This document shows, piece by piece, positions 1-52,366 of a stretch of 52,366 nt of DNA. The notes under the pieces are model-generated. The model did not search any database. It saw only the letters and a list, made by a program, of their open reading frames with translations, and was not told where the DNA came from. Source of the stretch: a virus. Both the position numbers and the translations under genes were made by a program. The stretch lies in IMG/VR virus record IMGVR_UViG_3300030000_000014; one strand, given 5' to 3'. How positions within the stretch are numbered: position 1 is the first letter of the stretch; the number at the start of each line of letters is the position of its first letter.

Positions 1-340
1 TCGACCTACGTGGTACGCAAATCAGTGTCCTACCCGATAACTTGACAGTTGGCGGTTCTCTCGACCTACGTGGTACGCAAATCAGTGTCCTACCCGATAA
101 CTTGACAGTTGGCGGTTCTCTCGACCTACGTGGTACGCAAATCAGTGTCCTACCCGATAACTTGACAGTTGGCGGTTCTCTCGACCTACGTGGTACGCAA
201 ATCAGTGTCCTACCCGATAACTTGACAGTTGGCGGTTCTCTCGACCTACGTGGTACGCAAATCAGTGTCCTACCCGATAACTTGACAGTTGGCGGTTCTC
301 TCGACCTTGAAGGTACGCAAATCAGTGATGAAAGTAAGGT
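1..340 (+). repeat. 60-bp tandem repeat: 5 identical copies (1-300) plus a diverged partial sixth (301-~340). It is in frame and encodes GGSLDLRGTQISVLPDNLTV.
   Basis: Lines 1, 61, 121, 181 and 241 are letter-for-letter identical. The copy at 301 diverges (tcgaccttgaaggtacgcaaatcagtgatg). Confidence 0.97.
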
Positions 341-788
341 AAACCGGAACATTGATGAAAATTCATTTTTCGAGTGGCGAAATAAGAAATACGTAAAGGC
401 TGACGGTATTTTTTCCAAAGTGATTTCTCACAAAAGAAATGTATACAAAATTCAAAAAATAGGTTCTACGAAAGAAACATATTTGGTTACTGATGGAAAC
501 GGAAAGTTCTCACATGGTGAAACAATCAAAGAAGCAAAAGATGATTTGATTTTCAAAATTTCAAATCGTGATAAATCAGACTACAAAGGATTGACACTGG
601 AAAGCAAAATGAGCTTTGAAAAAGCAATTGAATGTTATCGTATCATAACCGGTGCCTGTAGCTTTGGAACGAAAGATTTTGTATCAAATCGACTTATATC
701 AAAAAAGAAAGAATACACAATCGCTGAAATGATTGAAGTCACAAAAGGCGAGTATGGTAGTTCAACTTTTCAAAATTTCTTTATTTAA
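1..788 (+). CDS. LRR-like tandem-repeat protein, 3' part (5' part at 52179-52366 across the contig junction)
   Basis: Reading frame (codons at 3, 6, ...) matches the frame of the ATG at 52179. The 20-aa units fit LxLxxTxIxxLPxxL periodicity. C-terminal ~160 aa are non-repetitive (YRIITGACSFGTKDF) and unrecognised. Confidence 0.8.
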   Translation, partial: DLRGTQISVLPDNLTVGGSLDLRGTQISVLPDNLTVGGSLDLRGTQISVLPDNLTVGGSLDLRGTQISVLPDNLTVGGSLDLRGTQISVLPDNLTVGGSLDLEGTQISDESKVNRNIDENSFFEWRNKKYVKADGIFSKVISHKRNVYKIQKIGSTKETYLVTDGNGKFSHGETIKEAKDDLIFKISNRDKSDYKGLTLESKMSFEKAIECYRIITGACSFGTKDFVSNRLISKKKEYTIAEMIEVTKGEYGSSTFQNFFI

Positions 789-803
789 TAAAACAGTAGC
801 AGT

Positions 804-1715
804 ATGGCAGACGAAAACAAAGTCCCTGTTCGCAAAGTGGACATTCTCAAAAAAACGTTGGGTACGGATAGTATCAACGAACAATTCAAAAACGCATTAG
901 GAGCAAACAGCAATGCGTTTGTAGCAAGTATTATCGACCTGTACACAGGTGATCCTCAATTGCAGACATGCGACCCGAACCTAGTAGTTGCACAAGCATT
1001 GAAAGCAGCAGTTCTGAAACTCCCAATCAACAAGGCATTAGGCTTTGCTTTCATTGTCGTTTTCAATAACTCAGTGAAAACAGAAAACGGTTGGGTGAAA
1101 GTCCCAACACCAACGTTTGTTCCCGGCTACAAAGGCTACATTCAGTTAGCTATGAGAACTGGCCAGTATCGCACAATGAATACCGATGTGGTTTACGAAG
1201 GAGAGCTTCAAAAAGTCAAAAAATTGTCAGGTGAAATCAACTTCGATGGTGTCAAAACTTCTGACAAAATTATTGGGTATTTCGCTTATTTCGAGTTGTT
1301 GAATGGCTTTGAAAAAACGCTCTACATCGATGTTGAAAAAATGTCTAAACACGCTAAACGTTACGCTGCTTCGTTGAAAAATAACAAGGATGTAACGGTT
1401 GAAACGTTGAAAATTCTTGCCAACTCAGAACAGTCAGGTGATAAGGTTGGTTGGCTTGGAAATTTCACAGACATGGCCTTAAAAACATGCTTGCGAAACC
1501 TACTAGCTAAGTGGGGCTACTTATCAGTTGAAATGCAAAGCGTACTTACTTCTGACAACGAAGATTACGACAGCACGGATGACCGTAACAAAGCAATCAA
1601 TGACATTCGACCTAATAACTTGAATATCGAGGATACAGACTTCACAGACGAAACTACTGCAGCGACTACCGAAAGTGAAACTCCAACACCATCAGGAGAT
1701 GGACCAGGTTATTGA
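804..1715 (+). CDS. recT: RecT-family single-strand annealing recombinase
   Basis: 303 aa. Typical RecT core (NLVVAQALKAAVLKLPIN, PGYKGYIQLAMRTGQY) with an acidic C-terminal tail. Confidence 0.85.
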   Translation: MADENKVPVRKVDILKKTLGTDSINEQFKNALGANSNAFVASIIDLYTGDPQLQTCDPNLVVAQALKAAVLKLPINKALGFAFIVVFNNSVKTENGWVKVPTPTFVPGYKGYIQLAMRTGQYRTMNTDVVYEGELQKVKKLSGEINFDGVKTSDKIIGYFAYFELLNGFEKTLYIDVEKMSKHAKRYAASLKNNKDVTVETLKILANSEQSGDKVGWLGNFTDMALKTCLRNLLAKWGYLSVEMQSVLTSDNEDYDSTDDRNKAINDIRPNNLNIEDTDFTDETTAATTESETPTPSGDGPGY

Positions 1716-1717
1716 TT

Positions 1718-1870
1718 ATGTTAGAAGTCATAAAATATGTAACAAGTGGATTTTGGGTGTTTGTTGGAACAACAATTTTAATATCAATACCTATTGCTTT
1801 TATTTCTGAAACTATAATATCGGTTGTAAAAGTGTATTTCAGGTATCTATCCAACAAACAGCCAAAATGA
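1718..1870 (+). CDS. Small hydrophobic peptide (50 aa), not in the ORF track
   Basis: Hand translation: MLEVIKYVTSGFWVFVGTTILISIPIAFISETIISVVKVYFRYLSNKQPK. Starts 3 nt after the recT stop, and its stop overlaps the next ATG (ATGA). One predicted TM segment. Confidence 0.4.
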   Translation: MLEVIKYVTSGFWVFVGTTILISIPIAFISETIISVVKVYFRYLSNKQPK

Positions 1871-2589
1871 AACTAACTATCCTCGGAAGTAGCTCAGCAG
1901 GTAACTGCTATATTATCCAATCTGACACCGAAGCATTGATATTGGAAGCAGGTGTAACACTTGCGAAAGTAAAGCAAGCACTCGGTTTCGACATTAGCAA
2001 GGTGTCAGGTTGCTTAATCACTCACTTGCACGGAGATCACTCAGGCAAAGCAAAGGATTTTGAGCAATGTTTCCCTGTCTACGCTAATAAAAGTGTCATA
2101 GAAGCAAAAGGATTGCAAAGAGCAAAGGAAATTCAAGCAGAGAAAGGCATTAAGGTAGGAAATTTCAAAGTACTACCATTTCATGCAGCACACGATGTTC
2201 CGTGCCTTGGTTTCCTTATCAATCACAGTGATTTTGGGAATATGATGTTTTTGACCGATAGTTTCCTTTGCGATTACACTTTTGACAATTTGAATCATAT
2301 TTTGATAGAATGTAATTATTCAGATGCTTGCATTGATGAGAGTGTTCGTAATGGTTTACATTGGAAAGTAAAAGAACGGGTAATGACTAGCCACATGGAG
2401 CTAAAAACGACCAAAAAGGTATTGCTCAATCAAAACCTTACCAATGTCCACAACGTGGTTCTATTGCACTTATCAGGACAAAACAGTGATCCTGCAGAAT
2501 TCTTTGAAGTTATCGCCAAAGCAACCGGTAAGCCGATAACTATAGCTAAGCCCGGTGTTGAAATTGAATTAATCAAAAATCCCTATTAA
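1867..2589 (+). CDS. Metallo-beta-lactamase-fold hydrolase (candidate nuclease partner of RecT)
   Basis: HxHxDH motif (THLHGDHSG). 240 aa, located next to recT. Confidence 0.75.
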   Translation: MKLTILGSSSAGNCYIIQSDTEALILEAGVTLAKVKQALGFDISKVSGCLITHLHGDHSGKAKDFEQCFPVYANKSVIEAKGLQRAKEIQAEKGIKVGNFKVLPFHAAHDVPCLGFLINHSDFGNMMFLTDSFLCDYTFDNLNHILIECNYSDACIDESVRNGLHWKVKERVMTSHMELKTTKKVLLNQNLTNVHNVVLLHLSGQNSDPAEFFEVIAKATGKPITIAKPGVEIELIKNPY

Positions 2590-2591
2590 TC

Positions 2592-2855
2592 ATGGAACTA
2601 ACATTATTTCGAGTTGAAGATATTGTCCCAGTTGTAGAAGTGGTACAAATAGACGTAAAAAAAGGACAATTTCACGATAGAACTGGAAAGTTTGCTAATA
2701 AGTTAGTTTCTGAAAGAGACCAAGCTGTAAGAGAAGCAACCGGAAGCAAAAATCGTTGCAATTACCTTACCTCTATTGTATCATGTCTTAGAAAGCAACT
2801 ACGTCAAAAAGACGAACGGATTATTGAACTCGAAATGAAGTTAAAGCAAAAATAA
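2592..2855 (+). CDS. Hypothetical protein
   Basis: ORF track. Tightly packed co-directional gene, no recognisable motif. Confidence 0.5.
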   Translation: MELTLFRVEDIVPVVEVVQIDVKKGQFHDRTGKFANKLVSERDQAVREATGSKNRCNYLTSIVSCLRKQLRQKDERIIELEMKLKQK

Positions 2856-2887
2856 AATTAATAATTTTCATTAAAAACAGTATCATT

Positions 2888-3316
2888 ATGGACAAAAATT
2901 TAGGGCTTGAAATAGTAGACCCGGAACAAAGAAAACGTTTTTTGAAAGACAATTGCGATGTTGTAGAAGACAAAGGTTACATGAAACAGTTCAGCAATGA
3001 CAAAGTAGTTGAATTGAAAGAAAGACTTTCAGAGGTTTCTATTGAAATCAACGACAAGGAAGAAGAACTGAACGACATTAAGAAAACGTTCAAATTCCAA
3101 ATGGACCCGCTCAAAGAAGAAAAGCAACTTTGCTTAAAAGGAATCAAAGAACGTGCAGAGTACGTTACCGAAACATGCTACACATTCATTGATCAGGCCG
3201 AAAAAATGGTTGGAACATACAATGCGGAAGGGATGCTTATTTCACAACGTCCTGCAATGCCTAAAGAGCTTCAAGGAACTATTCATCAGGTTTTGAGAAC
3301 AGGAACAAATAATTAA
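2888..3316 (+). CDS. Hypothetical coiled-coil protein
   Basis: ORF track. Charged heptad-like sequence. Confidence 0.5.
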   Translation: MDKNLGLEIVDPEQRKRFLKDNCDVVEDKGYMKQFSNDKVVELKERLSEVSIEINDKEEELNDIKKTFKFQMDPLKEEKQLCLKGIKERAEYVTETCYTFIDQAEKMVGTYNAEGMLISQRPAMPKELQGTIHQVLRTGTNN

Positions 3317-3340
3317 TTTACTCGAAAAAATTAAAATTTT

Positions 3341-4117
3341 ATGGAAAACGAAAAAATGCAAGTTGTCCTGCATGAAGGACAAACAGAATTAGTTATCAGA
3401 GAAGGTAAAGCGCAAAACATCTTGGATGTAAAACCGCCAGTAAAAATTGCACTTGTAGGAGTTATTGGCGCACCTACTGAATTTTTGGCAAGGAGATTTC
3501 AGCATTGTGTGGATGCAGCAAAACCTGATTGTATTGAGATGCTTGCCCACTTTGATCCTACCCGATTACACGTTTTAGTAAATCGTGAGGATGTAAAAAT
3601 TACCCTCGTTATTGACGAACACGATGAATACAAGCGTGGAACTGTTGTTGGATCACTTGAACTTCACCCTAAGTTTGTAGAGTTCGGAATAAATGACAGC
3701 AAAAAGCTGTGGGAGCCAAACGAGCTTGGCCAGTTCTTGAAAATGAACCGGGCGTTTTTCCCTGACCGTTCAAAGAACATGACTTTGGTTAGCGAGTTGA
3801 AAAATTTCGTTGGGAAAGTTGATTCAACAATTGAACAGCAGAAAGAAGACAAAGGAAGTTTTAAGGACAATTTCAGTGCGGTTGTAACCTCCAACCTACC
3901 CGATTCTTTCAGCGTTCAACTACCGGTATTTAAAGGCACAAAACCCGAAATAATCGATGTTGAATTCTATGCAAGTGTAAGTGGTCGTGAGATTTTCGTT
4001 CAACTGGTATCGCCAGGTGCTAACGAACTGTTTGAATCAATAAGGGACACTGTAATTGACGAACAGATTGAAGCTATTCGAAAAATTGCACCCAACATTG
4101 TAATTATCGAGCAGTAA
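3341..4117 (+). CDS. Hypothetical protein (258 aa)
   Basis: ORF track. No motif recognised. Confidence 0.55.
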   Translation: MENEKMQVVLHEGQTELVIREGKAQNILDVKPPVKIALVGVIGAPTEFLARRFQHCVDAAKPDCIEMLAHFDPTRLHVLVNREDVKITLVIDEHDEYKRGTVVGSLELHPKFVEFGINDSKKLWEPNELGQFLKMNRAFFPDRSKNMTLVSELKNFVGKVDSTIEQQKEDKGSFKDNFSAVVTSNLPDSFSVQLPVFKGTKPEIIDVEFYASVSGREIFVQLVSPGANELFESIRDTVIDEQIEAIRKIAPNIVIIEQ

Positions 4118-4178
4118 AAAGGGAAACGTAATGCAATCACAAAAATTTAATTCTTTTTCGTGGGATTATTTCAAAAAT

Positions 4179-4212
4179 GTGATTGCATTACACTCACTTT
4201 TATATATCTTTA
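4179..4212 (+). promoter_or_regulatory. Palindrome plus -7 box cassette, copy A
   Basis: GTGATTGCATTACACTCAC (4179-4197), then 7 nt, then TATCTTTA (4205-4212). Flanked by an A-run upstream and a T-run downstream. Confidence 0.6.
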
Positions 4213-4324
4213 CATCCTCAATCAATAGGAGTAGCAGCCTAGATAAAAATTTTACGACCCCTTTTTTCCTATTCCGACCTGCTACTCGGAAGTTTGGAAA
4301 ATTGGGGTTTCGTTTTATACACAA

Positions 4325-4777
4325 ATGAAGACACTATATTTCAAAAAAGAGAACGGAGAAATTAAGGAAGAAGAACAGCTATTCAAGCAATTGAAGCAGT
4401 CATTCCTTAGTCTTAAAAATGGTGATTATGAGATAGTTCATAAGCTATTCAAGAAGAACCGTTCTAACGATCAAAATGCTTTAATGTGGTTGTGGTTCAC
4501 ATGCTTAGAAGACGAAACAGGACAAGACAAGCAAGACATTCACGATTATTATTGCAAGCTATTCTTAAGGCGTGAAGTAGTAATCAACAACAAGCGTGAA
4601 GTAGTAGTTTCCGGCACAAAAAATCTGAAAACTGATGTAATGGCTAACTTCCTCACTAAAGTACAAGCAGATGCAGCAAGTGAGTTTGGTTGTCAGTTAC
4701 CTACACGTGAAGACCTGCATTTCGAGGAATTCAGGAGACAATACGAACGGTTTAATTCTCATAACGATGGCAGATAA
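4325..4777 (+). CDS. ninB: NinB/Orf-like recombination mediator
   Basis: RSNDQNALMWLWFTCLEDE resembles lambda Orf RSLDQNRKLWACLGDVS. Similar length (150 aa). Confidence 0.5.
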   Translation: MKTLYFKKENGEIKEEEQLFKQLKQSFLSLKNGDYEIVHKLFKKNRSNDQNALMWLWFTCLEDETGQDKQDIHDYYCKLFLRREVVINNKREVVVSGTKNLKTDVMANFLTKVQADAASEFGCQLPTREDLHFEEFRRQYERFNSHNDGR

Positions 4778-5591
4778 TAAGTCAGGGTTTAAATTCTACA
4801 ATGTAGATACAGACCGGTATCAGGACATGAAAATAAAACGGCTAAAGAAGAAGTATAGCTGTAATGGAATTGCTGTCTACGACTACATACTTTGTGAGGT
4901 TTACAGGGTTCGTGGTTGCTTTACAGAGTGGGATGATAACTTCTTGTTTGACGTAGCAGATTACTTTTCGATAGAAGAACAATTGGTTACTGAAATAGTG
5001 AATTTCTGTTGCAATGTAGGTCTTTTCGATAAGATTGTTTTTGCCAAATTATCAATCATTACTTCGCGAACAATTCAAGAAAGATTTGTCGACATGAGTA
5101 GACGAGCCAAACGAACAGGCGTAAATATTCCCGAAGAAATACACATTATTCGGGAAGTATCGCCAAAAGTTCGGGAAGAAAGTGGAAATACTCAGGAACT
5201 TTCAGACAGAGTAGAGAAGAGTAAAGAAGAAGAGAAAAAAGAAGAGGAAAGTAGAGGAAATTACTCACCCAAATATTTTGTCGAAATTGACGAGTTAGAA
5301 CAATTCCTGAAAGATGATACAGAGTGGTGCGATATTGTTTGCTCACAGAATGGATTTAGTCCTGATCAGATAAATGAGTTTCATGGTTTCATAGAAAAAT
5401 TTGTATCAAATCTCCGTCAGAAAAAAGTACCCGGCAAGTCCCCGAAAGAAGCTTATGATCACTTTGTGAATTGGTTTATAAAGCAACTCCAAAATTCAAA
5501 ACAGAATGGAACTGAACAGAAAAGAAATAGCACAAGTGACAGGCAAAGTCAATTGCTTGCAGAAGTTGCCGAAGTTATCGCCACAAATTGA
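4767..5591 (+). CDS. Replication initiator-like protein with DUF4373 (Lin1244/Lin1753-like, DnaD-related) N-terminal domain
   Basis: Start chosen at ATG 4767 (MADNKSGFKFYNVDTDRYQD...), overlapping the upstream stop. The N-terminal domain pattern is typical of phage replication proteins. A Glu/Lys-rich linker follows. Confidence 0.6.
   Translation: MADNKSGFKFYNVDTDRYQDMKIKRLKKKYSCNGIAVYDYILCEVYRVRGCFTEWDDNFLFDVADYFSIEEQLVTEIVNFCCNVGLFDKIVFAKLSIITSRTIQERFVDMSRRAKRTGVNIPEEIHIIREVSPKVREESGNTQELSDRVEKSKEEEKKEEESRGNYSPKYFVEIDELEQFLKDDTEWCDIVCSQNGFSPDQINEFHGFIEKFVSNLRQKKVPGKSPKEAYDHFVNWFIKQLQNSKQNGTEQKRNSTSDRQSQLLAEVAEVIATN
5124..5260 (+). repeat. TTCSSGAA boxes plus GAGTA/GA-rich iteron tract, copy 1 (inside the replication gene)
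   Basis: aatattCCCGAAgaaatacacattaTTCGGGAAg...aagTTCGGGAAg...ggaactttcagacaGAGTAGAGAAGAGTAAAGAAGAAGAG. About 100 nt align with 26564-26669. Confidence 0.75.
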
Positions 5592-6159
5592 AAAGTTCAA
5601 AGAGCAGTTAGGTACAATTACTCAGTACCTGGAGCGATTCAACCCAACGTCTGTACAAGATGGATTGCTTAGAGCTAGAGCCGGATTTGTAGAATGCAAG
5701 TCATACGATTTACCAACCTTGGAAATGTCGGCACAGATTTACGGAGAAAAGGCCATTGTCGTATGGATCAAGATTCAACTTGAAAACCTCAATGAATACT
5801 GTGGAGTAAAGGAAAAAATGTCACTAGAACAACTTAGCGAAGTTTCGAAAATAATCTTTTACACCTATCCACAATTGAACATTGCTGAAATAGCTTTTTT
5901 CATTTTGAAATTCAAATCAGGCTATTTTGGACAGTTCTATGGCTGTGTTGATCCATTGAAAATTTCTTCCGCATTCTGCCAATTTATGATGGATAGAATG
6001 GATGCTTTAAACGCTGCACAGCGAGATAGTAAACGTCAAGAGATAGAATGGAGCGTACAAAACGATATGGCTCAAAAGTTACTGAAAGAAAGAATTATTC
6101 GGAAACGAAAAAAAATAATGTCAATAAAAAAAATCAGAATCAAACGAATTAAAAAGTAG
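5506..6159 (+). CDS. Hypothetical protein (start uncertain: 5506 or 5725)
   Basis: ORF track. Overlaps the upstream gene by 86 nt if it starts at 5506. Basic C-terminus. Confidence 0.5.
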   Translation: MELNRKEIAQVTGKVNCLQKLPKLSPQIEKFKEQLGTITQYLERFNPTSVQDGLLRARAGFVECKSYDLPTLEMSAQIYGEKAIVVWIKIQLENLNEYCGVKEKMSLEQLSEVSKIIFYTYPQLNIAEIAFFILKFKSGYFGQFYGCVDPLKISSAFCQFMMDRMDALNAAQRDSKRQEIEWSVQNDMAQKLLKERIIRKRKKIMSIKKIRIKRIKK

Positions 6160-6163
6160 CAGT

Positions 6164-6733
6164 ATGGACGAAAACAAAAAAAATGAGTTTTTGATTTTCA
6201 CAAAGAAATTTGATACACTCGAAGATGTCCTTAAGGACAAAGAGTTTCAAACGTTTCTATCCAGTGAAATGGATAGTGTGAAGAAAGGCAGAATGGTAGA
6301 ACCACCTGCAGGATTCAGGTACAAACGAGACGGATATGATCAGTTAAAAGAAAATGGTCGTTTCAGAGTTGAATACATTATCAGTCAGTACTCATTGATT
6401 GAACAAAAGAAATGCGAACTGCCAGGTTCGATCAGAAAATTTATTGAGGGTCTTGTGATCAGTGCAACTGTAAAAATGCGAGACTTCTATTCTATCAGAG
6501 TCACCGAAGGATTGATATTTACAGGAAAGAATTTCACAGGTCGTGTTGAAATCCTAGCATTCGATTTCCCTAACAAAATACTGAAAGTGGAGTGTACAAC
6601 CAAAACCAACGAACAGTTCAACACATGGCCTGAGGATTGGGATTTACAGCACACCATTTGGGGCTTTGAAAGCGGTGAATACTTCGCTGCAACATTTGAA
6701 AATTATCCACCAACAAAAATTCAAGCAGTATGA
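6164..6733 (+). CDS. Hypothetical protein
   Basis: ORF track. Preceded by the AGTAGCAGTATG start context. Confidence 0.55.
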   Translation: MDENKKNEFLIFTKKFDTLEDVLKDKEFQTFLSSEMDSVKKGRMVEPPAGFRYKRDGYDQLKENGRFRVEYIISQYSLIEQKKCELPGSIRKFIEGLVISATVKMRDFYSIRVTEGLIFTGKNFTGRVEILAFDFPNKILKVECTTKTNEQFNTWPEDWDLQHTIWGFESGEYFAATFENYPPTKIQAV

Positions 6734-7377
6734 GCGAGTCAATGACAAATGCAATGGAATCTTTCAAGGAAGTTCGAAAAGCAACGAAAATTAAAACCCA
6801 TGTTCTTTGGATTTCTCCAACGTTTCCACATGATCATCCGAGAAAGGGAGAAAGAACAGATTTCCCCTGTAAGATTTTAAATGCAATTGGTTTCAGTGGT
6901 GGTCACATGGAATTATATGCAAGATGTCTCACTTCATGTAAGCGACCATGCTACAGAAGAATGATTGAGCCAAAACTTCATACTTGTCGGGCTGACTCCA
7001 AAAACAGCAAAAAAAAGAAAGGAGCTTACGAAGAATGGAAACGAAAGATTGACGAAGTAAACCGTGGCGAAGCAATTCTTTCAGTACGGATGTGGTCGGG
7101 AAGTGCTTACAATAGACTACACGATGGAAGTCACCCTGTCGAAATTGCTCAGTTTGATAAAGATTCAGGAATTGGAGTACAACGGTTAGGATTCAGTAGA
7201 AAGATTGATTATCCATTCATTGAAAATGGAAAAGATGGTGATTTATACCCAATCTTAGATATTGAAAAAATAGCCCAAAATGATGGCTTATCCTTCGCTG
7301 ATTTCAGATCATGGTTTATGAAAGCAGACCTATCAAAACCAGTTGCTCTTATTCACTTCACTAAATTCAGATATTGA
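6730..7377 (+). CDS. Hypothetical protein
   Basis: ORF track. ATGA start/stop overlap with the upstream gene. Confidence 0.55.
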   Translation: MSESMTNAMESFKEVRKATKIKTHVLWISPTFPHDHPRKGERTDFPCKILNAIGFSGGHMELYARCLTSCKRPCYRRMIEPKLHTCRADSKNSKKKKGAYEEWKRKIDEVNRGEAILSVRMWSGSAYNRLHDGSHPVEIAQFDKDSGIGVQRLGFSRKIDYPFIENGKDGDLYPILDIEKIAQNDGLSFADFRSWFMKADLSKPVALIHFTKFRY

Positions 7378-7378
7378 T

Positions 7379-7666
7379 ATGAAAGACTTAAAAATGTTTC
7401 AAATTGAAGCGATAGATGAAATGTTCTGCATTATCGCAACTGACTCACAACACGCAAAAGAGATCCTCTTCAAAGAAGAAGATTCAATCCAACCCGATGA
7501 AATCATTGATACTAATGAATTGTCGGAAGAAGAAATGAAAGAACGCACTATTCTTGCAAATGTAGACATGGAATTGCCTGAAATGAACTTGTTTGACTAT
7601 TTCAGAGAATACAAAGGAGAAGGTGGACCCGGTGAATTAGTTTGTTCAACGCTTTACGTAGATTGA
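7379..7666 (+). CDS. Hypothetical acidic protein
   Basis: ATG at 7379 inside ORF 7343-7666. Confidence 0.45.
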   Translation: MKDLKMFQIEAIDEMFCIIATDSQHAKEILFKEEDSIQPDEIIDTNELSEEEMKERTILANVDMELPEMNLFDYFREYKGEGGPGELVCSTLYVD

Positions 7667-7667
7667 T

Positions 7668-7877
7668 ATGGACAGTAAAGTTGTATTGACCGACAAAAGC
7701 CCAATGCCATTTGGTAAACATAAAGGAGTTGAAATGGCAAATGTGCCCGGAGATTATTTGCTTTGGTTGTATGCTGAATATACTTCTCCAAATCCAAGGT
7801 TTGGATTTATAAATCATCCAGTCAAAGCGTACATTGAAGATAATTTGGACGTAATAAAGAAAGAGGTCAGGAAATGA
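7668..7877 (+). CDS. DUF3820-like small protein
   Basis: MPFGKHKGVEMANVPGDYLLWL matches the PFGKxKG...YLxWL signature. Confidence 0.5.
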   Translation: MDSKVVLTDKSPMPFGKHKGVEMANVPGDYLLWLYAEYTSPNPRFGFINHPVKAYIEDNLDVIKKEVRK

Positions 7878-8254
7878 AAAAATATAATCAAAAACCATAT
7901 TGGTTCATTATAAAAGGTGAAAAGCATTTGAATTTTTGTGGATATACCCCAAGATTTTGGACTTTGAATAATGAGTGTTCACACTATTTTCTATTAAATA
8001 GATGCCCTGATTCTCCCGAATGTATCGGATGCAATGCAATAAAATGCTTAACAGAACAAGAAGCGAAAGACAAATGTAAAGAAGCATTGACATTGAAACA
8101 ATACGGCAATTTCTATTGGTACATAAATGAACAGAAACACACATTTGGATTTGCAGTACATTTCCCTAGATTTGAATCAGAAGGGATTGGATTTGTTAAT
8201 TTTCATTGTGTCCTTTCTGAAATAATTTCTACTGATGAAATAACAATTAAATAG
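7874..8254 (+). CDS. Hypothetical Cys-rich protein
   Basis: ORF track. Start/stop overlap with the upstream gene. Confidence 0.5.
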   Translation: MKKYNQKPYWFIIKGEKHLNFCGYTPRFWTLNNECSHYFLLNRCPDSPECIGCNAIKCLTEQEAKDKCKEALTLKQYGNFYWYINEQKHTFGFAVHFPRFESEGIGFVNFHCVLSEIISTDEITIK

Positions 8255-8265
8255 CATATTAGAAC

Positions 8266-8535
8266 ATGAAAACAGCACTAATCATCTTTGCAATTTTGGT
8301 AATTATCAGAATTGTAACAAAGCCTAAAACAAGGCTTCTGTCTTATAAAATGCAGACGTTCCAAGCACTTAATTCTGATTGTACCACAATCGACATGGAG
8401 CTTGAACGAACAAGAGTATTCGGATTGATAAAGTATAATGTTGAAAGTACTTACGACATTCCTGATGGTCAATCCTTGAAGAAACATTTCAACCATTGGG
8501 ATAAATTAATTGAAACTAAAAAACCTCTGAAATGA
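8266..8535 (+). CDS. Hypothetical protein with N-terminal TM segment
   Basis: MKTALIIFAILVIIRIV hydrophobic N-terminus. Confidence 0.45.
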   Translation: MKTALIIFAILVIIRIVTKPKTRLLSYKMQTFQALNSDCTTIDMELERTRVFGLIKYNVESTYDIPDGQSLKKHFNHWDKLIETKKPLK

Positions 8536-8717
8536 CTACCTACGACATTAAACGACTAGCCCTAGTTTTAGCTGTTCAGGCAGACATAGAAGGAATGAAA
8601 GCTTTCAACAAAAACAGAGAGTTAAATGGTATGTGCGTAGGGTATGACGAAGCGCAATTTTTTTGCAAAGCAGAGGAATTACGAAATTTAGCAGCAATAC
8701 ACGATGAACAACTTTAA
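8532..8717 (+). CDS. Hypothetical small protein
   Basis: ORF track. Overlapping start/stop. Confidence 0.45.
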   Translation: MTTYDIKRLALVLAVQADIEGMKAFNKNRELNGMCVGYDEAQFFCKAEELRNLAAIHDEQL

Positions 8718-8726
8718 AATATAACC

Positions 8727-9092
8727 ATGGCAATATCACAAGACCACTTGAAAGCATTGATTGCAAAAGGATTTGATCCTGAGAAAATGAGTAAGTACGA
8801 AAGTGCAATTTTCCTACTTCAAAATATGTCCAATACCCTACGGCTTGAATATGACGAATACATGAAAAGTTGGGGGTTCAAAGGTAAAGCTTCCGAAATG
8901 ACTTTCAAGATCAACAAAGACACTAAAGTTTACCTTGAACATGTAAGAAGCATGATTCACGAAAGTCAAGAACAAAACTTCTTCATTGATTACGAAGGGT
9001 TTGATGCTCAGTTCAGAGCATTTGCAAAGCTTGAAGATTTACAAGAAAAAGATACTAAACAATTAAACAACAAAGAGTTATGCTTAAATTAA
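8727..9092 (+). CDS. Hypothetical protein
   Basis: ORF track. Confidence 0.5.
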   Translation: MAISQDHLKALIAKGFDPEKMSKYESAIFLLQNMSNTLRLEYDEYMKSWGFKGKASEMTFKINKDTKVYLEHVRSMIHESQEQNFFIDYEGFDAQFRAFAKLEDLQEKDTKQLNNKELCLN

Positions 9093-9502
9093 TCACTATC
9101 GGGCATCTTGGAAATGATGCAACAATCAAAGAGTGGAGCGGTCATACTTATGCTGCATTCTCAGTAGCTAATACCGAAAGTTACACTGATGGACAAGGAG
9201 TTAAACATGAAACGACAGAGTGGATTTCATGCTTAAAGCGAGTAAAGGATGGAAGTAGTGCTTTAGTTCCATTATTGAAAAAAGGCACTAAGGTTTATGT
9301 CGAAGGGCAACTTTCAAAGAAAATGTTTGAGAAAGCTGGTCAAATGACTTGTGGCCTGAACTGCAACGTTTCTCATTTGGAACTATTAAGTCCGAAACAA
9401 GCCGATTCTCAGGCTCAACAAGGACCTTTAAAAGCTGAACCAATACCAACAACCACCGAACCGCTTCCAAGTGCTAGTGAAGGTGAAGATTTGCCATTCT
9501 AA
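9080..9502 (+). CDS. ssb: Single-stranded DNA-binding protein
   Basis: OB-fold N-terminus (ITIGHLGNDATIKE...TEWISC...VYVEGQL), a Pro/Gln-rich linker and the acidic tip EDLPF. Confidence 0.85.
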   Translation: MLKLITIGHLGNDATIKEWSGHTYAAFSVANTESYTDGQGVKHETTEWISCLKRVKDGSSALVPLLKKGTKVYVEGQLSKKMFEKAGQMTCGLNCNVSHLELLSPKQADSQAQQGPLKAEPIPTTTEPLPSASEGEDLPF

Positions 9503-9504
9503 TC

Positions 9505-9942
9505 ATGACTTGGATTGACAGATCAAGGCCGAAAGGCGCAAAAGTTCAAAAATCAACACGAAGTAAGAAAGTAGAACGTCTCGATATAGTGTTTTCGAAA
9601 TTCATTCGAAGACGTGATTGCAGTTTTACTTTTGGTCGTTGTATCAGCTGTGGAAAGATAATCAAGTTCGAAGATTGTGATTGCGGTCATTATGTGAACA
9701 GAAAACACATGTCAACCAGGTTTGACGAACACAATTGCAACGCTCAGTGTCGTTCCTGCAACCGTTTTGACGAAGGGAACATACAGGGCTACCGAAAGGG
9801 TTTGATTGCGAAATATGGCGAGAAAATAGCTGAATCACTCGAAATAAAGAAGTTCAACACCTGTAATTTGTCAGAAGTAGAAATTGACCTACTTTTTGTT
9901 CATTACAAGAAAAAATTGAAAGAAATTGAACAAAAACGCTAA
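9505..9942 (+). CDS. ninG: NinG-like recombination protein
   Basis: CISCGK...CGHY...R...FDEHNCNAQCRSCNRFDEGN..GY Cys/His pattern typical of lambda NinG. Confidence 0.7.
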   Translation: MTWIDRSRPKGAKVQKSTRSKKVERLDIVFSKFIRRRDCSFTFGRCISCGKIIKFEDCDCGHYVNRKHMSTRFDEHNCNAQCRSCNRFDEGNIQGYRKGLIAKYGEKIAESLEIKKFNTCNLSEVEIDLLFVHYKKKLKEIEQKR

Positions 9943-9966
9943 TTATTTTCATTTTTAACGCAAAAA

Positions 9967-10000
9967 GTGATTGTTATACACTCACTTTTTGCTACTTTTA
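9967..10000 (+). promoter_or_regulatory. Palindrome plus -7 box cassette, copy B
   Basis: GTGATTGTTATACACTCAC (9967-9985), then 7 nt, then TACTTTTA (9993-10000). The leader that follows carries an 11-bp inverted repeat (10047-10057 / 10078-10088). Confidence 0.6.
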
Positions 10001-10119
10001 CATCACAATTCAATAATTAAGGCAAAAGCTCACAAGCGTGTGAATTTTTGAAAGAAAGCACTCCACACATTGCACCATTTCTTTCAAAGCCTTAGTTGTT
10101 GAAACAAAACAGTAGCAGA

Positions 10120-10551
10120 ATGACAAAAGTAAAACTTTACACCGGTTACTTCGGTAATTTCAGAGCATTGCAAAACAACAATGTTTTAATGATTAGTATA
10201 AGTCGTTATCCTCCAAAAAATTGGACTGGACCTGTAATGTTGGAGTTAGCTCCTTTATCTTACATGTTGAAGTTTGGAGCCGAAGAATACGACAAGTTAT
10301 TTGCTGAAAGAGTTCTAGGGGTTACAACTCCAAAAAACATTATTAAGCAGATTGAATGGATTGCCGAAAAAACAAATAGTACTAAAATTGCTCTTTGCTG
10401 TTTTGAAAAAGAACAAAAAGAATGTCACCGTTACAATGTGGCTCTTTGGCTTCAAAAAGCAGGTTTCGAGATTGAAGAATTCAAAGTTGAAACCAAAACC
10501 GAAATTGAAAAGCCAAAAGTTATTGATGCACAGACTTCACTTTTTGATTGA
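10120..10551 (+). CDS. DUF488-like protein
   Basis: ATG at 10120 behind CAGTAGCAGA. LAPS-like segment and CCFEKEQKECHRYNVALWL resemble the DUF488 C-terminal signature. Confidence 0.45.
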   Translation: MTKVKLYTGYFGNFRALQNNNVLMISISRYPPKNWTGPVMLELAPLSYMLKFGAEEYDKLFAERVLGVTTPKNIIKQIEWIAEKTNSTKIALCCFEKEQKECHRYNVALWLQKAGFEIEEFKVETKTEIEKPKVIDAQTSLFD

Positions 10552-10557
10552 AGTAAT

Positions 10558-11046
10558 ATGGAAATCAAAAAAGAATTTATTGCAATATCAAAAGGATATT
10601 TTGTTTCCAAACAAGGGGTTGTTTATAGTCCGAAAGGAAATGTATTGAAATTATCAACTGCTCGTGGATATAGTAAATTTGAAATAAGAATTAATGGTGA
10701 AAAAGCATCTATAAGAGTTCATAGACTTCAAGCATTTCAAAAATTCGGAAGTGAAATTTATAAAGAAGGGGTTGAAGTTCGGCATTTTAATGGTATTCCA
10801 TTAGATAATTCTTGGGAAAATATATTGATCGGAACAAGAAGTGAAAATCAAATGGATATTCCTAAGTTAGTAAGAAATACACGTGGATTGACTGGAACTA
10901 AAGAAATTATAAAATACCCTTTTGATCAGGTTTTGGAAATTAGAAAGTACCGTGAAGATGGTCATTCGTATAAGGAAATAATGGAAAGATATAACATTAC
11001 TGATAGAAGTACTGTAAGTTATCTTATCAATAAACGAGTAATGTAA
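10558..11046 (+). CDS. Free-standing HNH homing endonuclease (HNH_3-like) with C-terminal HTH
   Basis: VHRLQAF...VRHFNGIPLDNSWENILIGTRSENQMD. C-terminal YKEIMERYNITDRSTVSYLI. Confidence 0.7.
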   Translation: MEIKKEFIAISKGYFVSKQGVVYSPKGNVLKLSTARGYSKFEIRINGEKASIRVHRLQAFQKFGSEIYKEGVEVRHFNGIPLDNSWENILIGTRSENQMDIPKLVRNTRGLTGTKEIIKYPFDQVLEIRKYREDGHSYKEIMERYNITDRSTVSYLINKRVM

Positions 11047-11164
11047 TTACCCCCGTCCTTAGCTCAAGGAAAAGAGTACTCCACACTTTATGGAGGGGTT
11101 GGCTGCGTAACTCAGTCAGGGCGGACAAATAATTTAGCCTGTAGGCACGGAAAAGTAATGAAAT

Positions 11165-11199
11165 GCGGGGAGTAATACGACTTCCCGCATAATTTTTTT
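11165..11199 (+). terminator. Intrinsic terminator
   Basis: GCGGGGAG-taatacga-CTTCCCGC followed by ataaTTTTTTT. Confidence 0.6.
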
Positions 11200-11211
11200 A
11201 AGTACAAAAGT

Positions 11212-12624
11212 ATGGCACTACAAACACCTGGAGCATTCTTTCTCGGAACGCTCGTTCCTTCTGAACAGAAGTACATGAAAACGATTTTGGAAAATGCACG
11301 CAAAGCAGGTTTCACACGTGTTGTTGAACCTTGTTGTGGTGCATTTGCTATGTCGCACCTAGCCATTCAGGCAGGATTTAAACCTGAACAGATAGAATCA
11401 AGTGATGTAACCATGTTCTCGTCAATTTTCGGTTATGCTATGATGGGAAAGTCTCTTGAAGATTTAGAGATTGAAGCAACCGGATTTTCGAAAGAAGAAT
11501 TGCTTGATCCTGCAACCTCGCTTTACGCATTGATGTACTTGAAAACAATGATGACTGCAGGTAGTGATTTTTTTTATGCCATGCTCAAAGATTTGGAGCT
11601 TCGCAAAGAAGAACATATTGCTAAGATTCAAGAGCAACTGGATCGTGGAAAAGGATTGCTGCAAGGTTTCAATTACCGTCCTCTCGATATGTTTGAGCAT
11701 ATCAACGAAGTGATCAATGATGAAAAGACAATCATTATCGCGAACCCTCCAACATACACTGCAGGTTTTGAAAAGTGGTACGGAACAGGTGGAAACATGA
11801 ACTGGAAAGAACCTGAGTATGGCATATTTGACCCAAAGACAGGATTAACCGATTTGTTCGAATTGATGAAAGGTGCAAAAGCACTGATAATTTGCTATGA
11901 AGAGAACGAAACGCAAAAGATGGCCGGCAAAGCTATCTTTACTCGTTACGGTGTTCGCAAAGGTTTCAATGTTTACCTAACTACCAACCAAGAAGAAAAG
12001 GCCGAAGCTCTTGCAGAGGGTAAAATGGTTGTTCGTTCCAATGAAAGCAAAATGTCACCGCTCGATTGCTCAACCCTCCCAACTGATTACGTAATTACTG
12101 AAAATTCCAAGATAGAATTCATGCAGGTTGAACCACAGTATTGCCAGTACTATCGTGGCATTTGGACTCACAACTTTGTAGGTGGTCAAGCCCAGGTAAA
12201 TGTAGTTTTGCTTATTGACCGATATGTTGCAGGAGTGTTCGGTTATCAAATAGCTATTGGTGCCATGGTTCTGAAAGATTTGCTGATCATGTTTGGAATT
12301 ACGATCCCGACAAAAAACTACCGATTGGGCCGATTACTCACCATGATAGCAACGAACCGGCAAACGCTGAAAGCAATGCTAACCGATTATCAAATTTCCC
12401 GACTTCATGGAGTTCAAACAACACAAATCACCAAGTACCCCGAATCAAAGGAAATGCGTGGTGTAATGAAGTTAGTTTCGAAAGAAAAAGGAAAGTTAGG
12501 CTACAAATTAATTTACAAAACCGAAATACAAGATCGTACCAAGGAAGAAACACTAAAGCTTTGGTTGAAAAAAGAAGAAACATGGAAACAGGAAAGAGCG
12601 AAAGCAAAATCACAACAGGAGTAG
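11212..12624 (+). CDS. Putative Dam-like (alpha-group) N6-adenine DNA methyltransferase with an extra C-terminal domain
   Basis: Motif I-like VVEPCCGAFAM and motif IV-like IIIANPPTYT about 140 aa later. The fourth position is atypical (T, then Y). Confidence 0.45.
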   Translation: MALQTPGAFFLGTLVPSEQKYMKTILENARKAGFTRVVEPCCGAFAMSHLAIQAGFKPEQIESSDVTMFSSIFGYAMMGKSLEDLEIEATGFSKEELLDPATSLYALMYLKTMMTAGSDFFYAMLKDLELRKEEHIAKIQEQLDRGKGLLQGFNYRPLDMFEHINEVINDEKTIIIANPPTYTAGFEKWYGTGGNMNWKEPEYGIFDPKTGLTDLFELMKGAKALIICYEENETQKMAGKAIFTRYGVRKGFNVYLTTNQEEKAEALAEGKMVVRSNESKMSPLDCSTLPTDYVITENSKIEFMQVEPQYCQYYRGIWTHNFVGGQAQVNVVLLIDRYVAGVFGYQIAIGAMVLKDLLIMFGITIPTKNYRLGRLLTMIATNRQTLKAMLTDYQISRLHGVQTTQITKYPESKEMRGVMKLVSKEKGKLGYKLIYKTEIQDRTKEETLKLWLKKEETWKQERAKAKSQQE

Positions 12625-13511
12625 AATTACCTTCCGGAGTTACTGTACTTGCAGATTTAGGTTATGGAATCGTAGTTGCAAGAGTTGAAATAAATTTAAT
12701 CCGTGAGCAGGATAAAAACGCTCACTTGATGAAACCTGAAATGTTTCGTCAATTGCATGAGAACATAAAAAAGAGAGGTGGGCTTGAAAGTTTACCTCTT
12801 TGTGCATTTACGGATAAAATAGAGGTTATCTCAGGACACCACCGTTTGAGAGCTTCAAAAGAAGCAGGATTGAAAGAGATAATTGTTTTGCTTGATATTA
12901 CAGGGCTAACAAGAAGCCAGATTGCAGCAAAACAACTTGCACACAACGCCATTAATGGTTTCGATGATCCTTCAATGTTGAAAGAGATTGCCAAAATGAT
13001 TACTGACGTAGACGACATGATTGAAAGTTTTATCGGAAAGGATGTAATAGGCGAACCACTTGCTGAATTGGAAAAGCTGTTGGCACCTATGGTGGACTTT
13101 GACTGGAAGCAATTACAGATTGTTTTCCTGCCACACCAATTGAAAGATTTGGAATTGCTCGTAAGTAAAACGCAAGGAAGTTTCGACTACATAGGCGCTG
13201 CATACATTGACCAGTATGAGCAATTAATGGAAACGTTAGCAAAGTATCAGAATTTCAAGAATGTAAAGAATCTCGGAACAGCCATGCATTCAATGATAAG
13301 CCTTGCCAATGCTGAAATGGAAGCTTCGGAATATGACGGAACGGAAGAATGGGTAACGTTATCACATTTGTTCGGTTCGGCAGCTATTCCCCAATCATTG
13401 AACGAAACGATGAAAAAAGTAATCGAAAAAATGAAAAAAGAAGGGGAGATTACCGAAAAGACAAAATGGAAATCACTAGAAGTACTAGCAAATCAATACT
13501 TAGGAGAATAG
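12582..13511 (+). CDS. ParB/Srx-fold (ParB-like nuclease domain) protein
   Basis: IEVISGHHRLRASKEAGLKEIIVLLD. ATG at 12582 inside the TTG-initiated ORF. Confidence 0.65.
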   Translation: METGKSESKITTGVELPSGVTVLADLGYGIVVARVEINLIREQDKNAHLMKPEMFRQLHENIKKRGGLESLPLCAFTDKIEVISGHHRLRASKEAGLKEIIVLLDITGLTRSQIAAKQLAHNAINGFDDPSMLKEIAKMITDVDDMIESFIGKDVIGEPLAELEKLLAPMVDFDWKQLQIVFLPHQLKDLELLVSKTQGSFDYIGAAYIDQYEQLMETLAKYQNFKNVKNLGTAMHSMISLANAEMEASEYDGTEEWVTLSHLFGSAAIPQSLNETMKKVIEKMKKEGEITEKTKWKSLEVLANQYLGE

Positions 13512-13514
13512 ATT

Positions 13515-13982
13515 ATGGGGAGACCAACTGATTATACACCTGACATTCATATACCATGGGTGCAAAGCCTAGCAATGGAAGGATTGATTGACAAGGAGAT
13601 AGCAAAATGCATTGGCGTTTCAAGGTCAACATTGAAGCTATGGGAGAAGATTTATCCTGAGTTTTCGGACGCCTTAAAAATTGGAAAAGACTGTGCTGAT
13701 GCTAAAGTACTTACTTCTTTGTTCAAAAGGGCTACTGGCTACACAGACAAAGAAAAGAAAGTAGTTATTGAGATGGATGCACAGGGCAACCAAAAGCCTG
13801 CACGAATTGAAACGACAGACAAACACATTGTTCCTGATGTAGGGGCGATTTGTTTTTGGTTGAAAAATCGCAGACCTGACGAGTGGCGTGACAAGAAAGA
13901 TGTTGAACTTTCCGGTAATCCCTTTGAGGATTTAATGAAGTCTGCAACAGCAACCGATGATGAAGAAGAAGCAAGCAAATGA
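13515..13982 (+). CDS. terS: Terminase small subunit
   Basis: MGRPTDYTPD... plus HTH (IAKCIGVSRSTLKLWEKIYPEF). Sits directly upstream of TerL. Confidence 0.75.
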   Translation: MGRPTDYTPDIHIPWVQSLAMEGLIDKEIAKCIGVSRSTLKLWEKIYPEFSDALKIGKDCADAKVLTSLFKRATGYTDKEKKVVIEMDAQGNQKPARIETTDKHIVPDVGAICFWLKNRRPDEWRDKKDVELSGNPFEDLMKSATATDDEEEASK

Positions 13983-15507
13983 CAAAGAAAAACAAATTGC
14001 AGTTTTCAAGTCATGGCAAGCTGATTGGAATAAATTTGTTCGGGAGGTCCTAAAGGCTCGACTGGACAAAGAGCAACAGGATATTATCAGGTCTGTTCAG
14101 CACAACAAGATGACTGCGGTTGCAAGCGGAACAGCGAGAGGTAAAGACTTCGTAGCTGCTTGCGCTTCTTTGTGTTTCTTGTATCTAACTCCTAAGTTTA
14201 ATTCTAAAGGCGAACTGGTTGAGAACACAAAGGTAGCAATGACAGCACCTACAGGAAGACAAGTAACTAACATTATGGTTCCTGAAATTCGTAGGTTGAT
14301 GCGTAACGCTAAATGTTTGCCCGGCAGGATCGTGTCTGGAGATATTCGAACAAGTTACGAAGAATGGTTTCTAACAGGTTTCAAGGCTGACGATAACAAT
14401 ACGGAAGCATGGTCAGGGTTTCACGCTGTAAATACCATGTTTGTTGCAACGGAAGCTTCTGGGATGTCTGAATTAATCTTTAATGCCATCGAGGGTAACT
14501 TGCAGGGAAATTCAAGGTTGTTGCTAGTATTCAACCCTAATGTTACGACTGGTTACGCTGCAAAAGCAATGAAATCAGACCGTTTCAATAAGTTTAGATT
14601 AAATTCACTACACGCTGAAAATGTAGTCAATCGAAAAGTAACGATACCGGGTCAGGTTGACTTTGAGTGGGTGAATGACAAGATAAAGAGTTGGTGCACT
14701 CCAATTGTTGAGAATGAATTCAATGAGGGAGATGGAGATTTTATTTGGAATGACGAAACCAACCTTAAACACTTCTATAGGCCAAATGACTTGTTTCGAG
14801 TAAAAGTACTCGGAATGTTCCCGAAAGTTGGTGAAGATGTTCTTATTCCTTACGAATGGATTGAACTAGCAAACCAACGTTGGTTGATTTATCAGGAAAC
14901 AAATTCTACTGTTGATGTTCCTGTCCGGTTAGGTGTTGACGTTGCCGGTATGGGTAGAGATAAAAGCGTACTGTGTCCAAGGCGTGACAATTGGGTTGAA
15001 AAGTTCATAACACACCAGTCGGCAGGTAAGGCAGACCACATGCACATTGCGGGACTTGTAAAGAACTACATTAACCGTAAAGGTACGTTTGCATTCATTG
15101 ACACGATTGGAGAGGGTGCGGGGGTTTATTCAAGGCTTTTGGAGCAGAACTTTTGGAATGCTATATCCTGCAAGTACTCCGAAGGAGCTAGTGGACTGAG
15201 TGATATAAACAACGTTTACACGTTCGCAAACATGCGGGCATTTTTATTTTGGTGTGTGCGTGACTGGTTGGACCCGAAGAATAAGAATAACCCTTGTCTT
15301 CCACCCGATGATGAATTCACCGAAGAAGCAACAGAGATAAGGTGGAAGTTTCAATCTAATGGCTCTATCCTTATCGAACCGAAAGAAGACATTGTGAAAC
15401 GATTGAAACGCTCAACCGATAAGTTCGATTCACTTGCAAATACATTTTACCCTAGTGGTAATGGAACTATATTATCAGACGAAGATATTATTAACGATAT
15501 GCTATAA
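13957..15507 (+). CDS. terL: Terminase large subunit
   Basis: 516 aa. Walker A-like ASGTARGKDF. Position between TerS and portal. Confidence 0.75.
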   Translation: MMKKKQANDKEKQIAVFKSWQADWNKFVREVLKARLDKEQQDIIRSVQHNKMTAVASGTARGKDFVAACASLCFLYLTPKFNSKGELVENTKVAMTAPTGRQVTNIMVPEIRRLMRNAKCLPGRIVSGDIRTSYEEWFLTGFKADDNNTEAWSGFHAVNTMFVATEASGMSELIFNAIEGNLQGNSRLLLVFNPNVTTGYAAKAMKSDRFNKFRLNSLHAENVVNRKVTIPGQVDFEWVNDKIKSWCTPIVENEFNEGDGDFIWNDETNLKHFYRPNDLFRVKVLGMFPKVGEDVLIPYEWIELANQRWLIYQETNSTVDVPVRLGVDVAGMGRDKSVLCPRRDNWVEKFITHQSAGKADHMHIAGLVKNYINRKGTFAFIDTIGEGAGVYSRLLEQNFWNAISCKYSEGASGLSDINNVYTFANMRAFLFWCVRDWLDPKNKNNPCLPPDDEFTEEATEIRWKFQSNGSILIEPKEDIVKRLKRSTDKFDSLANTFYPSGNGTILSDEDIINDML

Positions 15508-15516
15508 AACTACATT

Positions 15517-16944
15517 ATGACTGCAAAAGAAATTATCAGCAAAGACAGAAAGGTCGAAGATATAATCACAGACCTTAAGAACAAATGTGTGACTGTGATG
15601 TCATGGTCTAGTATTGAAAAGGAATACGACCCGAAGAAACACCCTATCAAAATCGACAAGAATTTGCGTAAGGACAAAGTCAAGAAAGATGGTTCTATCG
15701 ACAAGGTTGCTCGGATCACTTACGGACTCCAAAAGCTGTCTACTCGTAGAATGACACAAATGGCGTTCTCTATACCTGTGAAAAGGATTTACAGTGTTGG
15801 CAATGATGAGACGAAGAAAGAACAGGCTAAGGCAATTGAACTTATTTACAAGTTGGCTCGTATCAATTCTGTGAACATGAAGCGTATGCACGCTTATTTT
15901 GCTGCTTGCGAAATTTGCACAGTTTGGTTCCCTGTGAAGAAAGAACAAAAACATAACAAGTACGGCTTTGAAACTAATTTTGAGTTGAAATGTCGTACTT
16001 ACTCACCTATGTCCGAGAAGTTCTCCCGGCTTGAAAGTGCTACTCTTTACCCATTATTTGATAACCTTGGCGATATGATTGCTCAAAGTTTTGAGTATGT
16101 GGTTAGTGAAAACAAAAAGGATATTACCTACTTTGAAACTTACTCTAAGGACTTGAAAAAGATTTGGAAAAAAGTTGATGGCAAGTGGGAAGAAGTAACC
16201 AATGATATTCCGATTAGCATTGGTAAGATGCCTCTTTCATACCTTGTTCGTCCTGTTCCTATTTGGGAAGATTCAAGTGGAAATGTTACTGAGATAGAGC
16301 TTACATTGTCAAGAGAGAGCGATATTATCAAGAAAAATTCTGCCCCACTTGTAAAAGTAACAGGAGAGTTTCAGCAGACTGGAAGTGTTGATATATCACA
16401 AGATGCAGCACGTGAGGTCTATCAATTGAAAGAGGGTGGAAATGTTGAGTACGTTACATTTGATCAGGCTATTGAAGCGATGAAGTTCATGGTTTCTACA
16501 TTGAAGCAAAACATTGAAGAAGAACTGCAATTGCCTAACCTATCACTAGAGAATGTCAAAGGACTTGGTGCTATATCCGGTGAAGCTCGTAAAACTCTAT
16601 TGACTGATGCACACCTGAAAGTAGGTGAAGAGAGCGGTGATATTGTTGAGTTCTTCGAACGTGAATTCAATGTTATCAAAGCATTTGTAGGTGAGATGAA
16701 GAAAGATTGGAAAGACTCAATCAATGAACTGGAATGTGAGCATATCATTACTCCATTTATTCAGAATGACGAATCGGCCACTATCGACAAGTTGATGAAA
16801 GCAACAGCCGGTAAGCAAATTATGTCTCAGAAAGAAGCAATTGGTCAGGCCGGACTTGTTGAAAACATTGATGCTGAACTAGAACAAATTCAAAAAGAAG
16901 AACTTGCAGCAAATGCTGTGAGTGCATTCCCAACCTCAATGTAA
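15517..16944 (+). CDS. Portal protein
   Basis: 475 aa immediately after TerL. Size and position fit a portal. Confidence 0.6.
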   Translation: MTAKEIISKDRKVEDIITDLKNKCVTVMSWSSIEKEYDPKKHPIKIDKNLRKDKVKKDGSIDKVARITYGLQKLSTRRMTQMAFSIPVKRIYSVGNDETKKEQAKAIELIYKLARINSVNMKRMHAYFAACEICTVWFPVKKEQKHNKYGFETNFELKCRTYSPMSEKFSRLESATLYPLFDNLGDMIAQSFEYVVSENKKDITYFETYSKDLKKIWKKVDGKWEEVTNDIPISIGKMPLSYLVRPVPIWEDSSGNVTEIELTLSRESDIIKKNSAPLVKVTGEFQQTGSVDISQDAAREVYQLKEGGNVEYVTFDQAIEAMKFMVSTLKQNIEEELQLPNLSLENVKGLGAISGEARKTLLTDAHLKVGEESGDIVEFFEREFNVIKAFVGEMKKDWKDSINELECEHIITPFIQNDESATIDKLMKATAGKQIMSQKEAIGQAGLVENIDAELEQIQKEELAANAVSAFPTSM

Positions 16945-16954
16945 TTGTAAAAAT

Positions 16955-17197
16955 ATGACAAATCAAGAATTAGCTTTACTTCTAATTGACGAAGACCCAA
17001 ACAATGAGATTTCTATTTGTGTAAGTGGGAATTTTCATAAAATAACTGGTGTTAAGTCTTTCAAAAAGTCAAATGTAACTATTTTACATGTAGAAGGATC
17101 AATCCAAGTAATTAGGAAAGATCATGCGGAATTTTATAAAGAAAAGTTCAAAGGTTCTTCAATAATAGAATCTGTTTCACCGATAGAAGTCGAATAA
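16955..17197 (+). CDS. Hypothetical protein
   Basis: ATG at 16955 inside ORF 16922-17197. Confidence 0.45.
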   Translation: MTNQELALLLIDEDPNNEISICVSGNFHKITGVKSFKKSNVTILHVEGSIQVIRKDHAEFYKEKFKGSSIIESVSPIEVE

Positions 17198-17386
17198 ATG
17201 GAAGAACAACTATTGATCCTTATTCAGAATATTCAAGACCGCAAGACAGCATCAGGTATCGCACCGGTTCATGTCTTGCGGTCGGAAATAGATAAAGCCG
17301 TTTCGGCATCACTGAATACACTTTTTACAGATGGTAGAATTAAAGTCGGGAATACTTCTAATGACAAATGGATAGTGAAAGTTTGA
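17198..17386 (+). CDS. Hypothetical small protein
   Basis: ORF track. Confidence 0.45.
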   Translation: MEEQLLILIQNIQDRKTASGIAPVHVLRSEIDKAVSASLNTLFTDGRIKVGNTSNDKWIVKV

Positions 17387-17411
17387 TTTTGCTTTACAAA
17401 GTTAGTATAAC

Positions 17412-17451
17412 GTGAGCAGCTATTTTTATAAAAAACGAAATAGTTGCTCAC
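17412..17451 (+). promoter_or_regulatory. 14-bp inverted repeat whose outer arms are GTGAGC / GCTCAC
   Basis: GTGAGCAGCTATTT-12 nt-AAATAGTTGCTCAC (13 Watson-Crick pairs plus one G-T). No T-run follows. Confidence 0.5.
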
Positions 17452-17475
17452 TAAAATAATCAAAAAGATAGTTTG

Positions 17476-17874
17476 ATGGAAACAAAAGAAATAAAGCCAA
17501 TACAAGTTAAGCCAAATCTATATGCAGTTTATTTCCCATTTTTAAAGGAGATTGCTCTTAAGTATGGCTATAACCTAGTTATTCACGGCTCAATGAATAG
17601 AGATATGGATTTGATTGCTATTCCATGGAATAATGAATTGCGTCCACACTTGGAAATGATAACCGAAATGTCTGACTTTATAGGTGGTGAGATAATGATA
17701 AATGATGACAAGCGACTATTCTCTGATAAACCACATGGACGTGTTGTTTACGTGATTGATATTTATAGAGGTGGATATTTAAGTGGTGGTGGATTTGCTG
17801 AAATGACATACCATAAAGACCCTCAATATTATCTAGATATATCAATAACACCAACAATCTATGGAAACAAATAA
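17476..17874 (+). CDS. Hypothetical protein
   Basis: ATG at 17476. HGSMNRDMDLIAIPW is only loosely NTase-like (see rejected list). Confidence 0.5.
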   Translation: METKEIKPIQVKPNLYAVYFPFLKEIALKYGYNLVIHGSMNRDMDLIAIPWNNELRPHLEMITEMSDFIGGEIMINDDKRLFSDKPHGRVVYVIDIYRGGYLSGGGFAEMTYHKDPQYYLDISITPTIYGNK

Positions 17875-18340
17875 CGAAATGAACTATTGGGCCAAAATGG
17901 AAATTTGCCATTTACCCTTTGCTATGCAAGATATGGTTAGATTCTGTTTAGGCGATTTCATCAATAGTGGTCAAAGTCGTATAGTATTTGAATGGAAGTT
18001 TAGACCAAACACTGTTATAAAGTTCTGCAAGGCTGATGACTGTCAATCTAATTGGACTGAGTATGCAATTTGGGAGTCTGTCAAAGACACTAAAAATGCG
18101 AAGTGGTTTTGTCCTGTCATAGATATATCCCCTTGTGGTAGATTCTTATTAATGGAAAAGGCTCGTGCAATTACTAACGAAGATAAGTTGCCAAAGAAAT
18201 TGCCTAATTTCTTTACTGACATACACACAGGTAACTTTGGATATATCGATGATAGACTTGTTTGTATAGATTATCAGTTCATAACACGTGGTATAGACTT
18301 CGCATTTTGCACACAGAACACAAAAGTAAATTGGAATTAA
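17861..18340 (+). CDS. Protein-kinase-like (APH/choline-kinase-like) fold protein
   Basis: SGQSRIVF (Gly loop), VIK (beta3 Lys), LLMEKA (hinge), TDIHTGNFG (DxHxxN catalytic loop), VCIDY (DFG equivalent). Confidence 0.45.
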   Translation: METNNEMNYWAKMEICHLPFAMQDMVRFCLGDFINSGQSRIVFEWKFRPNTVIKFCKADDCQSNWTEYAIWESVKDTKNAKWFCPVIDISPCGRFLLMEKARAITNEDKLPKKLPNFFTDIHTGNFGYIDDRLVCIDYQFITRGIDFAFCTQNTKVNWN

Positions 18341-19398
18341 TGCCAAAAGTATTCAAATTAGACCCGGAAGCAGCTCACTTTAGTCGTGTAGATCGATACG
18401 CACGACAAGTTGAGCAATTATACCTTGAAGCAATACAGGAAGCTGTAAGCATTGGTTCAACCATATCATTGCCCGAAGGTAGCGACCAGTTTACTTTTGA
18501 CCAATATCCTCAGACTAAAGCAAGGATTGATAAGTTTATGAAAACGATGTCTCAAAAAATGACATTCATTATCAACGAAGCAACTGGCAAAGAATGGTAC
18601 GAAGCTGTAGCCAACAAAGCTAGTTTGATTGATTCATTCATCAAAAAAACACAGCTCACTAAATCACAACTGGAATCGTACAACAGTCGAAATTTGGAAG
18701 CCTTACAAGCATTTCAGAACAGAAAAATTGGCGGTCTCAATCTATCGGAAAAGGTTTGGAAATACACCAACCAATTCAAAGGTGATTTGGAAATGGCGTT
18801 GGACATTGGAATTGGTGACGGACGTTCTGCAGCAGAGTTAAGCCGTGATGTTCGTTCCTACCTAAATGATCCTGAAAAACTTTTTCGAAGAGTTCGTGAT
18901 AAGCATGGAGTATTGCAACTTTCAAAGAATGCGAAGAAGTACCACCCAGGTGAAGGACAATATAGAAGTTCGTATAAGAATGCAATGCGATTGACTCGAA
19001 CATCAATCAACATGGCCTATCGTGAATCGGACTATCTGAAAAATCAGCAGTTAGATTTTGTTGTAGGTTTTAAAGTTGTTCGCTCCAACCACCATTTCGA
19101 TTGTTCTGTTTGTGATTCTTTGAAAGGCAATTATCCGAAGTGGTTCAAGTTTGTTGGTTGGCACCCACATTGCCGTTGTCATATCGAAGATATTCTTGCA
19201 AGCGAAGAAGAGTTCATCAATCACCAAAAACGAATACTTGCAGGTGAAGATGTAGAACTTAAATCAAAGAACGAAGTATCAACACTGCCGGAAGGGTTCA
19301 CTGGGTGGGTTTCCGATAATGAAGAACGGATCACAAATGCAACGAAAAACGGAACACTCCCATACTTCTTGAAAGACAATGCAAAACACTTGAACTAG
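18340..19398 (+). CDS. Head morphogenesis protein (SPP1 gp7 / Mu F-like)
   Basis: ATG at 18340 overlaps the upstream stop. C-terminal VGWHPHCRCH resembles the gp7-family HPNCRC motif. Position after portal. Confidence 0.65.
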   Translation: MPKVFKLDPEAAHFSRVDRYARQVEQLYLEAIQEAVSIGSTISLPEGSDQFTFDQYPQTKARIDKFMKTMSQKMTFIINEATGKEWYEAVANKASLIDSFIKKTQLTKSQLESYNSRNLEALQAFQNRKIGGLNLSEKVWKYTNQFKGDLEMALDIGIGDGRSAAELSRDVRSYLNDPEKLFRRVRDKHGVLQLSKNAKKYHPGEGQYRSSYKNAMRLTRTSINMAYRESDYLKNQQLDFVVGFKVVRSNHHFDCSVCDSLKGNYPKWFKFVGWHPHCRCHIEDILASEEEFINHQKRILAGEDVELKSKNEVSTLPEGFTGWVSDNEERITNATKNGTLPYFLKDNAKHLN

Positions 19399-19418
19399 CT
19401 AGTAATCAACACAATAAT

Positions 19419-19449
19419 GTAAAAGCAATCTGAAAATGGTTGCTTTTAC
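19419..19449 (+). terminator. Intrinsic terminator after the head morphogenesis gene
   Basis: GTAAAAGCAA-11 nt-TTGCTTTTAC (perfect 10 bp), followed by a T-rich tract. Confidence 0.6.
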
Positions 19450-19519
19450 TGTTTATATATGTTACGAACATGGCTATCAGTAAGTTATCACGTTAAACAA
19501 CATTAATTCACTTCAATTT

Positions 19520-19563
19520 ATGAGCGTATTGCACACACATTTCAATTATTATTGTTAGCTTTA
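19520..19563 (+). promoter_or_regulatory. Diverged seventh copy of the palindrome plus -7 box cassette
   Basis: aTGAGCGTATTGCACACAC resembles the left half of copies D and E. TAGCTTTA lies at 19556-19563 with longer spacing. Confidence 0.4.
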
Positions 19564-19598
19564 CACATTCTTTTAAACAAACAAATAAACACAAGACA

Positions 19599-19850
19599 AT
19601 GTCAGTAGCAACATTACCCCCAACAAAGACCGACAAGGCAGTTGAATTATTCAACCTTGGCAACATAGTAGCAGCTTTCGGAATTTTCAAAACGTTCAGA
19701 ATTGGTTTTTCAGCAGACGAACGTAGAACACTTCAAATAGCACATGAATCAATGACCGGGAAAGAGTCGTTCTACAAGTCATTACAGATTGATACAGACG
19801 CTATCAAGACACAAGCCTTACAACTTATCAAATCAAAGTATAATCTTTAA
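19599..19850 (+). CDS. Hypothetical small protein
   Basis: ORF track. First gene of the accessory island. Confidence 0.45.
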   Translation: MSVATLPPTKTDKAVELFNLGNIVAAFGIFKTFRIGFSADERRTLQIAHESMTGKESFYKSLQIDTDAIKTQALQLIKSKYNL

Positions 19851-19863
19851 ACAGTAGCAGAAA

Positions 19864-20139
19864 ATGGAAACAATTAATTGGAATGCCCCAAAAAGTGAGC
19901 ACGAACTTATTGGAAAAATCGTAAAACGTGCAGTAAAAGAATTAGATGAAATAGTAGTCATGGACTTGAACATGGATGTGACTGCAACTCATTGTAATGG
20001 AACTCCTTTGGATTTGGAAAAGCTATTAGCCTTTGATGAATTCAACTTTTCACATGATATTTATGGTATCATGGATCATATCGACAGGACCAATGGAAAA
20101 CTAACTCGTGGTTTTTTACCTCGTTGTTCAAAACACTGA
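19864..20139 (+). CDS. Hypothetical protein (conserved-looking DL.MD..A.H.NG.PLDL..LL..D.FNF.HD..GI motif)
   Basis: ORF track. CAGTAGCAGAAAATG start context. Confidence 0.5.
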   Translation: METINWNAPKSEHELIGKIVKRAVKELDEIVVMDLNMDVTATHCNGTPLDLEKLLAFDEFNFSHDIYGIMDHIDRTNGKLTRGFLPRCSKH

Positions 20140-20143
20140 TGCC

Positions 20144-20347
20144 ATGAAAGTAAATGAATTAGTTCAAATACTGCAAGAATTAAATCAGGAAGCTGAAATT
20201 GTTATTGAACACGATTTAAAATACAATAGAGTGAATAGTAAAATTGACACCAGTAAGCCAATAAAAGAGATAGAAATCAAGCATGTAAAGTCAAATGAGT
20301 TCTTTACTTCTGAATATGCACTTAGCACAACAACAAATTTTAAATAG
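20144..20347 (+). CDS. Hypothetical small protein
   Basis: ATG at 20144 inside ORF 20108-20347. Confidence 0.4.
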   Translation: MKVNELVQILQELNQEAEIVIEHDLKYNRVNSKIDTSKPIKEIEIKHVKSNEFFTSEYALSTTTNFK

Positions 20348-20354
20348 TAGCAGT

Positions 20355-20549
20355 ATGAAAAAGCAAAAATTAAATGCCTATCAAATGAACGGTTACAACA
20401 GCCGTGAAGATTATTTGAGGTCTATTTCGGAAGAGAATGGAATTGAATACTCTGTAGTTTTACAACTGGCTCAAATGCTCGGAGCAGAAGAAGACTTCGA
20501 TGGTCTTGTTGTAACGATTGAAGAAAATAGTTTAATCTTTTCAGAATAA
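20355..20549 (+). CDS. Hypothetical small protein
   Basis: ATG at 20355 behind TAGTAGCAGT. Confidence 0.45.
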   Translation: MKKQKLNAYQMNGYNSREDYLRSISEENGIEYSVVLQLAQMLGAEEDFDGLVVTIEENSLIFSE

Positions 20550-20555
20550 AGGAAT

Positions 20556-20846
20556 ATGGCACACACAAACGGAGATTGGCAACGAGTATGGAACACAAAG
20601 AATAGTCCTGAAACTTGCATTATCAAAGCAATAGCAAAAGATGGTTCAAAAAAATCTATTTGTAGAATCATAACAAATGAAAATGATTTTGAAAATGCAA
20701 AGTTAATAGTTGCAGCACCGGTAATGCTAGAAGCATTGAAAAGATTTCAAGAAGAATGGGTTGTAAATGGCAATCCTGCACAAAGAGCAAATAATTATTC
20801 AATTGAGAAACAGATAAACGCAGTAATCAAAAGAGCAACAGAATGA
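20556..20846 (+). CDS. Hypothetical protein (NAKLIVAAPVMLEALK motif)
   Basis: ORF track. Confidence 0.5.
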   Translation: MAHTNGDWQRVWNTKNSPETCIIKAIAKDGSKKSICRIITNENDFENAKLIVAAPVMLEALKRFQEEWVVNGNPAQRANNYSIEKQINAVIKRATE

Positions 20847-21292
20847 AAACATACAAAGGCACTCTTCCAGAAATAGAGTTGAAGTACAAAAAAGGCGATA
20901 CGCTGAGATGTAAGATTGCTTCATCCAAAGATGCAGCAGAGTTATTCATGAAATTCTATGACCAGGACGTTTTCGAATTGACAGAAAGTGTAATTGTCAT
21001 TTACTTGAACTCAGCAAATAATACCATTGGTTGGATGAAGCATTCAACAGGAGCTACAAATCAAACCGTTATTGATCCAAAACTTATAGTCGGTGCAGCA
21101 TTAAAAATGGGAGCTTCCGGAATAATTATTTCGCACAATCACCCAAGCGGAAACGCATTCCCTAGCACTCATGATAAAGCTGTTACAAAACAGTTGAAAG
21201 ACGGATGTAAGTTATTCAACATTACATTACTGGATCATATCATTGTTACCGAAGATAGTTATTACAGTTTTGGAGATGAAGGAGAAATGTAA
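20843..21292 (+). CDS. radC: RadC-like JAB/MPN domain protein
   Basis: GIIISHNHPSGNAFPSTHDKAVTKQL...LDHIIV (JAMM motif HxHPSG...D). Confidence 0.85.
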   Translation: MKTYKGTLPEIELKYKKGDTLRCKIASSKDAAELFMKFYDQDVFELTESVIVIYLNSANNTIGWMKHSTGATNQTVIDPKLIVGAALKMGASGIIISHNHPSGNAFPSTHDKAVTKQLKDGCKLFNITLLDHIIVTEDSYYSFGDEGEM

Positions 21293-21310
21293 ATTTAAAA
21301 TAAGATAGTT

Positions 21311-21625
21311 ATGAAACGTATTGTAAAAAACAAAATCGAAAAGAAGCCTGTATCAAAAGACGAATTGATGGATCAGATAGTTCCTAAGCGTGGAGTTGCC
21401 AGTGCAGCAGAAAAACTAAGAGAGTTCAAAGAAAGTAATCAAAAACCAACGGTTCCAGTTTCCTCACTAAAGTATGGTTTTAAAAAAGCTTTGACATTGT
21501 TTGTTTCTCCTGATTTGACAAGAGAACAGATTATCGAGAAGTTCGAAAAACGTTTCAATGCTTCCGACATAAACATGTACAATGTGAAACGAGAACTAAG
21601 AGTAAAAAGAACAGTTAGAACATGA
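21311..21625 (+). CDS. Hypothetical basic protein
   Basis: ORF track. Confidence 0.45.
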   Translation: MKRIVKNKIEKKPVSKDELMDQIVPKRGVASAAEKLREFKESNQKPTVPVSSLKYGFKKALTLFVSPDLTREQIIEKFEKRFNASDINMYNVKRELRVKRTVRT

Positions 21626-22073
21626 CACATGAAGAATTAGAATTGCTTGAAATAGCAAAAGAAATAATCAAAAGCAATAGTCACTTGAATGCTATGCTAA
21701 GTGGGAGTTTAATGTTAGCTTATCGTGGAATTGATAAGCGAAGAGAAGCTACTGATATTGATATTTTAGTAAGTAGTGTTACTGGTGCATTAATTATTCC
21801 TAATGGATTTAAACAAAAGGAAATTGAAACAGAAGAAGAGTATGAAGAATCAGAGTATTGCAGATTTATTCTAACAATGATGGTATAAAATTAGATTTCT
21901 TCCAAACTGCCGAAATTCCTACTATTGTCGATGGCATTTCATGCGGATCAGTAAGAACGATGCTTGATGCAAAGTATGAGTATTGGAAAGATAATGGTAA
22001 CGAAAAACACCGTTTAGATTTGGAATTTTTGAATTATAAATTCCCTATTGAAACAGATGATTTACCATGGTAA
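21622..22073 (+). pseudogene. Minimal pol-beta-type nucleotidyltransferase split over two frames (21622-21888 and 21858-22073)
   Basis: SGSLMLAYRGIDKRREATDIDIL (GS-x14-DxD) is in frame 1. The continuation (IKLDFFQ..., possible third carboxylate) is only open in the -1 frame from 21846 and has only a TTG start. Confidence 0.45.
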
Positions 22074-22113
22074 TTGACCCAATGTAATTTTTTTTATATT
22101 TTTTCTTCAAAAA

Positions 22114-22146
22114 GTGAGCGTGTTACGCTCACTTTTTGTATTTTTG
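22114..22146 (+). promoter_or_regulatory. Palindrome plus -7 box cassette, copy C (upstream of the capsid/tail genes)
   Basis: GTGAGCGT-GTT-ACGCTCAC (perfect 8-bp arms, 22114-22132), TTTTTG, then TATTTTTG (22139-22146), which matches TAnnTTTG. Confidence 0.65.
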
Positions 22147-22234
22147 TGGCCTAACGAGCTTGTAACACAGGTCAAAAAAGTGATGTTTGTTGACATGGCA
22201 AGCTCATAAAACAAACCATTAATTCATTAATCAA

Positions 22235-22897
22235 ATGAAAACCAAAGTGTTACAACTCCTAAAACCCAAAACTGTATCGTTGGGGTTTAGTAAAGAAGAG
22301 CTTGAAGGTGTCGCAGCAGACCTTGCTGGAAACTTACAAGAAGATGCAACAGATGAAGCGATTCAATCCGAAATCGACAAAGTCCTTCCCTATTTGAAAG
22401 TGTCTCAGTCAATGGCTAACCGAGTAATCAATGCCGAGAAAGAGAAACTTAACAAGAAACAAGAACCCGCACCGGGGTCTGACAAAAAACCTGTTGAACA
22501 GAATGATGAAATGCCTGCTTGGTATAAGAAGGAAAAGGAAGAGCAAAAAGCTCTTATTGATTCTTTGATAAATGCCAATCAAAAGAAAGACCGCAGAGCA
22601 TCATTTGAAGCAACACTTGAAGGACTTCTACCCCTACAAAAAGCAGCAAAATTGAAAGATTTTGACCGTATCAATTTCAAAGATGATGAAGATTTCAATT
22701 CCTATGTTACCGAGCAAGAAGAAGTTATGAAAGGTATCAAACAGGAGTTAGCCGACAAAGGTCTTGAAATTATCGGTGCGCCAGGAGTAGGTGGAAAAGG
22801 CGATGTCCCTGATAAGCCATCTGCGGAAGTACTCGAACGTGTTGCTGAAAGAAATGCAGAGCAGGGAGCAACTGCAATTACCGGGCTCCCAAAATAA
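22235..22897 (+). CDS. Scaffolding protein
   Basis: 220 aa, charged and helical. Sits upstream of the decoration and capsid genes. Confidence 0.5.
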   Translation: MKTKVLQLLKPKTVSLGFSKEELEGVAADLAGNLQEDATDEAIQSEIDKVLPYLKVSQSMANRVINAEKEKLNKKQEPAPGSDKKPVEQNDEMPAWYKKEKEEQKALIDSLINANQKKDRRASFEATLEGLLPLQKAAKLKDFDRINFKDDEDFNSYVTEQEEVMKGIKQELADKGLEIIGAPGVGGKGDVPDKPSAEVLERVAERNAEQGATAITGLPK

Positions 22898-22908
22898 ATT
22901 AAATCATC

Positions 22909-23463
22909 ATGAATGTAAAATTTGGACATACCGATCCGGCTGCTGTCGAACAGGTAGTTTTCGAGCAAGTTCTTGGAGAAAAGCCTGGTGGTGCCTTAGT
23001 AGCTAACCCTACTTACGACATTAAGACCGGGACTGCTGTAGGTTTATCTGCAGGTATCCTAAAACCAATTAAAGCACTGCGACTTGTAAAGGCTGTTGGT
23101 GTTTCTGACACTACCATTGAAGTAGAAAAAGGTAGTGGTGTTATTGTAGGCGAATTTATCGCTAACGGTACAAAATCAGTTGCAGTTACTGAGGTTGACA
23201 CAACTACCAGTACTGTAAAGGATATTGTTACTGCAACTCTTGGTTTGGTTATTCCAGTTGGAACAGTACTGTATCAGGCAGCTTCGGCTTCTGCTTCGGC
23301 AGCTACTCCAATCTACACACCAAGTTTCCTAACAGGTGCACCGGTGTATGCAGGCGAAGGAGATCAACTTGTAAGAGTTATCAACATTGCCAATGTGAGA
23401 AAAGAAACGGTTAATGCTTCTACAGAAGTTTTAGCTCTGTTACAAACCATTAAAGCTGTATAA
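22909..23463 (+). CDS. Putative head decoration protein
   Basis: 184 aa, Gly/Val/Thr-rich beta-type sequence. The call rests on its position directly upstream of a gpE-like capsid gene. Confidence 0.35.
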   Translation: MNVKFGHTDPAAVEQVVFEQVLGEKPGGALVANPTYDIKTGTAVGLSAGILKPIKALRLVKAVGVSDTTIEVEKGSGVIVGEFIANGTKSVAVTEVDTTTSTVKDIVTATLGLVIPVGTVLYQAASASASAATPIYTPSFLTGAPVYAGEGDQLVRVINIANVRKETVNASTEVLALLQTIKAV

Positions 23464-23465
23464 TC

Positions 23466-24566
23466 ATGGAAAAACCATTATTTGAGCTAGATCAACCCGG
23501 CATGAATGCCGAGGTGAACTCGTATAAACCGGGTACTGGACTTGTTTGGTCCATCTTGTTCCCGTTGAAGTACACTCCTAAATTTGACCTGAAAGGAATT
23601 GAGGGCAATGAAGGAATTCCTATTTCTGCCGACCGTGTTGCATTCAATGTGAAAGCTCCTTTGAAAACACGAAAGACTGTTGGTTCTTGGAGCGGAAAGC
23701 TTGGTAAAATCTCTATGTCGAAAGAGAAAGACGAAGTTCAAATCAACGAATATCGCGACCTTAAAACAATCTCTGCTGCAAATACACAAGACAAAGCTAC
23801 TGCAAGGTACTTGGTTGATATGGTGTATGATGACATCAAGGCTTGTTCTGACGGTATCGACTACAAAGTTGAAATTGATGCTTTGCGTATCGGCTCAGCC
23901 GGAAAGCAAACTTTCCCTGCATCCATTGAGGGTGACATGGCAACTACCGATGAAATCAACTTCAATATTGCTGCTGAAAACTTCGTAGGAGTTACAAAAG
24001 CTTGGAGTGATATTACTGCTGATGGAATTGGCGATGTTGTGAAAATGCAGAAAGAAATCACTAAAAAAGGTTTGAAAAAACCAATGTTTGCCATTTTGGA
24101 AACTTCCAAATTCGAGCAACTTTTGGCTCAAACTGCTACTGCTAAAAAAGTGGCTTCTATCTTGATGAACGTAAGTGGTTTGACTTCAACAGAAGTTCTT
24201 TCTGTTGATAACGTAAATGCTTACATGCGCTCAAAAGGGTTTCCTCAGTTCCTTGTTTTGGATAGTTATGCAACTATCGAAGACAAAGCGGGAAAACAAA
24301 CTACAATCAAACCTTGGAATGAAAATGTAGTTACTCTTTCGCCTGTTCCACAATTGGGTTGGACTTATTACAAGCCTGTTCCAGTTATCGAAGAAACTGC
24401 TGCTTTGCAAGCTCAGGGAGCTTTTGCAAAAACAACTGTTTACTCGCAAGTTAACCCTATGTTGGAGGTTACAATGGCAGAAGCCTATGTACAACCTGCA
24501 TTGATCAACCGTGCTTCGTTAGTGTTCATCAACACTACCAACGTAGCTTGGAACGGAGGATTATAA
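23466..24566 (+). CDS. Major capsid protein (gpE-like)
   Basis: 366 aa. Position after the scaffold and decoration genes. Resembles the lambda E-type capsid family in length and N-terminal pattern. Confidence 0.65.
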   Translation: MEKPLFELDQPGMNAEVNSYKPGTGLVWSILFPLKYTPKFDLKGIEGNEGIPISADRVAFNVKAPLKTRKTVGSWSGKLGKISMSKEKDEVQINEYRDLKTISAANTQDKATARYLVDMVYDDIKACSDGIDYKVEIDALRIGSAGKQTFPASIEGDMATTDEINFNIAAENFVGVTKAWSDITADGIGDVVKMQKEITKKGLKKPMFAILETSKFEQLLAQTATAKKVASILMNVSGLTSTEVLSVDNVNAYMRSKGFPQFLVLDSYATIEDKAGKQTTIKPWNENVVTLSPVPQLGWTYYKPVPVIEETAALQAQGAFAKTTVYSQVNPMLEVTMAEAYVQPALINRASLVFINTTNVAWNGGL

Positions 24567-24567
24567 G

Positions 24568-24873
24568 ATGACCAATCTTGCAGCTATAACAGAGGACTTG
24601 CAACCATATCCTGTTCGTCAATCATTAATCGTAAGGCAGTGTGAAAAGCACAGCCTTGCGGCTACTGAGGCTGTAAGCGATGAAAAAAAGATAGCAATTA
24701 TTGTTGTTGAAATTTTGTCGCAAATGGTGATGCTCAATAACGTTTCCGAGGGTGGTGTTTCTATTTCTTTCAATAAGGAAGAAGTAAACACATTTATCAA
24801 ACGGAAATGTGTTGAAGCCGGTATTGATTCAACGACTTACATTAAACAAGCAACTGTCGAAAGATTAGAATAA
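24568..24873 (+). CDS. Head-tail connector candidate
   Basis: Assigned by position only. Confidence 0.35.
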   Translation: MTNLAAITEDLQPYPVRQSLIVRQCEKHSLAATEAVSDEKKIAIIVVEILSQMVMLNNVSEGGVSISFNKEEVNTFIKRKCVEAGIDSTTYIKQATVERLE

Positions 24874-25184
24874 TGAAAGGAACTATTCAGGCAAAAGTAA
24901 AAAAGTCAGGCGGTGGACAAACTCCGAAAGGTACTGCTATCCCTGATGTTTTCGATTGGGGCGAACCTGTTGAATGTTTGTACAAAGCAAACACTCACAA
25001 CAACAAAGGCAAGTATCAGGACGGAAATTTTACCCAGTCAGAATATGTCATTACCGTTCAAGATCAAAATTTCAACGCTACGCAAGTACTCTTGAAAGAC
25101 AGTCGTGGAAATGTAGTTTGCGAAAAGCAAGTTCAGTATTTGGAAGTGCTAGAAACAATACAACGTGTAAAAATAACTATCTAA
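24873..25184 (+). CDS. Head closure/adaptor candidate
   Basis: Assigned by position only. Confidence 0.35.
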   Translation: MKGTIQAKVKKSGGGQTPKGTAIPDVFDWGEPVECLYKANTHNNKGKYQDGNFTQSEYVITVQDQNFNATQVLLKDSRGNVVCEKQVQYLEVLETIQRVKITI

Positions 25185-25627
25185 TGCTATCAGACAATAG
25201 TTTCAGTATTCATGCCATTCAGGAACAACTCTACAAAGAGATTGAGACCCGAAAGAAAGCTGTTTTACGAACACTGATATACGTTGGAAAGGAAGCCGTA
25301 AACAAGGCTAGAAGTAGTCATAAATACATTGATCAAACAGGTAATCTTACATCGTCAATTGGCTTTGTCGTTTTGGATGATGGTGTGGTTGTAAGTAAGT
25401 CCTCATTCCCTACTGTAAAGAAAGGAAGCAAAGGCAAAAGAGATGGTACCAATTTTCTGAAAAGCTTAATTGCTGAGAATAAAAAAGGTATGGTTTTGAT
25501 TGTTGTTGCCGGAATGAATTACGCTAGCTGTGTTGAAGCAATGGGATTGGATGTACTTATTTCTGCTGAATTATACGCTGAACAAAAGATACCTGAATTA
25601 TTAAGACAACTAGGATTTGCAGCATGA
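25184..25627 (+). CDS. HK97 gp10-like head-tail joining protein
   Basis: ATG at 25184 overlaps the upstream stop. QTGNLTSSIGF motif and position fit. Confidence 0.45.
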   Translation: MLSDNSFSIHAIQEQLYKEIETRKKAVLRTLIYVGKEAVNKARSSHKYIDQTGNLTSSIGFVVLDDGVVVSKSSFPTVKKGSKGKRDGTNFLKSLIAENKKGMVLIVVAGMNYASCVEAMGLDVLISAELYAEQKIPELLRQLGFAA

Positions 25628-26022
25628 AAAAAACAAGTGGACAAATAGAGGAATATGTTTATGTATTGATTAATGGTAGTTCGTTGAAAACGGATATCAG
25701 AGGTAATATTTATAGACCAGGACTTCGACCAGATAATGCAGATACAGAAGACTTAGTGATTCAAAGGCCAATTGGTACAGCTAATCAGGTTCAGATTGGA
25801 ATAGTAAATATCAATGTTTACGTTCCGAATATCACTTCAAATGGGGCTAATGTAAAGGATGTTGATAGGTGTGTAGAAATTGAAGTTCTAATGAATTCAT
25901 TTTTTGAATCACTGTCAGATATCAACTACGACTTTAGTTTAGATGAAATGATTTCAACAGAAAAAGCAGAAGGGATTGATCAATACTTTGTAAATGCAAG
26001 ATTAAAATTCAAAACAATTTAA
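25624..26022 (+). CDS. Tail completion/terminator candidate
   Basis: Assigned by position only. Confidence 0.35.
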   Translation: MKKTSGQIEEYVYVLINGSSLKTDIRGNIYRPGLRPDNADTEDLVIQRPIGTANQVQIGIVNINVYVPNITSNGANVKDVDRCVEIEVLMNSFFESLSDINYDFSLDEMISTEKAEGIDQYFVNARLKFKTI

Positions 26023-26043
26023 TTTAAAGAAAGGGAAAAATAT

Positions 26044-26544
26044 ATGTCTGAAATAATTATGTCATGGAGCGAAGCAGATATCAAGATCGGGAAAACCGGT
26101 GCTGCTGATGCTATTGCAGTTACACTTACAGATGTTGGTGTAATCAAAGACAAAACGACCAATATGGCTTCTACTGATGGAGCGCAATTGAAAGCAACTG
26201 CAACAGGTGGAAAGCTTGTTGCTGTTCAAGGTTCTGACGGAGAAATTACAATCAAAACAAGAATTATTGAGCCTGATTTCGAGATGTTGAGCACATTGCT
26301 TGACTCTACGTTGAATGTGGCAAAAGACGAATTGATTGTAAAATCACACGTTATCAATGATCCTTATTCTGTTGTCGTAACTCCAAAAAATCTTGGAGCA
26401 ACCGGTGTAAAAGTTCGCAAAGCGAGCGTGTCTTACGTTACTGGTAGATCAGAAGAAGAAGGTGAATTTGCCGATTTGACTTTTATCGTTTTGACTTGTG
26501 CTGATGGAGAACTTTACACAAAGTTCAAGAAAAAAGCAGCATAA
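26044..26544 (+). CDS. Major tail (tube) protein
   Basis: 166 aa beta-rich protein immediately upstream of the chaperone and tape measure genes. Confidence 0.5.
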   Translation: MSEIIMSWSEADIKIGKTGAADAIAVTLTDVGVIKDKTTNMASTDGAQLKATATGGKLVAVQGSDGEITIKTRIIEPDFEMLSTLLDSTLNVAKDELIVKSHVINDPYSVVVTPKNLGATGVKVRKASVSYVTGRSEEEGEFADLTFIVLTCADGELYTKFKKKAA

Positions 26545-26563
26545 AATTCGGGAAGAATAACTG

Positions 26564-26600
26564 AATATTCGGGAAGAATTACACATTCTTCCCGAATATT
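26564..26600 (+). terminator. 16-bp hairpin after the tail tube gene
   Basis: ATATTCGGGAAGAAT...ATTCTTCCCGAATAT with an ACAC-containing loop. A direct copy of ATTCGGGAAGAAT lies at 26546-26558. Confidence 0.55.
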
Positions 26601-26627
26601 ATCTATTTACTCCGGAACTTTTCGACA

Positions 26628-26669
26628 GAGTAGAGTAGAGTAGAATAAAGAAGAGTAGATAAGAGTAGA
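26628..26669 (+). repeat. GAGTA iteron tract, copy 2
   Basis: (GAGTA)x3-GAataaagaa-GAGTAGA-taa-GAGTAGA. Confidence 0.8.
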
Positions 26670-26707
26670 AAAAAGCATTTTCGCGAACAATTTTTCAGTA
26701 TGAAATT

Positions 26708-27208
26708 ATGTCAAAAACAATAGAAACAAAAACGGCTGAAACAATTTTGCAAACACCGAATGTCTTTGAAATTTGCGGAAGACGTTTTGATGTTGCACCA
26801 CCAACCACGGCAACGCTCATTCAGGTTTCAAAACTAATGTCACAATTGCCGACCAACCTCGAAAAAACTGATAATTACATATACGGATCACTAATGATTG
26901 CGAAAGACTGCGAAATTATCGGTCTAACAGTTGCAACACTGATTTTAGGTGTGAAAAAACACTCAAACATATCCGAACAAAAGAATAAAGCCTTAAACTG
27001 GCTTAAAATAGGAAAACAGAAAGACCAATCCCAAGAATTCCAATACAAGGAACTTTCTGATTTGATTTTAGAAAATTACTCTCCAAGTCAGTTGGACAAG
27101 TTAGTTGTTGACCTTTTGACAAGAATGGAGCTAAAAGATTTTTTCGATCTTACCATTTCCCTACTCGAAGTAAACCTGCTAAGGAAAACAAAAAGGGAAA
27201 TGGTTTAA
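26708..27208 (+). CDS. Tail assembly chaperone (gpG-like)
   Basis: Position between the tube and tape measure genes. A downstream -1 frame ORF is present. Confidence 0.6.
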   Translation: MSKTIETKTAETILQTPNVFEICGRRFDVAPPTTATLIQVSKLMSQLPTNLEKTDNYIYGSLMIAKDCEIIGLTVATLILGVKKHSNISEQKNKALNWLKIGKQKDQSQEFQYKELSDLILENYSPSQLDKLVVDLLTRMELKDFFDLTISLLEVNLLRKTKREMV

Positions 27209-27426
27209 ACGATAGTATTTGGGCTGTAATAGCAGGGGTTTCTAAGGGTTACACATTGAATTTTGATTATGTCTTGTATGAACTAAGTTACGCAAATGTA
27301 GTCATGTACAGTTCAGTTCTTCCAAGCAACGAAGAAAGCAAAGAACCTGATTTTGACAGTTCTAAAGATGCTAACGACCCGAATAATTTTAATGATGATA
27401 CTGACGAAATAATTGTACGAGCATGA
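26708..27426 (+). CDS. Tail assembly chaperone -1 frameshift product (gpGT-like)
   Basis: The -1 frame is open over 27112-27426 (…AVIAGVSKGYTLNFDYVLYELSYANVVMYSS…) and ends overlapping the tape measure ATG. Slippery candidates are T TTT TTC (27139-27145) and A AAA AGG (27190-27196). Confidence 0.55.
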
Positions 27427-30400
27427 GCGAAAAATGGTGGAAGTCAGGCATTGACAACTCAGGATTAAGAAAAGATGCTGACGAAGCGTCAAACATAGTA
27501 AACGGATTGAGCAACAAAGTAAAAGCTCAGTCTGCACAAATGGATAGCAGTTTTTCCACTGTCGGCAAGAGTCTTGCTGCAATCGGTGGGACGGCTGCTA
27601 TTGCTATGATGGGTAAAGACATTCTCGATACAACAGCTAAGTTTGAAACTTTTGGTATTGTACTTAGAAATTCTCTTGGTGACTTAGAGGGAGATAAGGC
27701 ATTAGGAATGATTGCTGATTTTGCAGCAACTACTCCTTTTCAGTTGGATGAAGTAACCGGGTCATTCATTAAGTTGACAAATCAGGGATTTACCCCTACA
27801 CGTCAAGAAATGGTAAAACTAGGTGATTTTGCTTCTTTCACAAAGAAATCGTTTGACCAATTGACCGAAGCCGTTCTTGATGCTCAGACAGGCGAATTTG
27901 AACGTTTGAAAGAGTTTGGAGTAAAAGCATCTCAATCAGGTGACAAAGTTACTTTCACTTTCAGGGATCAAAAAACCACCGTTGACAAAACAAATGCTGC
28001 AATTCGTGGATATATTCTTTCTCTTGGCGATCTTGAAGGAGTAGCCGGATCAAATGCGAAAATAGCTGCTGCAATGACAGGTATTATCTCCAATTTGGAA
28101 GATAAAATGGCTGCTGCAGCAAACAAAATTGGAACAGACAATAAAACTCTTATTTATGGCATTCTGAATGGAACTACTGCCATTGTAGATAACTACGAAA
28201 TGGTTGGTAAGGTTCTTATGGGTCTTGTTGCTACTTATGGAGCTTACAGGGCTGCCGTATTGGTTGCTACTGCCGTAAGTAAAGGTTATACCATTGCTCA
28301 AAATCTTGAATTTGTTTCGTTACTACTTGTCGAAAAAGCACAGCTTGCGGTCAATGCTTCAATGTTGACGAATCCTTATGTAGCTGCTGCAGTTGCTGTA
28401 ACCGCATTAGTTGCCGGACTTGCTATTTACTTGTCAACGCTCGAAGATGTCAATCAGACTGAAATTTCAAAGAAAACTATTCAGGACAAGGTAAGCAAAC
28501 AGTATGACGAACAGAAGTCAAAGATCGACATGCTTGTTGGTGTTCTGAATAACGAAAAGGTTGCATTATCTGAACGCAAAAACGCCTTGGGCGAACTACA
28601 AAAAATAATTCCGAACTACCACGCTTCGTTGGATAATGAAGGTAAACTTATCAATAACAATAAGTCGGCCATTGACGAATATTTGAAGTCGTTAGAGAAA
28701 GAAATTAGACTGCAAGCAGCTAAAGACGAACTAATTGAACTGTATAAGAAAAAGAGACTTCAAGAAAAAACAGCAAAGGAAAGAGATGCAAGTGCTGCAA
28801 GTGCTGAGGCAGCAGCAAATACTACAATTATTGGCGAAAGTCAATTAGGGGGTTCTGCTCGTGGATTAATGGCCGGGCAAACTAGAGGTTATGCAAATGC
28901 TGCAAAGAAAGAACTCACCGATACAGTAACAGCCATTAAAGCCATTGAAAGCGAACTTACTGCTGAAATATCTACTACTACGACCAAAATTGTCGCTCCT
29001 GAAAAGAACAAAGATTATTGGGAAAAGCAAAAGAAAAATGCTCAGGACGCTTTGGCTTTGATGGGTGAAGCCAAGAAAGGTTCTAAGGAATGGAACGAAC
29101 AAGTCCGTCTGTCGAACCAGGCTACTGAGAAATTGAAACTTTGGGACACTACCGGCAAGGTTGCTACTGAGGTGAATAAGAAAGCTCAGGAAACTGCTGA
29201 TGCCAATTTGAAGATAAAGAACAACGCTGCAAAAGCTGCTCTTGAACAGAAACAAACCGAGATTGACAATCAGAACGCTGTCATAGCCACTCAGGAAGAT
29301 GGTTTTGCTAAGCAGAAATCAGTTATCGAACTTAATCACAAGCAAAGACTACTTGACATTGATAAACAGGCTCAGGAGCTTGTAGAAAAAGAACAGGAAG
29401 CTGAAAAACTGGCTTGGGAGAAAAACGGCAAGAAAGGCGTATTTACTCCGAAGACAACCGATAGTTCAAACCTATCTGCAGAAAGTAAGAAAACACTATC
29501 TGATTCAAAGTTAGTAGTTGATATTACCTACAATGCTGACAACGATAATTTGCTAAAGGAACTTAGCGACAAGTATGCTTTGTTTGATGAAAAACGAAGA
29601 GAAATTGACCGAAAATATTCTGATGATGGTGTAGCTATAAAGGCTATGTTCAGTGGTGAAGAACTTGATGTGAAATTGAAAGAACTTGACTCAAGACACA
29701 AAGAAGCAATCAAAGGGGTCAATTCTGACGAATCGGATTCTCTATTGAAAACATCAGACCTATTCATTCAATTGTTTGGTGATGCTTCTATGAAGTCTGT
29801 GAATAGTATTCGTGCTATTTCTGCCGAGTCACAAGCATTATTTGATTATCTGAATAACACTTCTGTTGGCGATCTTACGGACAAGTTTGGATTTTCTAAA
29901 GAACAACTGACCTCTTTGAAATTGAGCAAAGAGCAGATGAAAGGGATGAAGGACCAAATAACCACCCTGAATGGTACGGCTGACAAAGGTGAGTTAGTAT
30001 TTGGTGAGTTTGGTGCCAACATCAAGAAAGTGTTTGACGGTTTTGGGAAAGGAAAAAAAACGGTTGGTGAGACTCAGAAATTAATGGAAGGGTTGCAAGG
30101 CACTCTTCAAACTGTTTCTTCATTTGCCGGACAAGCACAAGGACTTCTCAACGCAATGAGTACCGAAGAGGGCGATGCAGCAAGTTCAGCAGCAAAAAGC
30201 ATTGGTGCCGTTATGGACGTTGCTAATTCTACCATGCAAGGATTTCAACAAGGCGGTGTTGTTGGTGCTGCTGTAGCATTTACCATGTCAGTTGCTACTA
30301 AGATATTTGAAGCCGAGAAAGCTCACCAAGCTGCGTTGAAAAAATTGCAGGATGAAAAAACGGCACAGCAAAAGGAGTATAACGATTTGTTGATGAAACA

Positions 30401-31499
30401 AAACGAACTCCTAGAAAATGCAACAAATATTTTTGGAACTGATGCTTATGCAAAGGCCATTGGCTATGCACAGGTTGCTGATAAAATTAGTGAAGCTCTT
30501 TATAGCAAAGAATCAACTGTTGTTCAAAAACGTGGAACTGGAATTTTTGTATCTCTTGTCCCTGAAATAAAGGAGTATAAAGGTGCAATTGCAGAACTGA
30601 ACAATGCAAAAGTACAAACCGGTTCGCACAAAACGGGGCTGTTTGGTTGGGGAGGAGAGAAAGCAGATTATTCAGGCTTATTGGCAACATATCCTAAACT
30701 GATTGATGGTCAAGGAAAGCTAAACCAAGAACTGGCTCAATCGATTTTGGATAACAAAACGCTTGATGAAACGAGTAAAAAGGCTCTGCAATCTGCTTTG
30801 GATTATTCAAAAGAATATGATGATGCTTTACAATCATTAAGTGACTATCTAACTACCGTTTTTGGTTCATTAGGTACTGACATGATGACTGCAATAACAG
30901 ACAATCTTAACGATACTCAATCAGCGATTGATAAGTTTGGTGAATCTGCTGCAAAGTCTATTGAAAAGCTAATGACTGATATAGCTTACTCAATGTTTTT
31001 GGCTGATAACTTTACGAAGTTATCGAATGACGTAAAAGCTGTTATTGCAGATAATTCACTAACTCCCGAACAGCAAGCAGCAAAGGATATTGCCTTATTA
31101 GGTGATTTTTATTCAAATGTTGGATCAGATGTTGAAGCAGCAAATAAGTTTCTTTCAGATAGTAAGGATGCAGCAGCAGCAGCCGGTTTTGACCTTTGGA
31201 ATAAAACTACACGTGAAGCCACGACAAAGGGTTTTGCATCTATGAGTCAAGATACTGGTACTGAATTGAACGGTAGATTTACTCACATGGACGGTACCAT
31301 GACAGAAGTATCAACCAATACTTTAAGAATTGCAGACAGTATGGATTTATTGAAAGCAAATTCAAGCAGTATTCTTGAAAATGTCATTGAAATAAAAGGT
31401 CATACGTCAAGACTTGAAGCCATTGAAAATGGGATAGGTTCAATGAAAATGAGTCTTGATTCAATTAATACTAAGGGAATAAATATCAAAGTAGGATGA
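27423..31499 (+). CDS. Tail tape measure protein
   Basis: 1358 aa. N-terminal TMP-type domain (ALGMIADFAATTPFQLDEVTGSFIKLTNQGF), hydrophobic segment and long coiled coils. Confidence 0.85.
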   Translation: MSEKWWKSGIDNSGLRKDADEASNIVNGLSNKVKAQSAQMDSSFSTVGKSLAAIGGTAAIAMMGKDILDTTAKFETFGIVLRNSLGDLEGDKALGMIADFAATTPFQLDEVTGSFIKLTNQGFTPTRQEMVKLGDFASFTKKSFDQLTEAVLDAQTGEFERLKEFGVKASQSGDKVTFTFRDQKTTVDKTNAAIRGYILSLGDLEGVAGSNAKIAAAMTGIISNLEDKMAAAANKIGTDNKTLIYGILNGTTAIVDNYEMVGKVLMGLVATYGAYRAAVLVATAVSKGYTIAQNLEFVSLLLVEKAQLAVNASMLTNPYVAAAVAVTALVAGLAIYLSTLEDVNQTEISKKTIQDKVSKQYDEQKSKIDMLVGVLNNEKVALSERKNALGELQKIIPNYHASLDNEGKLINNNKSAIDEYLKSLEKEIRLQAAKDELIELYKKKRLQEKTAKERDASAASAEAAANTTIIGESQLGGSARGLMAGQTRGYANAAKKELTDTVTAIKAIESELTAEISTTTTKIVAPEKNKDYWEKQKKNAQDALALMGEAKKGSKEWNEQVRLSNQATEKLKLWDTTGKVATEVNKKAQETADANLKIKNNAAKAALEQKQTEIDNQNAVIATQEDGFAKQKSVIELNHKQRLLDIDKQAQELVEKEQEAEKLAWEKNGKKGVFTPKTTDSSNLSAESKKTLSDSKLVVDITYNADNDNLLKELSDKYALFDEKRREIDRKYSDDGVAIKAMFSGEELDVKLKELDSRHKEAIKGVNSDESDSLLKTSDLFIQLFGDASMKSVNSIRAISAESQALFDYLNNTSVGDLTDKFGFSKEQLTSLKLSKEQMKGMKDQITTLNGTADKGELVFGEFGANIKKVFDGFGKGKKTVGETQKLMEGLQGTLQTVSSFAGQAQGLLNAMSTEEGDAASSAAKSIGAVMDVANSTMQGFQQGGVVGAAVAFTMSVATKIFEAEKAHQAALKKLQDEKTAQQKEYNDLLMKQNELLENATNIFGTDAYAKAIGYAQVADKISEALYSKESTVVQKRGTGIFVSLVPEIKEYKGAIAELNNAKVQTGSHKTGLFGWGGEKADYSGLLATYPKLIDGQGKLNQELAQSILDNKTLDETSKKALQSALDYSKEYDDALQSLSDYLTTVFGSLGTDMMTAITDNLNDTQSAIDKFGESAAKSIEKLMTDIAYSMFLADNFTKLSNDVKAVIADNSLTPEQQAAKDIALLGDFYSNVGSDVEAANKFLSDSKDAAAAAGFDLWNKTTREATTKGFASMSQDTGTELNGRFTHMDGTMTEVSTNTLRIADSMDLLKANSSSILENVIEIKGHTSRLEAIENGIGSMKMSLDSINTKGINIKVG

Positions 31500-32329
31500 T
31501 AGCAACTTTATACATAGATGGACATGATGTATTTGTCGACTACGGCATTTTCATTACAGAAGGTGGGTATAATGGTTTGTTGTCATTTCCTAGTCTAAAA
31601 GAACCCGACAAAACCGATTGGGCTGAGCGTGATGGAATTGAAGTTGACTTGCTTAACCCGGTGCTTGATGCAAAGAAATTCTCTGTATCATTTGCTGTAA
31701 AATCAAACGGTGACTTCAATGGATTAATGGCATTGATATTCAATCAAGCCTATCACACATTCAATTTTGCAGAAGTAGGATTAATTAAGTCGTTACGTGT
31801 AGTTTCTTGTTCCGATTTCAAAGGAACGAATAATTCATTAAGGTTTTTTAGTTTAGAGTTCTCAGATGACTTTCCGTTGAGTGCATACAGTTATCAGGTG
31901 CCTGTTTCTACGCAAATTTCACAGCGAGGTTACGAACTGGACAGTAATGATTTTTCAAAATATGGAGTTGCAATACTGGAAGGATCGGATGCTGAAATTC
32001 TTAAGCCAAACGCTGTAAAACCAAACTTGACAGTTAATGTAAAGTATGTATCAGGTCAAACGTATTCGAATGATGGTGTTGTTTTTCAGTCGAAAGATGT
32101 CAAATTGAAATGCTTATTACTAGCTACTAACATTTCAGAGTTTTGGCGTAATTACAACGCTTTGCTGTTTGATTTATCAAAGTCCGGACTAAGAACTATC
32201 TACTATTCAGGACTAGGTTATAAGTGTCACTATAAGTCTTCTTCTGTTTCAAGATTTGATATGAAAGGCCGTATATGGTGTGAGTTTGAAATTAGTTTAG
32301 TGTTCACAAAATTAGGAGTTCAAAGATGA
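31496..32329 (+). CDS. Distal tail protein (Dit) candidate
   Basis: 277 aa directly after the tape measure gene. Confidence 0.5.
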   Translation: MIATLYIDGHDVFVDYGIFITEGGYNGLLSFPSLKEPDKTDWAERDGIEVDLLNPVLDAKKFSVSFAVKSNGDFNGLMALIFNQAYHTFNFAEVGLIKSLRVVSCSDFKGTNNSLRFFSLEFSDDFPLSAYSYQVPVSTQISQRGYELDSNDFSKYGVAILEGSDAEILKPNAVKPNLTVNVKYVSGQTYSNDGVVFQSKDVKLKCLLLATNISEFWRNYNALLFDLSKSGLRTIYYSGLGYKCHYKSSSVSRFDMKGRIWCEFEISLVFTKLGVQR

Positions 32330-35300
32330 AAATTTTCAATAATAACATAGAGATAATCGATATAATCGTAAAGGATGAAAGTTACCGTTATCGTACTATA
32401 ATGGGCGAAAACGCATTGACGTTGACGTTCTCACTTTCAACATTTATTGAAATTCCACGTGGTGCATACGCTGATTTTGAAGGAGAACGCTACACGCTTT
32501 TGAAACCTCAGGTTTTCACAGAAATCAGTTCGAAAGAGTTTGAATATACATTGATTTTAGAAAGTGCAAAAGCACTTCTAGGCCGGTACAAGTTCCGTGA
32601 TAGTTCATCAAAGAAATTGAAGTTCGCGAATACTGCTAAGGCAAGTGCACACCTGGCAATGTTGGTTTGGAACTTAAATCAACGTGATTCAGGGTGGAGT
32701 GTTGGCGAGTGTATTGATTCAACAGAAAAGGTATTGAATTTCAATCACACCTACTGCGATGAAGCGTTGAAGATGATAGCACAAAAATTCGATACCGAAT
32801 TTGAAGTTGTCGGGAAAGTTATTTCGCTTAAGAAAATCGAGTACAACAAAGCAAACCCTCTCCCACTTTCGTATGGTTTTGGGAATGGATTCAAGACTGG
32901 CATTAAGCGTGAAAACTTCGATAACTCAAAAGCTGTTGAAGTTCTTTTCGTGTCCGGGGGTGAAAAAAATATAAATGCTTCAACGTATGGATCAAGTGAA
33001 CTGTTGTTGCCAAAAAATCAGACCTTGGTTTATGAGGGAAGAACCTATATTTCTGACGAAAATGGTTATTCAATCAGAAGGGCCGATAAGGAATTATTTT
33101 CTCATATAGAAGATAGTACTGATTGTTCACACATTTATCCATCACGTATTGGTACCATTTCTAGCGTTGTAGTAGTTGATGCAGCTAAGAGTTTCTACGA
33201 TTTTATTGATACAAGCATTCCTGCAGGGCTAGACTATTCCGTTTGTTTGATGGATGGTGAGAAAATGACTGTTATTTTTCAGTCAGGAATACTTGAAGGT
33301 AAAGAGTTTGACGTAAACTATAGCCACTCAACTAGGAAGTTTGAAATTGTTCCTCAGGAAATTGATGGTGTTACAATGCCGAATGCTACATTTAAACCTA
33401 TTGTTGGTGATACTTATGCAGTTTTCGGAATTAGTTTGCCTGATGCTTATGTATGTGATAATGCAAGCAAAACAGGAAGTTCTTGGGACATGTTTCGTGA
33501 AGCAGCAAAATATTTCTTTGAGAACGAAGACCCACGTTATAGCTTCACAGGTGAACTTGATGGTGACTGGACAAAAACAGATTGGGTGAATATTGGTGGT
33601 AAAATAGTTCTTGGCGGTTATGTGAGCTTTACTAACGAAAAGTTTCAACAAACACCTTTGCTTATCAGGATTGTTGGCGTTAAAGACTACATAAACAACC
33701 CTCATACTCCTGTCGTTGAACTGTCAAATATTACTGTAGGTGGTAATAGTTTGAGTAGCGAACTTGGACGAATTGATCAAAACGAAGTTGTTGTTGAAGA
33801 ATCAAAGAAAGATGCGATCCGTTTTGCAAAGCGTGGTTTCCGAGATGCAAAGCAAACAACAGAAATGCTTCAATCGGCATTGTTGAATTTCAGCAGCTCC
33901 ATTTCTCCGCTAACTGTTCAGACTATGCAGGTGATTGCCGGTGATGAAACACTGCAATTTGAATTTGTTTCTAGTTCAACCTCTACCACTTCAGTATCTC
34001 ATAACGAAAACTACAATCCGGCTACGAAACAATTCAGTTCTGAAGCAGGTATTTTGCAGCATAAAACGCTTGGAGTAACTACGCTTTCAAGTTCGCACGC
34101 TGCATCAGAGTTGAAATGGTGGAATATGACCGCATTTGTTTCGGCTGTATTGGATGATAGTAGTAAGTCTTACTATTTGTATGCTAAAGTCAGTAAAACG
34201 GATAATACAGGTGTTTCCTTACTTTCCGAGAATGCAATAGCCCTCGAAAGCGTTGCAGGGTACTATCACCTTTTAATGGGAATTCTCAACTCCGAGAATG
34301 ATGGTGACAGATCGTACAGTCAGTTTTATGGTTATTCAGAACTTACGCCTGCACGAATGACAGTGAAGAAAGTCGTCAGTCCAAGCGGAAATACTTTTTT
34401 CGATTTGGAAAACGAGGTTATCCAAGGAAATATCAAATTTCAGTCGGGGGTTACTGTTGAGACTGGTATTAGTAACGCCAAATCAGAAGCAATTCAAACG
34501 GCTGCCGGAGATGCTACAGCTAAGGTCAATAATTTGCAGATTGGTGGTGAAAACCTTGTTGATGATAGCAGTTATGAAAATGGGCGATCAATTCAAACGT
34601 ATGGAGCAACACCATCTGGAACTGTAAGTGTAGATACATCTATATTTTTTGATGGAAGTAAATCTATGAAGCATATATTCAGTAGAAGTCAATCAGATGA
34701 GCCTTGTGGAATATATAGCATTATGTCGCAATATGATTTTTTAGACAAAATAAAAGGAAAACAGATTGTTCATTCAATATATGTCAAAGCATCAGGGTCG
34801 GCAATCGGTCGAACTATAGTACCATATTTATATTTTGGGGCTACCGATAAATACGGAGATAATTTCACACTTGATGGCAGCTGGCAGCAAATATGGATGA
34901 CAGCGATTGTTCCGACCAACTCGACAGTGTTCTTTTCTTATATTTTTGGAAATTTTACTTCAGGTGACATAATTAATGTAGATTGTGTTTTTGTAGGATT
35001 TGGAAATAAGGTGACAGATTGGAAATTGTCAAAAAAAGATATAGATGCATTTACAATAGCGAAAGCAAATGCAGCGGCAGAATTAGCTTATGCAAATGCA
35101 CAATCGTATGTGAATGCTATAAAAACAGACCTGCAAAGTCAAATTGATGGAAATATAACTTCATGGTTTTATGACTACGAACCAACAACATCGAATATTC
35201 CTGCTTCAAATTGGAACCCTGATTCTGTAAAAGATATTCATTTAGGTGATTTATTTTATTGGACTTCAAAAGGATGGGCTTATCGTTATATGAAATCAGG

Positions 35301-37686
35301 CAGCGTCTATTCCTGGACTAAAATATCCGATACCGATGTAACTAAAGCGTTAAATGATGCTGCAACGGCTCAAACTATTGCCAATGGTAAGCGCACAACA
35401 TTCGCAGTACAACCAACTACACCTTATTTGGTCGGTGATTTATGGCTGAACAGTGGTGATTTATTTAGTTGTAATGTAGCTCGTTCAACAGGTACTTTTA
35501 TTGCAAGTGATTGGTCAAAAGGGGTAAAATACACCGATGATACCGTTGCAAATCAAGCTGTAACAGCTGCTCAAAATGCTCAAACAACAGCTACTAATGC
35601 GGCAAATTCGGCAACAACGGCAAATTCATTACTTGCTGACATAGCTAATGACAATAAGTTGACAGCTTCTGAAAAACAGCAAACTAAAACCGAATGGGAT
35701 TCAATCGTATCTGAAAAAACGAAAAATGATACTCAAGCAGATGCTTTTTCGGTTTCAAGAACTGCATACGGTACGGCATATACTGCATTGAGTAACTACA
35801 TTACTGCGTTGCTAGCTGATTTGACTACCACAAGCGACATAGTAGGAACCACTTTTAGAACTAATTTTAAAGCGTACTATGATGCAAGAATTGATTTGCT
35901 AAATTCTATTGCTATAAAGTCAAAAACATTAGCAGATGCAGCACAATCTCAGGCTAATACTGCAAATGCGAACGCATCGACAGCTCAAAGTACTGCAAAT
36001 TTAGCTCAAACTAATTTGAATAATTTGCAGATAGGCGGTAGAAATTATTTTTCAAATAGTGAAATAAAATCTACGATTGGGTGGGACGCTTATAATTCTT
36101 CATTGTCAATAGTTGATAGTTCGTTAAGAGTATTAGGGAGCAATAGCCATGTTGGATTTCTAGCAACTTACACGCAGGCGATTGATGCGTTTAGAGAGGT
36201 CACAATTTCTTTTTATGCAAAAAACAATAAATCAAATCAAATTTCAATAGATTCATGGATTAATGGTAACGACAGCTTAAATCTAGGTACAGTAATTGGA
36301 AATAGCGGATGGGTTAAATTGATAAAGACATTTGTCCCAAAATACTATCAAGTAAACCAATTAAGCTCTTCTATGCTGTATGTAATTTCTCATGGAGATA
36401 GTGATTTTCAAGTAAAAAATATTAAAATTGAGTACGGGAATAAAGCAACAGATTGGACAGAAGCCCCCGAAGATGATTACGTAAAGAAAGCTCTTCAATC
36501 CAATACAGATATTAATGGCGGTTTATTCAGTACAACATTGATTCAAGTACGAGATACAGATAATGTTGTTAAGGGTGGAATGTCAGGCGTACAAAATGAT
36601 AATGTTGGCATTTGGACAGGTGGAACGTATGCGGATGCAATCGAGGGTATAGCGAAAAATATATTAAATAAAAATGGGAATTTCCGACTAGGTGGTGGAT
36701 TGATTGATTTCGATGCAGCTACACAAATAATGCTGATTAGCGCACTTATTAGAACTGCTGTATCGGGTGATAGGTTAGAAATAAGTAACTCCAATAACTC
36801 TATAACTATTTATGATTATGCTGGGTTAGAGAAAGTAAAAATATCTCCCAAAACAGTATCGCCACGTGGTGATATTGGAGGTTCTACAACAGTTACTACA
36901 ACTACCTATGCAGCGCACTCTAATACGATAGATGAAGATGGTACTGCTAACATTGGGAGTTCTGAAACAATAACTCTTGACGCAACTAAATTCTTTACCA
37001 TAGTAACGCCTGCAGTCAACTTCTCACTTTCAGCAAGTGGAGACTACGACGGTATTAATAAAATTCACTATACAGGTGATGCAAGCGTTCGTGTTAGTCT
37101 ATTTGATGTATCAAAAGGAGTATCTGTTTGGGAAAGTAACGAAAGCGTTTCATCAAGTAATTCATCCGTATCTGAGGATAGTGGCACTATCGGAGCAAAA
37201 ACACTTACCGGGATGAAAGGGAGCGTTTACCGTATTGATGTTACGATTAGTATTTCACACGAAGGTGCAGGAACCGGATTGGCAAGTGCTTCCATTTCGG
37301 CAGGGCAAACGCTTACCGGAACTATTGTAAATACTATTTCTGAAATAGGGCTGAATGGGTTTAATTTCATAAAATCAGCTACAGAATGGTTACACCTGGG
37401 AGATGATGACTTTTCAAGACGTGGAGCAACTGATATACCGGCAGGATTGGGAGGAGGAGGTTTTTCAAGTGGTGGTGGACTTGCATCTTCTTGGGGTAAA
37501 TTTCCACCAACAGGTTGTGGTGGAGCTACAACAAAAACAATAACACATGGTATTGGAGATACTGATTACGCCATTATAGTAACGATGACATCTAATAATA
37601 CATTTTATGTAACTGGTAAAACAGCATCCCAAATACAAGTTGTTACATCGGGTTCAGCTGATTTTATATTTGTTCGTACTAAATAA
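32326..37686 (+). CDS. Tail-associated / receptor-binding fibre protein (Tal-like N-terminus, two CBM-like modules, Ala/Thr/Asn-rich helical linkers)
   Basis: 1786 aa. Position after Dit. Repeated NNLQIGG...GNK(V/A)TDW modules and WFYDYEPT...GDLFYW-type fibre motifs. Confidence 0.7.
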   Translation: MKIFNNNIEIIDIIVKDESYRYRTIMGENALTLTFSLSTFIEIPRGAYADFEGERYTLLKPQVFTEISSKEFEYTLILESAKALLGRYKFRDSSSKKLKFANTAKASAHLAMLVWNLNQRDSGWSVGECIDSTEKVLNFNHTYCDEALKMIAQKFDTEFEVVGKVISLKKIEYNKANPLPLSYGFGNGFKTGIKRENFDNSKAVEVLFVSGGEKNINASTYGSSELLLPKNQTLVYEGRTYISDENGYSIRRADKELFSHIEDSTDCSHIYPSRIGTISSVVVVDAAKSFYDFIDTSIPAGLDYSVCLMDGEKMTVIFQSGILEGKEFDVNYSHSTRKFEIVPQEIDGVTMPNATFKPIVGDTYAVFGISLPDAYVCDNASKTGSSWDMFREAAKYFFENEDPRYSFTGELDGDWTKTDWVNIGGKIVLGGYVSFTNEKFQQTPLLIRIVGVKDYINNPHTPVVELSNITVGGNSLSSELGRIDQNEVVVEESKKDAIRFAKRGFRDAKQTTEMLQSALLNFSSSISPLTVQTMQVIAGDETLQFEFVSSSTSTTSVSHNENYNPATKQFSSEAGILQHKTLGVTTLSSSHAASELKWWNMTAFVSAVLDDSSKSYYLYAKVSKTDNTGVSLLSENAIALESVAGYYHLLMGILNSENDGDRSYSQFYGYSELTPARMTVKKVVSPSGNTFFDLENEVIQGNIKFQSGVTVETGISNAKSEAIQTAAGDATAKVNNLQIGGENLVDDSSYENGRSIQTYGATPSGTVSVDTSIFFDGSKSMKHIFSRSQSDEPCGIYSIMSQYDFLDKIKGKQIVHSIYVKASGSAIGRTIVPYLYFGATDKYGDNFTLDGSWQQIWMTAIVPTNSTVFFSYIFGNFTSGDIINVDCVFVGFGNKVTDWKLSKKDIDAFTIAKANAAAELAYANAQSYVNAIKTDLQSQIDGNITSWFYDYEPTTSNIPASNWNPDSVKDIHLGDLFYWTSKGWAYRYMKSGSVYSWTKISDTDVTKALNDAATAQTIANGKRTTFAVQPTTPYLVGDLWLNSGDLFSCNVARSTGTFIASDWSKGVKYTDDTVANQAVTAAQNAQTTATNAANSATTANSLLADIANDNKLTASEKQQTKTEWDSIVSEKTKNDTQADAFSVSRTAYGTAYTALSNYITALLADLTTTSDIVGTTFRTNFKAYYDARIDLLNSIAIKSKTLADAAQSQANTANANASTAQSTANLAQTNLNNLQIGGRNYFSNSEIKSTIGWDAYNSSLSIVDSSLRVLGSNSHVGFLATYTQAIDAFREVTISFYAKNNKSNQISIDSWINGNDSLNLGTVIGNSGWVKLIKTFVPKYYQVNQLSSSMLYVISHGDSDFQVKNIKIEYGNKATDWTEAPEDDYVKKALQSNTDINGGLFSTTLIQVRDTDNVVKGGMSGVQNDNVGIWTGGTYADAIEGIAKNILNKNGNFRLGGGLIDFDAATQIMLISALIRTAVSGDRLEISNSNNSITIYDYAGLEKVKISPKTVSPRGDIGGSTTVTTTTYAAHSNTIDEDGTANIGSSETITLDATKFFTIVTPAVNFSLSASGDYDGINKIHYTGDASVRVSLFDVSKGVSVWESNESVSSSNSSVSEDSGTIGAKTLTGMKGSVYRIDVTISISHEGAGTGLASASISAGQTLTGTIVNTISEIGLNGFNFIKSATEWLHLGDDDFSRRGATDIPAGLGGGGFSSGGGLASSWGKFPPTGCGGATTKTITHGIGDTDYAIIVTMTSNNTFYVTGKTASQIQVVTSGSADFIFVRTK

Positions 37687-37689
37687 AAA

Positions 37690-37720
37690 AATAAGGGCTG
37701 CAAAAACTGCAACCCTTATT
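37690..37720. terminator. Bidirectional hairpin between convergent fibre and lipoprotein genes
   Basis: AATAAGGGCTGCA-aaaac-TGCAACCCTTATT (one mismatch), with an A-run upstream and a T-run downstream. Confidence 0.6.
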
Positions 37721-37737
37721 TTAAATTGTTCTTAATT

Positions 37738-38313
37738 TTATTGTAAATTTTGTGCCTTTAGTGTCTTGTATTCTGCCCCTGTAATTGGAATGAAAGTAAA
37801 TGCTTCGTTAAACGTCTTTATCATTAAAGCTTCATCTTTATTTTCGTAAGCTTGCTTTATGATTATTTGAGCCGACCGTATTGTTGAGTTCGGAATATAA
37901 CCAAGAGTATCACGAGGTGCACCAGCGGGGGCATGTAGGTTAAACTTAATTAAAATACAATCAGCTGATTCTATAAAGTCTGGCACATAATTACCGTCCT
38001 GATTGATTATGTCGACTCCATACATTTTTAAGCACGGTGTACTTGAAACAGTATCTCGTTGATTCGACTCAAAGACTCGTTCCCATTTAAGGTTGTTGAA
38101 ATTATATTGAATAATTGTAGTTTGCTTTACTATATCCAATGCGCTCAAATGTGTATCTGTAACTTTTACAAAAGCGGGTGCTTTTGATGCTCCATAAGCG
38201 GGTTTAATGCTAATCATAGCATTTGGATCAAGTTTCAAAATATTAGGCTCATCTTTTGAACCGCATGATGCGAAAGCAATTGAAATTAGGGTGATGATAA
38301 TTAGTTTTTTCAT
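37738..38313 (-). CDS. Lipoprotein (moron)
   Basis: MKKLIIITLISIAFASCGSKDE has a signal peptide plus lipobox Cys. It is the only minus-strand gene in the structural/lysis region. Confidence 0.7.
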   Translation of the reverse strand: MKKLIIITLISIAFASCGSKDEPNILKLDPNAMISIKPAYGASKAPAFVKVTDTHLSALDIVKQTTIIQYNFNNLKWERVFESNQRDTVSSTPCLKMYGVDIINQDGNYVPDFIESADCILIKFNLHAPAGAPRDTLGYIPNSTIRSAQIIIKQAYENKDEALMIKTFNEAFTFIPITGAEYKTLKAQNLQ

Positions 38314-38335
38314 AATTGTATGAATTAAATTTCGA

Positions 38336-38343
38336 CAAAGATA
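38336..38343 (-). promoter_or_regulatory. Host-type -7 box TATCTTTG for the lipoprotein gene
   Basis: The reverse complement of caaagata matches the Bacteroides TAnnTTTG consensus, about 23 nt upstream of the ATG. Confidence 0.5.
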
Positions 38344-38444
38344 TAGATAATAACATAAATTGAGGTTTGTTTTTTAAAAGAATTTGATAATTGACACTAG
38401 AATGTTATCAATTTGCTGATTTATTGCATGTTTTTCAGAAATAA

Positions 38445-38477
38445 GTGAGCGTATTACAATCATATTTTATATTTTTG
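38445..38477 (+). promoter_or_regulatory. Palindrome plus -7 box cassette, copy D (upstream of the lysis genes)
   Basis: GTGAGCGTATTACAATCAT (degenerate right arm), then TATTTTTG at 38470-38477. Confidence 0.55.
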
Positions 38478-38525
38478 TAGAGTAAAGTTTATCAATTTTG
38501 AAATAATGTAATATAGTCAATTACT

Positions 38526-39005
38526 ATGAATGATTTATTCTATCAATTGTATGATTTCTTGAAGAACGCTATTGTAATGATAGTCACGACATTATTCACA
38601 ATTTACATGCAACTTGAAGATGTTTACATCCTGATTTTCTTTGCTTTTGTGGCAAACATAGCAGCAGGAATTTATACTGATGTAAACGTAAATAATAAGC
38701 CATTCAAAATTGACAAGGCATTCGAAGCATTTAAGCATTTTGGTTTTTATGTCTTTTTGGTGTATTTCATTTATAGTACAGGAGTAAGGACAAAGGACGA
38801 ATACATTCAAGTGCTTGGAGTAAAGTGGACTACGCTGATTGTAATTTATTTCTACATAACAAACATTCTAAGGAATGGAACGCTGATATGGCCTGACAAT
38901 AAGACAATATCATTTCTGTACTTGGTTTTCTCAACTCAGATTTTCGACCGATTAAAGAGTGCATTAGGTTTTAAAGCTAACAATAATAAAGACAATGAAT
39001 TATGA
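38526..39005 (+). CDS. Holin-like membrane protein
   Basis: 159 aa with about 4 hydrophobic segments. Overlaps the start of the amidase gene. Confidence 0.45.
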   Translation: MNDLFYQLYDFLKNAIVMIVTTLFTIYMQLEDVYILIFFAFVANIAAGIYTDVNVNNKPFKIDKAFEAFKHFGFYVFLVYFIYSTGVRTKDEYIQVLGVKWTTLIVIYFYITNILRNGTLIWPDNKTISFLYLVFSTQIFDRLKSALGFKANNNKDNEL

Positions 39006-39601
39006 GAATTTTAATTGACAATGGTCATGGTATTGAAACACCTGGCAAGCGTTCGCCTGTATGGCCGGACAAGTCACAGCTACTTGAATACAAGTATGCA
39101 CGTGAGATTGCTCAACTTGTAGCAGCAAAGCTTAAGAAATTAGGACTTGTTGTTGATTTGATTGTTCCCGAAGAGAATGATATTCCACTTACTGAACGTT
39201 GCAAAAGAGTAAACAAAATTGCTTCAATCGTTGGAGCAAAGAACTGCTTGCTTGTCTCAATTCATGCAAATGCGAGTGACACGAATGCGGAAGCTCGTGG
39301 TTGGGAAGTTCACACGTTCACTGGTCAAAGCATTTCTGATGTTTATGCTACAGTTTTTTGGAAAGAAGCAGAAGCGATTTTGAAACAAGAAACAAAAATG
39401 CGTGGCGATTGGTCGGATAAGGACCCGGACTATGACAGCAATTTTGCTATGTTGCGTGACACGGTTTGTCCTTCTGTTTTGACAGAGAACTTATTTATGA
39501 CCAACGACCAGGATTGTAAGTTTCTGTTGTCTGCAGCAGGTAAGAAAGCCGTTGTTGATCTGCATGTAAATGCAATTGTAAAAATAGCTAACTTGTCATG
39601 A
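39002..39601 (+). CDS. N-acetylmuramoyl-L-alanine amidase (Amidase_3-type endolysin)
   Basis: ILIDNGHGIETPGKRSP...LVSIHANAS...WEVH...E..F pattern. Confidence 0.8.
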   Translation: MRILIDNGHGIETPGKRSPVWPDKSQLLEYKYAREIAQLVAAKLKKLGLVVDLIVPEENDIPLTERCKRVNKIASIVGAKNCLLVSIHANASDTNAEARGWEVHTFTGQSISDVYATVFWKEAEAILKQETKMRGDWSDKDPDYDSNFAMLRDTVCPSVLTENLFMTNDQDCKFLLSAAGKKAVVDLHVNAIVKIANLS

Positions 39602-39846
39602 AAAAGCTGAAACGTTGGTGGATAAGGTTCACCAATCCTACACCCAAGAAGTGGAAGGATGCACGAAATTATTTTGGCGGGGTAGCTGCCGGGATTACAG
39701 GTGGATTAGTTGCTGTAAAAGTAGTTGATCTATCAATGCCCGATTCAACAAAAACGGTTCTCACCGTTGCCCTGTTCATTGCTGCAAGCCTTACAGCGTA
39801 TTGTCAAAGTCATGAAACTAACACCAAACAAGATGAAAACAAGTAA
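39598..39846 (+). CDS. Small two-TM membrane protein (holin/antiholin candidate)
   Basis: GGVAAGITGGLVAV and VLTVALFIAASLTAY hydrophobic segments. Confidence 0.45.
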   Translation: MKKLKRWWIRFTNPTPKKWKDARNYFGGVAAGITGGLVAVKVVDLSMPDSTKTVLTVALFIAASLTAYCQSHETNTKQDENK

Positions 39847-39952
39847 ACGAACTTTTTTAAAAACTCTGTTTTTGATATTAGTCAAAAACGAACGTTGGTT
39901 CCATAGTCCGAAAAACATTGATGCTTTGATCTATCGGGAACAAAGGAGAAAC

Positions 39953-40585
39953 ATGATTGCATATTCGTGGAGTTTCTTAGCCGTTTTCATTGTTGGGTTA
40001 TTGTTTGTTGGGTGTTCAACTACCAAAACAACCAAAATAAAGACCGACCAAGCGATTTCTAGCGATACACAGGTCAAAAAGTCTTCCGAACTAACCAATA
40101 CTACCAACTTGGTAGATAAGTCGATTATATCGAATAATACGTCAATTGGAAAAACATTGGATATTACTGAAAATGAGATTGGCGAGGTTACAGGTAAGTT
40201 GACTATTTTCGATACTTCATTGCCGGTAGATGCTAAGACTGGAAAACCGCCTGCAAAATCTGAATTAGTTTGGACTAATAAAAAAACTACTCAGAAAAGT
40301 GAAAATCAAAAATCGAATGTTGTTACTACGGATCAGAAAAAGAATGATTTGAAAATTGACGAAAAAAGCGTTTCGAAAAACAAATCAGACAGTTCGGCCA
40401 ATGTAAAAGCTAAAACGAAAACGGAAGATACAACAACCGTGAAAAAATTACCAAATATGTCTTTGATACTGCTTGGTGTTCTCGGTGTTACTGTTCTACT
40501 TATTTTCGTTTTCAAAATTCCAATTGTTGAGTTATTTGTAAAAATGTTTTCTTTCGTCAGAAAAATTCTCGGAAAACAGAAATAA
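39953..40585 (+). CDS. Unimolecular-spanin-like protein (N-terminal lipobox plus C-terminal TM)
   Basis: ATG at 39953 behind aaaggag. MIAYSWSFLAVFIVGLLFVGCSTTK lipobox. C-terminal MSLILLGVLGVTVLLIFVF. An alternative start lies at 39833. Confidence 0.45.
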   Translation: MIAYSWSFLAVFIVGLLFVGCSTTKTTKIKTDQAISSDTQVKKSSELTNTTNLVDKSIISNNTSIGKTLDITENEIGEVTGKLTIFDTSLPVDAKTGKPPAKSELVWTNKKTTQKSENQKSNVVTTDQKKNDLKIDEKSVSKNKSDSSANVKAKTKTEDTTTVKKLPNMSLILLGVLGVTVLLIFVFKIPIVELFVKMFSFVRKILGKQK

Positions 40586-40605
40586 TTCAGGAACAATTGG
40601 TAAAA

Positions 40606-40694
40606 CTTCCCGAACTTTTGGCAATTATTCCGTCTCGCGCGCGGATCATAAGAGTAGAGTAAAGTAGAGAAGAATAGAGTAGAGTAGAAAAGAG
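40606..40694 (+). repeat. TTCCCGAA box plus GAGTA iteron tract, copy 3
   Basis: CTTCCCGAACTTTTGGC is the reverse complement of 5162-5178. It is followed by CGCGCGCG, then GAGTAGAGTAAAGTAGAGAAGAATAGAGTAGAGTAGA. Confidence 0.75.
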
Positions 40695-40746
40695 ATTTTT
40701 CCGAAAAAATATACTGCTGTTTTATACTGTTTAAAATTTGTTTGAT

Positions 40747-40782
40747 AAGCCGTTAGCCTGTGAAGGTCAACGGCTTTTTTTT
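40747..40782 (+). terminator. Intrinsic terminator after the lysis cassette
   Basis: AAGCCGTT-14 nt-AACGGCTT followed by a T-run. Confidence 0.65.
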
Positions 40783-40852
40783 GTTAGTAAACGTCAACAA
40801 AAAGAAGAATACAGTTAATCAAACTTAAAACAAAGAAACATTCTCGCAAAAT

Positions 40853-40885
40853 GTGAGCGTATTACAATCATATTTGCTAGTTTTA
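40853..40885 (+). promoter_or_regulatory. Palindrome plus -7 box cassette, copy E
   Basis: GTGAGCGTATTACAATCAT (identical to copy D), then TAGTTTTA at 40878-40885. Confidence 0.55.
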
Positions 40886-40933
40886 CATATTATTAATTCA
40901 ATATAAAACTAACAGTTTAAAAACAGTATAAAA

Positions 40934-41290
40934 ATGAAAGCAATAATCGTAAAAGACAATGATTTTAAGACAATTGGTTTTGAGGTTACCTCTAAAGCAG
41001 AAAATGGATTAAGAGGTGAAACAATACTATTTAGTTGGGGAATATCCTCAACACTAAAAAGCAACTTTCAAAAGGAAGTCAATGCAAATCATTGGTTAGT
41101 TCAAATTTTCGATTTAGTTAAGCTTAAAGGAGTTCTTCAAGAACAAGAAGAAGGTGTTCGTGAGTTCTTTAGTGTTGCAGGTAAGAATAAATTAATCAAA
41201 GACGGACAAGGTGTTGATGTCAATGATTATAAGCAAAGAGTTGAAATTACAAAAATGAAAATTGAAAATATAGTTAAGAATATAATTTAA
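40934..41290 (+). CDS. Hypothetical protein
   Basis: ORF track. Confidence 0.5.
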   Translation: MKAIIVKDNDFKTIGFEVTSKAENGLRGETILFSWGISSTLKSNFQKEVNANHWLVQIFDLVKLKGVLQEQEEGVREFFSVAGKNKLIKDGQGVDVNDYKQRVEITKMKIENIVKNII

Positions 41291-41301
41291 AAAGTAGCAG
41301 T

Positions 41302-42213
41302 ATGGAAACAAATTATTTATCACATTTACAGGAATCAGCTTACCGGGCATTTTATTGGACTTCATTCAGTCCTGATGTTAGAGGTAAACAGTGTATTGAC
41401 GAACATGAATCACAGCTGAGTGATGACATTAAATCTATCCCAAGTTCGGAGCATGAAAGATACATCGCAAAATATGTAGAACTATTCTCTAAATGGTTGA
41501 GTGCTCATTCAAGGTGTGCAAGTTCAGCAATAACAGGTGGATCAGGGTTCAATGTTAGAAGAGCTGAGAAAGCAAACAACAGTGAGCGTAACGCTTATAA
41601 AAACTTTGACGAGTGGAGAACCAATGCAAAGAAATCTATTGAAAAACGTATCGAGCAAAATAAGCCAGAAGCACAAAAGAAATCAGAAGCATGGCAGCGA
41701 TTAGAAAAAGATATTTTGCATTCTGCAGCAGTAATTCACGGTATAAACAAAGGGCTTGAAAGGGGCTGTAGTAAAGCTCTTTTTGTCAGTTCAATTTATC
41801 AAAAGACTGAAACATTCGCTAAGAAAGGGGACTTTGAAACTGTTCAGCTAGCAATTAATTGTATTCGTAACTTCAACGAAACAATGTCTGTAGTAATTAC
41901 CGAAAGACACAAGTTTTTCAAGTTGGCTGAAAAGGCCGAAGCAAAGAAAGAAAGTATTGAGGAACGTTCACAAATGGAAAATCAAGAGCTTTTGATAATT
42001 GGCGGTAAAGTTATCTACAATTACGAAATTGACAGATTGCAACTTGAATTTGACGAAAAGCCCTCCTATAGTATTATTCAAGAATTAAAAAGTCATGCGT
42101 TCAAATGGGCTCCGTCCACCGGAGTTTGGCAAAGACAATTGACTGGGAATGCGATTTATTCGACTAAGCTATTTTTGAAGAGTAATAATTTATTTATATC
42201 TAAATCAGAATGA
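41302..42213 (+). CDS. DUF3560-like protein
   Basis: C-terminal LQLEFDEKPSYSIIQELKSHAFKWAPSTGVWQRQLT resembles the DUF3560 signature. AAGTAGCAGTATG start context. Confidence 0.4.
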   Translation: METNYLSHLQESAYRAFYWTSFSPDVRGKQCIDEHESQLSDDIKSIPSSEHERYIAKYVELFSKWLSAHSRCASSAITGGSGFNVRRAEKANNSERNAYKNFDEWRTNAKKSIEKRIEQNKPEAQKKSEAWQRLEKDILHSAAVIHGINKGLERGCSKALFVSSIYQKTETFAKKGDFETVQLAINCIRNFNETMSVVITERHKFFKLAEKAEAKKESIEERSQMENQELLIIGGKVIYNYEIDRLQLEFDEKPSYSIIQELKSHAFKWAPSTGVWQRQLTGNAIYSTKLFLKSNNLFISKSE

Positions 42214-42217
42214 TATT

Positions 42218-44032
42218 ATGAATGAAGATATAAAATTGATTTACGTTGATTTATTTTGTGGAGCAGGTGGAACTTCCACAGGAGTTGAAAGTGCAAAAGT
42301 AAGAAAAGAACAATGTGCCAAGGTAATCGCTTGTGTCAATCACGATAAAAATGCGATTGCTTCGCATGAAGAAAACCACCCTGATGCGCTTCACTTCACC
42401 GAGGATATAAGAACACTCGACCTATCAAAGCTTATTGCACATGTTCAGTTTATGCGCATTATGTACCCAAATGCAAAGCTTGTTCTTTGGGCTTCGTTAG
42501 AGTGCACAAACTTCAGTAAGGCAAAAGGTGGACAGTCGAGAGATGCAGACAGTAGAACGCTTGCAGAACATTTATTCAGGTACATAGAAGCTCTTAATCC
42601 TGATTACGTTCATATTGAGAACGTAGAAGAATTTATGAGTTGGGGTGAGTTGGATGATAATGGAAAACCAGTTAGTAGAAATAATGGAAAAGATTATATC
42701 CGATGGATGAAGCAAGTTTGCTCTTATGGATATGATTCAGATTTCAGAATTTTGAACTCAGCAGATTTTGGAGCATATACTTCACGCAAGCGATTGTTTA
42801 TTCAATTCGCAAAATACGGTTTACCTATCAACTGGCCTGAACCTACACATTGCAAAGGTGGATCGGTTGGAATGTTTGATTTCAAAAAATGGAAGCCAGT
42901 AAAAGAAGTACTCGACTTCACGGATGAAGGTGTGTCAATTTTCACACGAAAGAAAGATTTATCCGAAAAAACGCTAGAACGGATTCATGCGGGACTGATC
43001 AAGTTTGTTGCAGGTGGAAAAGACAAATGGATTTTGAAATACAATTCCACTAATGGGAAAACAGGGAAACATAATCCACCATCTGTAGATGATCCTTGTC
43101 CAGTAGTTAGTACACAAGGAAGATTGGGAATTGTAAAGTGTGATTTTCTATCAATATACAATTCAGGTAATCCGGATCATAGAAATACTTCAATAAATGA
43201 TCCTTGTGGAGTAGTTACAACGAATAACCGTTTTGCAAAAGTTCAATGTGATTTTTTATCAGCTTATTATGGAAATGGTGACAATGTTAGTTCTGTGAAT
43301 AATCCAAGTCCAACCGTAACGACAAAAGACAGATTAGCTTTAGTTTCTCCACGATTCATTGATCAACAATTTGGACAGTCAAAGCCTGCATCAATTGAAA
43401 AACCATGCGGTGCATTAACTGCAAATCCAAAGTACAACCTGGTAACATGTAATCGATTTATTGTAAATCAGTATTCAGGAGGTGGTCAACATTCAGACGT
43501 AAATAATCCGTGTCCTGCTGTTTTATCAACTCCAAAACAAAATCTAGTTACCTTGAAACCGTGGATAATGAATACCAACTTTAGCAATATTGGCAGCTCG
43601 ATTGATGAACCATCCAAAGTAATTACAGCTAATCGTAAATGGCATTACCTGATGAACCCGCAATTTGGTAACCAGGTTCGCTCGGTTGATGATCCATGTT
43701 TCACTTTGATTGCTAGAATGGACAAAATGCCCCCTTATTTCATAGTTGCAGAAGATGGTAAAATGCAAATTCGAATTGAGAAAGATGATTCTGAATTTAC
43801 CGTAAAAATCAAAGAATTCATGTCGATTTACGGAATAGTTGACATTAAAATGCGAATGCTGAAAATTCCTGAACTCAAAATGATAATGGGATTCCCAAAG
43901 GATTACAAGCTTATCGGAACGCAGGCAGAGCAAAAGAAATATATAGGTAATGCAGTAGAGGTAACGATGGCAAGAGTCCTTTGTGAAGCAGTAGCAATTA
44001 AATTACATCAACAAACAAAAATAGCAGTATGA
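42218..44032 (+). CDS. DNA (cytosine-5)-methyltransferase with an expanded, internally repeated variable region
   Basis: Motif I DLFCGAGGTS. Motif IV variant SLECTNFS. Motif VI HIENV. Motif VIII TSRKRLF. Motif X GNAV. About 7 repeats of S(V/I)(D/N)xP(C/S)xx(V/L)(T/S)T lie between VIII and IX. Confidence 0.8.
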   Translation: MNEDIKLIYVDLFCGAGGTSTGVESAKVRKEQCAKVIACVNHDKNAIASHEENHPDALHFTEDIRTLDLSKLIAHVQFMRIMYPNAKLVLWASLECTNFSKAKGGQSRDADSRTLAEHLFRYIEALNPDYVHIENVEEFMSWGELDDNGKPVSRNNGKDYIRWMKQVCSYGYDSDFRILNSADFGAYTSRKRLFIQFAKYGLPINWPEPTHCKGGSVGMFDFKKWKPVKEVLDFTDEGVSIFTRKKDLSEKTLERIHAGLIKFVAGGKDKWILKYNSTNGKTGKHNPPSVDDPCPVVSTQGRLGIVKCDFLSIYNSGNPDHRNTSINDPCGVVTTNNRFAKVQCDFLSAYYGNGDNVSSVNNPSPTVTTKDRLALVSPRFIDQQFGQSKPASIEKPCGALTANPKYNLVTCNRFIVNQYSGGGQHSDVNNPCPAVLSTPKQNLVTLKPWIMNTNFSNIGSSIDEPSKVITANRKWHYLMNPQFGNQVRSVDDPCFTLIARMDKMPPYFIVAEDGKMQIRIEKDDSEFTVKIKEFMSIYGIVDIKMRMLKIPELKMIMGFPKDYKLIGTQAEQKKYIGNAVEVTMARVLCEAVAIKLHQQTKIAV

Positions 44033-44223
44033 AAGCAAAACAGAAACTTGAAGATTACCGTGTTACGGTACAACTACAAATTGTAGAAATTGAGGTAAAA
44101 GCTACATCAAAGACAGACGCAAAGAAAAAGGCACTTAGTCGCCTTTCAAGAAAAAACCCAGTTAAATTAATCCATACAGGATATCCATCAAACAGAAAAG
44201 AAATTTATATTGATAAATTATGA
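44029..44223 (+). CDS. Hypothetical small basic protein
   Basis: ORF track. Start overlaps the MTase stop. Confidence 0.45.
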   Translation: MKAKQKLEDYRVTVQLQIVEIEVKATSKTDAKKKALSRLSRKNPVKLIHTGYPSNRKEIYIDKL

Positions 44224-44444
44224 ACAATCCAAACAGAAAAGACCTGAGACGGTTGAAGTCAATTCAAGTAATGACAGCAAATTTGCAGTCTGCTTATTCC
44301 GGACTGTCGGAAGAAACTCAAACATTCCTACTCGAAGAGTTTGAAGGAGAAACGCAACTTAATCTTTGTAGATTTGAAGATAATGTTGCAGAGACTATCA
44401 GAGAATTGAAAAAGCCAGTTGAAAAAGTAAAAAAGGAGAAATAA
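44220..44444 (+). CDS. Hypothetical small protein
   Basis: ORF track. Confidence 0.45.
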   Translation: MNNPNRKDLRRLKSIQVMTANLQSAYSGLSEETQTFLLEEFEGETQLNLCRFEDNVAETIRELKKPVEKVKKEK

Positions 44445-44448
44445 AAGT

Positions 44449-44836
44449 ATGGAAAATCAAGAATTTAAACCAACAATCAAGCAGCTTGATAATATGGCAC
44501 ATGCATTAGGAATTACGTTATATGATGCATTGGTTAACCCAAGAAAGGAATACAAATCACTACCTAGTTCGTTTTATAGAAACTACTTTCAAGTAGCTGA
44601 TGACGAAAAATGGAATGTATTGTGCGATAATGGATATGCATGCAGTTGCATTGGATGGTCAAGGGTATTGTTACGGTGATAGAGTTAGAATACTAAGCAT
44701 GGTCGGTAATGACGTTGAGTGTATAACTGAATTCTACAAGTACAGTGAAAATGATACTCGTATGGATTGGAAAGAAGGGCGAAAATATCATTGTAAAGTT
44801 TCGGACTTATGGCCGGACGTTTATCATCAGGATTAA
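44449..44836 (+). CDS. Hypothetical protein apparently split over two frames (44449-44679, 44600-44836)
   Basis: Two overlapping ORFs offset by +1. The second has no convincing independent start context. Confidence 0.35.
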
Positions 44837-44870
44837 ATGAATTTTATATCTTTGTAAAAAATTAAATTAT

Positions 44871-45266
44871 ATGATACCAACAGAATTATTCCCAAAATAC
44901 TGGATTTCATTATGTTCAGATTACCCTTACAATAGTGCTGATATTGGAATATTGATTGAGATTCTATACAAATTAAAAAACAAAATAGTTCCAAAAGAGG
45001 ATGAGTGTAGGCAAACTATTGAGCATGCAAAGTCTCATAATTTAAGCTTAATAGATTCAGCATATACATTATTCACTACCCCAACAAGTAAAATAATAAA
45101 CTTAAATTTGCGTACTCCAAATGAGCAGGCAAAAGAGTTAATTGATAAGCTCGGAAAAGATGGAGCATTGCGACAATGTTTTGGAGAATGGAATAATACA
45201 GACACTTTGGAAGAAGAGAAATTTTGGAATGAGGTTGAAGAAATTATACGCTCTGAAATGCGTTAA
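44871..45266 (+). CDS. Hypothetical protein
   Basis: ORF track. Confidence 0.5.
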   Translation: MIPTELFPKYWISLCSDYPYNSADIGILIEILYKLKNKIVPKEDECRQTIEHAKSHNLSLIDSAYTLFTTPTSKIINLNLRTPNEQAKELIDKLGKDGALRQCFGEWNNTDTLEEEKFWNEVEEIIRSEMR

Positions 45267-45296
45267 AATAGCTAGGATTTCAACAGATGGACATTT

Positions 45297-45526
45297 GGTG
45301 GACAAAAACACACCATTAAAAAAAGCTAATCGCTCGTTATGAGCCGATTAGCTTTTTGTTTTGTGACCCAGGAGGGGACTGATGGTTGAAATAGCATGAT
45401 TTTGGATAGTATTTCAAAATGTTCAAGAACCTCTGATTCACTGTGCAAAGATAATAAAAATGTTTAAATAGGTTCATGTTGGTTCAAGTTAATTTACATC
45501 AGGTGGACAATTCGTGGACAAAAACA
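45297..45526 (+). repeat. Candidate attP arm-type sites
   Basis: GGTGGACAAAAACA (45297-45310), GGTGGACAA (45502-45510), CGTGGACAAAAACA (45513-45526). Also tandem GGTTCAWGTT x2 (45471-45490) and TGTTCAAGAA (45420-45429). Confidence 0.5.
45320..45362 (+). terminator. Intrinsic terminator
   Basis: AGCTAATCG-12 nt-CGATTAGCT, with an A-run before and a TTTTTGTTTTG tract after. Confidence 0.65.
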
Positions 45527-45554
45527 TTATCTTTGCATTAATAAACAAAGTAGC

Positions 45555-46877
45555 ATGGCAACAATAACATTAAGTCTATCAAAGAAATGTAATGAAATTG
45601 GAAAATCTGAAATAATGTTGAGATTTTCCATCAGTAAAGTTCAAAGATACAGAATAAAATCAAATTTATTCGTGTCGGCCAGTCGTTGGTCAAAGAAGAA
45701 TGAAATATCTATTCCTAAGATTGAAACAGAAGAACGCCAACAGCTCGTTTCATTAGCTTCTAGGTTCGATAATTTGAAAGTACATATATTCAAATGTTTT
45801 GAAAATTCAGACAAATCACAAGTTACTAAAGAATGGTTATTTGAATGTGTTGATAGATTTCATTTCCCTGAAAAATATATTGAAGTGATCCATGAGCCAA
45901 CGTTCTTTGATGTCGTGGACGAATTTCTATCAAAACGTAAATTATCTGCCGGAAGACTTCGTTCGATAAATGTTGTATTCCGATCATTGAAGCGTTACCA
46001 ATTGTATAAGCAAAAAACGAATGAATTGTTCATTTTAGATTTGAAAAATATAGATGAAAATATACTTGCTGACATTGAAAAATTTTTCAAGGATGAACCG
46101 ACTGTTTTTGCCAAGTACCCGGACATTTACAAAATTGTAAAAGAGTCAAGAAATCCTGAGCCAAGAGGACAGAACACGGTGAATGATATGTTGGTTAAGC
46201 TAAGAACGTTTTTTATTTGGTGCACCGATAATGAGAAGATTGATTCAAATCCGTTTAAGAAGTTCCCAGTATCAGAGTGTATTTATGGAACTCCGTACTA
46301 TATTAAGATAAGCGAAAGAAATCAGCTTTATGCAAAGAACATGAAAAAGTTACCATCGCTAGCGGTACAAAGAGATATTTTTGTGTTGCAGTGTCTTATT
46401 GGTTGCCGTGTTGGTGATTATTACAAAATGAAGATGTCAAACATAATGGATGGTGCCATTGAGTATATTGCCGGAAAAACAAAAGATGGTAATCCGATTA
46501 CTGTACGTGTTCCTCTCAATTCCATTGCGCTTGAAATTATCGAGCGTTATAAGGATGCTAATAGAGAATCACTAATGCCATTTATCAGCGAACAGAAATA
46601 CAATGAAGCTATCAAAGAAATGTTCACGTTTGCAAAACTGAATAGAATGGTAACGGTTCTTAATCCTACCACAAGGGAAGAGGAAAAAAAACCGTTAGAT
46701 AAAATAGCATCCTCGCACCTGGCACGAAGATCATTTATAGGAAATTTGTACAAGCAAGTCAAGGACCCAAATTTAGTAGGATCATTATCCGGCCATAAAG
46801 AAGGAAGCAAAGCATTTGCCCGTTACCGAGACATTGACGAAGAAATCAAGACTGACTTGGTGAATCTACTTCTGTAG
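45555..46877 (+). CDS. int: Tyrosine site-specific integrase (Bacteroidota phage/CTn type)
   Basis: LIGCRVGD (Arg), SHLARRSF (HxxR), LSGHKE (His), FARY (Tyr). N-terminal arm-binding and SAM-like domains. A TATCTTTG -7 box lies at 45528-45535. Confidence 0.85.
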   Translation: MATITLSLSKKCNEIGKSEIMLRFSISKVQRYRIKSNLFVSASRWSKKNEISIPKIETEERQQLVSLASRFDNLKVHIFKCFENSDKSQVTKEWLFECVDRFHFPEKYIEVIHEPTFFDVVDEFLSKRKLSAGRLRSINVVFRSLKRYQLYKQKTNELFILDLKNIDENILADIEKFFKDEPTVFAKYPDIYKIVKESRNPEPRGQNTVNDMLVKLRTFFIWCTDNEKIDSNPFKKFPVSECIYGTPYYIKISERNQLYAKNMKKLPSLAVQRDIFVLQCLIGCRVGDYYKMKMSNIMDGAIEYIAGKTKDGNPITVRVPLNSIALEIIERYKDANRESLMPFISEQKYNEAIKEMFTFAKLNRMVTVLNPTTREEEKKPLDKIASSHLARRSFIGNLYKQVKDPNLVGSLSGHKEGSKAFARYRDIDEEIKTDLVNLLL

Positions 46878-47187
46878 TTTCTTTTCTGTTGTAGCCAACG
46901 TTTTTGTGAACTACTTTTTGAAACTTTGGATTTTCAACACCGAACATCCAACCCTTTCCAGTCATTAGCCACTCTGCAGAAACGCCAAAGTCTGCTATAA
47001 GATGGGAAGCCCAAATAAGTTGGAACATGTCTGATTTTGGGTCTTTGCGAACGTTGTTCAATGTCCAACGATTAATGTCGTACTTGTCAGTGAAAGATTT
47101 TACACCTCTCAATTGTCTGTTTGAAATTAGTACATCCAATGCTTCATAGAAGCGATTAATGATTTTGACACTTTCAGGATTATTCAT
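46846..47187 (-). CDS. Phage_CI_repr-like HTH protein
   Basis: Start at internal Met (MNNPESVKIINRFYEAL...). FGVSAEWLMTGKG matches the GVSxxWLxTGxG end of the CI-repressor HTH family. The 3' end overlaps int by 32 nt. Confidence 0.5.
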   Translation of the reverse strand: MNNPESVKIINRFYEALDVLISNRQLRGVKSFTDKYDINRWTLNNVRKDPKSDMFQLIWASHLIADFGVSAEWLMTGKGWMFGVENPKFQKVVHKNVGYNRKETTEVDSPSQS

Positions 47188-47386
47188 GGCTAACTGCTGT
47201 TTGAAGTAAATATAATTCCTCAATGTATTCTCCAAGGTTCATATCCTCTTTGCCATCTTTTACAAATGACTTGTCAAGTTCAATTTTTGCTGCTTGAATT
47301 TCTGTAGCAAATTGTCCTGCAGTAATATTGTTGGCTACTGCTTGTTTGTAAAGTAATAACAGTTTTTCTAGTTGTTCTGTTTTCAT
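47180..47386 (-). CDS. Hypothetical small protein
   Basis: ORF track. Lies in the lysogeny operon. Confidence 0.45.
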   Translation of the reverse strand: MKTEQLEKLLLLYKQAVANNITAGQFATEIQAAKIELDKSFVKDGKEDMNLGEYIEELYLLQTAVSHE

Positions 47387-47397
47387 ATTCGTTGTTG

Positions 47398-47934
47398 TTA
47401 ACTGTATATTATATATGAAAGTATTGATCCGACTGCAATAAATATCACCAATATGCCGGCACAGCCTGATTTTTTCGCTGATATTATATTGTGCTTTGCT
47501 TTGATAAATTCGACTTTTGATTTAGCTGTTTGTAAATCAACGTTCTTTTTATCGCGATATAATTTGATTGCATCAATAATATCACCTTTTTGAATGATTG
47601 GAATGAGAAGTTCTTCAATATCTTCGTCAGCCGAACTTATAGTAAGAGCTTCACCTGCTTTGAACTTGTTCCCACACTTAAGACATGTTATTGATACATC
47701 TTTGCTGCCGATTGTTCCGGCTAACACTCCTACTCCACCTGTAAGCAATGCTCCTGCCAGTGCCTTACTTCCGCTAAATCCTTTTTGTTCTGAGTGAAGT
47801 TCTTTTGAATAGCATTTTGGACAGCATAAGTATTCCTCTTGAATTTTTGTAGCTATTGGGTTACCGCAGTGAGGACATGATACAGCTTTGTCGCTTACCT
47901 CTTTCCCGCATTCTGTGCAATTAATTAATGCCAT
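47398..47934 (-). CDS. Membrane-anchored double zinc-ribbon protein with an L7/L12-CTD-like segment
   Basis: CTECGK...CPHCG. CCPKC...Gly-zipper (ALAGALLTGGVGVLAGTIG)...CLKCG. DIIDAIKLYRDKKNVDLQTAKSKVEFI. C-terminal TM GILVIFIAVGSILSYIIY. Confidence 0.55.
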   Translation of the reverse strand: MALINCTECGKEVSDKAVSCPHCGNPIATKIQEEYLCCPKCYSKELHSEQKGFSGSKALAGALLTGGVGVLAGTIGSKDVSITCLKCGNKFKAGEALTISSADEDIEELLIPIIQKGDIIDAIKLYRDKKNVDLQTAKSKVEFIKAKHNIISAKKSGCAGILVIFIAVGSILSYIIYS

Positions 47935-47935
47935 G

Positions 47936-48280
47936 TTATTTGTTTAATGAGTTTTCTATGAGTGTAATAAGTCTGTCAATTTGCTGATCCTTTCGTTCCA
48001 GGCTATCGGCTTGTTTTTTCATTATCTCAAAAGCAATTTGAAGTTCATTTTTATGACCACCATAATGTGGGTGTTCATCAGATACAATTCCACTTTCTGT
48101 GTAATATCTCATTATGTTCTCTTTTCCGTATTTGTCAATTAAAATATTTAATTGCTCTTCGGTCAGGTCTTTTCCGTCATTTTCAATCGCAGATATATTC
48201 GGCTGTTTACAACCTAACAGTATCGCTGCATCTTTTTGTGTTATACGATGCTCTTTTCGCAAACTTTGTAAATCAAACAT
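47936..48280 (-). CDS. XRE-family HTH repressor (cI-like, no S24 peptidase domain)
   Basis: LRKEHRITQKDAAILLGCKQPNISAIENDGKDLT. Divergent from the early genes. Confidence 0.8.
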   Translation of the reverse strand: MFDLQSLRKEHRITQKDAAILLGCKQPNISAIENDGKDLTEEQLNILIDKYGKENIMRYYTESGIVSDEHPHYGGHKNELQIAFEIMKKQADSLERKDQQIDRLITLIENSLNK

Positions 48281-48340
48281 GTATCTATTTTTAATTAAAA
48301 TAAATATGTATATATGTGAATAAACATTAATTATGCAACA

Positions 48341-48380
48341 ATATCATCAATATATCATTGATATATCAATTATATTCGAT
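48341..48380. promoter_or_regulatory. Operator cluster in the divergent lysis-lysogeny switch region
   Basis: ATATCA repeats at 48341, 48352 and 48363 (11-bp phasing). Perfect 12-bp palindrome TTGATATATCAA at 48358-48369. TCAAT-N5-ATTGA at 48347-48361. Confidence 0.55.
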
Positions 48381-48457
48381 ACTTTTACACTATAATATAA
48401 AACCACTAAACAAAAGTAGTAAAAAGTGGTATATCGACACACATAAATTAAAATTAT

Positions 48458-48697
48458 ATGGAAAATATGACATCCGAAAGTCAATCGAAAATCGATTTAA
48501 AGACTTTTTACAAGAATCTGCCAAGGGCAGTAGCTCCAAAAACTGATTTTGTTGAACGTGTTGCACTTCAGTGTAATGTAAATGAGCAAACAGTTAGAAC
48601 ATGGGTTGCAGGGACTAATAAACCAAGCGATCCTGCATATATCGAAATATTGGTAAAAGAAACCGGCATTGCTGCCGAAAATCTATTTGAAAAATGA
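48458..48697 (+). CDS. Cro-like / early regulator candidate
   Basis: 79 aa. First rightward gene, with an HTH-like segment (CNVNEQTVRTWVAG). Confidence 0.45.
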   Translation: MENMTSESQSKIDLKTFYKNLPRAVAPKTDFVERVALQCNVNEQTVRTWVAGTNKPSDPAYIEILVKETGIAAENLFEK

Positions 48698-49245
48698 CAG
48701 AGTTTAGCACTGATCCAATGACTGGCGAAGGGATGTACAGAAGAGTTGGTGAATCTGTAGTTAATCAGTTTACCTTAAAAGACACTGACATTGCAGCCGA
48801 ATTGCTCGAAAGAAGTGAAACGTTTTATCCTGAACAAGCAGAAGCTTTAAAAAAGGAGTATGCAAAAAGTTCTGCCAATAAACCGTATTACGATTTTTTG
48901 AGAGCCCGGAGAATAATAAACTGTTGCTTTGGAGAAAATGACCGTCAACCCGATGTTGACCAGTTTGGAAATTACAATTTCGAAATGGTAAAATGTCCAT
49001 TGATAGCAGAATGTAAGTATTTCAAAATTATTTGTCAGCCGAAATTTGATAGTACGCTATCAGCAAGAGAGTTGGAAGTAATGAAAAAGTACTATGAAAA
49101 CTGTAAAACTGAAACGATAGCAGAGGACTTGTTTCTTTCTATCCACACAGTAAAGAACCACCGAAGAAATGCACTTCAAAAGCTTGGATTGCATTCACTT
49201 ATTGAATTTAAAGATTACGCACATAACAACAAACTTTTCAAGTAA
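48694..49245 (+). CDS. LuxR/GerE-type HTH transcriptional regulator
   Basis: C-terminal LSARELEVMKKYYENCKTETIAEDLFLSIHTVKNHRRNALQKLGLHS. Cys-containing N-terminal domain. Confidence 0.6.
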   Translation: MTEFSTDPMTGEGMYRRVGESVVNQFTLKDTDIAAELLERSETFYPEQAEALKKEYAKSSANKPYYDFLRARRIINCCFGENDRQPDVDQFGNYNFEMVKCPLIAECKYFKIICQPKFDSTLSARELEVMKKYYENCKTETIAEDLFLSIHTVKNHRRNALQKLGLHSLIEFKDYAHNNKLFK

Positions 49246-49520
49246 TGGAAAACGTAGCAGAACCAATTGTAGAAGTATCAAAAGTGTTCAATCTAAGTAT
49301 GGAACACGACACAGCAAATCACACGTGGACACAGAAAATTGACCCTTTCACTGTATTTGTTGATTTAAAAAATAAAGTGATTAAAACGTTCAAAAATGGT
49401 AAAGAGATAGAATTACTTAGTTTCAAGGATCATTCGTTTAGCCTTTTGGATTACGAAAATCTACTGATGACAGTAGAGCAAAATGCAAATGAATTAAAGC
49501 AGTTTAGCAATGAATCTTGA
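49245..49520 (+). CDS. Hypothetical protein
   Basis: ORF track. Confidence 0.45.
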   Translation: MENVAEPIVEVSKVFNLSMEHDTANHTWTQKIDPFTVFVDLKNKVIKTFKNGKEIELLSFKDHSFSLLDYENLLMTVEQNANELKQFSNES

Positions 49521-49764
49521 CCCGAACACACCAGTATGGCAGTTGACAGTAGGGCAGTTCACAGAACTAATGACTTCTCTACAACCAAAGCCAGTAGAGC
49601 TTGTTCCTGAGGAAGTAATTCTAAACACAAAGGAAGCAGCAGCCTATTTGAAAGTTAGCATCAGCACACTGAACCGTTGGAATAAAGATTACTTGAAAAG
49701 TGATAAAAAAGGCGGTATTCGAAGATACCGAAAAAGTGAATTGGACAAAATTTTAAACAAATAA
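49510..49764 (+). CDS. xis: Excisionase-family (MerR-like HTH_17) DNA-binding protein
   Basis: LNTKEAAAYLKVSISTLNRWNKD...IRRYRKSELDKIL. Confidence 0.6.
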   Translation: MNLDPNTPVWQLTVGQFTELMTSLQPKPVELVPEEVILNTKEAAAYLKVSISTLNRWNKDYLKSDKKGGIRRYRKSELDKILNK

Positions 49765-49767
49765 AAC

Positions 49768-50148
49768 ATGAAAACAAAAGATATTGAAGAAATTATAAGT
49801 TTATGTGAACCATTAGCTTTGATAATGTCTGAATTAAGTAAGTCAGATGAAAATTCGCTAACACAAATCGCTAAAAGTGCAATCAAAATAAAACCCGTAT
49901 TGGAAGATTTTGTAAATGTAAATCAAGGAATATCTCAAAAAAAATATCTAAAATTAGAATCTAGCAAGCAAGATTTTTGCGATAATGTCGATGGGTTGGT
50001 TGACTCAATTGATGATTTACAGGAATTAATAGAAGATGAAGGTTTTGATGCATGTAATGACATTATGAATTTAGAGGACATTCGAACTTGGCTATTTAGA
50101 ATAATGGATTATAAAAATGTAAAAAACAAATCAGCCGAAAAGGCATAA
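49768..50148 (+). CDS. Hypothetical acidic protein
   Basis: ORF track. Confidence 0.45.
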   Translation: MKTKDIEEIISLCEPLALIMSELSKSDENSLTQIAKSAIKIKPVLEDFVNVNQGISQKKYLKLESSKQDFCDNVDGLVDSIDDLQELIEDEGFDACNDIMNLEDIRTWLFRIMDYKNVKNKSAEKA

Positions 50149-50158
50149 ATACAGCAGT

Positions 50159-52090
50159 ATGAAAATAACACTAAAAAAGCTGACACTCCGAGGATTTAGA
50201 GGGGTCGTTTCAGAAAGTTTTGAGTTTATCGGTCGTGAAACTTTCATTCATGGTCGAAACAAAGCAGGAAAAACATCGCTATACGATGCTTTCCTATGGG
50301 TGAATTTCGGAAAGGACCACTTGGATCGTTCCGATTATCAATTGAAAACTCGTGATTTACTTGGTAACACGAAACCAAAAACAGAATGCGAAGTTGAAGA
50401 AGTTCTTGATGTAGATGGTAAGATTACTACACTCAGACGAGTGTACGGTGAAAATTGGGTAAAACCAAAAGGAGAAGCCGAAGAAGTATTCAAAGGAAAT
50501 ACAACGACCTATTATATCAATGATGTGGACGTACCAAAATCTGAGTACGATGCTTTTGTATTAGGTCTTTGTGGTGAAAAAGTTTTCAAGTCAATTACCA
50601 ACCCGCATTATTTCCCAAGTCTTAGTAAGGACGAACAGAGAGCTTTATTATTCAGCATGGCCGGAGAAATAACCAACGAATCGGTTGCAGCAACTAACAA
50701 AGCATTTCAAGAGTTATTGACTGAAATTACTGGTGTTTCGTTTGACTCTTTCCGTAAGGAATTGGCAGCCAAAAAACGCAGGATAAAAGAGGAGTTAGCC
50801 GGTATTGAACCGAGAATTGACGAGTTGAAAAGAACGATGCCCGAAATTCCCGATCTTGATGCAATCAACAAAGAATTGGAAGAAAAGAAAGGTAAAATTG
50901 AACTTGTCGAAATGTCAATTTCAGACATTGCTAAACAGTCCGAAAGCGTTCAGAAAGAACGGTTAGAATGGCAGGGTGAAATCAACAAGTTGGAGCTTGA
51001 AAACCAACAACTAGGCTTTGAAGAAACTCAAAAGCAATCGCAAGCAATTCAGGAAGTAAAACGTAAGATTGATGTCGTAAAATCAAGTAACCTTGAAGTA
51101 GAAAACAAAGAAGCTCAACGGAAACAGAAAGTAGTTTCTTTGAATAAAGAAAAGGACGAAAAGCTTGAAATTATTGCACAGTATCGCAAAGAATATCAGA
51201 ATATAAATGCTGAAACTCTAACATTTCCCGAAGGAGCTTTTGAATGTCCTACCTGCAAACGATTACTTGAACCGTCAGACATTGATGCAAAGCAAGCTGA
51301 ATTGGTAGCCAATTTCAACAACGAAAAGGCAAGACGGATTGAAGAAAATAAGAAGAAAGGTCTTGCGATTAAAACTCGATTGGATGAAATTGAGAAAGAA
51401 CTTGAACAGCTTGTTGTACCTGTTGAAGCTGAAAAGTTCACAGGCACAAAGTTGGATATTCTAAACGAAGAACTTGTAAAAGTATCACAGCCGATACCGT
51501 TAACCGAAAAGCAAAACGAAAACCAAGGAAAAATAAACTGGTTCCGTTCCAAGCTCAATGAAGAAGTAAATTTGCAAGGAAATCAACGCTTCATTGAAGA
51601 AAAGAACCAACTGCAAGGCGAGATTGATAAATTGAAAGAACGACTTGCATTGAAAGACGTTGTTGAAAATACGAATACCCGGATCAAGCAACTAGAAGGA
51701 CAATTCAAAACACTCAACCAGGAGTTGGCCCATCTTGAAAGAAAAGAATTTACGCTGAAAGAATTTGAATTTGCAAAGAATACTGAATACGAAGTTCGTA
51801 TCAATCAAATGTTCAAATATGTAAAATTCAAGTTATTTGCTCAGCAAGTAGATGGTCAGATTATCCCAACTTGTGAAGCTATGATTGATGGAGTTCTTTA
51901 CTCTACTTTGAACAATGCAGATCAATACAAATGCGGTTTGGATATTATCAATACCATTTCAGCCTATAACGATAAGTACGCACCTATATGGCTTGACAAC
52001 CGTGAGGGAGTAACTGAAATCCCTGAAATGACAGCACAAGTTATCAATTTGGTTGTAAATCCTGAGAAACAAAAACTTACTATCGTTTAG
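50159..52090 (+). CDS. Rad50/SbcC-like AAA ATPase with coiled coil and CxxC zinc hook
   Basis: N-terminal LRGFRG...HGRNKAGKTSLYDAFLWVNFG (Walker A). Long coiled coil with ECPTCKR at its centre. C-terminal IWLDNREG (Walker B/D-loop). Confidence 0.7.
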   Translation: MKITLKKLTLRGFRGVVSESFEFIGRETFIHGRNKAGKTSLYDAFLWVNFGKDHLDRSDYQLKTRDLLGNTKPKTECEVEEVLDVDGKITTLRRVYGENWVKPKGEAEEVFKGNTTTYYINDVDVPKSEYDAFVLGLCGEKVFKSITNPHYFPSLSKDEQRALLFSMAGEITNESVAATNKAFQELLTEITGVSFDSFRKELAAKKRRIKEELAGIEPRIDELKRTMPEIPDLDAINKELEEKKGKIELVEMSISDIAKQSESVQKERLEWQGEINKLELENQQLGFEETQKQSQAIQEVKRKIDVVKSSNLEVENKEAQRKQKVVSLNKEKDEKLEIIAQYRKEYQNINAETLTFPEGAFECPTCKRLLEPSDIDAKQAELVANFNNEKARRIEENKKKGLAIKTRLDEIEKELEQLVVPVEAEKFTGTKLDILNEELVKVSQPIPLTEKQNENQGKINWFRSKLNEEVNLQGNQRFIEEKNQLQGEIDKLKERLALKDVVENTNTRIKQLEGQFKTLNQELAHLERKEFTLKEFEFAKNTEYEVRINQMFKYVKFKLFAQQVDGQIIPTCEAMIDGVLYSTLNNADQYKCGLDIINTISAYNDKYAPIWLDNREGVTEIPEMTAQVINLVVNPEKQKLTIV

Positions 52091-52108
52091 TAATCTTTAA
52101 CTCAATAA

Positions 52109-52142
52109 GTGAGTGTATAACACTCACTTATTGCTAGATTTA
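52109..52142 (+). promoter_or_regulatory. Palindrome plus -7 box cassette, copy F
   Basis: GTGAGTGT-ATA-ACACTCAC (perfect 8-bp arms), then TAGATTTA at 52135-52142. Confidence 0.6.
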
Positions 52143-52178
52143 CATATTATTTAAAACAAACAAATTTATAGTAGCAGT

Positions 52179-52366
52179 ATGGAAAATTACAAGACAAAAG
52201 AAGAAGTTGAAAAACTCTTAGGTGTAAAAATTGAAATTAAAGACGGAAAATTTCATTATGGCGGTTCTCTCGACCTACGTGGTACGCAAATCAGTGTCCT
52301 ACCCGATAACTTGACAGTTGGCGGTTCTCTCGACCTACGTGGTACGCAAATCAGTGTCCTACCCGA
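52179..52366 (+). CDS. 5' part of the LRR-like tandem-repeat protein (continues at 1-788)
   Basis: TAGTAGCAGTATG start. MENYKTKEEVEKLLGVKIEIKDGKFHY, then the repeat units in the same frame as position 3 of the window. Confidence 0.8.
   Translation, partial: MENYKTKEEVEKLLGVKIEIKDGKFHYGGSLDLRGTQISVLPDNLTVGGSLDLRGTQISVLP
52270..52366 (+). repeat. 1.6 further copies of the 60-bp repeat, identical to 1-97
   Basis: Direct comparison of the last 97 nt with the first 97 nt. Confidence 0.95.

Follow-up and report, generated by a model that had tools for sequence, protein, structure and literature searches.

A phage gene family that joins a homogenised leucine-rich repeat array to a conserved C-terminal domain

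We have identified an unannotated phage and prophage gene family that joins an array of leucine-rich repeats (LRRs) of the high-internal-conservation (HIC) type to a new conserved domain; the LRR scaffold itself is known. Throughout the family the C-terminal domain is constant, the array is composed of units that are nearly base-identical within each genome, and whole units are gained and lost. One member was examined in a window of 52,366 nucleotides (the whole stretch of DNA that was analyzed). There, the open reading frame (ORF) at 52179..788 is one real gene in a temperate tailed-phage genome of ~52 kb, whose circular assembly was opened within this gene. Literature searches found no described phage LRR family.

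The repeat gene and its phage genome

Translation gave a single ORF spanning both window ends, from an ATG at 52179 to a stop codon at 786-788. The parts of the gene and its surroundings are as follows.

50159..52090, + strand: SbcC/Rad50-like ATPase gene, upstream of the repeat gene (phrog_77, 5.6e-57; Pfam SMC_N)
52103..52133, + strand: perfect hairpin of 14 bp, located after the stop codon of the SbcC-like gene and ahead of the repeat gene
52131..52151, + strand: 21-nt phage-specific cassette TTGCTAGATTTACATATTATT, also at 40874-40894 and 19552-19572
52171..52182, + strand: start-codon context GTAGCAGTATGG, common to four other genes (796, 6156, 20347, 41294)
52179..52259, + strand: start codon and N-terminal cap, translated as MENYKTKEEVEKLLGVKIEIKDGKFHY; modelled as a helix and hairpin cap, and conserved in homologues
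52260..52366, + strand: first 1.8 identical 60-bp LRR units; the 3' end of the window is unit position 47
1..290, + strand: further identical LRR units; the 5' end of the window is unit position 11, and exact units start at 51, 111, 171 and 231
291..350, + strand: diverged terminal unit that caps the solenoid, GGSLDLEGTQISDESKVNRN
342..788, + strand: conserved C-terminal domain and stop codon (residues 145-292 of the 292-aa form)
402-404, 513-515 and 657-659, + strand: codons of the invariant residues D165, H202 and C250, respectively (144-sequence comparison)
804..1715, + strand: RecT gene, downstream (Pfam RecT, 1.4e-32), starting 15 nt after the repeat-gene stop codon
45555-46877: integrase gene
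47936-48280, - strand: cI-like HTH repressor gene, facing away from the rightward operon

The window represents the complete genome of a temperate tailed phage, with genes for a portal protein, a capsid protein, an MBL-fold hydrolase and a long tape-measure protein, the last of which suggests a siphovirus-like tail. A prior sequence-only reading had described the repeat gene as an early gene located between a Rad50-like ATPase gene and recT. Both statements held, as the neighbors were identified by matches to phrog_77, Pfam SMC_N and Pfam RecT, and the gene lies in a rightward operon (SbcC-like gene, repeat gene, RecT and MBL-fold hydrolase) beside the divergent cI-like HTH repressor and the integrase. 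The repeat gene and the RecT gene are probably co-transcribed. In relatives, the repeat gene occurs among early genes for recombination and replication, where the neighbors that could be recognized are ERF, PDDEXK, SSB, DnaB, SMC-like and methylase genes, with no conserved neighbor or partner gene and no fixed order.

The same reading had credited the gene with a promoter cassette of its own, which was borne out in part. The cassette is indeed repeated in the phage: TTGCTAGNTTTACATATTATT is present at 52131 and 40874 and, in a form with 3 mismatches, at 19552. Each of the three copies lies 25-50 nt upstream of an ATG (0.04 copies expected by chance). Its role as a promoter did not gain support, in that scans for sigma-70 promoters and intrinsic terminators upstream of the repeat gene returned nothing above chance, and we regard the copy at 52131 as a candidate promoter or regulator site. 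The 93-nt region 52088-52180 folds at -20.9 kcal/mol (z -4.0). The hairpin at 52103..52133 is terminator-like but without a clean T-run, and the terminator scan did not call it.

An LRR solenoid and a conserved C-terminal domain

The arrangement of the array was confirmed by sequence comparison and Tandem Repeats Finder, which reported a period of 60, 5.4 copies and 98% matches over positions 1-327. In the register of the sequence-only reading, bases 1-300 are five base-identical 60-bp units, followed by a diverged sixth unit and with more repeat sequence at 52270-52366. The latter is an exact repeat of 1-97, and the in-frame array at the 3' end begins at 52260. The diverged unit, in the coding register (291-350), has bases 1-17 and 22-37 in common with the other units. 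The repeat protein has no signal peptide. The cap segment at the 5' end of the repeat gene is identical in contigs L004, L005 and L165-L173.

Each unit translates as GGSLDLRGTQISVLPDNLTV. Read as SLDLRGTQISVLP, the unit fits LxLxxTxIxxLP, in keeping with the LRR superfamily, which is defined by tandem units of 20-30 residues with the core LxxLxLxx(N/T/C)xL; it matches Pfam LRR_1 at 23.1 bits (cut-off 20.6), and relatives of the repeat protein carry the canonical LxLDNNQLTALP. The family profile matched a solved LRR protein with an E value of 4.5e-19, namely the Vibrio protein FlrP, which belongs to the polar flagellar motor (PDB 8Z5U chain 0; bioRxiv 10.64898/2025.12.04.692373). The full-length AlphaFold model (pLDDT 90.4, pTM 0.77) has short strands at a period of 20, and in a Foldseek search of the PDB its best match was again FlrP (rmsd 1.3 Å over 109 columns, 35% identity), followed by the LRR domains of IpaH, SspH, YopM and VLR proteins. 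The earlier proposal of an LRR solenoid is thus upheld by an above-threshold Pfam match, a profile match to FlrP and a confident model, which together support a predicted solenoid of 20-residue LRRs with one turn per unit. A homologue in a Riemerella phage (OQ789245) is annotated as a ribonuclease inhibitor. We rejected this assignment because the units are of 20 residues and do not alternate between 28 and 29 as in RI-type repeats; the name reflects generic LRR similarity.

The C-terminal 145 aa were modelled by AlphaFold with a pLDDT of 91.7 as a six-strand barrel followed by helices. Across 144 distinct sequences (26-90% identity), D165, H202, K216, R244, T247, G248, C250 and G253 are invariant. 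In the model, His202 is at a strand end and Cys250, within the conserved motif ITGACxxG, directly precedes a helix. The sequence-only reading had called the C-terminus unrecognised and had proposed structure prediction as a check. It stayed unrecognised in five libraries (Pfam, PHROG, NCBIfam, PADLOC and PDB), and the prediction yielded a confident fold with no known counterpart in the PDB. Specifically, nothing significant was obtained from Pfam (in a scan of 120 members), PHROGs, NCBIfam or PADLOC. Foldseek against the PDB gave a best E value of 0.4 and a TM of 0.2, with only partial SH3-like overlaps, and a search of BFVD returned only homologues that were uncharacterized or auto-named after their LRR part. 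A WD40 assignment, obtained by comparing the profile with PDB sequences (E 8e-9), was discarded, since the score was a sum of many 2-bit repeat matches, none of which was significant alone. Similarity to a clan CD peptidase (His-Gly ... Ala-Cys motif), a sortase or a permuted NlpC/P60-LRAT enzyme was also considered; the fold search gave none of them support. The invariant residue set suggests a candidate active site. As Foldseek found no known enzyme fold, the catalytic reading comes solely from this set of invariant polar residues.

An exhaustive profile search recovered at least 1,300 representatives of 50% identity clusters at E ≤0.001, with 805 at ≤1e-10. In these 1,300 representatives the conserved domain is always C-terminal, behind 0 to ~520 residues of repeats, and the longest members have no known domain fusions, only more LRR units. 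A truncated last unit, GGxLxLxGTxITD, is conserved family-wide. Repeat flavors follow lineage: 20-aa units of the form GGxLxLxGTxITxLPxxLTV, units of the form GGxLxLxSLTSIPEGFNPTV, and canonical 22-aa units with LxLDNNQLTALPEGF. Outside Bacteroidota, the family includes non-LRR repeats, such as the 9-mer SSGDYSKxA. Contig labels indicate hosts that are mostly Bacteroidales, and also Clostridia, Desulfovibrio and Alphaproteobacteria; the closest host-labelled relative is in a Paludibacter MAG (87% identity). Isolated phages with a family member include Tetrasphaera TJE1, Riemerella CRP5 and CRP6, and Dulem virus 31. Contigs of 72-312 kb, presumably from jumbo phages, have two or three paralogues each, and the units in these are diverged.

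Array homogenization, unit-number alleles and assembly

Units resemble each other within a gene far more than between genes. At 16 loci, and outside the four variable codons, the mean nucleotide identity of units was 0.98 within a gene versus 0.67 between genes, and in 6 of the 16 the units were 100% identical outside those codons. Between-gene unit identity averaged 67% even where the C-terminal domains were 83-88% identical. In 26 loci with homogenised arrays, counting by pairs (which are not independent events) gave 658 nonsynonymous and 340 synonymous differences within genes, of which 544 and 30, respectively, fell at unit positions 3, 5, 7 and 8 (of GGxLxLxG); positions 3, 5 and 7 had 481 versus 6, and the other 16 codons, with position 8 set aside, 114 versus 310. 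In the established LRR model, positions 3, 5, 7 and 8 are the outward-facing residues of the xLxLx strand. The residues found at the variable positions are Ser, Tyr, Asp, Arg, Gly and Trp. Locus L089, from a chromosome-level assembly (OW818699), has 17 or more units; the final 39 nt are the same in all of them, and the only differences lie in codons 3, 5 and 7. A comparison of repeat number between related phages, as proposed from the sequence alone, was informative: L023 and L024, whose flanks are 99.3-99.7% identical, differ by an indel of exactly one 60-nt unit. In the window allele, all units are 100% identical, so it has no hypervariable positions of its own. Binding faces without variation are not what diversifying selection would be expected to produce, except where the array has expanded only very recently.

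Because both window ends lie inside the array, the number of units cannot be read from the window. Abutting the ends directly produces a frameshift; a suffix-prefix overlap of 97 nt gives a protein of 292 aa (5+1 units), and one of 37 nt gives 312 aa (6+1 units). A search with the C-terminal 165 aa returned a protein of 232 aa (P0001) that is 100% identical except for three fewer repeat units. The 90% identity cluster of P0001 comprises forms of 212 aa (18 contigs), 232 aa (2 contigs) and 252 aa (1 contig), corresponding to one, two and three identical units plus the diverged unit, and the rest of the protein is identical. The 212-aa contigs are MEGAHIT k141 assemblies, one of which is 52,156 nt long with the repeat gene in its interior; a look-up of the contig encoding the 252-aa allele returned no record. 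Complete ORFs with 0 or 4-7 identical units were absent among 15 billion proteins.

Eleven contigs (L004, L005 and L165-L173) match the two ends of the window at 100% identity and run uninterrupted through the array, in the order SbcC-like gene, repeat gene, RecT gene. The window ends are therefore truly adjacent in the phage genome and the array was not created by circularization, an origin that the sequence-only reading had named as a possible artefact and that these contigs refute. Comparison of the flank DNA with GenBank phages gave no match, and neither did exact-pattern scans of viral and metagenome contig collections for the upstream junction; the pattern is present in L004.

The forms of different length depend in part on how they were assembled. 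To assemble a one-unit contig at k=141, MEGAHIT requires 141-mers that contain the whole unit with unique sequence on either side, so the one-unit form should be real. With k=127, a de Bruijn assembler reduces any longer array to two or three units, by skipping the loop or by one traversal of it. This explains the two- and three-unit JGI forms, which are thus lower bounds. A polymorphism of one unit versus two or more, on identical DNA, is well supported. Given the lack of variation between units and the existence of a one-unit allele on identical DNA, we conclude that the window array is a very recent expansion of a single unit, and the window allele apparently has five or more identical units. 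Of what had been predicted from the sequence alone, recent expansion and length polymorphism stood (one, two and three units on 100% identical flanks, and a related pair one unit apart), and the count of five units is not established, as both ends of the contig fall within the array and complete ORFs of 4-7 units are absent from the records.

An alternative is that the long window array is an assembler artefact. The phage would then have only one to three identical units, and the five-plus units and the 97-nt overlap would come from repeated traversal of a de Bruijn loop. This agrees with the position of both window ends in the array, with the recording of only one, two and three units as complete ORFs, and with the fact that two and three units are the expected k=127 output for any longer array. 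It also agrees with a general tendency of family-carrying contigs to terminate in the array. The ORF is open at the locus start in 33 of 79 viral contigs with a family member, and after exclusion of three (one away from any contig end, two outside repeats), ~30 end inside the array, as do ~29 of 80 genome contigs; overall this is ~37%, versus ~3% for a random contig end. Several genome scaffolds have N-gaps within the array. Nevertheless, a loop exists in an assembly graph only if the reads hold unit-to-unit junctions, and so the JGI samples must truly contain at least two to three identical units. A chromosome-level assembly has arrays of at least 17 near-identical units, which argues that long arrays are biologically normal for the family, and arrays beyond the reach of short reads would not give complete ORFs, so their absence is expected. 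We consider the artefact possible but rather doubtful. These arrays yield protein lengths that depend on assembler settings, and terminal overlaps that are tandem repeat rather than genome ends, which is relevant for calling complete circular viral genomes and for comparing gene lengths from short-read assemblies.

Proposed function and comparison with known systems

It is hypothesized, and we think somewhat probable, that the protein is a re-targetable LRR binder that delivers a constant effector, the C-terminal domain, in early lytic growth, with an array that is changed by recombination. Recombination between units, by unequal crossing-over or slippage, would both change array length and homogenize the units, and the phage's own RecT may contribute. 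The LRR face would offer a binding surface that can be exchanged to suit a variable protein, from either the host or a rival phage, and the C-terminal domain as a constant effector, possibly a Cys/His enzyme. Acting early in lytic growth, the protein might function in host takeover or counter-defence. A bolder version, which we consider unlikely, is a phage HIC LRR system of early proteins in which duplication, deletion and shuffling of units, perhaps via the adjacent recombinase, would direct the binding face to new targets in the course of a few generations; each protein would bring a Cys/His enzyme domain of a kind not described before to host defence proteins that evolve fast.

Other roles were weighed against this hypothesis. 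The protein could be a prophage defence sensor, in which the LRR recognizes proteins of superinfecting phages and a toxic C-terminal domain aborts the infection, in the manner of NLR-like or CapRel-type sensors. The phage is indeed temperate (integrase, cI-like repressor), the gene's own upstream cassette and the preceding hairpin form a moron-like layout, and HIC repeats that contain hypervariable sites are a hallmark of immune sensors, fungal NLRs among them (PMC11761791). However, the gene sits within the rightward early lytic operon, on the same strand as RecT and 15 nt before it, and outside the lysogeny module. The protein has no NTPase or other switch domain, and the family also occurs, as several paralogues, on the presumed jumbo-phage contigs of 72-312 kb. 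Among known defence models, PADLOC gave only single, weak and scattered matches, none significant, and NCBIfam gave none. We judge such a sensor improbable. Similarly improbable, in our estimation, is an accessory role in recombination or replication, whether as an inhibitor of host nucleases (Gam- or Abc-like) or as a binder of DNA ends, with the C-terminal domain binding nucleic acid via its invariant Lys and Arg. The recurrence of the gene near SbcC-like, RecT, ERF, PDDEXK, SSB and DnaB genes would suit this role, as would a C-terminal domain composed of an SH3-like barrel and helices with invariant K216 and R244. LRR proteins are also known nuclease inhibitors, the mammalian ribonuclease inhibitor being an example. 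Yet the arrangement with respect to SbcC and RecT varies, the neighbors are mostly unrelated small ORFs, invariant Cys, His and Asp would be unusual in a pure DNA binder, and hypervariable LRR positions suggest a variable target and not a conserved nuclease.

Very improbable is the variable protein of a diversity-generating retroelement (DGR) or a receptor-binding protein of the virion. Variation in relatives is restricted to a few codons and LRR folds are able to act as receptor binders, but no reverse transcriptase is encoded among all window ORFs of at least 250 aa, and the variable codons recur in every unit, not in one template/variable pair. The gene is far from the structural module, is small and encodes no signal peptide.

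The re-targetable binder remains our preferred hypothesis, and the family is of interest beyond it. The domain common to at least 1,300 clusters (50% identity) is modelled with confidence and has an invariant set of polar residues; it has no name, solved relative or assigned function, and it is always fused to a variable solenoid. The combination of near-identical units, a hypervariable face and unit-number alleles has been described for immune receptors of fungi and animals, and our literature searches found no description of such repeat dynamics in bacteriophage proteins. Should the LRR face keep pace with changes in host defence proteins, the family would offer a tractable natural example of rapid re-targeting and a compact 20-residue scaffold for binder engineering. 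The phage HIC LRR reading, if true, would make it a viral counterpart of immune-receptor repeat evolution and of IpaH-type LRR effectors.

FlrP is the closest solved relative of the phage repeats and has the same 20-residue LRR flavor (LPxGLxVxGxLxLxxTxI). In contrast to the phage protein, it is Sec-exported and periplasmic, binds the flagellar rod, has diverged repeats and lacks the C-terminal domain, and the likeness is one of repeat scaffold only. In the type III effectors IpaH, SspH and SlrP, too, a recognition domain of short LRR units precedes a conserved C-terminal domain in which a Cys is essential. However, theirs is the NEL ubiquitin ligase, whereas the phage domain is a barrel and helices of ~145 aa and the phage protein is not an effector secreted to act on eukaryotic cells. 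A NEL domain with its catalytic CxD was not found: there was no Pfam match in 120 members and no PDB fold with E <0.4, and the motif around the Cys is ITGACxxG.

The HIC repeats of fungal NLRs (HET-E and HET-D of Podospora) consist of units that are 80-100% identical through concerted evolution, with a few hypervariable binding-surface sites under diversifying selection and a unit number that varies within populations; from short reads, these arrays are assembled incorrectly (PMC11761791). The phage family is like them in its concerted evolution, with within-gene identity above ~80%, in its hypervariable nonsynonymous sites and unit-number polymorphism, and in the mis-assembly of its arrays from short reads. 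It differs in architecture, as the fungal proteins are cellular immune receptors that combine WD40, ANK or TPR units of 24-42 aa with a NACHT NTPase and a death domain, and the phage protein joins 20-aa LRR units to a new domain and is the product of an early gene; no NTPase domain (NACHT or NB-ARC) was found in any family member scanned. Lamprey variable lymphocyte receptors (VLRs) and engineered repebodies share with the phage protein the LRR scaffold, variation on the beta-strand face and residues typical of binding sites. In lamprey VLRs this diversity arises by somatic cassette copying, whereas in the phage family it is germ-line, via duplication and deletion of units and point changes.

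Repeats preceding the conserved C-terminal domain

In members of the family from other phyla, the conserved C-terminal domain (C-domain) is preceded by very different, non-LRR tandem repeats, including SSGDYSKxA 9-mers, SNAKLEA..LQTVGGxLSIH units and GSSRVEAx 8-mers (loci L113, L116, L118, L123, L124, L132, L137 and L153). Judged from these sequences, the C-domain was coupled to a variable solenoid before the LRR version of this arrangement arose. Large phage contigs hold two to three family paralogues, namely L069, L070 and L080 on one 72-kb contig and L083 and L084 on one 117-kb contig, and these carry 8-24 diverged LRR units, whereas the arrays of phages of ~30-60 kb are homogenized.

Annotation and scaffolding of family members

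The member from Tetrasphaera phage TJE1 (L001; NC_019930, 39172-39858) is annotated as two ORFs, with its LRR half given to orf50 on the opposite strand, which is probably a misannotation. A homologue in a Riemerella phage was named "ribonuclease inhibitor" solely because of its LRR units. Runs of N occur within the repeat arrays of family members in scaffolds of isolate genomes and MAGs (L086, L110, L121, L155 and L164); the arrays break scaffolding, not contig assembly alone.

Short recurrent motifs in the window

Copies of the 21-nt element TTGCTAGNTTTACATATTATT are found 25-50 nt 5' of three start codons:

52131-52151: 21-nt element, 5' of the ATG at 52179
40874-40894: 21-nt element, 5' of the ATG at 40934
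19552-19572: 21-nt element, 5' of the ATG at 19599

All three copies are preceded by GTGAGyGTAT; chance alone would give 0.04 copies of the element. The element is restricted to contigs of the window phage and may be where a phage-specific regulator acts. The stretch 48694-49245 codes for a GerE/sigma-r4-like protein.

Five genes share a 12-mer that includes the start codon, GTAGCAGTATGG (796, 6156, 20347, 41294 and 52171; ~0.09 copies expected by chance), which looks like a conserved translation-start context. The motif ..CC(G/C)GAACTTTT.. stands before each of two intergenic arrays:

26627-26675: AGAGT-type purine pentamers
40651-40694: AGAGT-type purine pentamers

Other genes of the window

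The product of 18262-19398 is a head-morphogenesis (SPP1 gp7-like) protein; its residues 222-376 show a further match, to a PHROG labelled Bxa ADP-ribosyltransferase. Two genes downstream of the repeat gene, 1867-2589 encodes an MBL-fold hydrolase that matches the anti-Pycsar Apyc1 family weakly (26 bits; cut-off 50). Since several relatives have its gene alongside those for RecT and the SbcC-like protein, this hydrolase may instead be the recombination nuclease.

Follow-up and report, generated by a model that had tools for sequence, protein, structure and literature searches.

The stretch of DNA analysed here (52,366 nucleotides, the window below) belongs to a temperate Paludibacter phage in which a short tag adjacent to the start codon is common to about 10 non-structural genes. 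The initial annotation had reported a near-identical string abutting the ATG at ten sites, and it was found at all ten, always on the + strand (tag coordinates below include the ATG). Exact copies of the 12-mer AGTAGCAGTATG are present five times, at 795, 6155, 20346, 41293 and 52170, followed by the ATGs at 804, 6164, 20355, 41302 and 52179; with the preceding run of A, the full consensus reads AAAA[AC]AGTAGCAGTATG. These copies precede the genes for RecT (804-1715; tag AAAACAGTAGCAGTATG, 790-806), a 189-aa protein (6164-6733; TAAAAAGTAGCAGTATG, 6150-6166), a 64-aa protein (20355-20549; TAAATAGTAGCAGTATG, 20341-20357), a primase-like protein (41302-42213; again TAAAAAGTAGCAGTATG, 41288-41304) and a repeat protein (from 52179; TTTATAGTAGCAGTATG, 52165-52181), the last of which crosses the circular junction and has a promoter-like TAGATTTACA at 52135. 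Non-exact copies are AGTAGCAGAATG at 10111, before a DUF488-like gene (10120-10551; tag AAAACAGTAGCAGAATG, 10106-10122), AGTAGCAGAAAATG at 19853, before a DUF6874 gene located in an accessory cassette within the structural module (19864-20139; TAAACAGTAGCAGAAAATG, 19848-19866), and AATAGCAGTATG at 44020, before a second 64-aa gene (44029-44223; ACAAAAATAGCAGTATG, 44015-44031). The integrase gene (45555-46877) is preceded by AGTAGCATG, within a short tag ATAAACAAAGTAGCATG (45541-45557), and the SbcC-like gene (50159-52090) by ACAGCAGTATG, within a variant tag ATAAATACAGCAGTATG (50145-50161). Weaker relatives, absent from the earlier list, were detected before 2888 (AGTATCATTATG), 6730 (AAGCAGTATG) and 40934 (AACAGTATAAAAATG); the first belongs to a degenerate tag AAAACAGTATCATTATG of a 142-aa gene (2874-2890, + strand) and the last to a half-tag AAAAACAGTATAAAAATG of a 118-aa gene (40918-40936, + strand). 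It had also been stated that capsid, tail and lysis genes lack the tag. Indeed, none of the ten sites precedes such a gene, and the portal, head morphogenesis, major head, tape measure and endolysin genes are all untagged.

The expected enrichment of GTAGCAG was confirmed: 14 matches were counted on both strands, for 2.75 ± 1.9 expected, and none of 100 shuffles reached 14. Twelve of the 14 copies lie on the + strand, and the association with starts held as well, since 7 of these 12 are at most 12 nt upstream of a gene start, a zone covering about 1.7% of the strand (binomial p ~3e-10, by our own arithmetic). Of the copies away from starts, one (4231, see below) forms the 5′ box in a structured leader and four are within coding sequence (4953, 19668, 39119 and 49254). 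The tag is not palindromic. A similar word, AGTAGAG, forms a 10-bp-periodic array at 40651-40690.

Several tags overlap other functional elements. The stop codon of the upstream gene is the TAG inside the tag of the 189-aa gene (6157-6159), and the beginning of the 20355 tag is likewise overlapped by an upstream TAG stop (20345-20347). At 44029, the tag is wholly within the coding sequence of a 604-aa DNA methylase (ATGA overlap), while a −7 box of host type, TATCTTTG (45528-45535), precedes the integrase tag by about 20 nt. These positions argue that the tag acts at the RNA level. The host-type Bacteroidota promoter box (−7 TAnnTTTG, about 5-8 nt before the transcription start) is absent within the tag, and a promoter reading was rejected, since tags lie within coding regions and, at the integrase, after a −7 box.

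Of the related phages and prophages whose loci were examined, only the window phage, one Paludibacter prophage (L124/125/131) and L336/L378 carried the tag; in L124 and L378 it is kept before the orthologues of the DUF488-like gene. Other Paludibacter prophages (L132, L134, L135 and L126) do not have it. The tag is therefore specific to a lineage and does not represent a start context in use throughout the host. BLAST of the window against GenBank phages, at near-identity and distant settings, gave no match. An exact-pattern scan of IMG/VR for AAMAGTAGCAGTATG returned 118 single matches, nearly all of them due to chance and off ORF starts, so that the tag does not have a wide distribution. Searching the literature gave no account of tags of this kind, nor of an sRNA from a phage of Bacteroidales, and a 2025 review (PMC12197685) does not mention any name in Bacteroid-.

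The tag is not a Shine-Dalgarno (SD) sequence, as had been claimed: AGUAGCAGU contains neither GGAG nor GAGG. Complementarity to 16S rRNA was also considered and set aside; the apparent resemblances are same-sense. In Bacteroidia ribosomes the anti-SD sequence is described as sequestered (PMC7797042). The further claim, that the tag is more specific than the A-rich context of this phylum, was upheld, with the qualification that the exact copies do place A at the reported positions: AAAACAGTAGCAGTATG has A at −3, −6, −9 and −11 to −14, and the positive start-context positions in Flavobacterium johnsoniae and Bacteroidia are A at −3, −6 and −11 to −14 (PMC6847099). All the Kozak-like adenines are thus found in the exact tag, and neither context has an SD sequence. 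However, the generic context is a nucleotide preference, whereas the tag is a word confined to three related phages, in which the G, T and C positions are kept too. Moreover, between orthologues the tag is displaced by −3 to +2 nt relative to the ATG, with AGTAGCA retained and the flanks divergent, so that the A−3/A−6 register is not the conserved feature.

We then looked at sequences complementary to the tag. On the transcribed strand these are found in two places of the genome, a loop CCUGCUAC at 4278-4285 and seeds at 40710-40732. The loop belongs to the structured leader of the replication operon (4205-4327, + strand), which has a promoter-like TATCTTTACA at 4205 and an ATG at 4325. Near its 5′ end, a box GAGTAGCAG (4229-4237) is identical to the tag core. 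It is followed by a three-tier hairpin, with an outer stem CCCC 4258-4261/GGGG 4304-4307, an inner stem 4272-4277/4286-4291, and an apical 8-nt loop CCTGCTAC (4278-4285) that is antisense to the tag and contains CUGCUAC. The window has just two copies of CTGCTAC on its + strand, this loop among them. The leader is strongly structured (z = −5.95). With a covariance model, only 5 homologous leaders were found in related loci totalling about 2.1 Mb. Their consensus structure contains 9 covarying pairs, and in the minimum free energy folds of all five the complementary sequence sits unpaired in the apical loop. In each of the 5 phages, a 5′ box of 7-9 nt is perfectly complementary to the apical loop, and three different sequences fill this pair. 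The GUAGCAG/CUGCUAC version is present in exactly the three tag-bearing phages (3/3), although these are mutually related and the co-occurrence may partly reflect common descent. Relatives with another pair (CUGACAG/CUGUCAG or GUGGACG/CGUCCAC), namely L126 and L155, have no tags, and this is so even though the L126 RecT is 71% identical to that of the window. The occurrence of the same leader in these two untagged relatives means that it has a function of its own, and the tags could have arisen by copying of the leader box, without any pairing in trans. The duplex between loop and tag is only 7-8 bp long, and several L124 tags read AGTAACAG, i.e. have a mismatch to the loop at its centre.

The seeds lie in a non-coding stretch 3′ of the lysis genes (40710-40785, + strand). 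Two segments, TATACTGCTGT (40710-40720) and TTTTATACTGTTT (40720-40732), are each antisense to one half of the tag, and an intrinsic terminator follows (40747-40783), so that a transcript with a 3′ end at about 40783 is predicted. Among all intergenic regions, on both strands, this stretch is the best anti-tag (−16.6 kcal/mol, vs −12.7 for the next one), but its duplex energy ranks only about 9th genome-wide in the RNAduplex ranking, which is noisy. It also matches the neighbouring gene's start region perfectly over 13 nt: AAACAGTATAAAA, at the start of the 118-aa gene, is the exact complement of 40720-40732, and in the variant L192 an A-to-G change maintains this pairing as G.U. The seeds are absent from the tag-bearing L336 phage. 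From its sequence, this stretch appears to be a second, weaker candidate partner of the tag. Homologues were searched for in three ways: a pattern scan of IMG/VR gave chance matches only, a lysis-protein scan of JGI metagenomes found none, and the contexts of homologues of the 118-aa protein were those of unrelated phages. As for antisense copies of the full 12-mer, the closest ones besides the tag sites are at 24129 (1 mismatch) and 31251 (2 mismatches), and were not retained; the former is inside the capsid gene, where it is read as Thr-Ala codons. Scans for tRNAs were negative, and no Rfam covariance model matched at gathering score in the window or in the sister-lineage sRNA loci described below.

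In gut Bacteroidales, distant relatives have another tag, TTCAACGCAA followed by ATG, before genes of the same kinds (integrase, SbcC-like and RecT). The word TCAACGCA was found in 162 unique + strand contexts, and an ORF starts within 12 nt downstream in 92 of them. This sister lineage also has a small RNA, whose invariant unpaired seed UUGCGUUGAA is the exact complement of the TTCAACGCAA tag. At least 12 variants share a single build (a −7 box, covarying hairpins, the invariant unpaired UUGCGUUGA and a terminator), and the gene is located between the lysis genes and attP; a discrete RNA of about 80 nt, from the −7 box to the terminator, is predicted. Compared with GUAGCAG and its loop, a different tag (UUCAACGCAA) is matched in this lineage by a different sRNA seed; GCA[AG]T directly before the ATG is common to the two tag types. 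The sRNA is present in common human and animal gut prophages, including one of Alistipes putredinis DSM 17216.

Of the functions proposed at the outset, a translational operator for an RNA-binding protein or an sRNA fits these data best, given the position at the RNA level, the complementary phage RNAs and the sRNA of the sister lineage. More precisely, we consider it about an even bet, judging from sequence, that the tag serves as a translational operator at the RNA level, to which an antisense RNA of the phage binds. It would be a cis-acting RNA element in the initiation region of early, recombination, replication, integration and accessory genes, and the antisense RNA, encoded by the phage, would pair with the conserved core AGUAGCAG. 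A duplex from −9 to −2 would mask what the SD-less Bacteroidia ribosome needs, and the tagged genes would be switched together at translation. In the window phage, the likeliest partner would be the apical loop of the 4205-4327 leader, which may also exist as a short attenuated RNA: its 5′ end would be near 4218-4222, and the product either an RNA of about 100 nt ending after GGGGUUUCGUUUU (~4315) or a processed leader. The loop would pair in cis as well, with the tag-identical 5′ box. Pairing in trans, repression rather than activation, and the moment of the life cycle at which the system acts are what we infer from this arrangement.

Other explanations have to be weighed against the antisense RNA. 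T4 RegA is a translational repressor protein with a loose recognition sequence and a site overlapping the AUG, and a protein of this kind could recognise AGUAGCAG in single-stranded form beside the AUG and repress all the tagged genes together; the leader box would then offer it one more site, which the loop could hide or expose. The regulon is made up of the same kinds of genes as that of RegA, i.e. early, replication, recombination and integration genes controlled at an AUG-overlapping site, and the flexible spacing, as well as the G-to-A tolerance seen in L124, suit a protein better than an 8-bp duplex. The AGTAGAG array could even be a multi-site binding platform. Still, we regard a protein operator as unlikely: Pfam and PHROG scans of about 20 of the ~75 window proteins yielded neither a RegA-like protein nor another RNA-binding candidate, the covariation of leader box and loop points to base pairing and not to sequence-specific contact by a protein, and the sister lineage uses an sRNA. 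It is also rather improbable that the tag is simply an optimised start context for SD-blind Bacteroidia ribosomes, that is, one good 17-mer copied within the lineage and read without any trans factor, which would owe its quality to A at −3, −6, −9 and −11 to −14, to the lack of an upstream AUG and to little structure. Such a context would account for the presence of A at every positive position reported in F. johnsoniae (PMC6847099) and for the GCA[AG]T shared by both tag types, and the copies could derive from the leader box. It fits poorly with untagged capsid and tail genes, the most highly expressed ones, next to a tagged integrase gene, with the conservation of non-A positions under a shifting register, with untagged prophages of the same genus, and with complementary RNAs in two lineages.

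A DNA-level recognition site, the third function initially envisaged, is kept here as a very improbable rival. The tag would be bound by a phage DNA-binding protein (replication initiator, regulator or methylase), and leader box and loop would constitute an inverted-repeat binding site, for instance an origin beside the replication genes. The leader is indeed directly upstream of the replication module and contains inverted repeats, the box and anti-box might just as well form a DNA palindrome whose specificity was swapped between phages, and the phage encodes a C5 methylase. But 12 of the 14 copies being on one strand and 7 of them abutting an ATG are features that a site in duplex DNA does not need and that such a site leaves unexplained; in addition, the tag is not palindromic, and the G.U-preserving change in L192 and the sister sRNA point to RNA. 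The remaining proposal was a module-boundary sequence promoting recombinational shuffling, possibly via the phage RecT. Short repeats at gene boundaries of mosaic phage genomes are known from lambdoid boundary sequences and from the PeSLs of T4, which are promoter-plus-stem-loop cassettes; the tag is neither a promoter nor a stem-loop. Two mosaic junctions between the window and L192 do fall at a tag: at 41285, homology ends just before the tag of the window's primase-like gene, and 44219 is exactly at the ATG that follows the tag in L192. The phage moreover encodes RecT and an SbcC-like nuclease. However, only one partner is tagged at each junction, so the tag did not provide the homology, and the comparison speaks against the proposal. 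The tag is only 12-17 bp long, surviving junctions are expected at gene boundaries anyway, and shuffling leaves the strand bias, the fixed position at the ATG and the complementary RNAs unexplained. We hold this last explanation to be extremely improbable.

An antisense RNA reading many tags would have parallels in known systems. GcvB of enterobacteria is an sRNA with a seed-based, multi-target regulon. In Bacteroides, GibS and FopS act near susC starts by a conserved single-stranded seed on a motif, at or next to the start codon, shared by many mRNAs (PMC11697453), and the build of FopS, a single-stranded 5′ seed plus a terminator, is that of the sister-lineage phage sRNA. These three are chromosomal sRNAs acting on host genes, whereas here regulator and regulon are both phage-borne, and the target motif is far more uniform (an exact 12-mer present five times). 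The c4 RNA of P1 and P7 (PMC12197685) is, like the RNA proposed here, a phage antisense RNA acting in trans, whose loops display short complementary sequences. Its pairing takes place around the ribosome-binding region (a2/b2 sites upstream of icd-ant) and blocks translation, as we propose for the tag; it is co-transcribed with its target operon, as the leader would be; and its pairing sequences differ between related phages, which leads to heteroimmunity, a likeness to the present case. Unlike the phage studied here, c4 deals with one operon through two sites, instead of about 10 genes in at least 6 transcription units through one site, and it does not act in a host devoid of SD initiation. 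No sequence or structural homology with c4 was found, nor any Rfam match.

More generally, and as a tentative proposal that we think less probable than the operator itself, temperate phages of SD-less Bacteroidales would bear lineage-specific address tags at start codons, read by antisense RNA, which together make a genome-wide post-transcriptional switch of integration, recombination and replication genes. There would be at least three tag types, GUAGCAG, UUCAACGCAA and CCCGAAACA, and the window phage would use as reader the apical loop of its leader, a pseudoknotted structure in which the 5′ box imitates the tag. Such a switch could double as an RNA-based immunity against related phages. If this is true, about 10 genes have their translation tied to the state of the leader of the replication operon. 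For each of the phage antisense RNAs c4, sar, OOP and STnc6030, a single transcript is described as the target (PMC12197685), and the system would be one of antisense control at the scale of a regulon in phages. For Bacteroidota, which choose and control the genes to be translated without SD pairing, a short and exact word confined to one lineage, placed at the start codons of a defined set of genes and matched by complementary phage RNAs, would show that the missing specificity can come from RNA-RNA pairing. The prophage of A. putredinis DSM 17216 makes the idea directly testable in a cultivable host, and tags with their anti-tags may provide orthogonal translational switches for Bacteroides engineering.

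The tag, a short word around GTAGCAG/AGTAGCA abutting the ATG of about ten non-structural genes, has a highly non-random occurrence. All start-codon sites listed in the initial annotation were found as described. GTAGCAG is present in 14 copies in the window (12 on the + strand), against 2.75 expected; none of 100 shuffles reached 14, and 7 of the 12 + strand copies abut start codons. The 12-mer AGTAGCAGTATG occurs in five exact copies, plus two with one mismatch, and the consensus becomes AAAA[AC]AGTAGCAGTATG once the A-rich 5′ flank is included. The tag is borne by the RecT, SbcC-like, integrase, primase-like, DUF488-like and DUF6874 genes and by several others, small or unknown; it is absent from the portal, head, tape measure and endolysin genes. 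The two tags within the structural region, at 19864 and 20355, belong to an inserted accessory cassette with its own promoter-like box (19556-22138), which follows a terminator at 19419-19449.

The window is the circular genome of a temperate siphovirus-type phage: the same RecT protein was found on 52-kb metagenomic contigs whose gene order spans the window ends, and its two ends share a 97-nt overlap. The + strand carries nearly all genes. A lysogeny switch (integrase at 45555, divergent regulators at 46.8-48.3 kb) precedes an early operon running from ∼48.4 kb across the junction to ∼11 kb (SbcC-like, RecT, replication proteins, SSB, NinG); packaging, head and tail genes (11-37.7 kb), lysis genes (38.5-40.6 kb) and a variable module of primase-like and DNA methylase genes (40.9-45.3 kb) complete the map. 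No isolated phage similar to the window was found; its nearest relatives are prophages in Paludibacter MAGs, and we therefore assign it to Paludibacter (order Bacteroidales) as host. The end overlap lies inside a 60-bp tandem repeat (1-300 and 52270-52366) encoding the 20-aa repeat LDLRGTQISVLPDNLTVGGS, within the tag-bearing gene starting at 52179. This gene has 212 aa in contig L120 (L-numbers denote the loci compared with the window) versus ∼292 aa in the window, which points to either a variable number of copies or an uncertain assembly. The attP site is likely at 45286-45308, 45366-45385 and 45502-45524 (372-391 and 510-532 in L124); its 20-bp core gtgacccaggaggggactga also occurs at the prophage junction of a Paludibacter MAG. 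Direct repeats of TGGACA, which are probably arm sites for the integrase, stand on either side of the core, and the same region contains a bidirectional terminator (45320-45360). A promoter-like word, TAnnTTTACA, is also enriched (16 matches versus 3.8 expected). It looks like a Bacteroidota −7 box (TAnnTTTG) in which A replaces G; six of its + strand copies (4205, 9993, 19556, 40878, 48380, 52135) are intergenic and upstream of operons, and it may delimit the transcription units of the phage.

The placement of the tag argues for action in RNA. Before 44029 it is wholly inside the methylase coding sequence, before 6164 its internal TAG is the stop codon of the upstream gene, and before 20355 the first bases of the tag overlap the upstream gene's stop codon. 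At the integrase, a canonical Bacteroidota −7 box, TATCTTTG, lies ∼20 nt upstream of the tag, which would place the tag in a short 5′ leader. Together with the 12:2 strand bias and the contact with AUG, these positions point to the RNA level; those inside coding sequence or downstream of the −7 box rule out a promoter. Of the proposals in the initial annotation, a translational operator accords best with the data, and of the two readers it had named, an sRNA is favoured over a protein.

Gene calls were made for the window and for 59 prophage loci, anchored on RecT and taken from named genomes. In this set, GTAGCA beside a start codon was restricted to the window phage and one Paludibacter prophage (L124/L125/L131), with a RecT 78% identical to that of the window; Paludibacter prophages L132, L134, L135 and L126 had no tag. 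A third carrier, L336/L378, was found in IMG/VR. AGTAGCA is kept between orthologues despite divergent flanks and a spacing to the ATG that varies by −3 to +2 nt: the integrase start reads AGTAGC-ATG in the window and AGTAGCAGTTT-ATG in L124, and the DUF488-like start AGTAGCAGA-ATG, AGTAGCA-ATG and AAGTAGCA-ATG in the three phages. The positive determinants reported for Flavobacterium johnsoniae are A at −3, −6 and −11 to −14 (PMC6847099), all of which the exact tag has. Register to the ATG is nevertheless not its conserved aspect, and strongly expressed late genes lack it. The tag is not a host-wide start context; being lineage-restricted and absent from other Paludibacter prophages, it does exceed the generic A-rich Bacteroidota context, as had been claimed.

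CTGCTAC has only two + strand copies in the window. One of them (4279-4285) is in the 207-nt gap between a 258-aa gene and the replication genes, within R1 (4205-4327), the structured leader of the replication operon, which folds far better than shuffles (z = −5.95). R1 comprises the promoter-like TATCTTTACA (4205, + strand), a 5′ box GAGTAGCAG (4229-4237, + strand) identical to the tag core, a three-tier hairpin with the 8-nt apical loop CCUGCUAC, and a U-rich tract before the ATG at 4325. A covariance model found homologues in L124, L378, L126 and L155, and in 5 of the 5 phages the box is perfectly complementary to the loop: GUAGCAG/CUGCUAC in the window, L124 and L378, CUGACAG/CUGUCAG in L126, GUGGACG/CGUCCAC in L155. 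These swaps are compensatory changes that indicate an interaction between box and loop. GUAGCAG tags and the GUAGCAG/CUGCUAC leader are found in exactly the same three phages; L126 has another box and no tags, and its RecT is nearer to the window's than that of L378. It seems very unlikely that the 7-nt tag core matches the leader box by chance. The tags would in effect be extra copies of this box, whose partner would be the apical loop.

The promoter-like box of R1 is closely preceded by GTAATGCAATCACA...TGTGATTGCATTAC, a perfect 14-bp inverted repeat with a U-rich tract after it (4128-4191). This element is kept as a long hairpin in L124 and L126, and is possibly a terminator between recombination and replication genes.

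A second word, (A)AT[TC]CAACGCAA, lies 0-9 nt before the ATG in a sister lineage of distantly related prophages (Alistipes, Rikenellaceae, Bacteroides, Muribaculaceae, Mediterranea, Prevotellaceae), on genes of the same types (integrase, first early gene, SbcC-like and RecT). TCAACGCA has an ORF start within the next 12 nt downstream in 92 of 162 unique + strand contexts. These phages also carry, between lysis genes (amidase, holin, GH108) and attP/integrase, a compact sRNA-like gene (L139:3355-3470, L147:4138-4255, L156:2795-2905, L163:4323-4435; also L151, L222, L226, L228, L229, L232, L242, L245, L246) with a host-type −7 box, TAyCTTTG. Across at least 12 distinct variants its 5′ hairpin and intrinsic terminator change with pairing kept, and between them stands an invariant unpaired UUGCGUUGA(A). 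This seed exactly complements the TTCAACGCAA tag that precedes the integrase, SbcC-like and RecT start codons; where the register is ATCAACGCAATT, in L151, versus TTCAACGCAA in L139, the seed changes correspondingly. The sRNA-like loci match no Rfam family, and Bacteroidota go unmentioned in a recent review of phage sRNAs; this gene family of gut Bacteroidales temperate phages is undescribed. A third tag type, CCCGAAACA-ATG, also written (A)CCCCGAAACA-ATG, marks 4-5 genes in L416/L417/L438, a further related group of phages (1196, 2506, 6001, 9603 and 9927 in L416), and no element complementary to it was found in 20 kb of that group.

The Alistipes/Rikenellaceae prophage (L140 3560-3580, L139 3564) has as its integration site the 3′ end of a 461-aa host gene, with the core TGCATCGGAAA; the gene ends in ...FCIGK and may resemble MnmE/TrmE. 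In L139 there is also a tandem remnant whose integrase is truncated.

In the window, the stretch syntenic with the sister-lineage sRNA is R2 (40710-40785), non-coding and just after the lysis genes, where TATACTGCTGTTTTATACTGTTT is followed by a strong terminator. R2 is predicted to pair with the whole tag (9 + 7 bp, −16.6 kcal/mol), which makes it the best anti-tag among all intergenic regions on either strand, but only about ninth genome-wide. Its complementarity reaches a perfect 13 nt with the start region of the 118-aa gene next to it and 11 nt with that of the SbcC-like gene, where the G of AUG forms a G.U pair. Where the close variant L192 has an A-to-G change, the pairing survives as G.U. 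The second half of R2 and its terminator are conserved with covarying stems in L190 and L191, where the preceding lysis gene product shares just 45-46% identity. Because the R2 seeds are absent from the tag-bearing L336 phage, R2 was ranked below R1 as a candidate partner of the tag.

Between the lysis genes and the R2 seeds, an AGTAGAG/AATAGAG array (40651-40690; 10-bp, then 5-bp spacing) resembles the tag core minus C. It is identical in L192 and absent from L190, L191 and L336, and could be a decoy, a protein platform or iterons. By duplex energy the strongest + strand anti-tag (−18.3 kcal/mol) is CAAACTGCTACT at 24129-24140, an 11-nt complement of AGTAGCAGTTT that encodes Thr-Ala-Thr-Ala in the major head protein gene. 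It may be due to chance; if conserved in relatives, an abundant late mRNA could titrate tagged start regions.

A protein might read the tag instead, as a RegA-like operator. Such a reading is possible in view of the genes concerned, the spacing, which is flexible, and the G-to-A variants that are tolerated, and the 10-bp-periodic array at 40651-40690 could be a binding platform, but no candidate protein was found among the roughly 20 of about 75 window proteins scanned, and the covariation in the R1 leader argues for pairing. An optimal start context spread by copying would account for the A positions, while leaving the gene set, the lineage restriction and the complementary RNAs unaccounted for.

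The initial annotation had also offered a module boundary promoting recombination, and this fails in the only test available. L192 has LPD29 and DUF4942 genes in place of the primase and methylase module, with homology breakpoints at 41285 and 44219 in the window versus 7453 and 9842 in L192. The first is just before a tag in the window, and the second coincides with an ATG that follows a tag in L192, where new genes are tagged as well (7644: AAAAAGTAGCAGTATG); both junctions are at a tag or ATG, but at each the tag is in one genome only. Strand bias and ATG contact fit poorly with a DNA-level site.

The most likely mechanism, at about even odds, is control of translation at the RNA level, with the tag as an operator that a phage antisense RNA reads; pairing in trans is inferred rather than shown, as are its sign (repression or activation) and its timing. 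Nearest in logic are P1 c4 and seed-based sRNA regulons, unlike which the proposed system would cover start regions throughout the phage genome, in a host that lacks SD-based initiation. Start-codon tags on genes for integration, recombination and replication thus recur in this phage group, and in one lineage, to judge from the matching seeds, their partner is evidently an antisense sRNA.

Follow-up and report, generated by a model that had tools for sequence, protein, structure and literature searches.

A palindrome joined to a Bacteroidota-type promoter box precedes seven gene blocks of a temperate phage and is probably a phage-specific operator

We analyzed a 52,366-nucleotide stretch of viral DNA (IMG/VR record IMGVR_UViG_3300030000_000014), called the window below, and found seven copies of a 19-bp palindrome, each followed by a -7 promoter box of the kind used in Bacteroidota. 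We think it quite likely that this cassette joins a phage-specific operator to a host-type promoter. Each cassette would then be a regulated promoter, with its core formed by a Bacteroidota sigma-A-type -7 box (TAnnTTT[A/G]) and its 19-bp palindrome bound by a dimeric helix-turn-helix protein that the phage encodes. Our data show where the sites lie, that their geometry is fixed, how they are conserved across phages and which folds the candidate proteins have; binding at the sites, the identity of the binding protein and activation as the outcome we infer.

Seven cassettes in the phage genome

The window is a temperate siphovirus-type phage genome of about 52 kb with a G+C content of 37%. It has an integrase gene (45555-46877) and a leftward lysogeny operon encoding a CI-like HTH_3 protein, a Zn-ribbon protein, a 68-aa protein and a 113-aa protein (46846-47187). 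Outside the integrase gene and this operon, all genes point rightward in one long set. Both ends of the window lie inside a tandem repeat (60 nt x 5.4) of an LRR-like gene, indicating that the sequence is circularly permuted or circular. Relatives were found in many metagenomes and in MAGs of Paludibacter, Dysgonomonas and Rikenellaceae; a nucleotide search of the INPHARED phages with the terminase region gave no match.

A search with the query GTGAGYGTNNNACRCTCAC, allowing up to 3 mismatches, matched at 4179, 9967, 19520, 22114, 38445, 40853 and 52109 and nowhere else. These are the seven copies listed in the initial annotation, which had named a similar density of the motif in shuffled sequence as a result that would count against it. 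The number expected by chance was 0.31, and none of 100 shuffled sequences reached seven. Scored with a leave-one-out position weight matrix (PWM), the seven copies reached 21-33 bits, and the next-best match in 105 kb (both strands) was an isolated half-site at 4128-4140 with 10-12 bits. All seven copies are intergenic, lie on the plus strand and are oriented towards the downstream genes. Their consensus is GTGAKYGT-NNN-ACRMTCAC, a 19-bp palindrome with an 8-3-8 layout. The half-site consensus is AAWAW-GTGAKYGT, with T1, G2 and G6 invariant in 14/14 half-sites.

The functional blocks downstream of the copies match those described in the initial annotation. Cassette 1 (4179-4212) consists of the palindrome GTGATTGC-ATT-ACACTCAC (4179-4197), a 7-nt gap and the box TATCTTTA (4205-4212), with a hairpin of -3.8 kcal/mol, and precedes a DUF1367-like/Lin1244 replication block. 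The isolated half-site, which is inverted and includes the spacer (GTGATTGCATTAC on the minus strand, 4128-4140), lies 38 nt upstream of it. Cassette 2 (9967-10000) has the palindrome GTGATTGT-TAT-ACACTCAC, a 7-nt gap and the box TACTTTTA starting at 9993; its dyad reaches 15-bp arms, its hairpin has -15.8 kcal/mol, and the block after it contains DUF488, HNH, DAM-like methylase, ParB and portal genes. The diverged cassette 3 (19520-19563) combines ATGAGCGT-ATT-GCACACAC with a 17-nt gap and the box TAGCTTTA starting at 19556. Its box is thus about one helical turn further away and its palindrome is centered near -39. It has a hairpin of only -0.7 kcal/mol, scores 20.9 bits in the leave-one-out PWM and precedes an island of small genes with RadC.

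Cassette 4 (22114-22146), in front of the major head and tape measure genes, is a perfect dyad, GTGAGCGT-GTT-ACGCTCAC, with a 6-nt gap, the box TATTTTTG starting at 22139 and a hairpin of -19.4 kcal/mol; the leader GAGCTTGTAACACAG on its 3' side is kept in a relative. Cassette 5 (38445-38477; GTGAGCGT-ATT-ACAATCAT, 6-nt gap, box TATTTTTG starting at 38470, hairpin -2.0 kcal/mol) heads the lysis block, in which the endolysin gene lies at 39002-39601. The same 19-mer recurs in cassette 6 (40853-40885; 6-nt gap, box TAGTTTTA starting at 40878, hairpin -8.1 kcal/mol), which is followed by primase-like and methyltransferase genes. Cassette 7 (52109-52142), a second perfect dyad (GTGAGTGT-ATA-ACACTCAC, 7-nt gap, box TAGATTTA starting at 52135, hairpin -18.3 kcal/mol), lies between an SMC-like gene and the LRR/RecT block, and this is the best conserved position among relatives. 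The motif had been placed at every module boundary. It is present at these seven boundaries and is missing from seven other intergenic gaps of more than 80 nt.

The distance between palindrome and box is 6-7 nt in six of the seven copies, as originally proposed, and the 17 nt at 19520 departs from that rule. TAnnTTT is found in 7/7 copies. The last base of the box is G at 22139 and 38470 and A in the other five, as in the box of the early promoter PR; this A departs from the near-invariant G-5. Promoters of Flavobacterium johnsoniae have a -7 element, TAnnTTTG, numbered T-12, A-11, T-8, T-7, T-6 and G-5; conservation of their -33 element is weak, and AT-rich motifs stand out more strongly at -18 and -28 (PMC6847099). 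On this numbering the palindrome extends from about -38 to -19, with its center near -28, and occupies the place where the -33 element would sit. A TTG at -33 spacing (18-21 nt) is present in two of the seven window cassettes and in 13 of the 37 cassettes examined overall, always within the left arm, which suggests that the cassette promoters may need help. The AT-rich -18 and -28 motifs fall on the T-tract and the central AWT of the cassette, so the cassette promoters might be active without an activator. PR itself (48341-48387, plus strand) is a host-type promoter without the palindrome. It has CI-type operators (ATCAATATATCATTGATATATCAAT; the TTGATATATCAA type) instead, together with a TTG at -33 spacing (19 nt) and the box TACTTTTA (48380-48387).

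The two arms of the palindrome do not covary. Covariation that preserves the dyad had been described, with GCG/CGC arms assigned to the third copy and GTG/CAC arms to another. We found the GCG/CGC arms in the 22114 copy and the GTG/CAC arms in the 52109 copy, and only these two copies are perfect dyads. The remaining five have 1, 2, 3, 3 and 4 mismatches, which are non-compensatory (for example U-C, C-A and G-A), and at arm positions 4 and 5 the agreement between arms is no higher than from independent draws. The compensatory changes expected of a structured RNA were thus absent, with 1-4 uncompensated mismatches in 5/7 copies, and a comparison of the window with Rfam gave no match.

The cassette in related phages

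We collected relatives as loci around homologs of the 183-aa regulator encoded in the PR operon (48694-49245) and of the terminase. Phages with a regulator 54-81% identical to that of the window keep the gene order: CI (leftward), small HTH, regulator, HTH_17, SMC-like, RecT, metallo-beta-lactamase-fold and DUF1367/Lin1244. They also have the cassette, with an A-rich flank, a palindrome of about 19 bp, a T-rich gap of 5-8 nt and a -7 box, and it is found at matching boundaries: in the SMC-like/RecT interval and ahead of both DUF1367/Lin1244 and the head module. A search of related phages had been suggested in the initial annotation; the architecture was recovered at matching gene boundaries, and the sequence of the palindrome differs between phages.

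Within one phage the palindrome is uniform, and at matching positions it differs from phage to phage. Loci L047, L051 and L054 have GTGATTGT-ATT-ACAATCAC, L048 has GTGTTTGT-AAT-TCAAACAC, and L042 has GTGTGTGC-ATT-ACACACAC. Three copies of RTGWGTAC-AWT-ATACTCAC are present in L029 and two copies of the AT-rich GCGTTTAT-ATA-ATAAAC in L043. The palindrome is TGTTGCTY-ATT-AAGCAWCT in L052 and GTGTGTWT-AAT-ARACACAY in L053, and one 57-kb IMG/VR contig (L030 and L034) carries six copies of GGTCGYYA-W-TARMGACY. The class-B palindrome is GGTCGTTAATAACGACC.

The distance to the box was conserved across these sequences. Among 37 cassettes from 13 phages, the gap between the palindrome frame and the TA of the box was 5 nt in five, 6 nt in 14, 7 nt in 12, 8 nt in four and 17 nt in one, with one further row of the tally mis-framed by the script. 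The gap is 5-8 nt in 36 of the 37 cassettes, and the exception is the copy at 19520. Uniformity within a genome, divergence between genomes, tolerance of changes that break the hairpin and a palindrome locked to the box are the signature of a site for a specific DNA-binding protein that acts together with RNA polymerase, and not of a terminator. Of the two readings put forward in the initial annotation, the operator or activator site in the -33 position is favored by the spacing, by the within-genome uniformity and by the tolerated hairpin-breaking mismatches.

An IMG/VR scan for the exact palindrome returned 28 loci, which is about the number expected by chance, and the cassette context was present in none of them. 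Three loci that look similar (L008, L010 and L016), with a -7 box 17 nt downstream, were set aside because they lack protein similarity to the window. In a human-gut clade whose regulator is 42% identical, the 20-kb loci contained no cassette and no shared neighbors, a result that counts against the regulator as reader of the palindrome.

Comparison with relatives also points to a leftward copy of the cassette. In L042, L047, L050, L051, L054 and L056 there are clear copies on the minus strand about 40 nt downstream of the PR box, each with a palindrome followed 6-7 nt on by TAnnTTTG. The corresponding site in the window, PL (48411-48444, minus strand), is degenerate: a palindrome ATGTGTGT-CGA-TATACCAC (48444-48426), a 7-nt gap and the box TACTTTTG (48418-48411), which is the sole consensus leftward box in that gap. 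PL faces PR and aims at the CI operon. Scored by itself, the palindrome at PL falls short of significance in the window (PWM, -5 bits), and the evidence for it is comparative. L048, whose 20-kb locus shows no m113 and integrase genes (m113 being the gene for the 113-aa protein of the lysogeny operon), also has no palindrome at PL. From these sequence comparisons, the protein that binds the cassette probably also controls the lysogeny operon. At PL, an activator would act like CII at PRE, and a repressor would autoregulate.

Candidate binding proteins and alternative readings

We tentatively favor the GerE-type early protein of 183 aa (48694-49245, plus strand), encoded by the second gene of the PR operon, as the activator of the cassettes, with not quite even confidence. 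Once the exclusions described below are made, no other HTH protein remains that is universal, expressed early and of the dimer type. The C-terminal domain of the regulator is a four-helix HTH of the GerE/NarL type (PF00196, E = 9.3e-15; GerE, 1fse, E = 8e-6). In an AF2 model with a pLDDT of 92, this domain superposed by Foldseek on NarL, GerE, LiaR and RcsB at about 1 Å RMSD. Domains of the NarL/GerE/LiaR type bind as dimers to inverted repeats of 14-20 bp. Residues 1-118 matched no Pfam domain and no PDB fold, with no receiver or autoinducer-binding domain among them, and they include conserved cysteines at 77, 78, 101, 107 and 114. The regulator was present in 29/29 cassette-bearing loci, always just after PR.

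We compared the divergence of the motif with that of each candidate protein over 19 lineages. The pairs are non-independent and confounded by ancestry, and the comparison, descriptive in kind, was not decisive: Spearman rho was 0.53 for m113, 0.45 for the DNA-binding C-terminal domain of the GerE-type regulator (0.13 for its N-terminal domain) and 0.40 for the 79-aa protein encoded in the Cro position. The recognition helix of the regulator, SIHTVxNHRxN, is nearly invariant. S149, H151, T152, V153, N155, H156 and R157 are fixed and only positions 154, 158, 160 and 162 vary, while the palindromes differ widely. Ser159 occurs in GTC-type lineages only. L134 and L135 have an R158C change with no shift in motif class, the Cys158 lineages carrying the common GTGWTTGT type.

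If the regulator is the activator, the sequence of events could be as follows. In the lysogen, the CI-like repressor would keep PR off. Upon induction or infection, PR would direct synthesis of the 183-aa GerE/NarL-type protein, which would turn on the seven rightward module promoters together and thereby switch the recombination, replication, packaging, accessory, head/tail, lysis and methylase-island modules. The same protein would also act at the leftward promoter that faces PR and drives the CI/m113 operon, as judged from the relatives and, weakly, from the window.

Two other HTH proteins encoded next to PR are disfavored as readers of the palindrome. The CI-like HTH_3 repressor (47936-48280, minus strand) was assigned to the operators at PR and not to the cassette, its exclusion reaching as far as mosaic comparisons allow. 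The window and L047 have the same palindrome with CI proteins that are only 34% identical, and the window, L051 and L030 have the same PR operators with a different palindrome in L030. The 79-aa small HTH protein in the Cro position (48458-48697, plus strand; TVRxW helix), whose gene is translationally coupled to that of the regulator, is disfavored because its HTH in L053 is nearly identical to that of the class-B (GTC-type) phages, and the palindrome of L053 is of the GTG type. Comparison of L053 with L030 thus uncouples this protein from the palindrome. The initial annotation had named three possible regulators; those at 48694-49245 and 46846-47187 remain the leading candidates, and the one at 48458-48697 has dropped back.

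It is possible, if somewhat unlikely, that a second lysogenic repressor, m113 (46846-47187, minus strand), made from the leftward CI operon, has its operators in the palindromes. In that case the seven module promoters would be intrinsically active and kept silent in the prophage by m113, which would also autoregulate PL through 48426-48444; the GerE-type protein would then have another target, or would compete with m113 at the cassette. m113 is predicted to fold into a five-helix HTH of the XRE type, matched best in the PDB by the N-terminal domain of phage 186 CI (Foldseek probability 0.98), although the E-value of that match is weak (0.15). Most cassette-bearing loci have kept the gene. The putative recognition helix of m113 differs according to the class of the palindrome (NRWxLNxVR in class A, PKSTFYDSRR in class B and ERTSFSRCET in L052), and m113 has the highest correlation with the motif, as given above. 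The position of the cassette operator, over the -33 element and the spacer, is that of the CI operator at PR and is typical of repressors. The cassette keeps the AT-rich features that host promoters have at -18 and -28, and a weak copy at the promoter of the m113 operon would be consistent with negative autoregulation. Against m113, the cassettes of L048 and L049 are intact, yet neither an m113 nor an integrase gene was found in the 20 kb surrounding the switch. The reading also requires two repressors and fast removal of the second on induction. Shared ancestry confounds the m113 correlation, which does not clearly exceed that of the GerE C-terminal domain. In all relatives m113 abuts or overlaps the integrase gene, as it adjoins it in the window, and this position is also typical of accessory factors for integration and excision. 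Viewed as a case of multi-operator immunity, m113 has a rho of 0.53 and a helix that varies with class, and it was not found in the 20-kb loci of two phages with cassettes.

A dual-control switch, in which the GerE-type activator and the m113 repressor both read one cassette, seems improbable to us. The activator would recognize what does not vary (fixed spacing, A/T flanks and the T-AWT-A at the center) and m113 would read the phage-specific arms, so that swaps of arms would create "transcriptional immunity groups". If this were true, one operator type would govern both the lytic program and the lysogeny operon through the face-to-face PR and PL.

The initial annotation had also suggested a short intrinsic terminator fused to a restart promoter. 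On this reading, which we consider very doubtful, an RNA hairpin flanked by A- and T-runs would act as a bidirectional intrinsic terminator that insulates the modules, followed by an unrelated constitutive promoter. Three copies have properties that fit. Those at 9967, 22114 and 52109 have a stable GC-containing hairpin and a T-run, with folds of -15.8, -19.4 and -18.3 kcal/mol (z-scores -6.8 to -8.6) and dyads that extend past the conserved core to 14-15-bp arms. They have no other terminator upstream, whereas a separate canonical terminator precedes each of the weak copies at 19520, 38445 and 40853, for example at 19419-19449 before cassette 3 and at about 40748-40785 before cassette 6. The shape of A-run, palindrome and T-run was also seen in every palindrome class.

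A terminator cannot, however, be the shared function of the cassettes. Only 3/7 window copies and 13/37 cassettes overall fold at -10 kcal/mol or below. The other four in the window (4179, 19520, 38445 and 40853) reach only -0.7 to -8.1 kcal/mol and 24/37 overall are weaker than the threshold. The AT-rich palindrome of L043 (GCGTTTATATAATAAAC) folds at only about -4 kcal/mol, and the mismatches described above are non-compensatory. The terminators of one genome need no common sequence, yet the copies share one, and a terminator followed by a promoter needs no fixed distance of 5-8 nt to the -7 box. A scan with generic sigma-70 promoter and simple terminator models called no copy within 1-20000 a terminator; the sigma-70 part is uninformative because the organism has another promoter type. 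As a second function, it is plausible that the copies at 9967, 22114 and 52109 are also modest intrinsic terminators for read-through from the upstream block. Known Rho-independent terminators resemble these three copies in having a GC-containing stem, a 3-nt loop and a T-run. They differ from the cassettes in that here the sequence is conserved and not the pairing, most copies are too weak to fold, and all are locked to a promoter box.

Finally, it is scarcely credible that the 183-aa protein is a phage sigma factor or sigma-4 substitute with the left arm as a -35-like element: despite weak Pfam matches to Sigma70_r4 and Sigma70_r4_2 (E about 2e-4) and the position of the left arm at the place of the -33 element, there is no Pfam match to Sigma70_r2, the AF2 model matches only NarL/GerE-type effector domains in the PDB and has an N-terminal domain that is not sigma-like, the downstream element is a host-type -7 box also used by PR, and the site is a two-fold symmetric dyad, and we rejected it on Pfam and structure.

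Relation to known phage systems

A close parallel in design is found in the late promoters of phage P1, in which a short inverted repeat between -35 and -10 replaces the -35 element and the core is normal. The repeat is read by Lpa, a phage protein made earlier, at many dispersed late operons. The cassettes are alike in that seven promoters have a dyad in place of an upstream element and a gene for a candidate activator lies in an earlier operon, second in the PR operon in all relatives. They differ from P1 in having a Bacteroidota -7 box instead of an E. coli -10 and a dyad of 19 bp (8-3-8) instead of 9 bp. Furthermore, the candidate activator is of the GerE/NarL type with a new N-terminal domain, for which we found no relation to Lpa, and the cassette also heads early-type blocks (recombination and replication) and not just late genes. 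C and Mor of phage Mu and Ogr and B of phages P2 and 186 are small activators that act on dyad sites at a few promoters with poor upstream elements. These share with our model a simple early-to-late cascade, but their sites are centered at about -43 to -55, compared with about -28 here, and the proteins belong to other families.

The arrangement around PR resembles that of lambda (CII and PRE) and of 186 (pR/pL with CII and pE). In each, the regulator gene follows the gene in the Cro position in the early rightward operon, and a leftward promoter just past PR aims at the repressor operon, with PR and PL facing each other within about 40 bp. Activators of the CII type work at lysogeny promoters only, on direct or widely spaced repeats, whereas the cassette also heads all lytic modules. 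The stoperators of mycobacteriophage L5 and the C1 operators of P1 are many copies of one repressor site, intergenic and oriented with transcription; the early lytic promoter of L5 is under that repressor as well. The cassettes likewise occur as many intergenic copies across a temperate genome, oriented with transcription. They differ in that PR here has a different operator, with no cassette motif, in that the CI-like gene is uncoupled from the palindrome and shows no covariation with it, and in that the sites are symmetric and locked to a -7 box. The GerE-type regulator, for its part, has the C-terminal four-helix HTH of the NarL/FixJ/LuxR effector domains and differs from those proteins in its unmatched N-terminal 118 residues with five conserved cysteines.

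By analogy, the kind of system is one already known from P1 Lpa, Mu C and P2 Ogr, and the promoter type, geometry, protein and phage group are what appear to be new. A literature search found no publication describing the cassette and, to our knowledge, the control of transcription in phages of Bacteroidota is almost unstudied. Should the model prove right, a single short and readily recognized operator-promoter unit and its regulator would explain the timing of gene expression across a family of temperate Bacteroidales phages, and the cassette would help to annotate operon boundaries in metagenomic phage contigs. The palindromes, of which there are at least 5-6 classes, would also offer orthogonal, phage-specific inducible promoters for Bacteroidota, in which genetic tools are scarce.

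Facing -7 boxes at PR and the GerE-type regulator

The -7 box of PR, the rightward early promoter, lies at 48380-48387 on the plus strand, and a leftward -7 box is read on the minus strand from 48418 to 48411, both within 48341-48444. The two boxes are face-to-face, with a separation of approximately 25-30 bp. CI-type operators (TTGATATATCAA and ATCAATATATCATTGAT) overlap PR at its -33 position and spacer. This arrangement is like that of pR and pL in coliphage 186, which also form a face-to-face switch.

The N-terminal domain of the 183-amino-acid GerE-type regulator (residues 1-118; 48694-49047) was modeled with confidence, and no fold match to it was found in the PDB. Within this domain, Cys77, Cys101, Cys107 and Cys114 are invariant and Cys78 is nearly so; these cysteines could form a metal or redox site. 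A homologue of the regulator, 42% identical, is present in a large human-gut clade of metagenome contigs (L077-L122). In the 20-kb loci of this clade, the neighboring genes for p79 (the 79-amino-acid protein in the Cro position), m113 (an XRE-type HTH protein of 113 amino acids), the SMC-like protein and RecT were all absent, and there was no recognizable 8-3-8 cassette.

Integrase region and candidate excisionase

Upstream of the integrase gene there are two copies of the repeat GGTGGACA-N4-GTGGACAAAAAC (45298-45309 and 45514-45525), the second of which is followed 7 nt downstream by a TATCTTTG box. The related locus L054 has the same arrangement of repeat and box. The repeats are probably arm-type sites for integrase or elements controlling the int promoter. 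The early operon includes a gene for an excisionase-type HTH_17 protein (49510-49764). Its product is more likely to be the excisionase than is m113, encoded next to the integrase gene, which leaves m113 with no obvious role.

Replication-block leader

The leader of the replication block (4229-4308) contains two conserved, interleaved complementary pairs: GAGTAGCAG/CTGCTACTC (A/A'; 4229-4237 and 4279-4287) and ACCCCTTTTTTCC/GGAAAATTGGGGT (B/B'; 4257-4269 and 4296-4308). Judged from the sequence, their A-B-A'-B' arrangement matches the topology of a pseudoknot. This leader sequence is kept in at least four relatives, with counterparts at approximately 11225-11320 in L047, 16160-16245 in L048, 17245-17315 in L134 and 9110-9195 in L135. 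A search of Rfam gave no match for 4229-4308.

Other repeats and the ends of the window

Two short tandem arrays of the AGAGT/GAGTAGA type were found, one past the tail-chaperone region (26627-26675), where it is preceded by ATTCGGGAAGAAT inverted repeats, and one past the lysis block (40650-40694). L048 has a similar array at the corresponding position (~6640-6700), and the human-gut relative L094 has an array of the 9-nt unit GAAAGTCTG (14294-14557).

A long hairpin, GTGAGCAGCTATTT-N12-AAATAGTTGCTCAC, is located at 17412-17451. Its outer ends (GTGAGC...GCTCAC) resemble the arms of the cassette; its spacing does not match that of the cassette and no -7 box lies downstream. The hairpin could act as a terminator, or the likeness could be coincidental.

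A tandem repeat with a 60-nt unit, present in 5.4 copies that are 98% identical, occupies 1-327 and 52240-52366 and encodes LRR-like units of 20 amino acids. Because it covers both ends of the window, the first gene after cassette 7 (52109-52142) crosses the junction, and the contig is either circular or cut within the repeat. TAGTAGCAG occurs three times in the window (19666, 20345 and 52169), compared to 0.23 expected. The copy at 52169 ends 1 nt upstream of the ATG start codon of the gene that follows cassette 7, and in L048 GTAGCAG is also found upstream of start codons. These motifs may provide a context for translation starts in a phylum without Shine-Dalgarno sites.

Follow-up and report, generated by a model that had tools for sequence, protein, structure and literature searches.

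What does a phage DNA methyltransferase do with seven copies of an element that ordinary enzymes of its class apparently carry once? The question is raised by the gene at positions 42218 to 44032 of a virus DNA stretch of 52,366 nucleotides (IMG/VR record IMGVR_UViG_3300030000_000014; the whole stretch is referred to here as the window), for which a first-pass annotation had proposed a C5-cytosine methyltransferase (C5-MTase) with about seven tandem repeats resembling target-recognition domains (TRDs). On the evidence presented below, we give about even credence to the reading that the gene product is an orphan phage C5-MTase whose TRD region is expanded to seven modules, each functional module of which would direct the methylation of its own target.

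The open reading frame (plus strand, as are all features given here; 604 aa plus stop) is intact and encodes a C5-cytosine methyltransferase, as had been proposed. The PF00145 profile matches it with E=1.5e-29 and 103.9 bits (cut-off 22), the motifs I, IV, VI, VIII, IX and X are all intact and follow each other in canonical order, and Foldseek matched M.HaeIII and M.HhaI with E=1e-13 to 1e-11 and TM values of 0.66-0.69, normalised to the target. In line with this, the catalytic parts show the two-lobed MTase fold and are modelled by AlphaFold2 with pLDDT values of 80-97. The TIGR00675 score (95.4 bits) falls slightly below the cut-off of 100.65 because the repeat array splits the profile. The AdoMet-binding motif I, DLFCGAGG (aa 11-18, 42248-42271), contains the residues D11, L12, F13, G15, G17 and G18, all invariant in the homologue alignment. 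Motif IV, SLECTNFS (aa 93-100, 42494-42517), holds the catalytic Cys96 (42503-42505) and deviates from the canonical form by having Glu in the place of the Pro in the "PC" dipeptide; at least 90% of the family share this Glu, which is invariant in an alignment of 73 close homologues (A1). Motif VI (IENV, aa 133-136, 42614-42625) and motif VIII (TSRKRLF, aa 188-194, 42779-42799) precede the variable region and motifs IX and X (43850-43963) follow it, with motif IX represented by MRMLKIPELKMIMGFPKDY (aa 545-563; RMLKIPELKMIMGFP from aa 546) and motif X by KYIGNAVEV (aa 574-582; GNAV at aa 577-580). The C-terminal 144 aa, compared to the PDB, aligned at motifs IX and X only and gave no TRD alignment. 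At its end, the gene overlaps the start of the next ORF with its stop codon (ATGA at 44029-44032).

The variable region between motif VIII and motif IX comprises about 350 aa (aa 195-544), of which the array takes up about 230-250 aa; the length of about 220 aa first given for the variable region suits the array but falls well short of the region as a whole. A non-repeated first part (aa 200-270, 42815-43027), which AlphaFold2 models with moderate to high confidence including a helix at 250-264, leads into an array of seven tandem units of 28-36 aa (aa 289-518) preceded by a half-unit, the entire array extending from near nt 43028 to about 43771. The leading half-unit WILKYNSTNGKTGKHNPP (aa 271-288, 43028-43081) was assigned by its likeness to unit tails, resembling the full-unit tail F-L-x-x-Y-x-G..., and relatives give equivalent partial matches to a unit profile HMM (FLTSYYGN / FLCKHYSG). 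Unit 1 (type F, 36 aa, SVDDPCPVVSTQGRLGIVKCDFLSIYNSGNPDHRNT) spans aa 289-324 (43082-43189), unit 2 (type I, 34 aa, SINDPCGVVTTNNRFAKVQCDFLSAYYGNGDNVS) aa 325-358 (43190-43291), unit 3 (type E, 33 aa, SVNNPSPTVTTKDRLALVSPRFIDQQFGQSKPA) aa 359-391 (43292-43390) and unit 4 (type B, 35 aa, SIEKPCGALTANPKYNLVTCNRFIVNQYSGGGQHS) aa 392-426 (43391-43495). They are followed by unit 5, a diverged duplicate of type B (34 aa, DVNNPCPAVLSTPKQNLVTLKPWIMNTNFSNIGS, aa 427-460, 43496-43597), unit 6 (type C, 28 aa, SIDEPSKVITANRKWHYLMNPQFGNQVR, aa 461-488, 43598-43681) and unit 7 (type D, 30 aa, SVDDPCFTLIARMDKMPPYFIVAEDGKMQI, aa 489-518, 43682-43771). A linker (43772-43849), with a confidently modelled helix at aa 526-538, connects the array to motif IX. 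A P-x-x-x-[VIL]-x-[STA] core is present in each of the seven units, so that several TRD-like elements stand in tandem, and three units contain Val or Ala in place of the Thr before the hydrophobic residue (PCPVVST, PCGALTA, PCPAVLS).

To evaluate the units statistically, each was compared with an HMM built from the remaining six, alongside 2000 shuffles per unit. The units score 8.5-48.2 bits, the shuffle maxima lie between 5.9 and 11.7 bits, and in none of the seven cases does any of the 2000 shuffles attain the score of the unit itself. The placement of about seven tandem units within 43079-43750 (aa 288-511) by the first-pass annotation is hence confirmed, and the seven opening motifs that it had quoted are all present, each beginning with the first residue and first nucleotide of its unit as given above. 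A six-frame scan of the whole window with the unit HMM yields significant matches in the methyltransferase ORF only. The repeat is confined to the protein level: Tandem Repeats Finder detects no tandem repeat in the DNA, and rapid slippage or phase variation was rejected on this ground. Single units have no match in Pfam, and the unit profile finds nothing significant among PDB sequences, where the chance matches were to mannose-binding protein (E ~0.06).

Searches with the unit profile return matches in at least 593 protein clusters (50% identity), with the family spread over phages of Bacteroidota and more distant members in proteobacterial and Firmicutes phages. The best 150 of these 593 clusters include 116 full-length enzymes, which contain 3-11 units each, always placed between the two catalytic halves. 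The protein length increases by about 32-35 aa per unit; for close homologues, which have 5-10 units, it follows 356 + 35.4 x N with r = 0.92, and in the Cellulophaga branch the number of units ranges from 1 to 8. The indels that separate close homologues measure 33-39 aa and correspond to whole units, with a single exception of 24 aa. The sequences thus support the gain and loss of whole modules between close homologues. Such whole-unit gains and losses in nature can be viewed as the evolutionary analogue of TRD deletion or exchange.

About nine unit types can be distinguished, which occur in the conserved order F-I-A-G-E-H-B-C-D with presence/absence variation and duplications. A comparison of 121 close family members reveals 36 different architectures, in none of which the order of the types is shuffled; the architecture of the window protein, F-I-E-B-B-C-D, is found in two of the 121, namely itself and a 99%-identical homologue. 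Between homologues, units of the same type are 57-83% identical, compared to 67-73% for the catalytic halves and 27% between different types. Since the same-type identity comes near that of the catalytic halves, the units are not decaying spacers, and these values support purifying selection on every unit type similar to that on the catalytic domain. The most conserved types are C (83%) and D (76%), the upstream types reaching 57-73%. The columns beside the T-[VIL] core (columns 9, 12, 14-19 and 26-28) are variable overall (about 2.1-3.1 bits) but conserved within a type (0.2-1.0 bits), which is the pattern that would be expected for specificity determinants on a common scaffold.

Whether the repeated element corresponds to a TRD was addressed by applying the unit HMM to known C5-MTases. 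For the monospecific M.HaeIII, the sequence of which was verified against PDB 1dct/3ubt, the HMM finds exactly one site, NEPAFTVQASGRQ at aa 232-244 (0.4% of shuffles reach its score), so that the earlier suggestion of an element carried once by ordinary enzymes holds. This site falls within residues 222-249, a segment that includes R225, R227 and R243; we take these to be the base-contacting arginines described by Reinisch et al. in 1995. Among the multispecific enzymes of temperate Bacillus phages, M.SPRI, M.Rho11sI, M.H2I and M.SPBetaI were examined, and the unit HMM picks up their T-[LVI] cores. Here, 0 of 500 shuffles reach the score of the shared core EPAFTVNTIDRHGV, 0.2-2.8% reach those of SPTITTN/SPTLTTN and DGVSPTLTT, and 4.6% that of the SPbeta core SPTLTT; the third H2 core, TLTTN, is not distinguished (21% of shuffles). 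The core AITLSA of M.HhaI is too diverged to be recognised. Because the unit HMM finds the Bacillus TRD cores as well as the single core of M.HaeIII, a multispecific reading of the window enzyme appears plausible.

According to this reading, the target-recognition region would have grown into an array open to further extension, which here comprises seven small modules. A module corresponds roughly to the tail of one unit and the head of the next, with the pattern F-L-x-x-Y-x-G-N-x(5-8)-P-x-P-T-[VIL]-T-T-x(2-3)-R-L-x-L-V. The beta-strand scaffold and the conserved T-[VIL] core may be common to all modules, with the neighbouring residues differing by type, the equivalent segment of M.HaeIII being presumably the one that holds the base-contacting residues. 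By analogy, the most likely mechanism would be the one established for the multispecific enzymes of Bacillus phages: the single catalytic domain would be used with one module at a time, and every functional module would steer methylation to its own short target. Newly replicated phage DNA would thereby be shielded from several host restriction systems at once, and the repertoire could shift in evolution by gain, loss and duplication of whole modules. Binding of DNA by the modules, differences between them in the sequence that they read, and an anti-restriction function are inferred; judged from the sequence features, the one enzyme probably marks, and so protects, several different restriction sites. 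Counted in favour of the multispecific reading are the intact catalytic motifs, the significance of the units, the modular copy number, the conserved set and order of unit types, the type conservation, the core-flanking columns, the unit HMM matches to the M.HaeIII site and the Bacillus phage cores, and the phage setting. Counted against it are the short length of the motif on which the likeness to TRD cores depends, with no significant match in the PDB and none in Pfam, and the missed M.HhaI core.

The structure predictions and the fixed order of the unit types also count against the multispecific reading. AlphaFold2 was run on the full protein with the 73 close homologues of alignment A1, and a second time with 149 sequences, adding relatives of the Cellulophaga branch with 2-8 units (alignment A3). 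In both runs the pLDDT of the array is only about 25-53; no confident fold of the array is obtained, and the two runs give structural support neither to modules strung like beads and their docking nor to a single domain. As an alternative, the whole array could act as one extended domain for DNA binding, built as an open scaffold of beta repeats and variable in length. Rather than encoding separate targets, such a domain would confer a single specificity, short or relaxed, or would raise the affinity or processivity of the enzyme on phage DNA. The regular period of 28-36 aa, the shared hydrophobic and basic scaffold columns (4, 7, 16, 20, 24 and 25), the short beta-hairpins predicted for each unit in these low-confidence models, the invariance of units C and D and an open-ended copy number of 2 to 11, like that of solenoid-like repeat proteins, all agree with such a domain, as does the fixed unit order, and type-specific conservation would be expected in a single elongated domain as well. 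Regular repeat folds are, however, normally modelled with confidence by AlphaFold2, and the residues on either side of the T-[VIL] core differ strongly by type and are preserved from phage to phage. Moreover, the equivalent single element of M.HaeIII falls within the segment that reportedly holds its base-specific contacts, and two-unit enzymes exist which are presumably active, so that extra units would be dispensable for the basic function. Taken together, we consider a single extended domain unlikely, albeit by no means negligible.

A further alternative arises from the end of the array. Units C and D occur in 121 of 121 close family members and show the highest conservation of all types, and unit D was found in every relative examined, the minimal two-unit enzymes of Cellulophaga phages included. 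C and D may form a constant part of the structure instead of exchangeable specificity modules, a role that fits their universality and conservation at least as well and thus counts against multispecificity. The working TRD could even consist of the terminal C and D only, perhaps together with B, the upstream units being inactive or pseudo-TRDs or serving another role such as regulation or protein interaction. The core of unit D, PCFTLIARMDK, indeed resembles the P-A-F-T-V core of M.HaeIII and the H-TRD, and pseudo-TRDs were reportedly described in the Bacillus phage group by Lange and co-workers in 1991. This explanation is quite improbable in our view, as the 57-73% identity of the upstream types, set against 67-73% for the catalytic halves, points to purifying selection, and as the variation in whole-unit number between close relatives is hard to explain without a selectable function. 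An origin of the repeat by chance or low complexity within an otherwise ordinary variable region, for which nothing but the general sequence variability of TRDs speaks, is refuted by the leave-one-out shuffles (0 of 2000 for every unit) and by the recurrence of the units in hundreds of protein clusters (at least 593), which leaves it with next to no credence.

The genomic setting is that of a temperate phage, the window containing an integrase, RecT, an endolysin and a replication initiator. The methyltransferase is phage-borne and appears to stand without a cognate restriction endonuclease, none being recognised among the 20 ORFs of the window that were scanned, including those flanking the gene. 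A megablast search with 22 kb of the window against a phage collection returned no near relative; the host is suggested solely by the protein neighbours, which belong to Bacteroides and Porphyromonas phages. A possible duplication relating the first and last 303-aa ORFs was dropped, one being RecT-like and the other weakly primase-like. Depleted palindromes in the phage genome comprise GATC (0.56), CGCG (0.37), GCGC (0.58), CTAG, GTAC and TTAA, while CCGG (1.23), GGCC (0.83, not significant), ACGT and TGCA are not depleted; as a guide to protected sites this bias was set aside, being too weak for target assignment.

Should every unit read a motif of its own, a single small gene would guard the phage against many restriction systems, and the gain and loss of units would provide a simple evolutionary dial for the host range of gut Bacteroidota phages. 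With seven targets here, such enzymes would be the most multispecific DNA methyltransferases known and would embody a naturally modular code leading from a short peptide module to a DNA motif. The studies of Bacillus phages in the 1980s and 1990s left, to our knowledge, no answer to how several TRDs share one catalytic centre; the present case would reopen this problem with hundreds of natural variants to compare. A motif-specifying module of about 34 aa would also lend itself to the engineering of targeted 5mC writers and to the prediction from sequence of m5C motifs, most of which escape PacBio-based surveys. If, on the other hand, the array is one domain of relaxed specificity, the finding shrinks to a common phage enzyme with a TRD architecture out of the ordinary. 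Methyltransferase exchange among prophages of gut Bacteroidota is rampant (PMC10333322).

The true homologues of the window enzyme are uncharacterised phage C5-MTases matching phrog_116, which are 27-63% identical to it over the full length. Examples are Bacteroides phage BS-TP2 gp38, the enzymes of Porphyromonas phage 025a and of the Cellulophaga phages phi17:2 and phi4:1, Citrobacter phage phiNP Met, and those of Aeromonas phage LPM4 and Rhodobacter phage RcapNL. They have the unit array at the same place as the window protein, with seven units in BS-TP2, four in the Porphyromonas phage, two in phi17:2 and about 6-8 in proteobacterial and Roseburia phages, and in these relatives the array is unannotated. 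Literature searches on multi-TRD or multispecific phage C5-MTases beyond Bacillus retrieved no description of this family and turned up no methylation data for the window enzyme or any homologue. We tentatively propose, as a claim somewhat on the doubtful side, a very large and undescribed family of phage C5-MTases (at least 593 clusters) with an expandable array of mini-TRDs of about 34 residues, comprising 2-11 units drawn from a limited set of types and potentially conferring seven targets on the window enzyme.

Among characterised systems, the closest parallel is offered by M.SPRI, M.Phi3TI, M.Rho11sI, M.H2I and M.SPBetaI of temperate Bacillus phages, to which the array had been likened at the outset. 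Like the window enzyme, they are orphan C5-MTases encoded by phages, in which a single catalytic domain is combined with a variable region enlarged between motifs VIII and IX and with tandem elements that have a P/S-x-T-[LVI]-[TSN]-[TAS] core. The variable region measures about 350 aa in the window enzyme versus about 216 in SPR and about 280 in rho11s and H2, compared to about 107 aa between motifs VIII and IX in M.HaeIII by a count on its motif positions. A motif scan gives three T-[LVI] cores for SPR, four each for rho11s and H2 and two for SPbeta, against seven elements in the window enzyme, whose relatives reach up to 11 copies (116 full-length enzymes among the best 150 of 593 clusters). 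The C-terminal-most element, EPAFTVNT, is common to all four Bacillus enzymes compared, as unit D is here. The parallel holds at the level of the TRD cores found by the unit HMM but does not extend to close relationship: the window enzyme and M.SPRI share 25% identity over 195 aa of the N-terminal half (pairwise E=3e-5), no significant alignment was found between the two beyond the N-terminal catalytic half, and a local match of unit 3 to the GNG...SPTITT segment of M.SPRI (E=0.5) is not significant alone. Motif IV reads S-L-E-C-T in the window enzyme versus S-P-C-Q in the Bacillus enzymes, the cores are spaced irregularly by 30-50 aa in the latter versus a regular 28-36 aa repeat in the former, and the Bacillus TRDs show, by inspection, little mutual similarity beyond the core, whereas the window units form a statistically detectable repeat. 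Judged by these alignments, the window enzyme is an analogue in architecture and not a member of the SPbeta-group lineage. Furthermore, the specificities of the Bacillus enzymes were shown experimentally, while the multispecificity of the window enzyme is a prediction.

M.HaeIII (target GGCC) and M.HhaI (target GCGC), both monospecific type II C5-MTases, have the same fold and motif order as the window enzyme and carry one element versus seven plus a half-unit in the window enzyme. In M.(phi)BssHII the TRDs occupy separated locations in the enzyme, by description, whereas those of the window enzyme form one contiguous array. Several specificities and more than one TRD are reported for the C5-MTases M.BssHII / M.(phi)BssHII of Bacillus stearothermophilus and its prophage (PMC8936443). 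The Bacillus phage enzymes array several TRDs within one polypeptide (PMC12707154; PMC8936443), and their presumed anti-restriction role (PMC12707154) is likewise presumed for the window enzyme.

The span 43079-43750, for which the first-pass annotation had proposed a C5-cytosine DNA methyltransferase (MTase), corresponds to aa 288-511 of an ORF of 604 aa (42218..44032, plus strand) and lies wholly within it. This identity is borne out by Pfam, by PDB and Foldseek matches and by a full set of catalytic motifs. PF00145 matches with E=1.5e-29 in two parts, aa 10-214 and a second stretch, TIGR00675 scores 95 bits, and the PDB sequence matches include DNMT1, M.HaeIII, M.HhaI and the prophage enzyme 3g7u; Foldseek with the predicted model returned M.HaeIII and M.HhaI (target-normalised TM 0.66-0.69). 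All catalytic motifs are intact, i.e. motifs I (DLFCGAGG), IV (SLECTNFS with Cys96; aa 93-100, window 42494-42517), VI (IENV), VIII (TSRKRLF), IX (RMLKIPELKMIMGFP) and X (GNAV), the last two placed at about aa 540-592 by alignments to PDB chains. In motif IV, Glu and not the Pro of the canonical 'PC' precedes the catalytic Cys. This Glu is kept in at least 90% of the Bacteroidota-phage family and is invariant in an alignment of 73 close homologues (A1), whereas proteobacterial relatives carry S-P-D-C-x-H-F-S instead of S-L-E-C-T-N-F-S.

All seven repeat motifs quoted in the first-pass annotation were found in the ORF, starting at aa 289, 325, 359, 392, 427, 461 and 489 and opening units of 28-36 aa, with the consensus GSSIDEPCPTITTKDRLALVSPKFMNTYFGNSK derived from 629 non-identical units. 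The variable region had been put at about 220 aa; this approximates the array itself (about 230-250 aa), while the whole interval between motifs VIII and IX measures about 350 aa. A half-unit similar to the tails of full units (aa 271-288, WILKYNSTNGKTGKHNPP) precedes unit 1, which moves the array start to near nt 43028. A chance pattern can be rejected, as a leave-one-out HMM built from the six other units scored every unit above 2000 of 2000 of its own shuffles, and when all six frames of the window were scanned with the unit HMM, significant matches appeared in the MTase ORF only. A DNA-level search found no tandem repeat, and the units are thus old and diverged.

By its sequence, the unit corresponds to an element present in a single copy in ordinary C5-MTases, directly ahead of motif IX. 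The earlier claim of a single such element holds for M.HaeIII (sequence in agreement with PDB 3ubt/1dct), in which the refined unit HMM gives exactly one site, NEPAFTVQASGRQ at aa 232-244, with a score reached by 0.4% of shuffles. The surrounding segment 222-249 includes R225, R227 and R243, which we take to be the base-contacting residues of the HaeIII-DNA structure. In the four multispecific Bacillus phage enzymes compared, the HMM falls on the T-[LVI] cores of the target-recognition elements (TRDs). The score of EPAFTVNTIDRHGV, common to all four, was matched by 0 of 500 shuffles; the respective fractions are 0.2-0.6% for the SPTITTN/SPTLTTN cores, 2.8% for DGVSPTLTT and 4.6% for the SPbeta SPTLTT core, and the third H2 core (TLTTN) is indistinct from shuffles (21%). 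A motif scan counts two such cores in SPbeta, in agreement with the two targets this enzyme presumably has, four each in rho11s and H2, and three in SPR, the latter in agreement with a paper title by Gunthert and Reiners (cited in PMC8936443) that speaks of 'triple sequence specificity'. When the window protein is compared with M.SPRI by BLASTP, GNGDNVSSVNNPSPTVTT aligns with GNGMNGNVYNSSGLSPTITT (E=0.5, alone not significant), a pairing which suggests that the functional register comprises the tail of one unit and the head of the next. The putative link between unit and TRD core consists in no more than a short motif; among PDB sequences the unit profile had no significant match, single units had none in Pfam, and the HMM missed the M.HhaI core. 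As the leading explanation we propose, with moderate confidence, that the enzyme is an orphan C5-MTase that counters restriction and whose recognition array comprises multiple modules; one catalytic domain would serve several small TRDs, a single one at a time.

Alternatively, the array could form one elongated DNA-binding domain of single or relaxed specificity, which we consider unlikely. AlphaFold2 models the catalytic parts with pLDDT 80-97 and the array with only about 25-53, also in a second run with an alignment enriched in short-array relatives, and predicts no more than short beta-hairpins within units. Since confident AlphaFold2 models are the rule for regular solenoids and propellers, the low values count slightly against a well-packed repeat fold.

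The units behave as modules. Clustering of 914 units from 121 close family members yields about nine main types in a conserved order (F-I-A-G-E-H-B-C-D), with varying presence and occasional duplication; this results in 36 distinct architectures, the window protein being F-I-E-B-B-C-D. In pairwise alignments with close homologues, its indels are whole units of 33-39 aa, the lone exception being a 24-aa deletion in one homologue (P0006). Columns 3, 4, 7, 16, 20, 24 and 25 form a shared scaffold and columns 6 and 21-23 vary freely, while columns 9, 12, 14-19 and 26-28 are type-specific (entropy about 2.1-3.1 bits overall, 0.2-1.0 bits within type). Types C and D occur in 121 of 121 proteins, and it is conceivable, if distinctly improbable, that they alone make up the working TRD, the upstream units being inactive or in another role. 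Units of the same type are 57-73% identical between homologues (C 83%, D 76%) and units of differing types 27%; as the former values are close to those of the catalytic halves (67-73%), every unit type is under purifying selection.

The array architecture is widespread. By tblastn against phage records, full-length relatives were found in Bacteroides phage BS-TP2 (62.6% identity, seven units), Porphyromonas phages (48%, four units), Cellulophaga and Tenacibaculum phages (35-41%; two units in phi17:2) and Citrobacter, Aeromonas, Roseburia, Rhodobacter, Klebsiella, Pseudomonas and Burkholderia phages (26-30%), the remote ones carrying about 6-8 units. The closest 120 database homologues contain 5-10 units, with protein length following 356 + 35.4 x N units (r = 0.92); in the Cellulophaga branch (1-8 units) the slope is 32 aa per unit. 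A profile of the seven units, searched against 1.84 billion representative proteins, matches at least 593 clusters (E<=1e-3). Among the best 150 of these, 116 are full-length enzymes in which the N-terminal and C-terminal catalytic halves flank 3-11 units, and the remainder look like fragments. Four array-bearing proteins far longer than the window protein, P0166 (1213 aa), P0199 (966 aa, 11 units), P0235 (939 aa) and P0156 (880 aa), may be fusions with other domains, as they carry additional sequence N-terminal to the array.

The final 97 nt (52270-52366) repeat the first 97 nt (1-97) exactly, and the window is therefore a complete phage genome, either closed into a circle or terminally redundant, with a length of 52,269 bp. 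The phage is tailed and temperate, and encodes RecT (804..1715), a replication initiator (4671..5591), an endolysin (39002..39601), a tyrosine-integrase-like integrase (45555..46877, plus strand) and an SbcC-like protein (50159..52090). By size and position only, 27423..31499 likely encodes a tape-measure protein and 32326..37686 a giant tail protein. No phage in the reference collection is near-identical to the window phage. Two minus-strand ORFs (47398-48280) follow the integrase gene, with which they probably form a lysogeny switch region; the only other sizeable minus-strand gene is 37738..38313. The MTase stop overlaps the ATG of a small ORF (44029..44223) in ATGA at 44029-44032, and 4 nt separate the MTase start from an upstream ORF (41302..42213; 303 aa, weakly primase-like, phrog_19458). 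Such close spacing suggests co-translation in a block of early or replication genes. Of 20 scanned ORFs, including those flanking the MTase gene, none was recognised as a restriction endonuclease. GATC (O/E 0.56, z -5.7), CGCG (0.37), GCGC (0.58), CTAG, GTAC and TTAA are under-represented in the window, GGATCC and CATATG are absent, and CCGG (1.23), GGCC, ACGT and TGCA show no depletion, a bias which may reflect host restriction sites covered or uncovered by methylation.

A homologue 84% identical to the window MTase, with six units (P0002; 6001-7713 of L012, a JGI 3300028767 contig), resides in an unrelated phage backbone. Hence the gene evidently moves between phages, consistent with the exchange of methyltransferase genes between Bacteroides prophages described in PMC10333322. 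Its neighbours there are an SNF2/N6_N4-MTase fusion, a radical-SAM protein and a PAPS-reductase-like gene. A second methyltransferase gene adjoins the array MTase in BS-TP2 (L011 4791-5285; phrog_954 match), Citrobacter phage phiNP (L005 1-308; annotated N6-adenine) and a Porphyromonas phage (L010 1-280); none lies beside the array MTase gene in the window phage.

Demonstrated multispecificity, if true, would raise the interest of the array substantially. The principle of a multi-TRD C5-MTase is already known; our open-access literature search found it described for Bacillus phages and BssHII enzymes only, and phage records label the relatives no more specifically than DNA methyltransferases. 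What appears undescribed so far is a regular 28-36 aa repeat that can be detected statistically, its copy numbers of up to 11 and its limited set of unit types. The multi-module array proposed here would act analogously to the Bacillus phage multispecific enzymes but, in a lineage sharing only 25% identity with M.SPRI, would have arisen independently of them.
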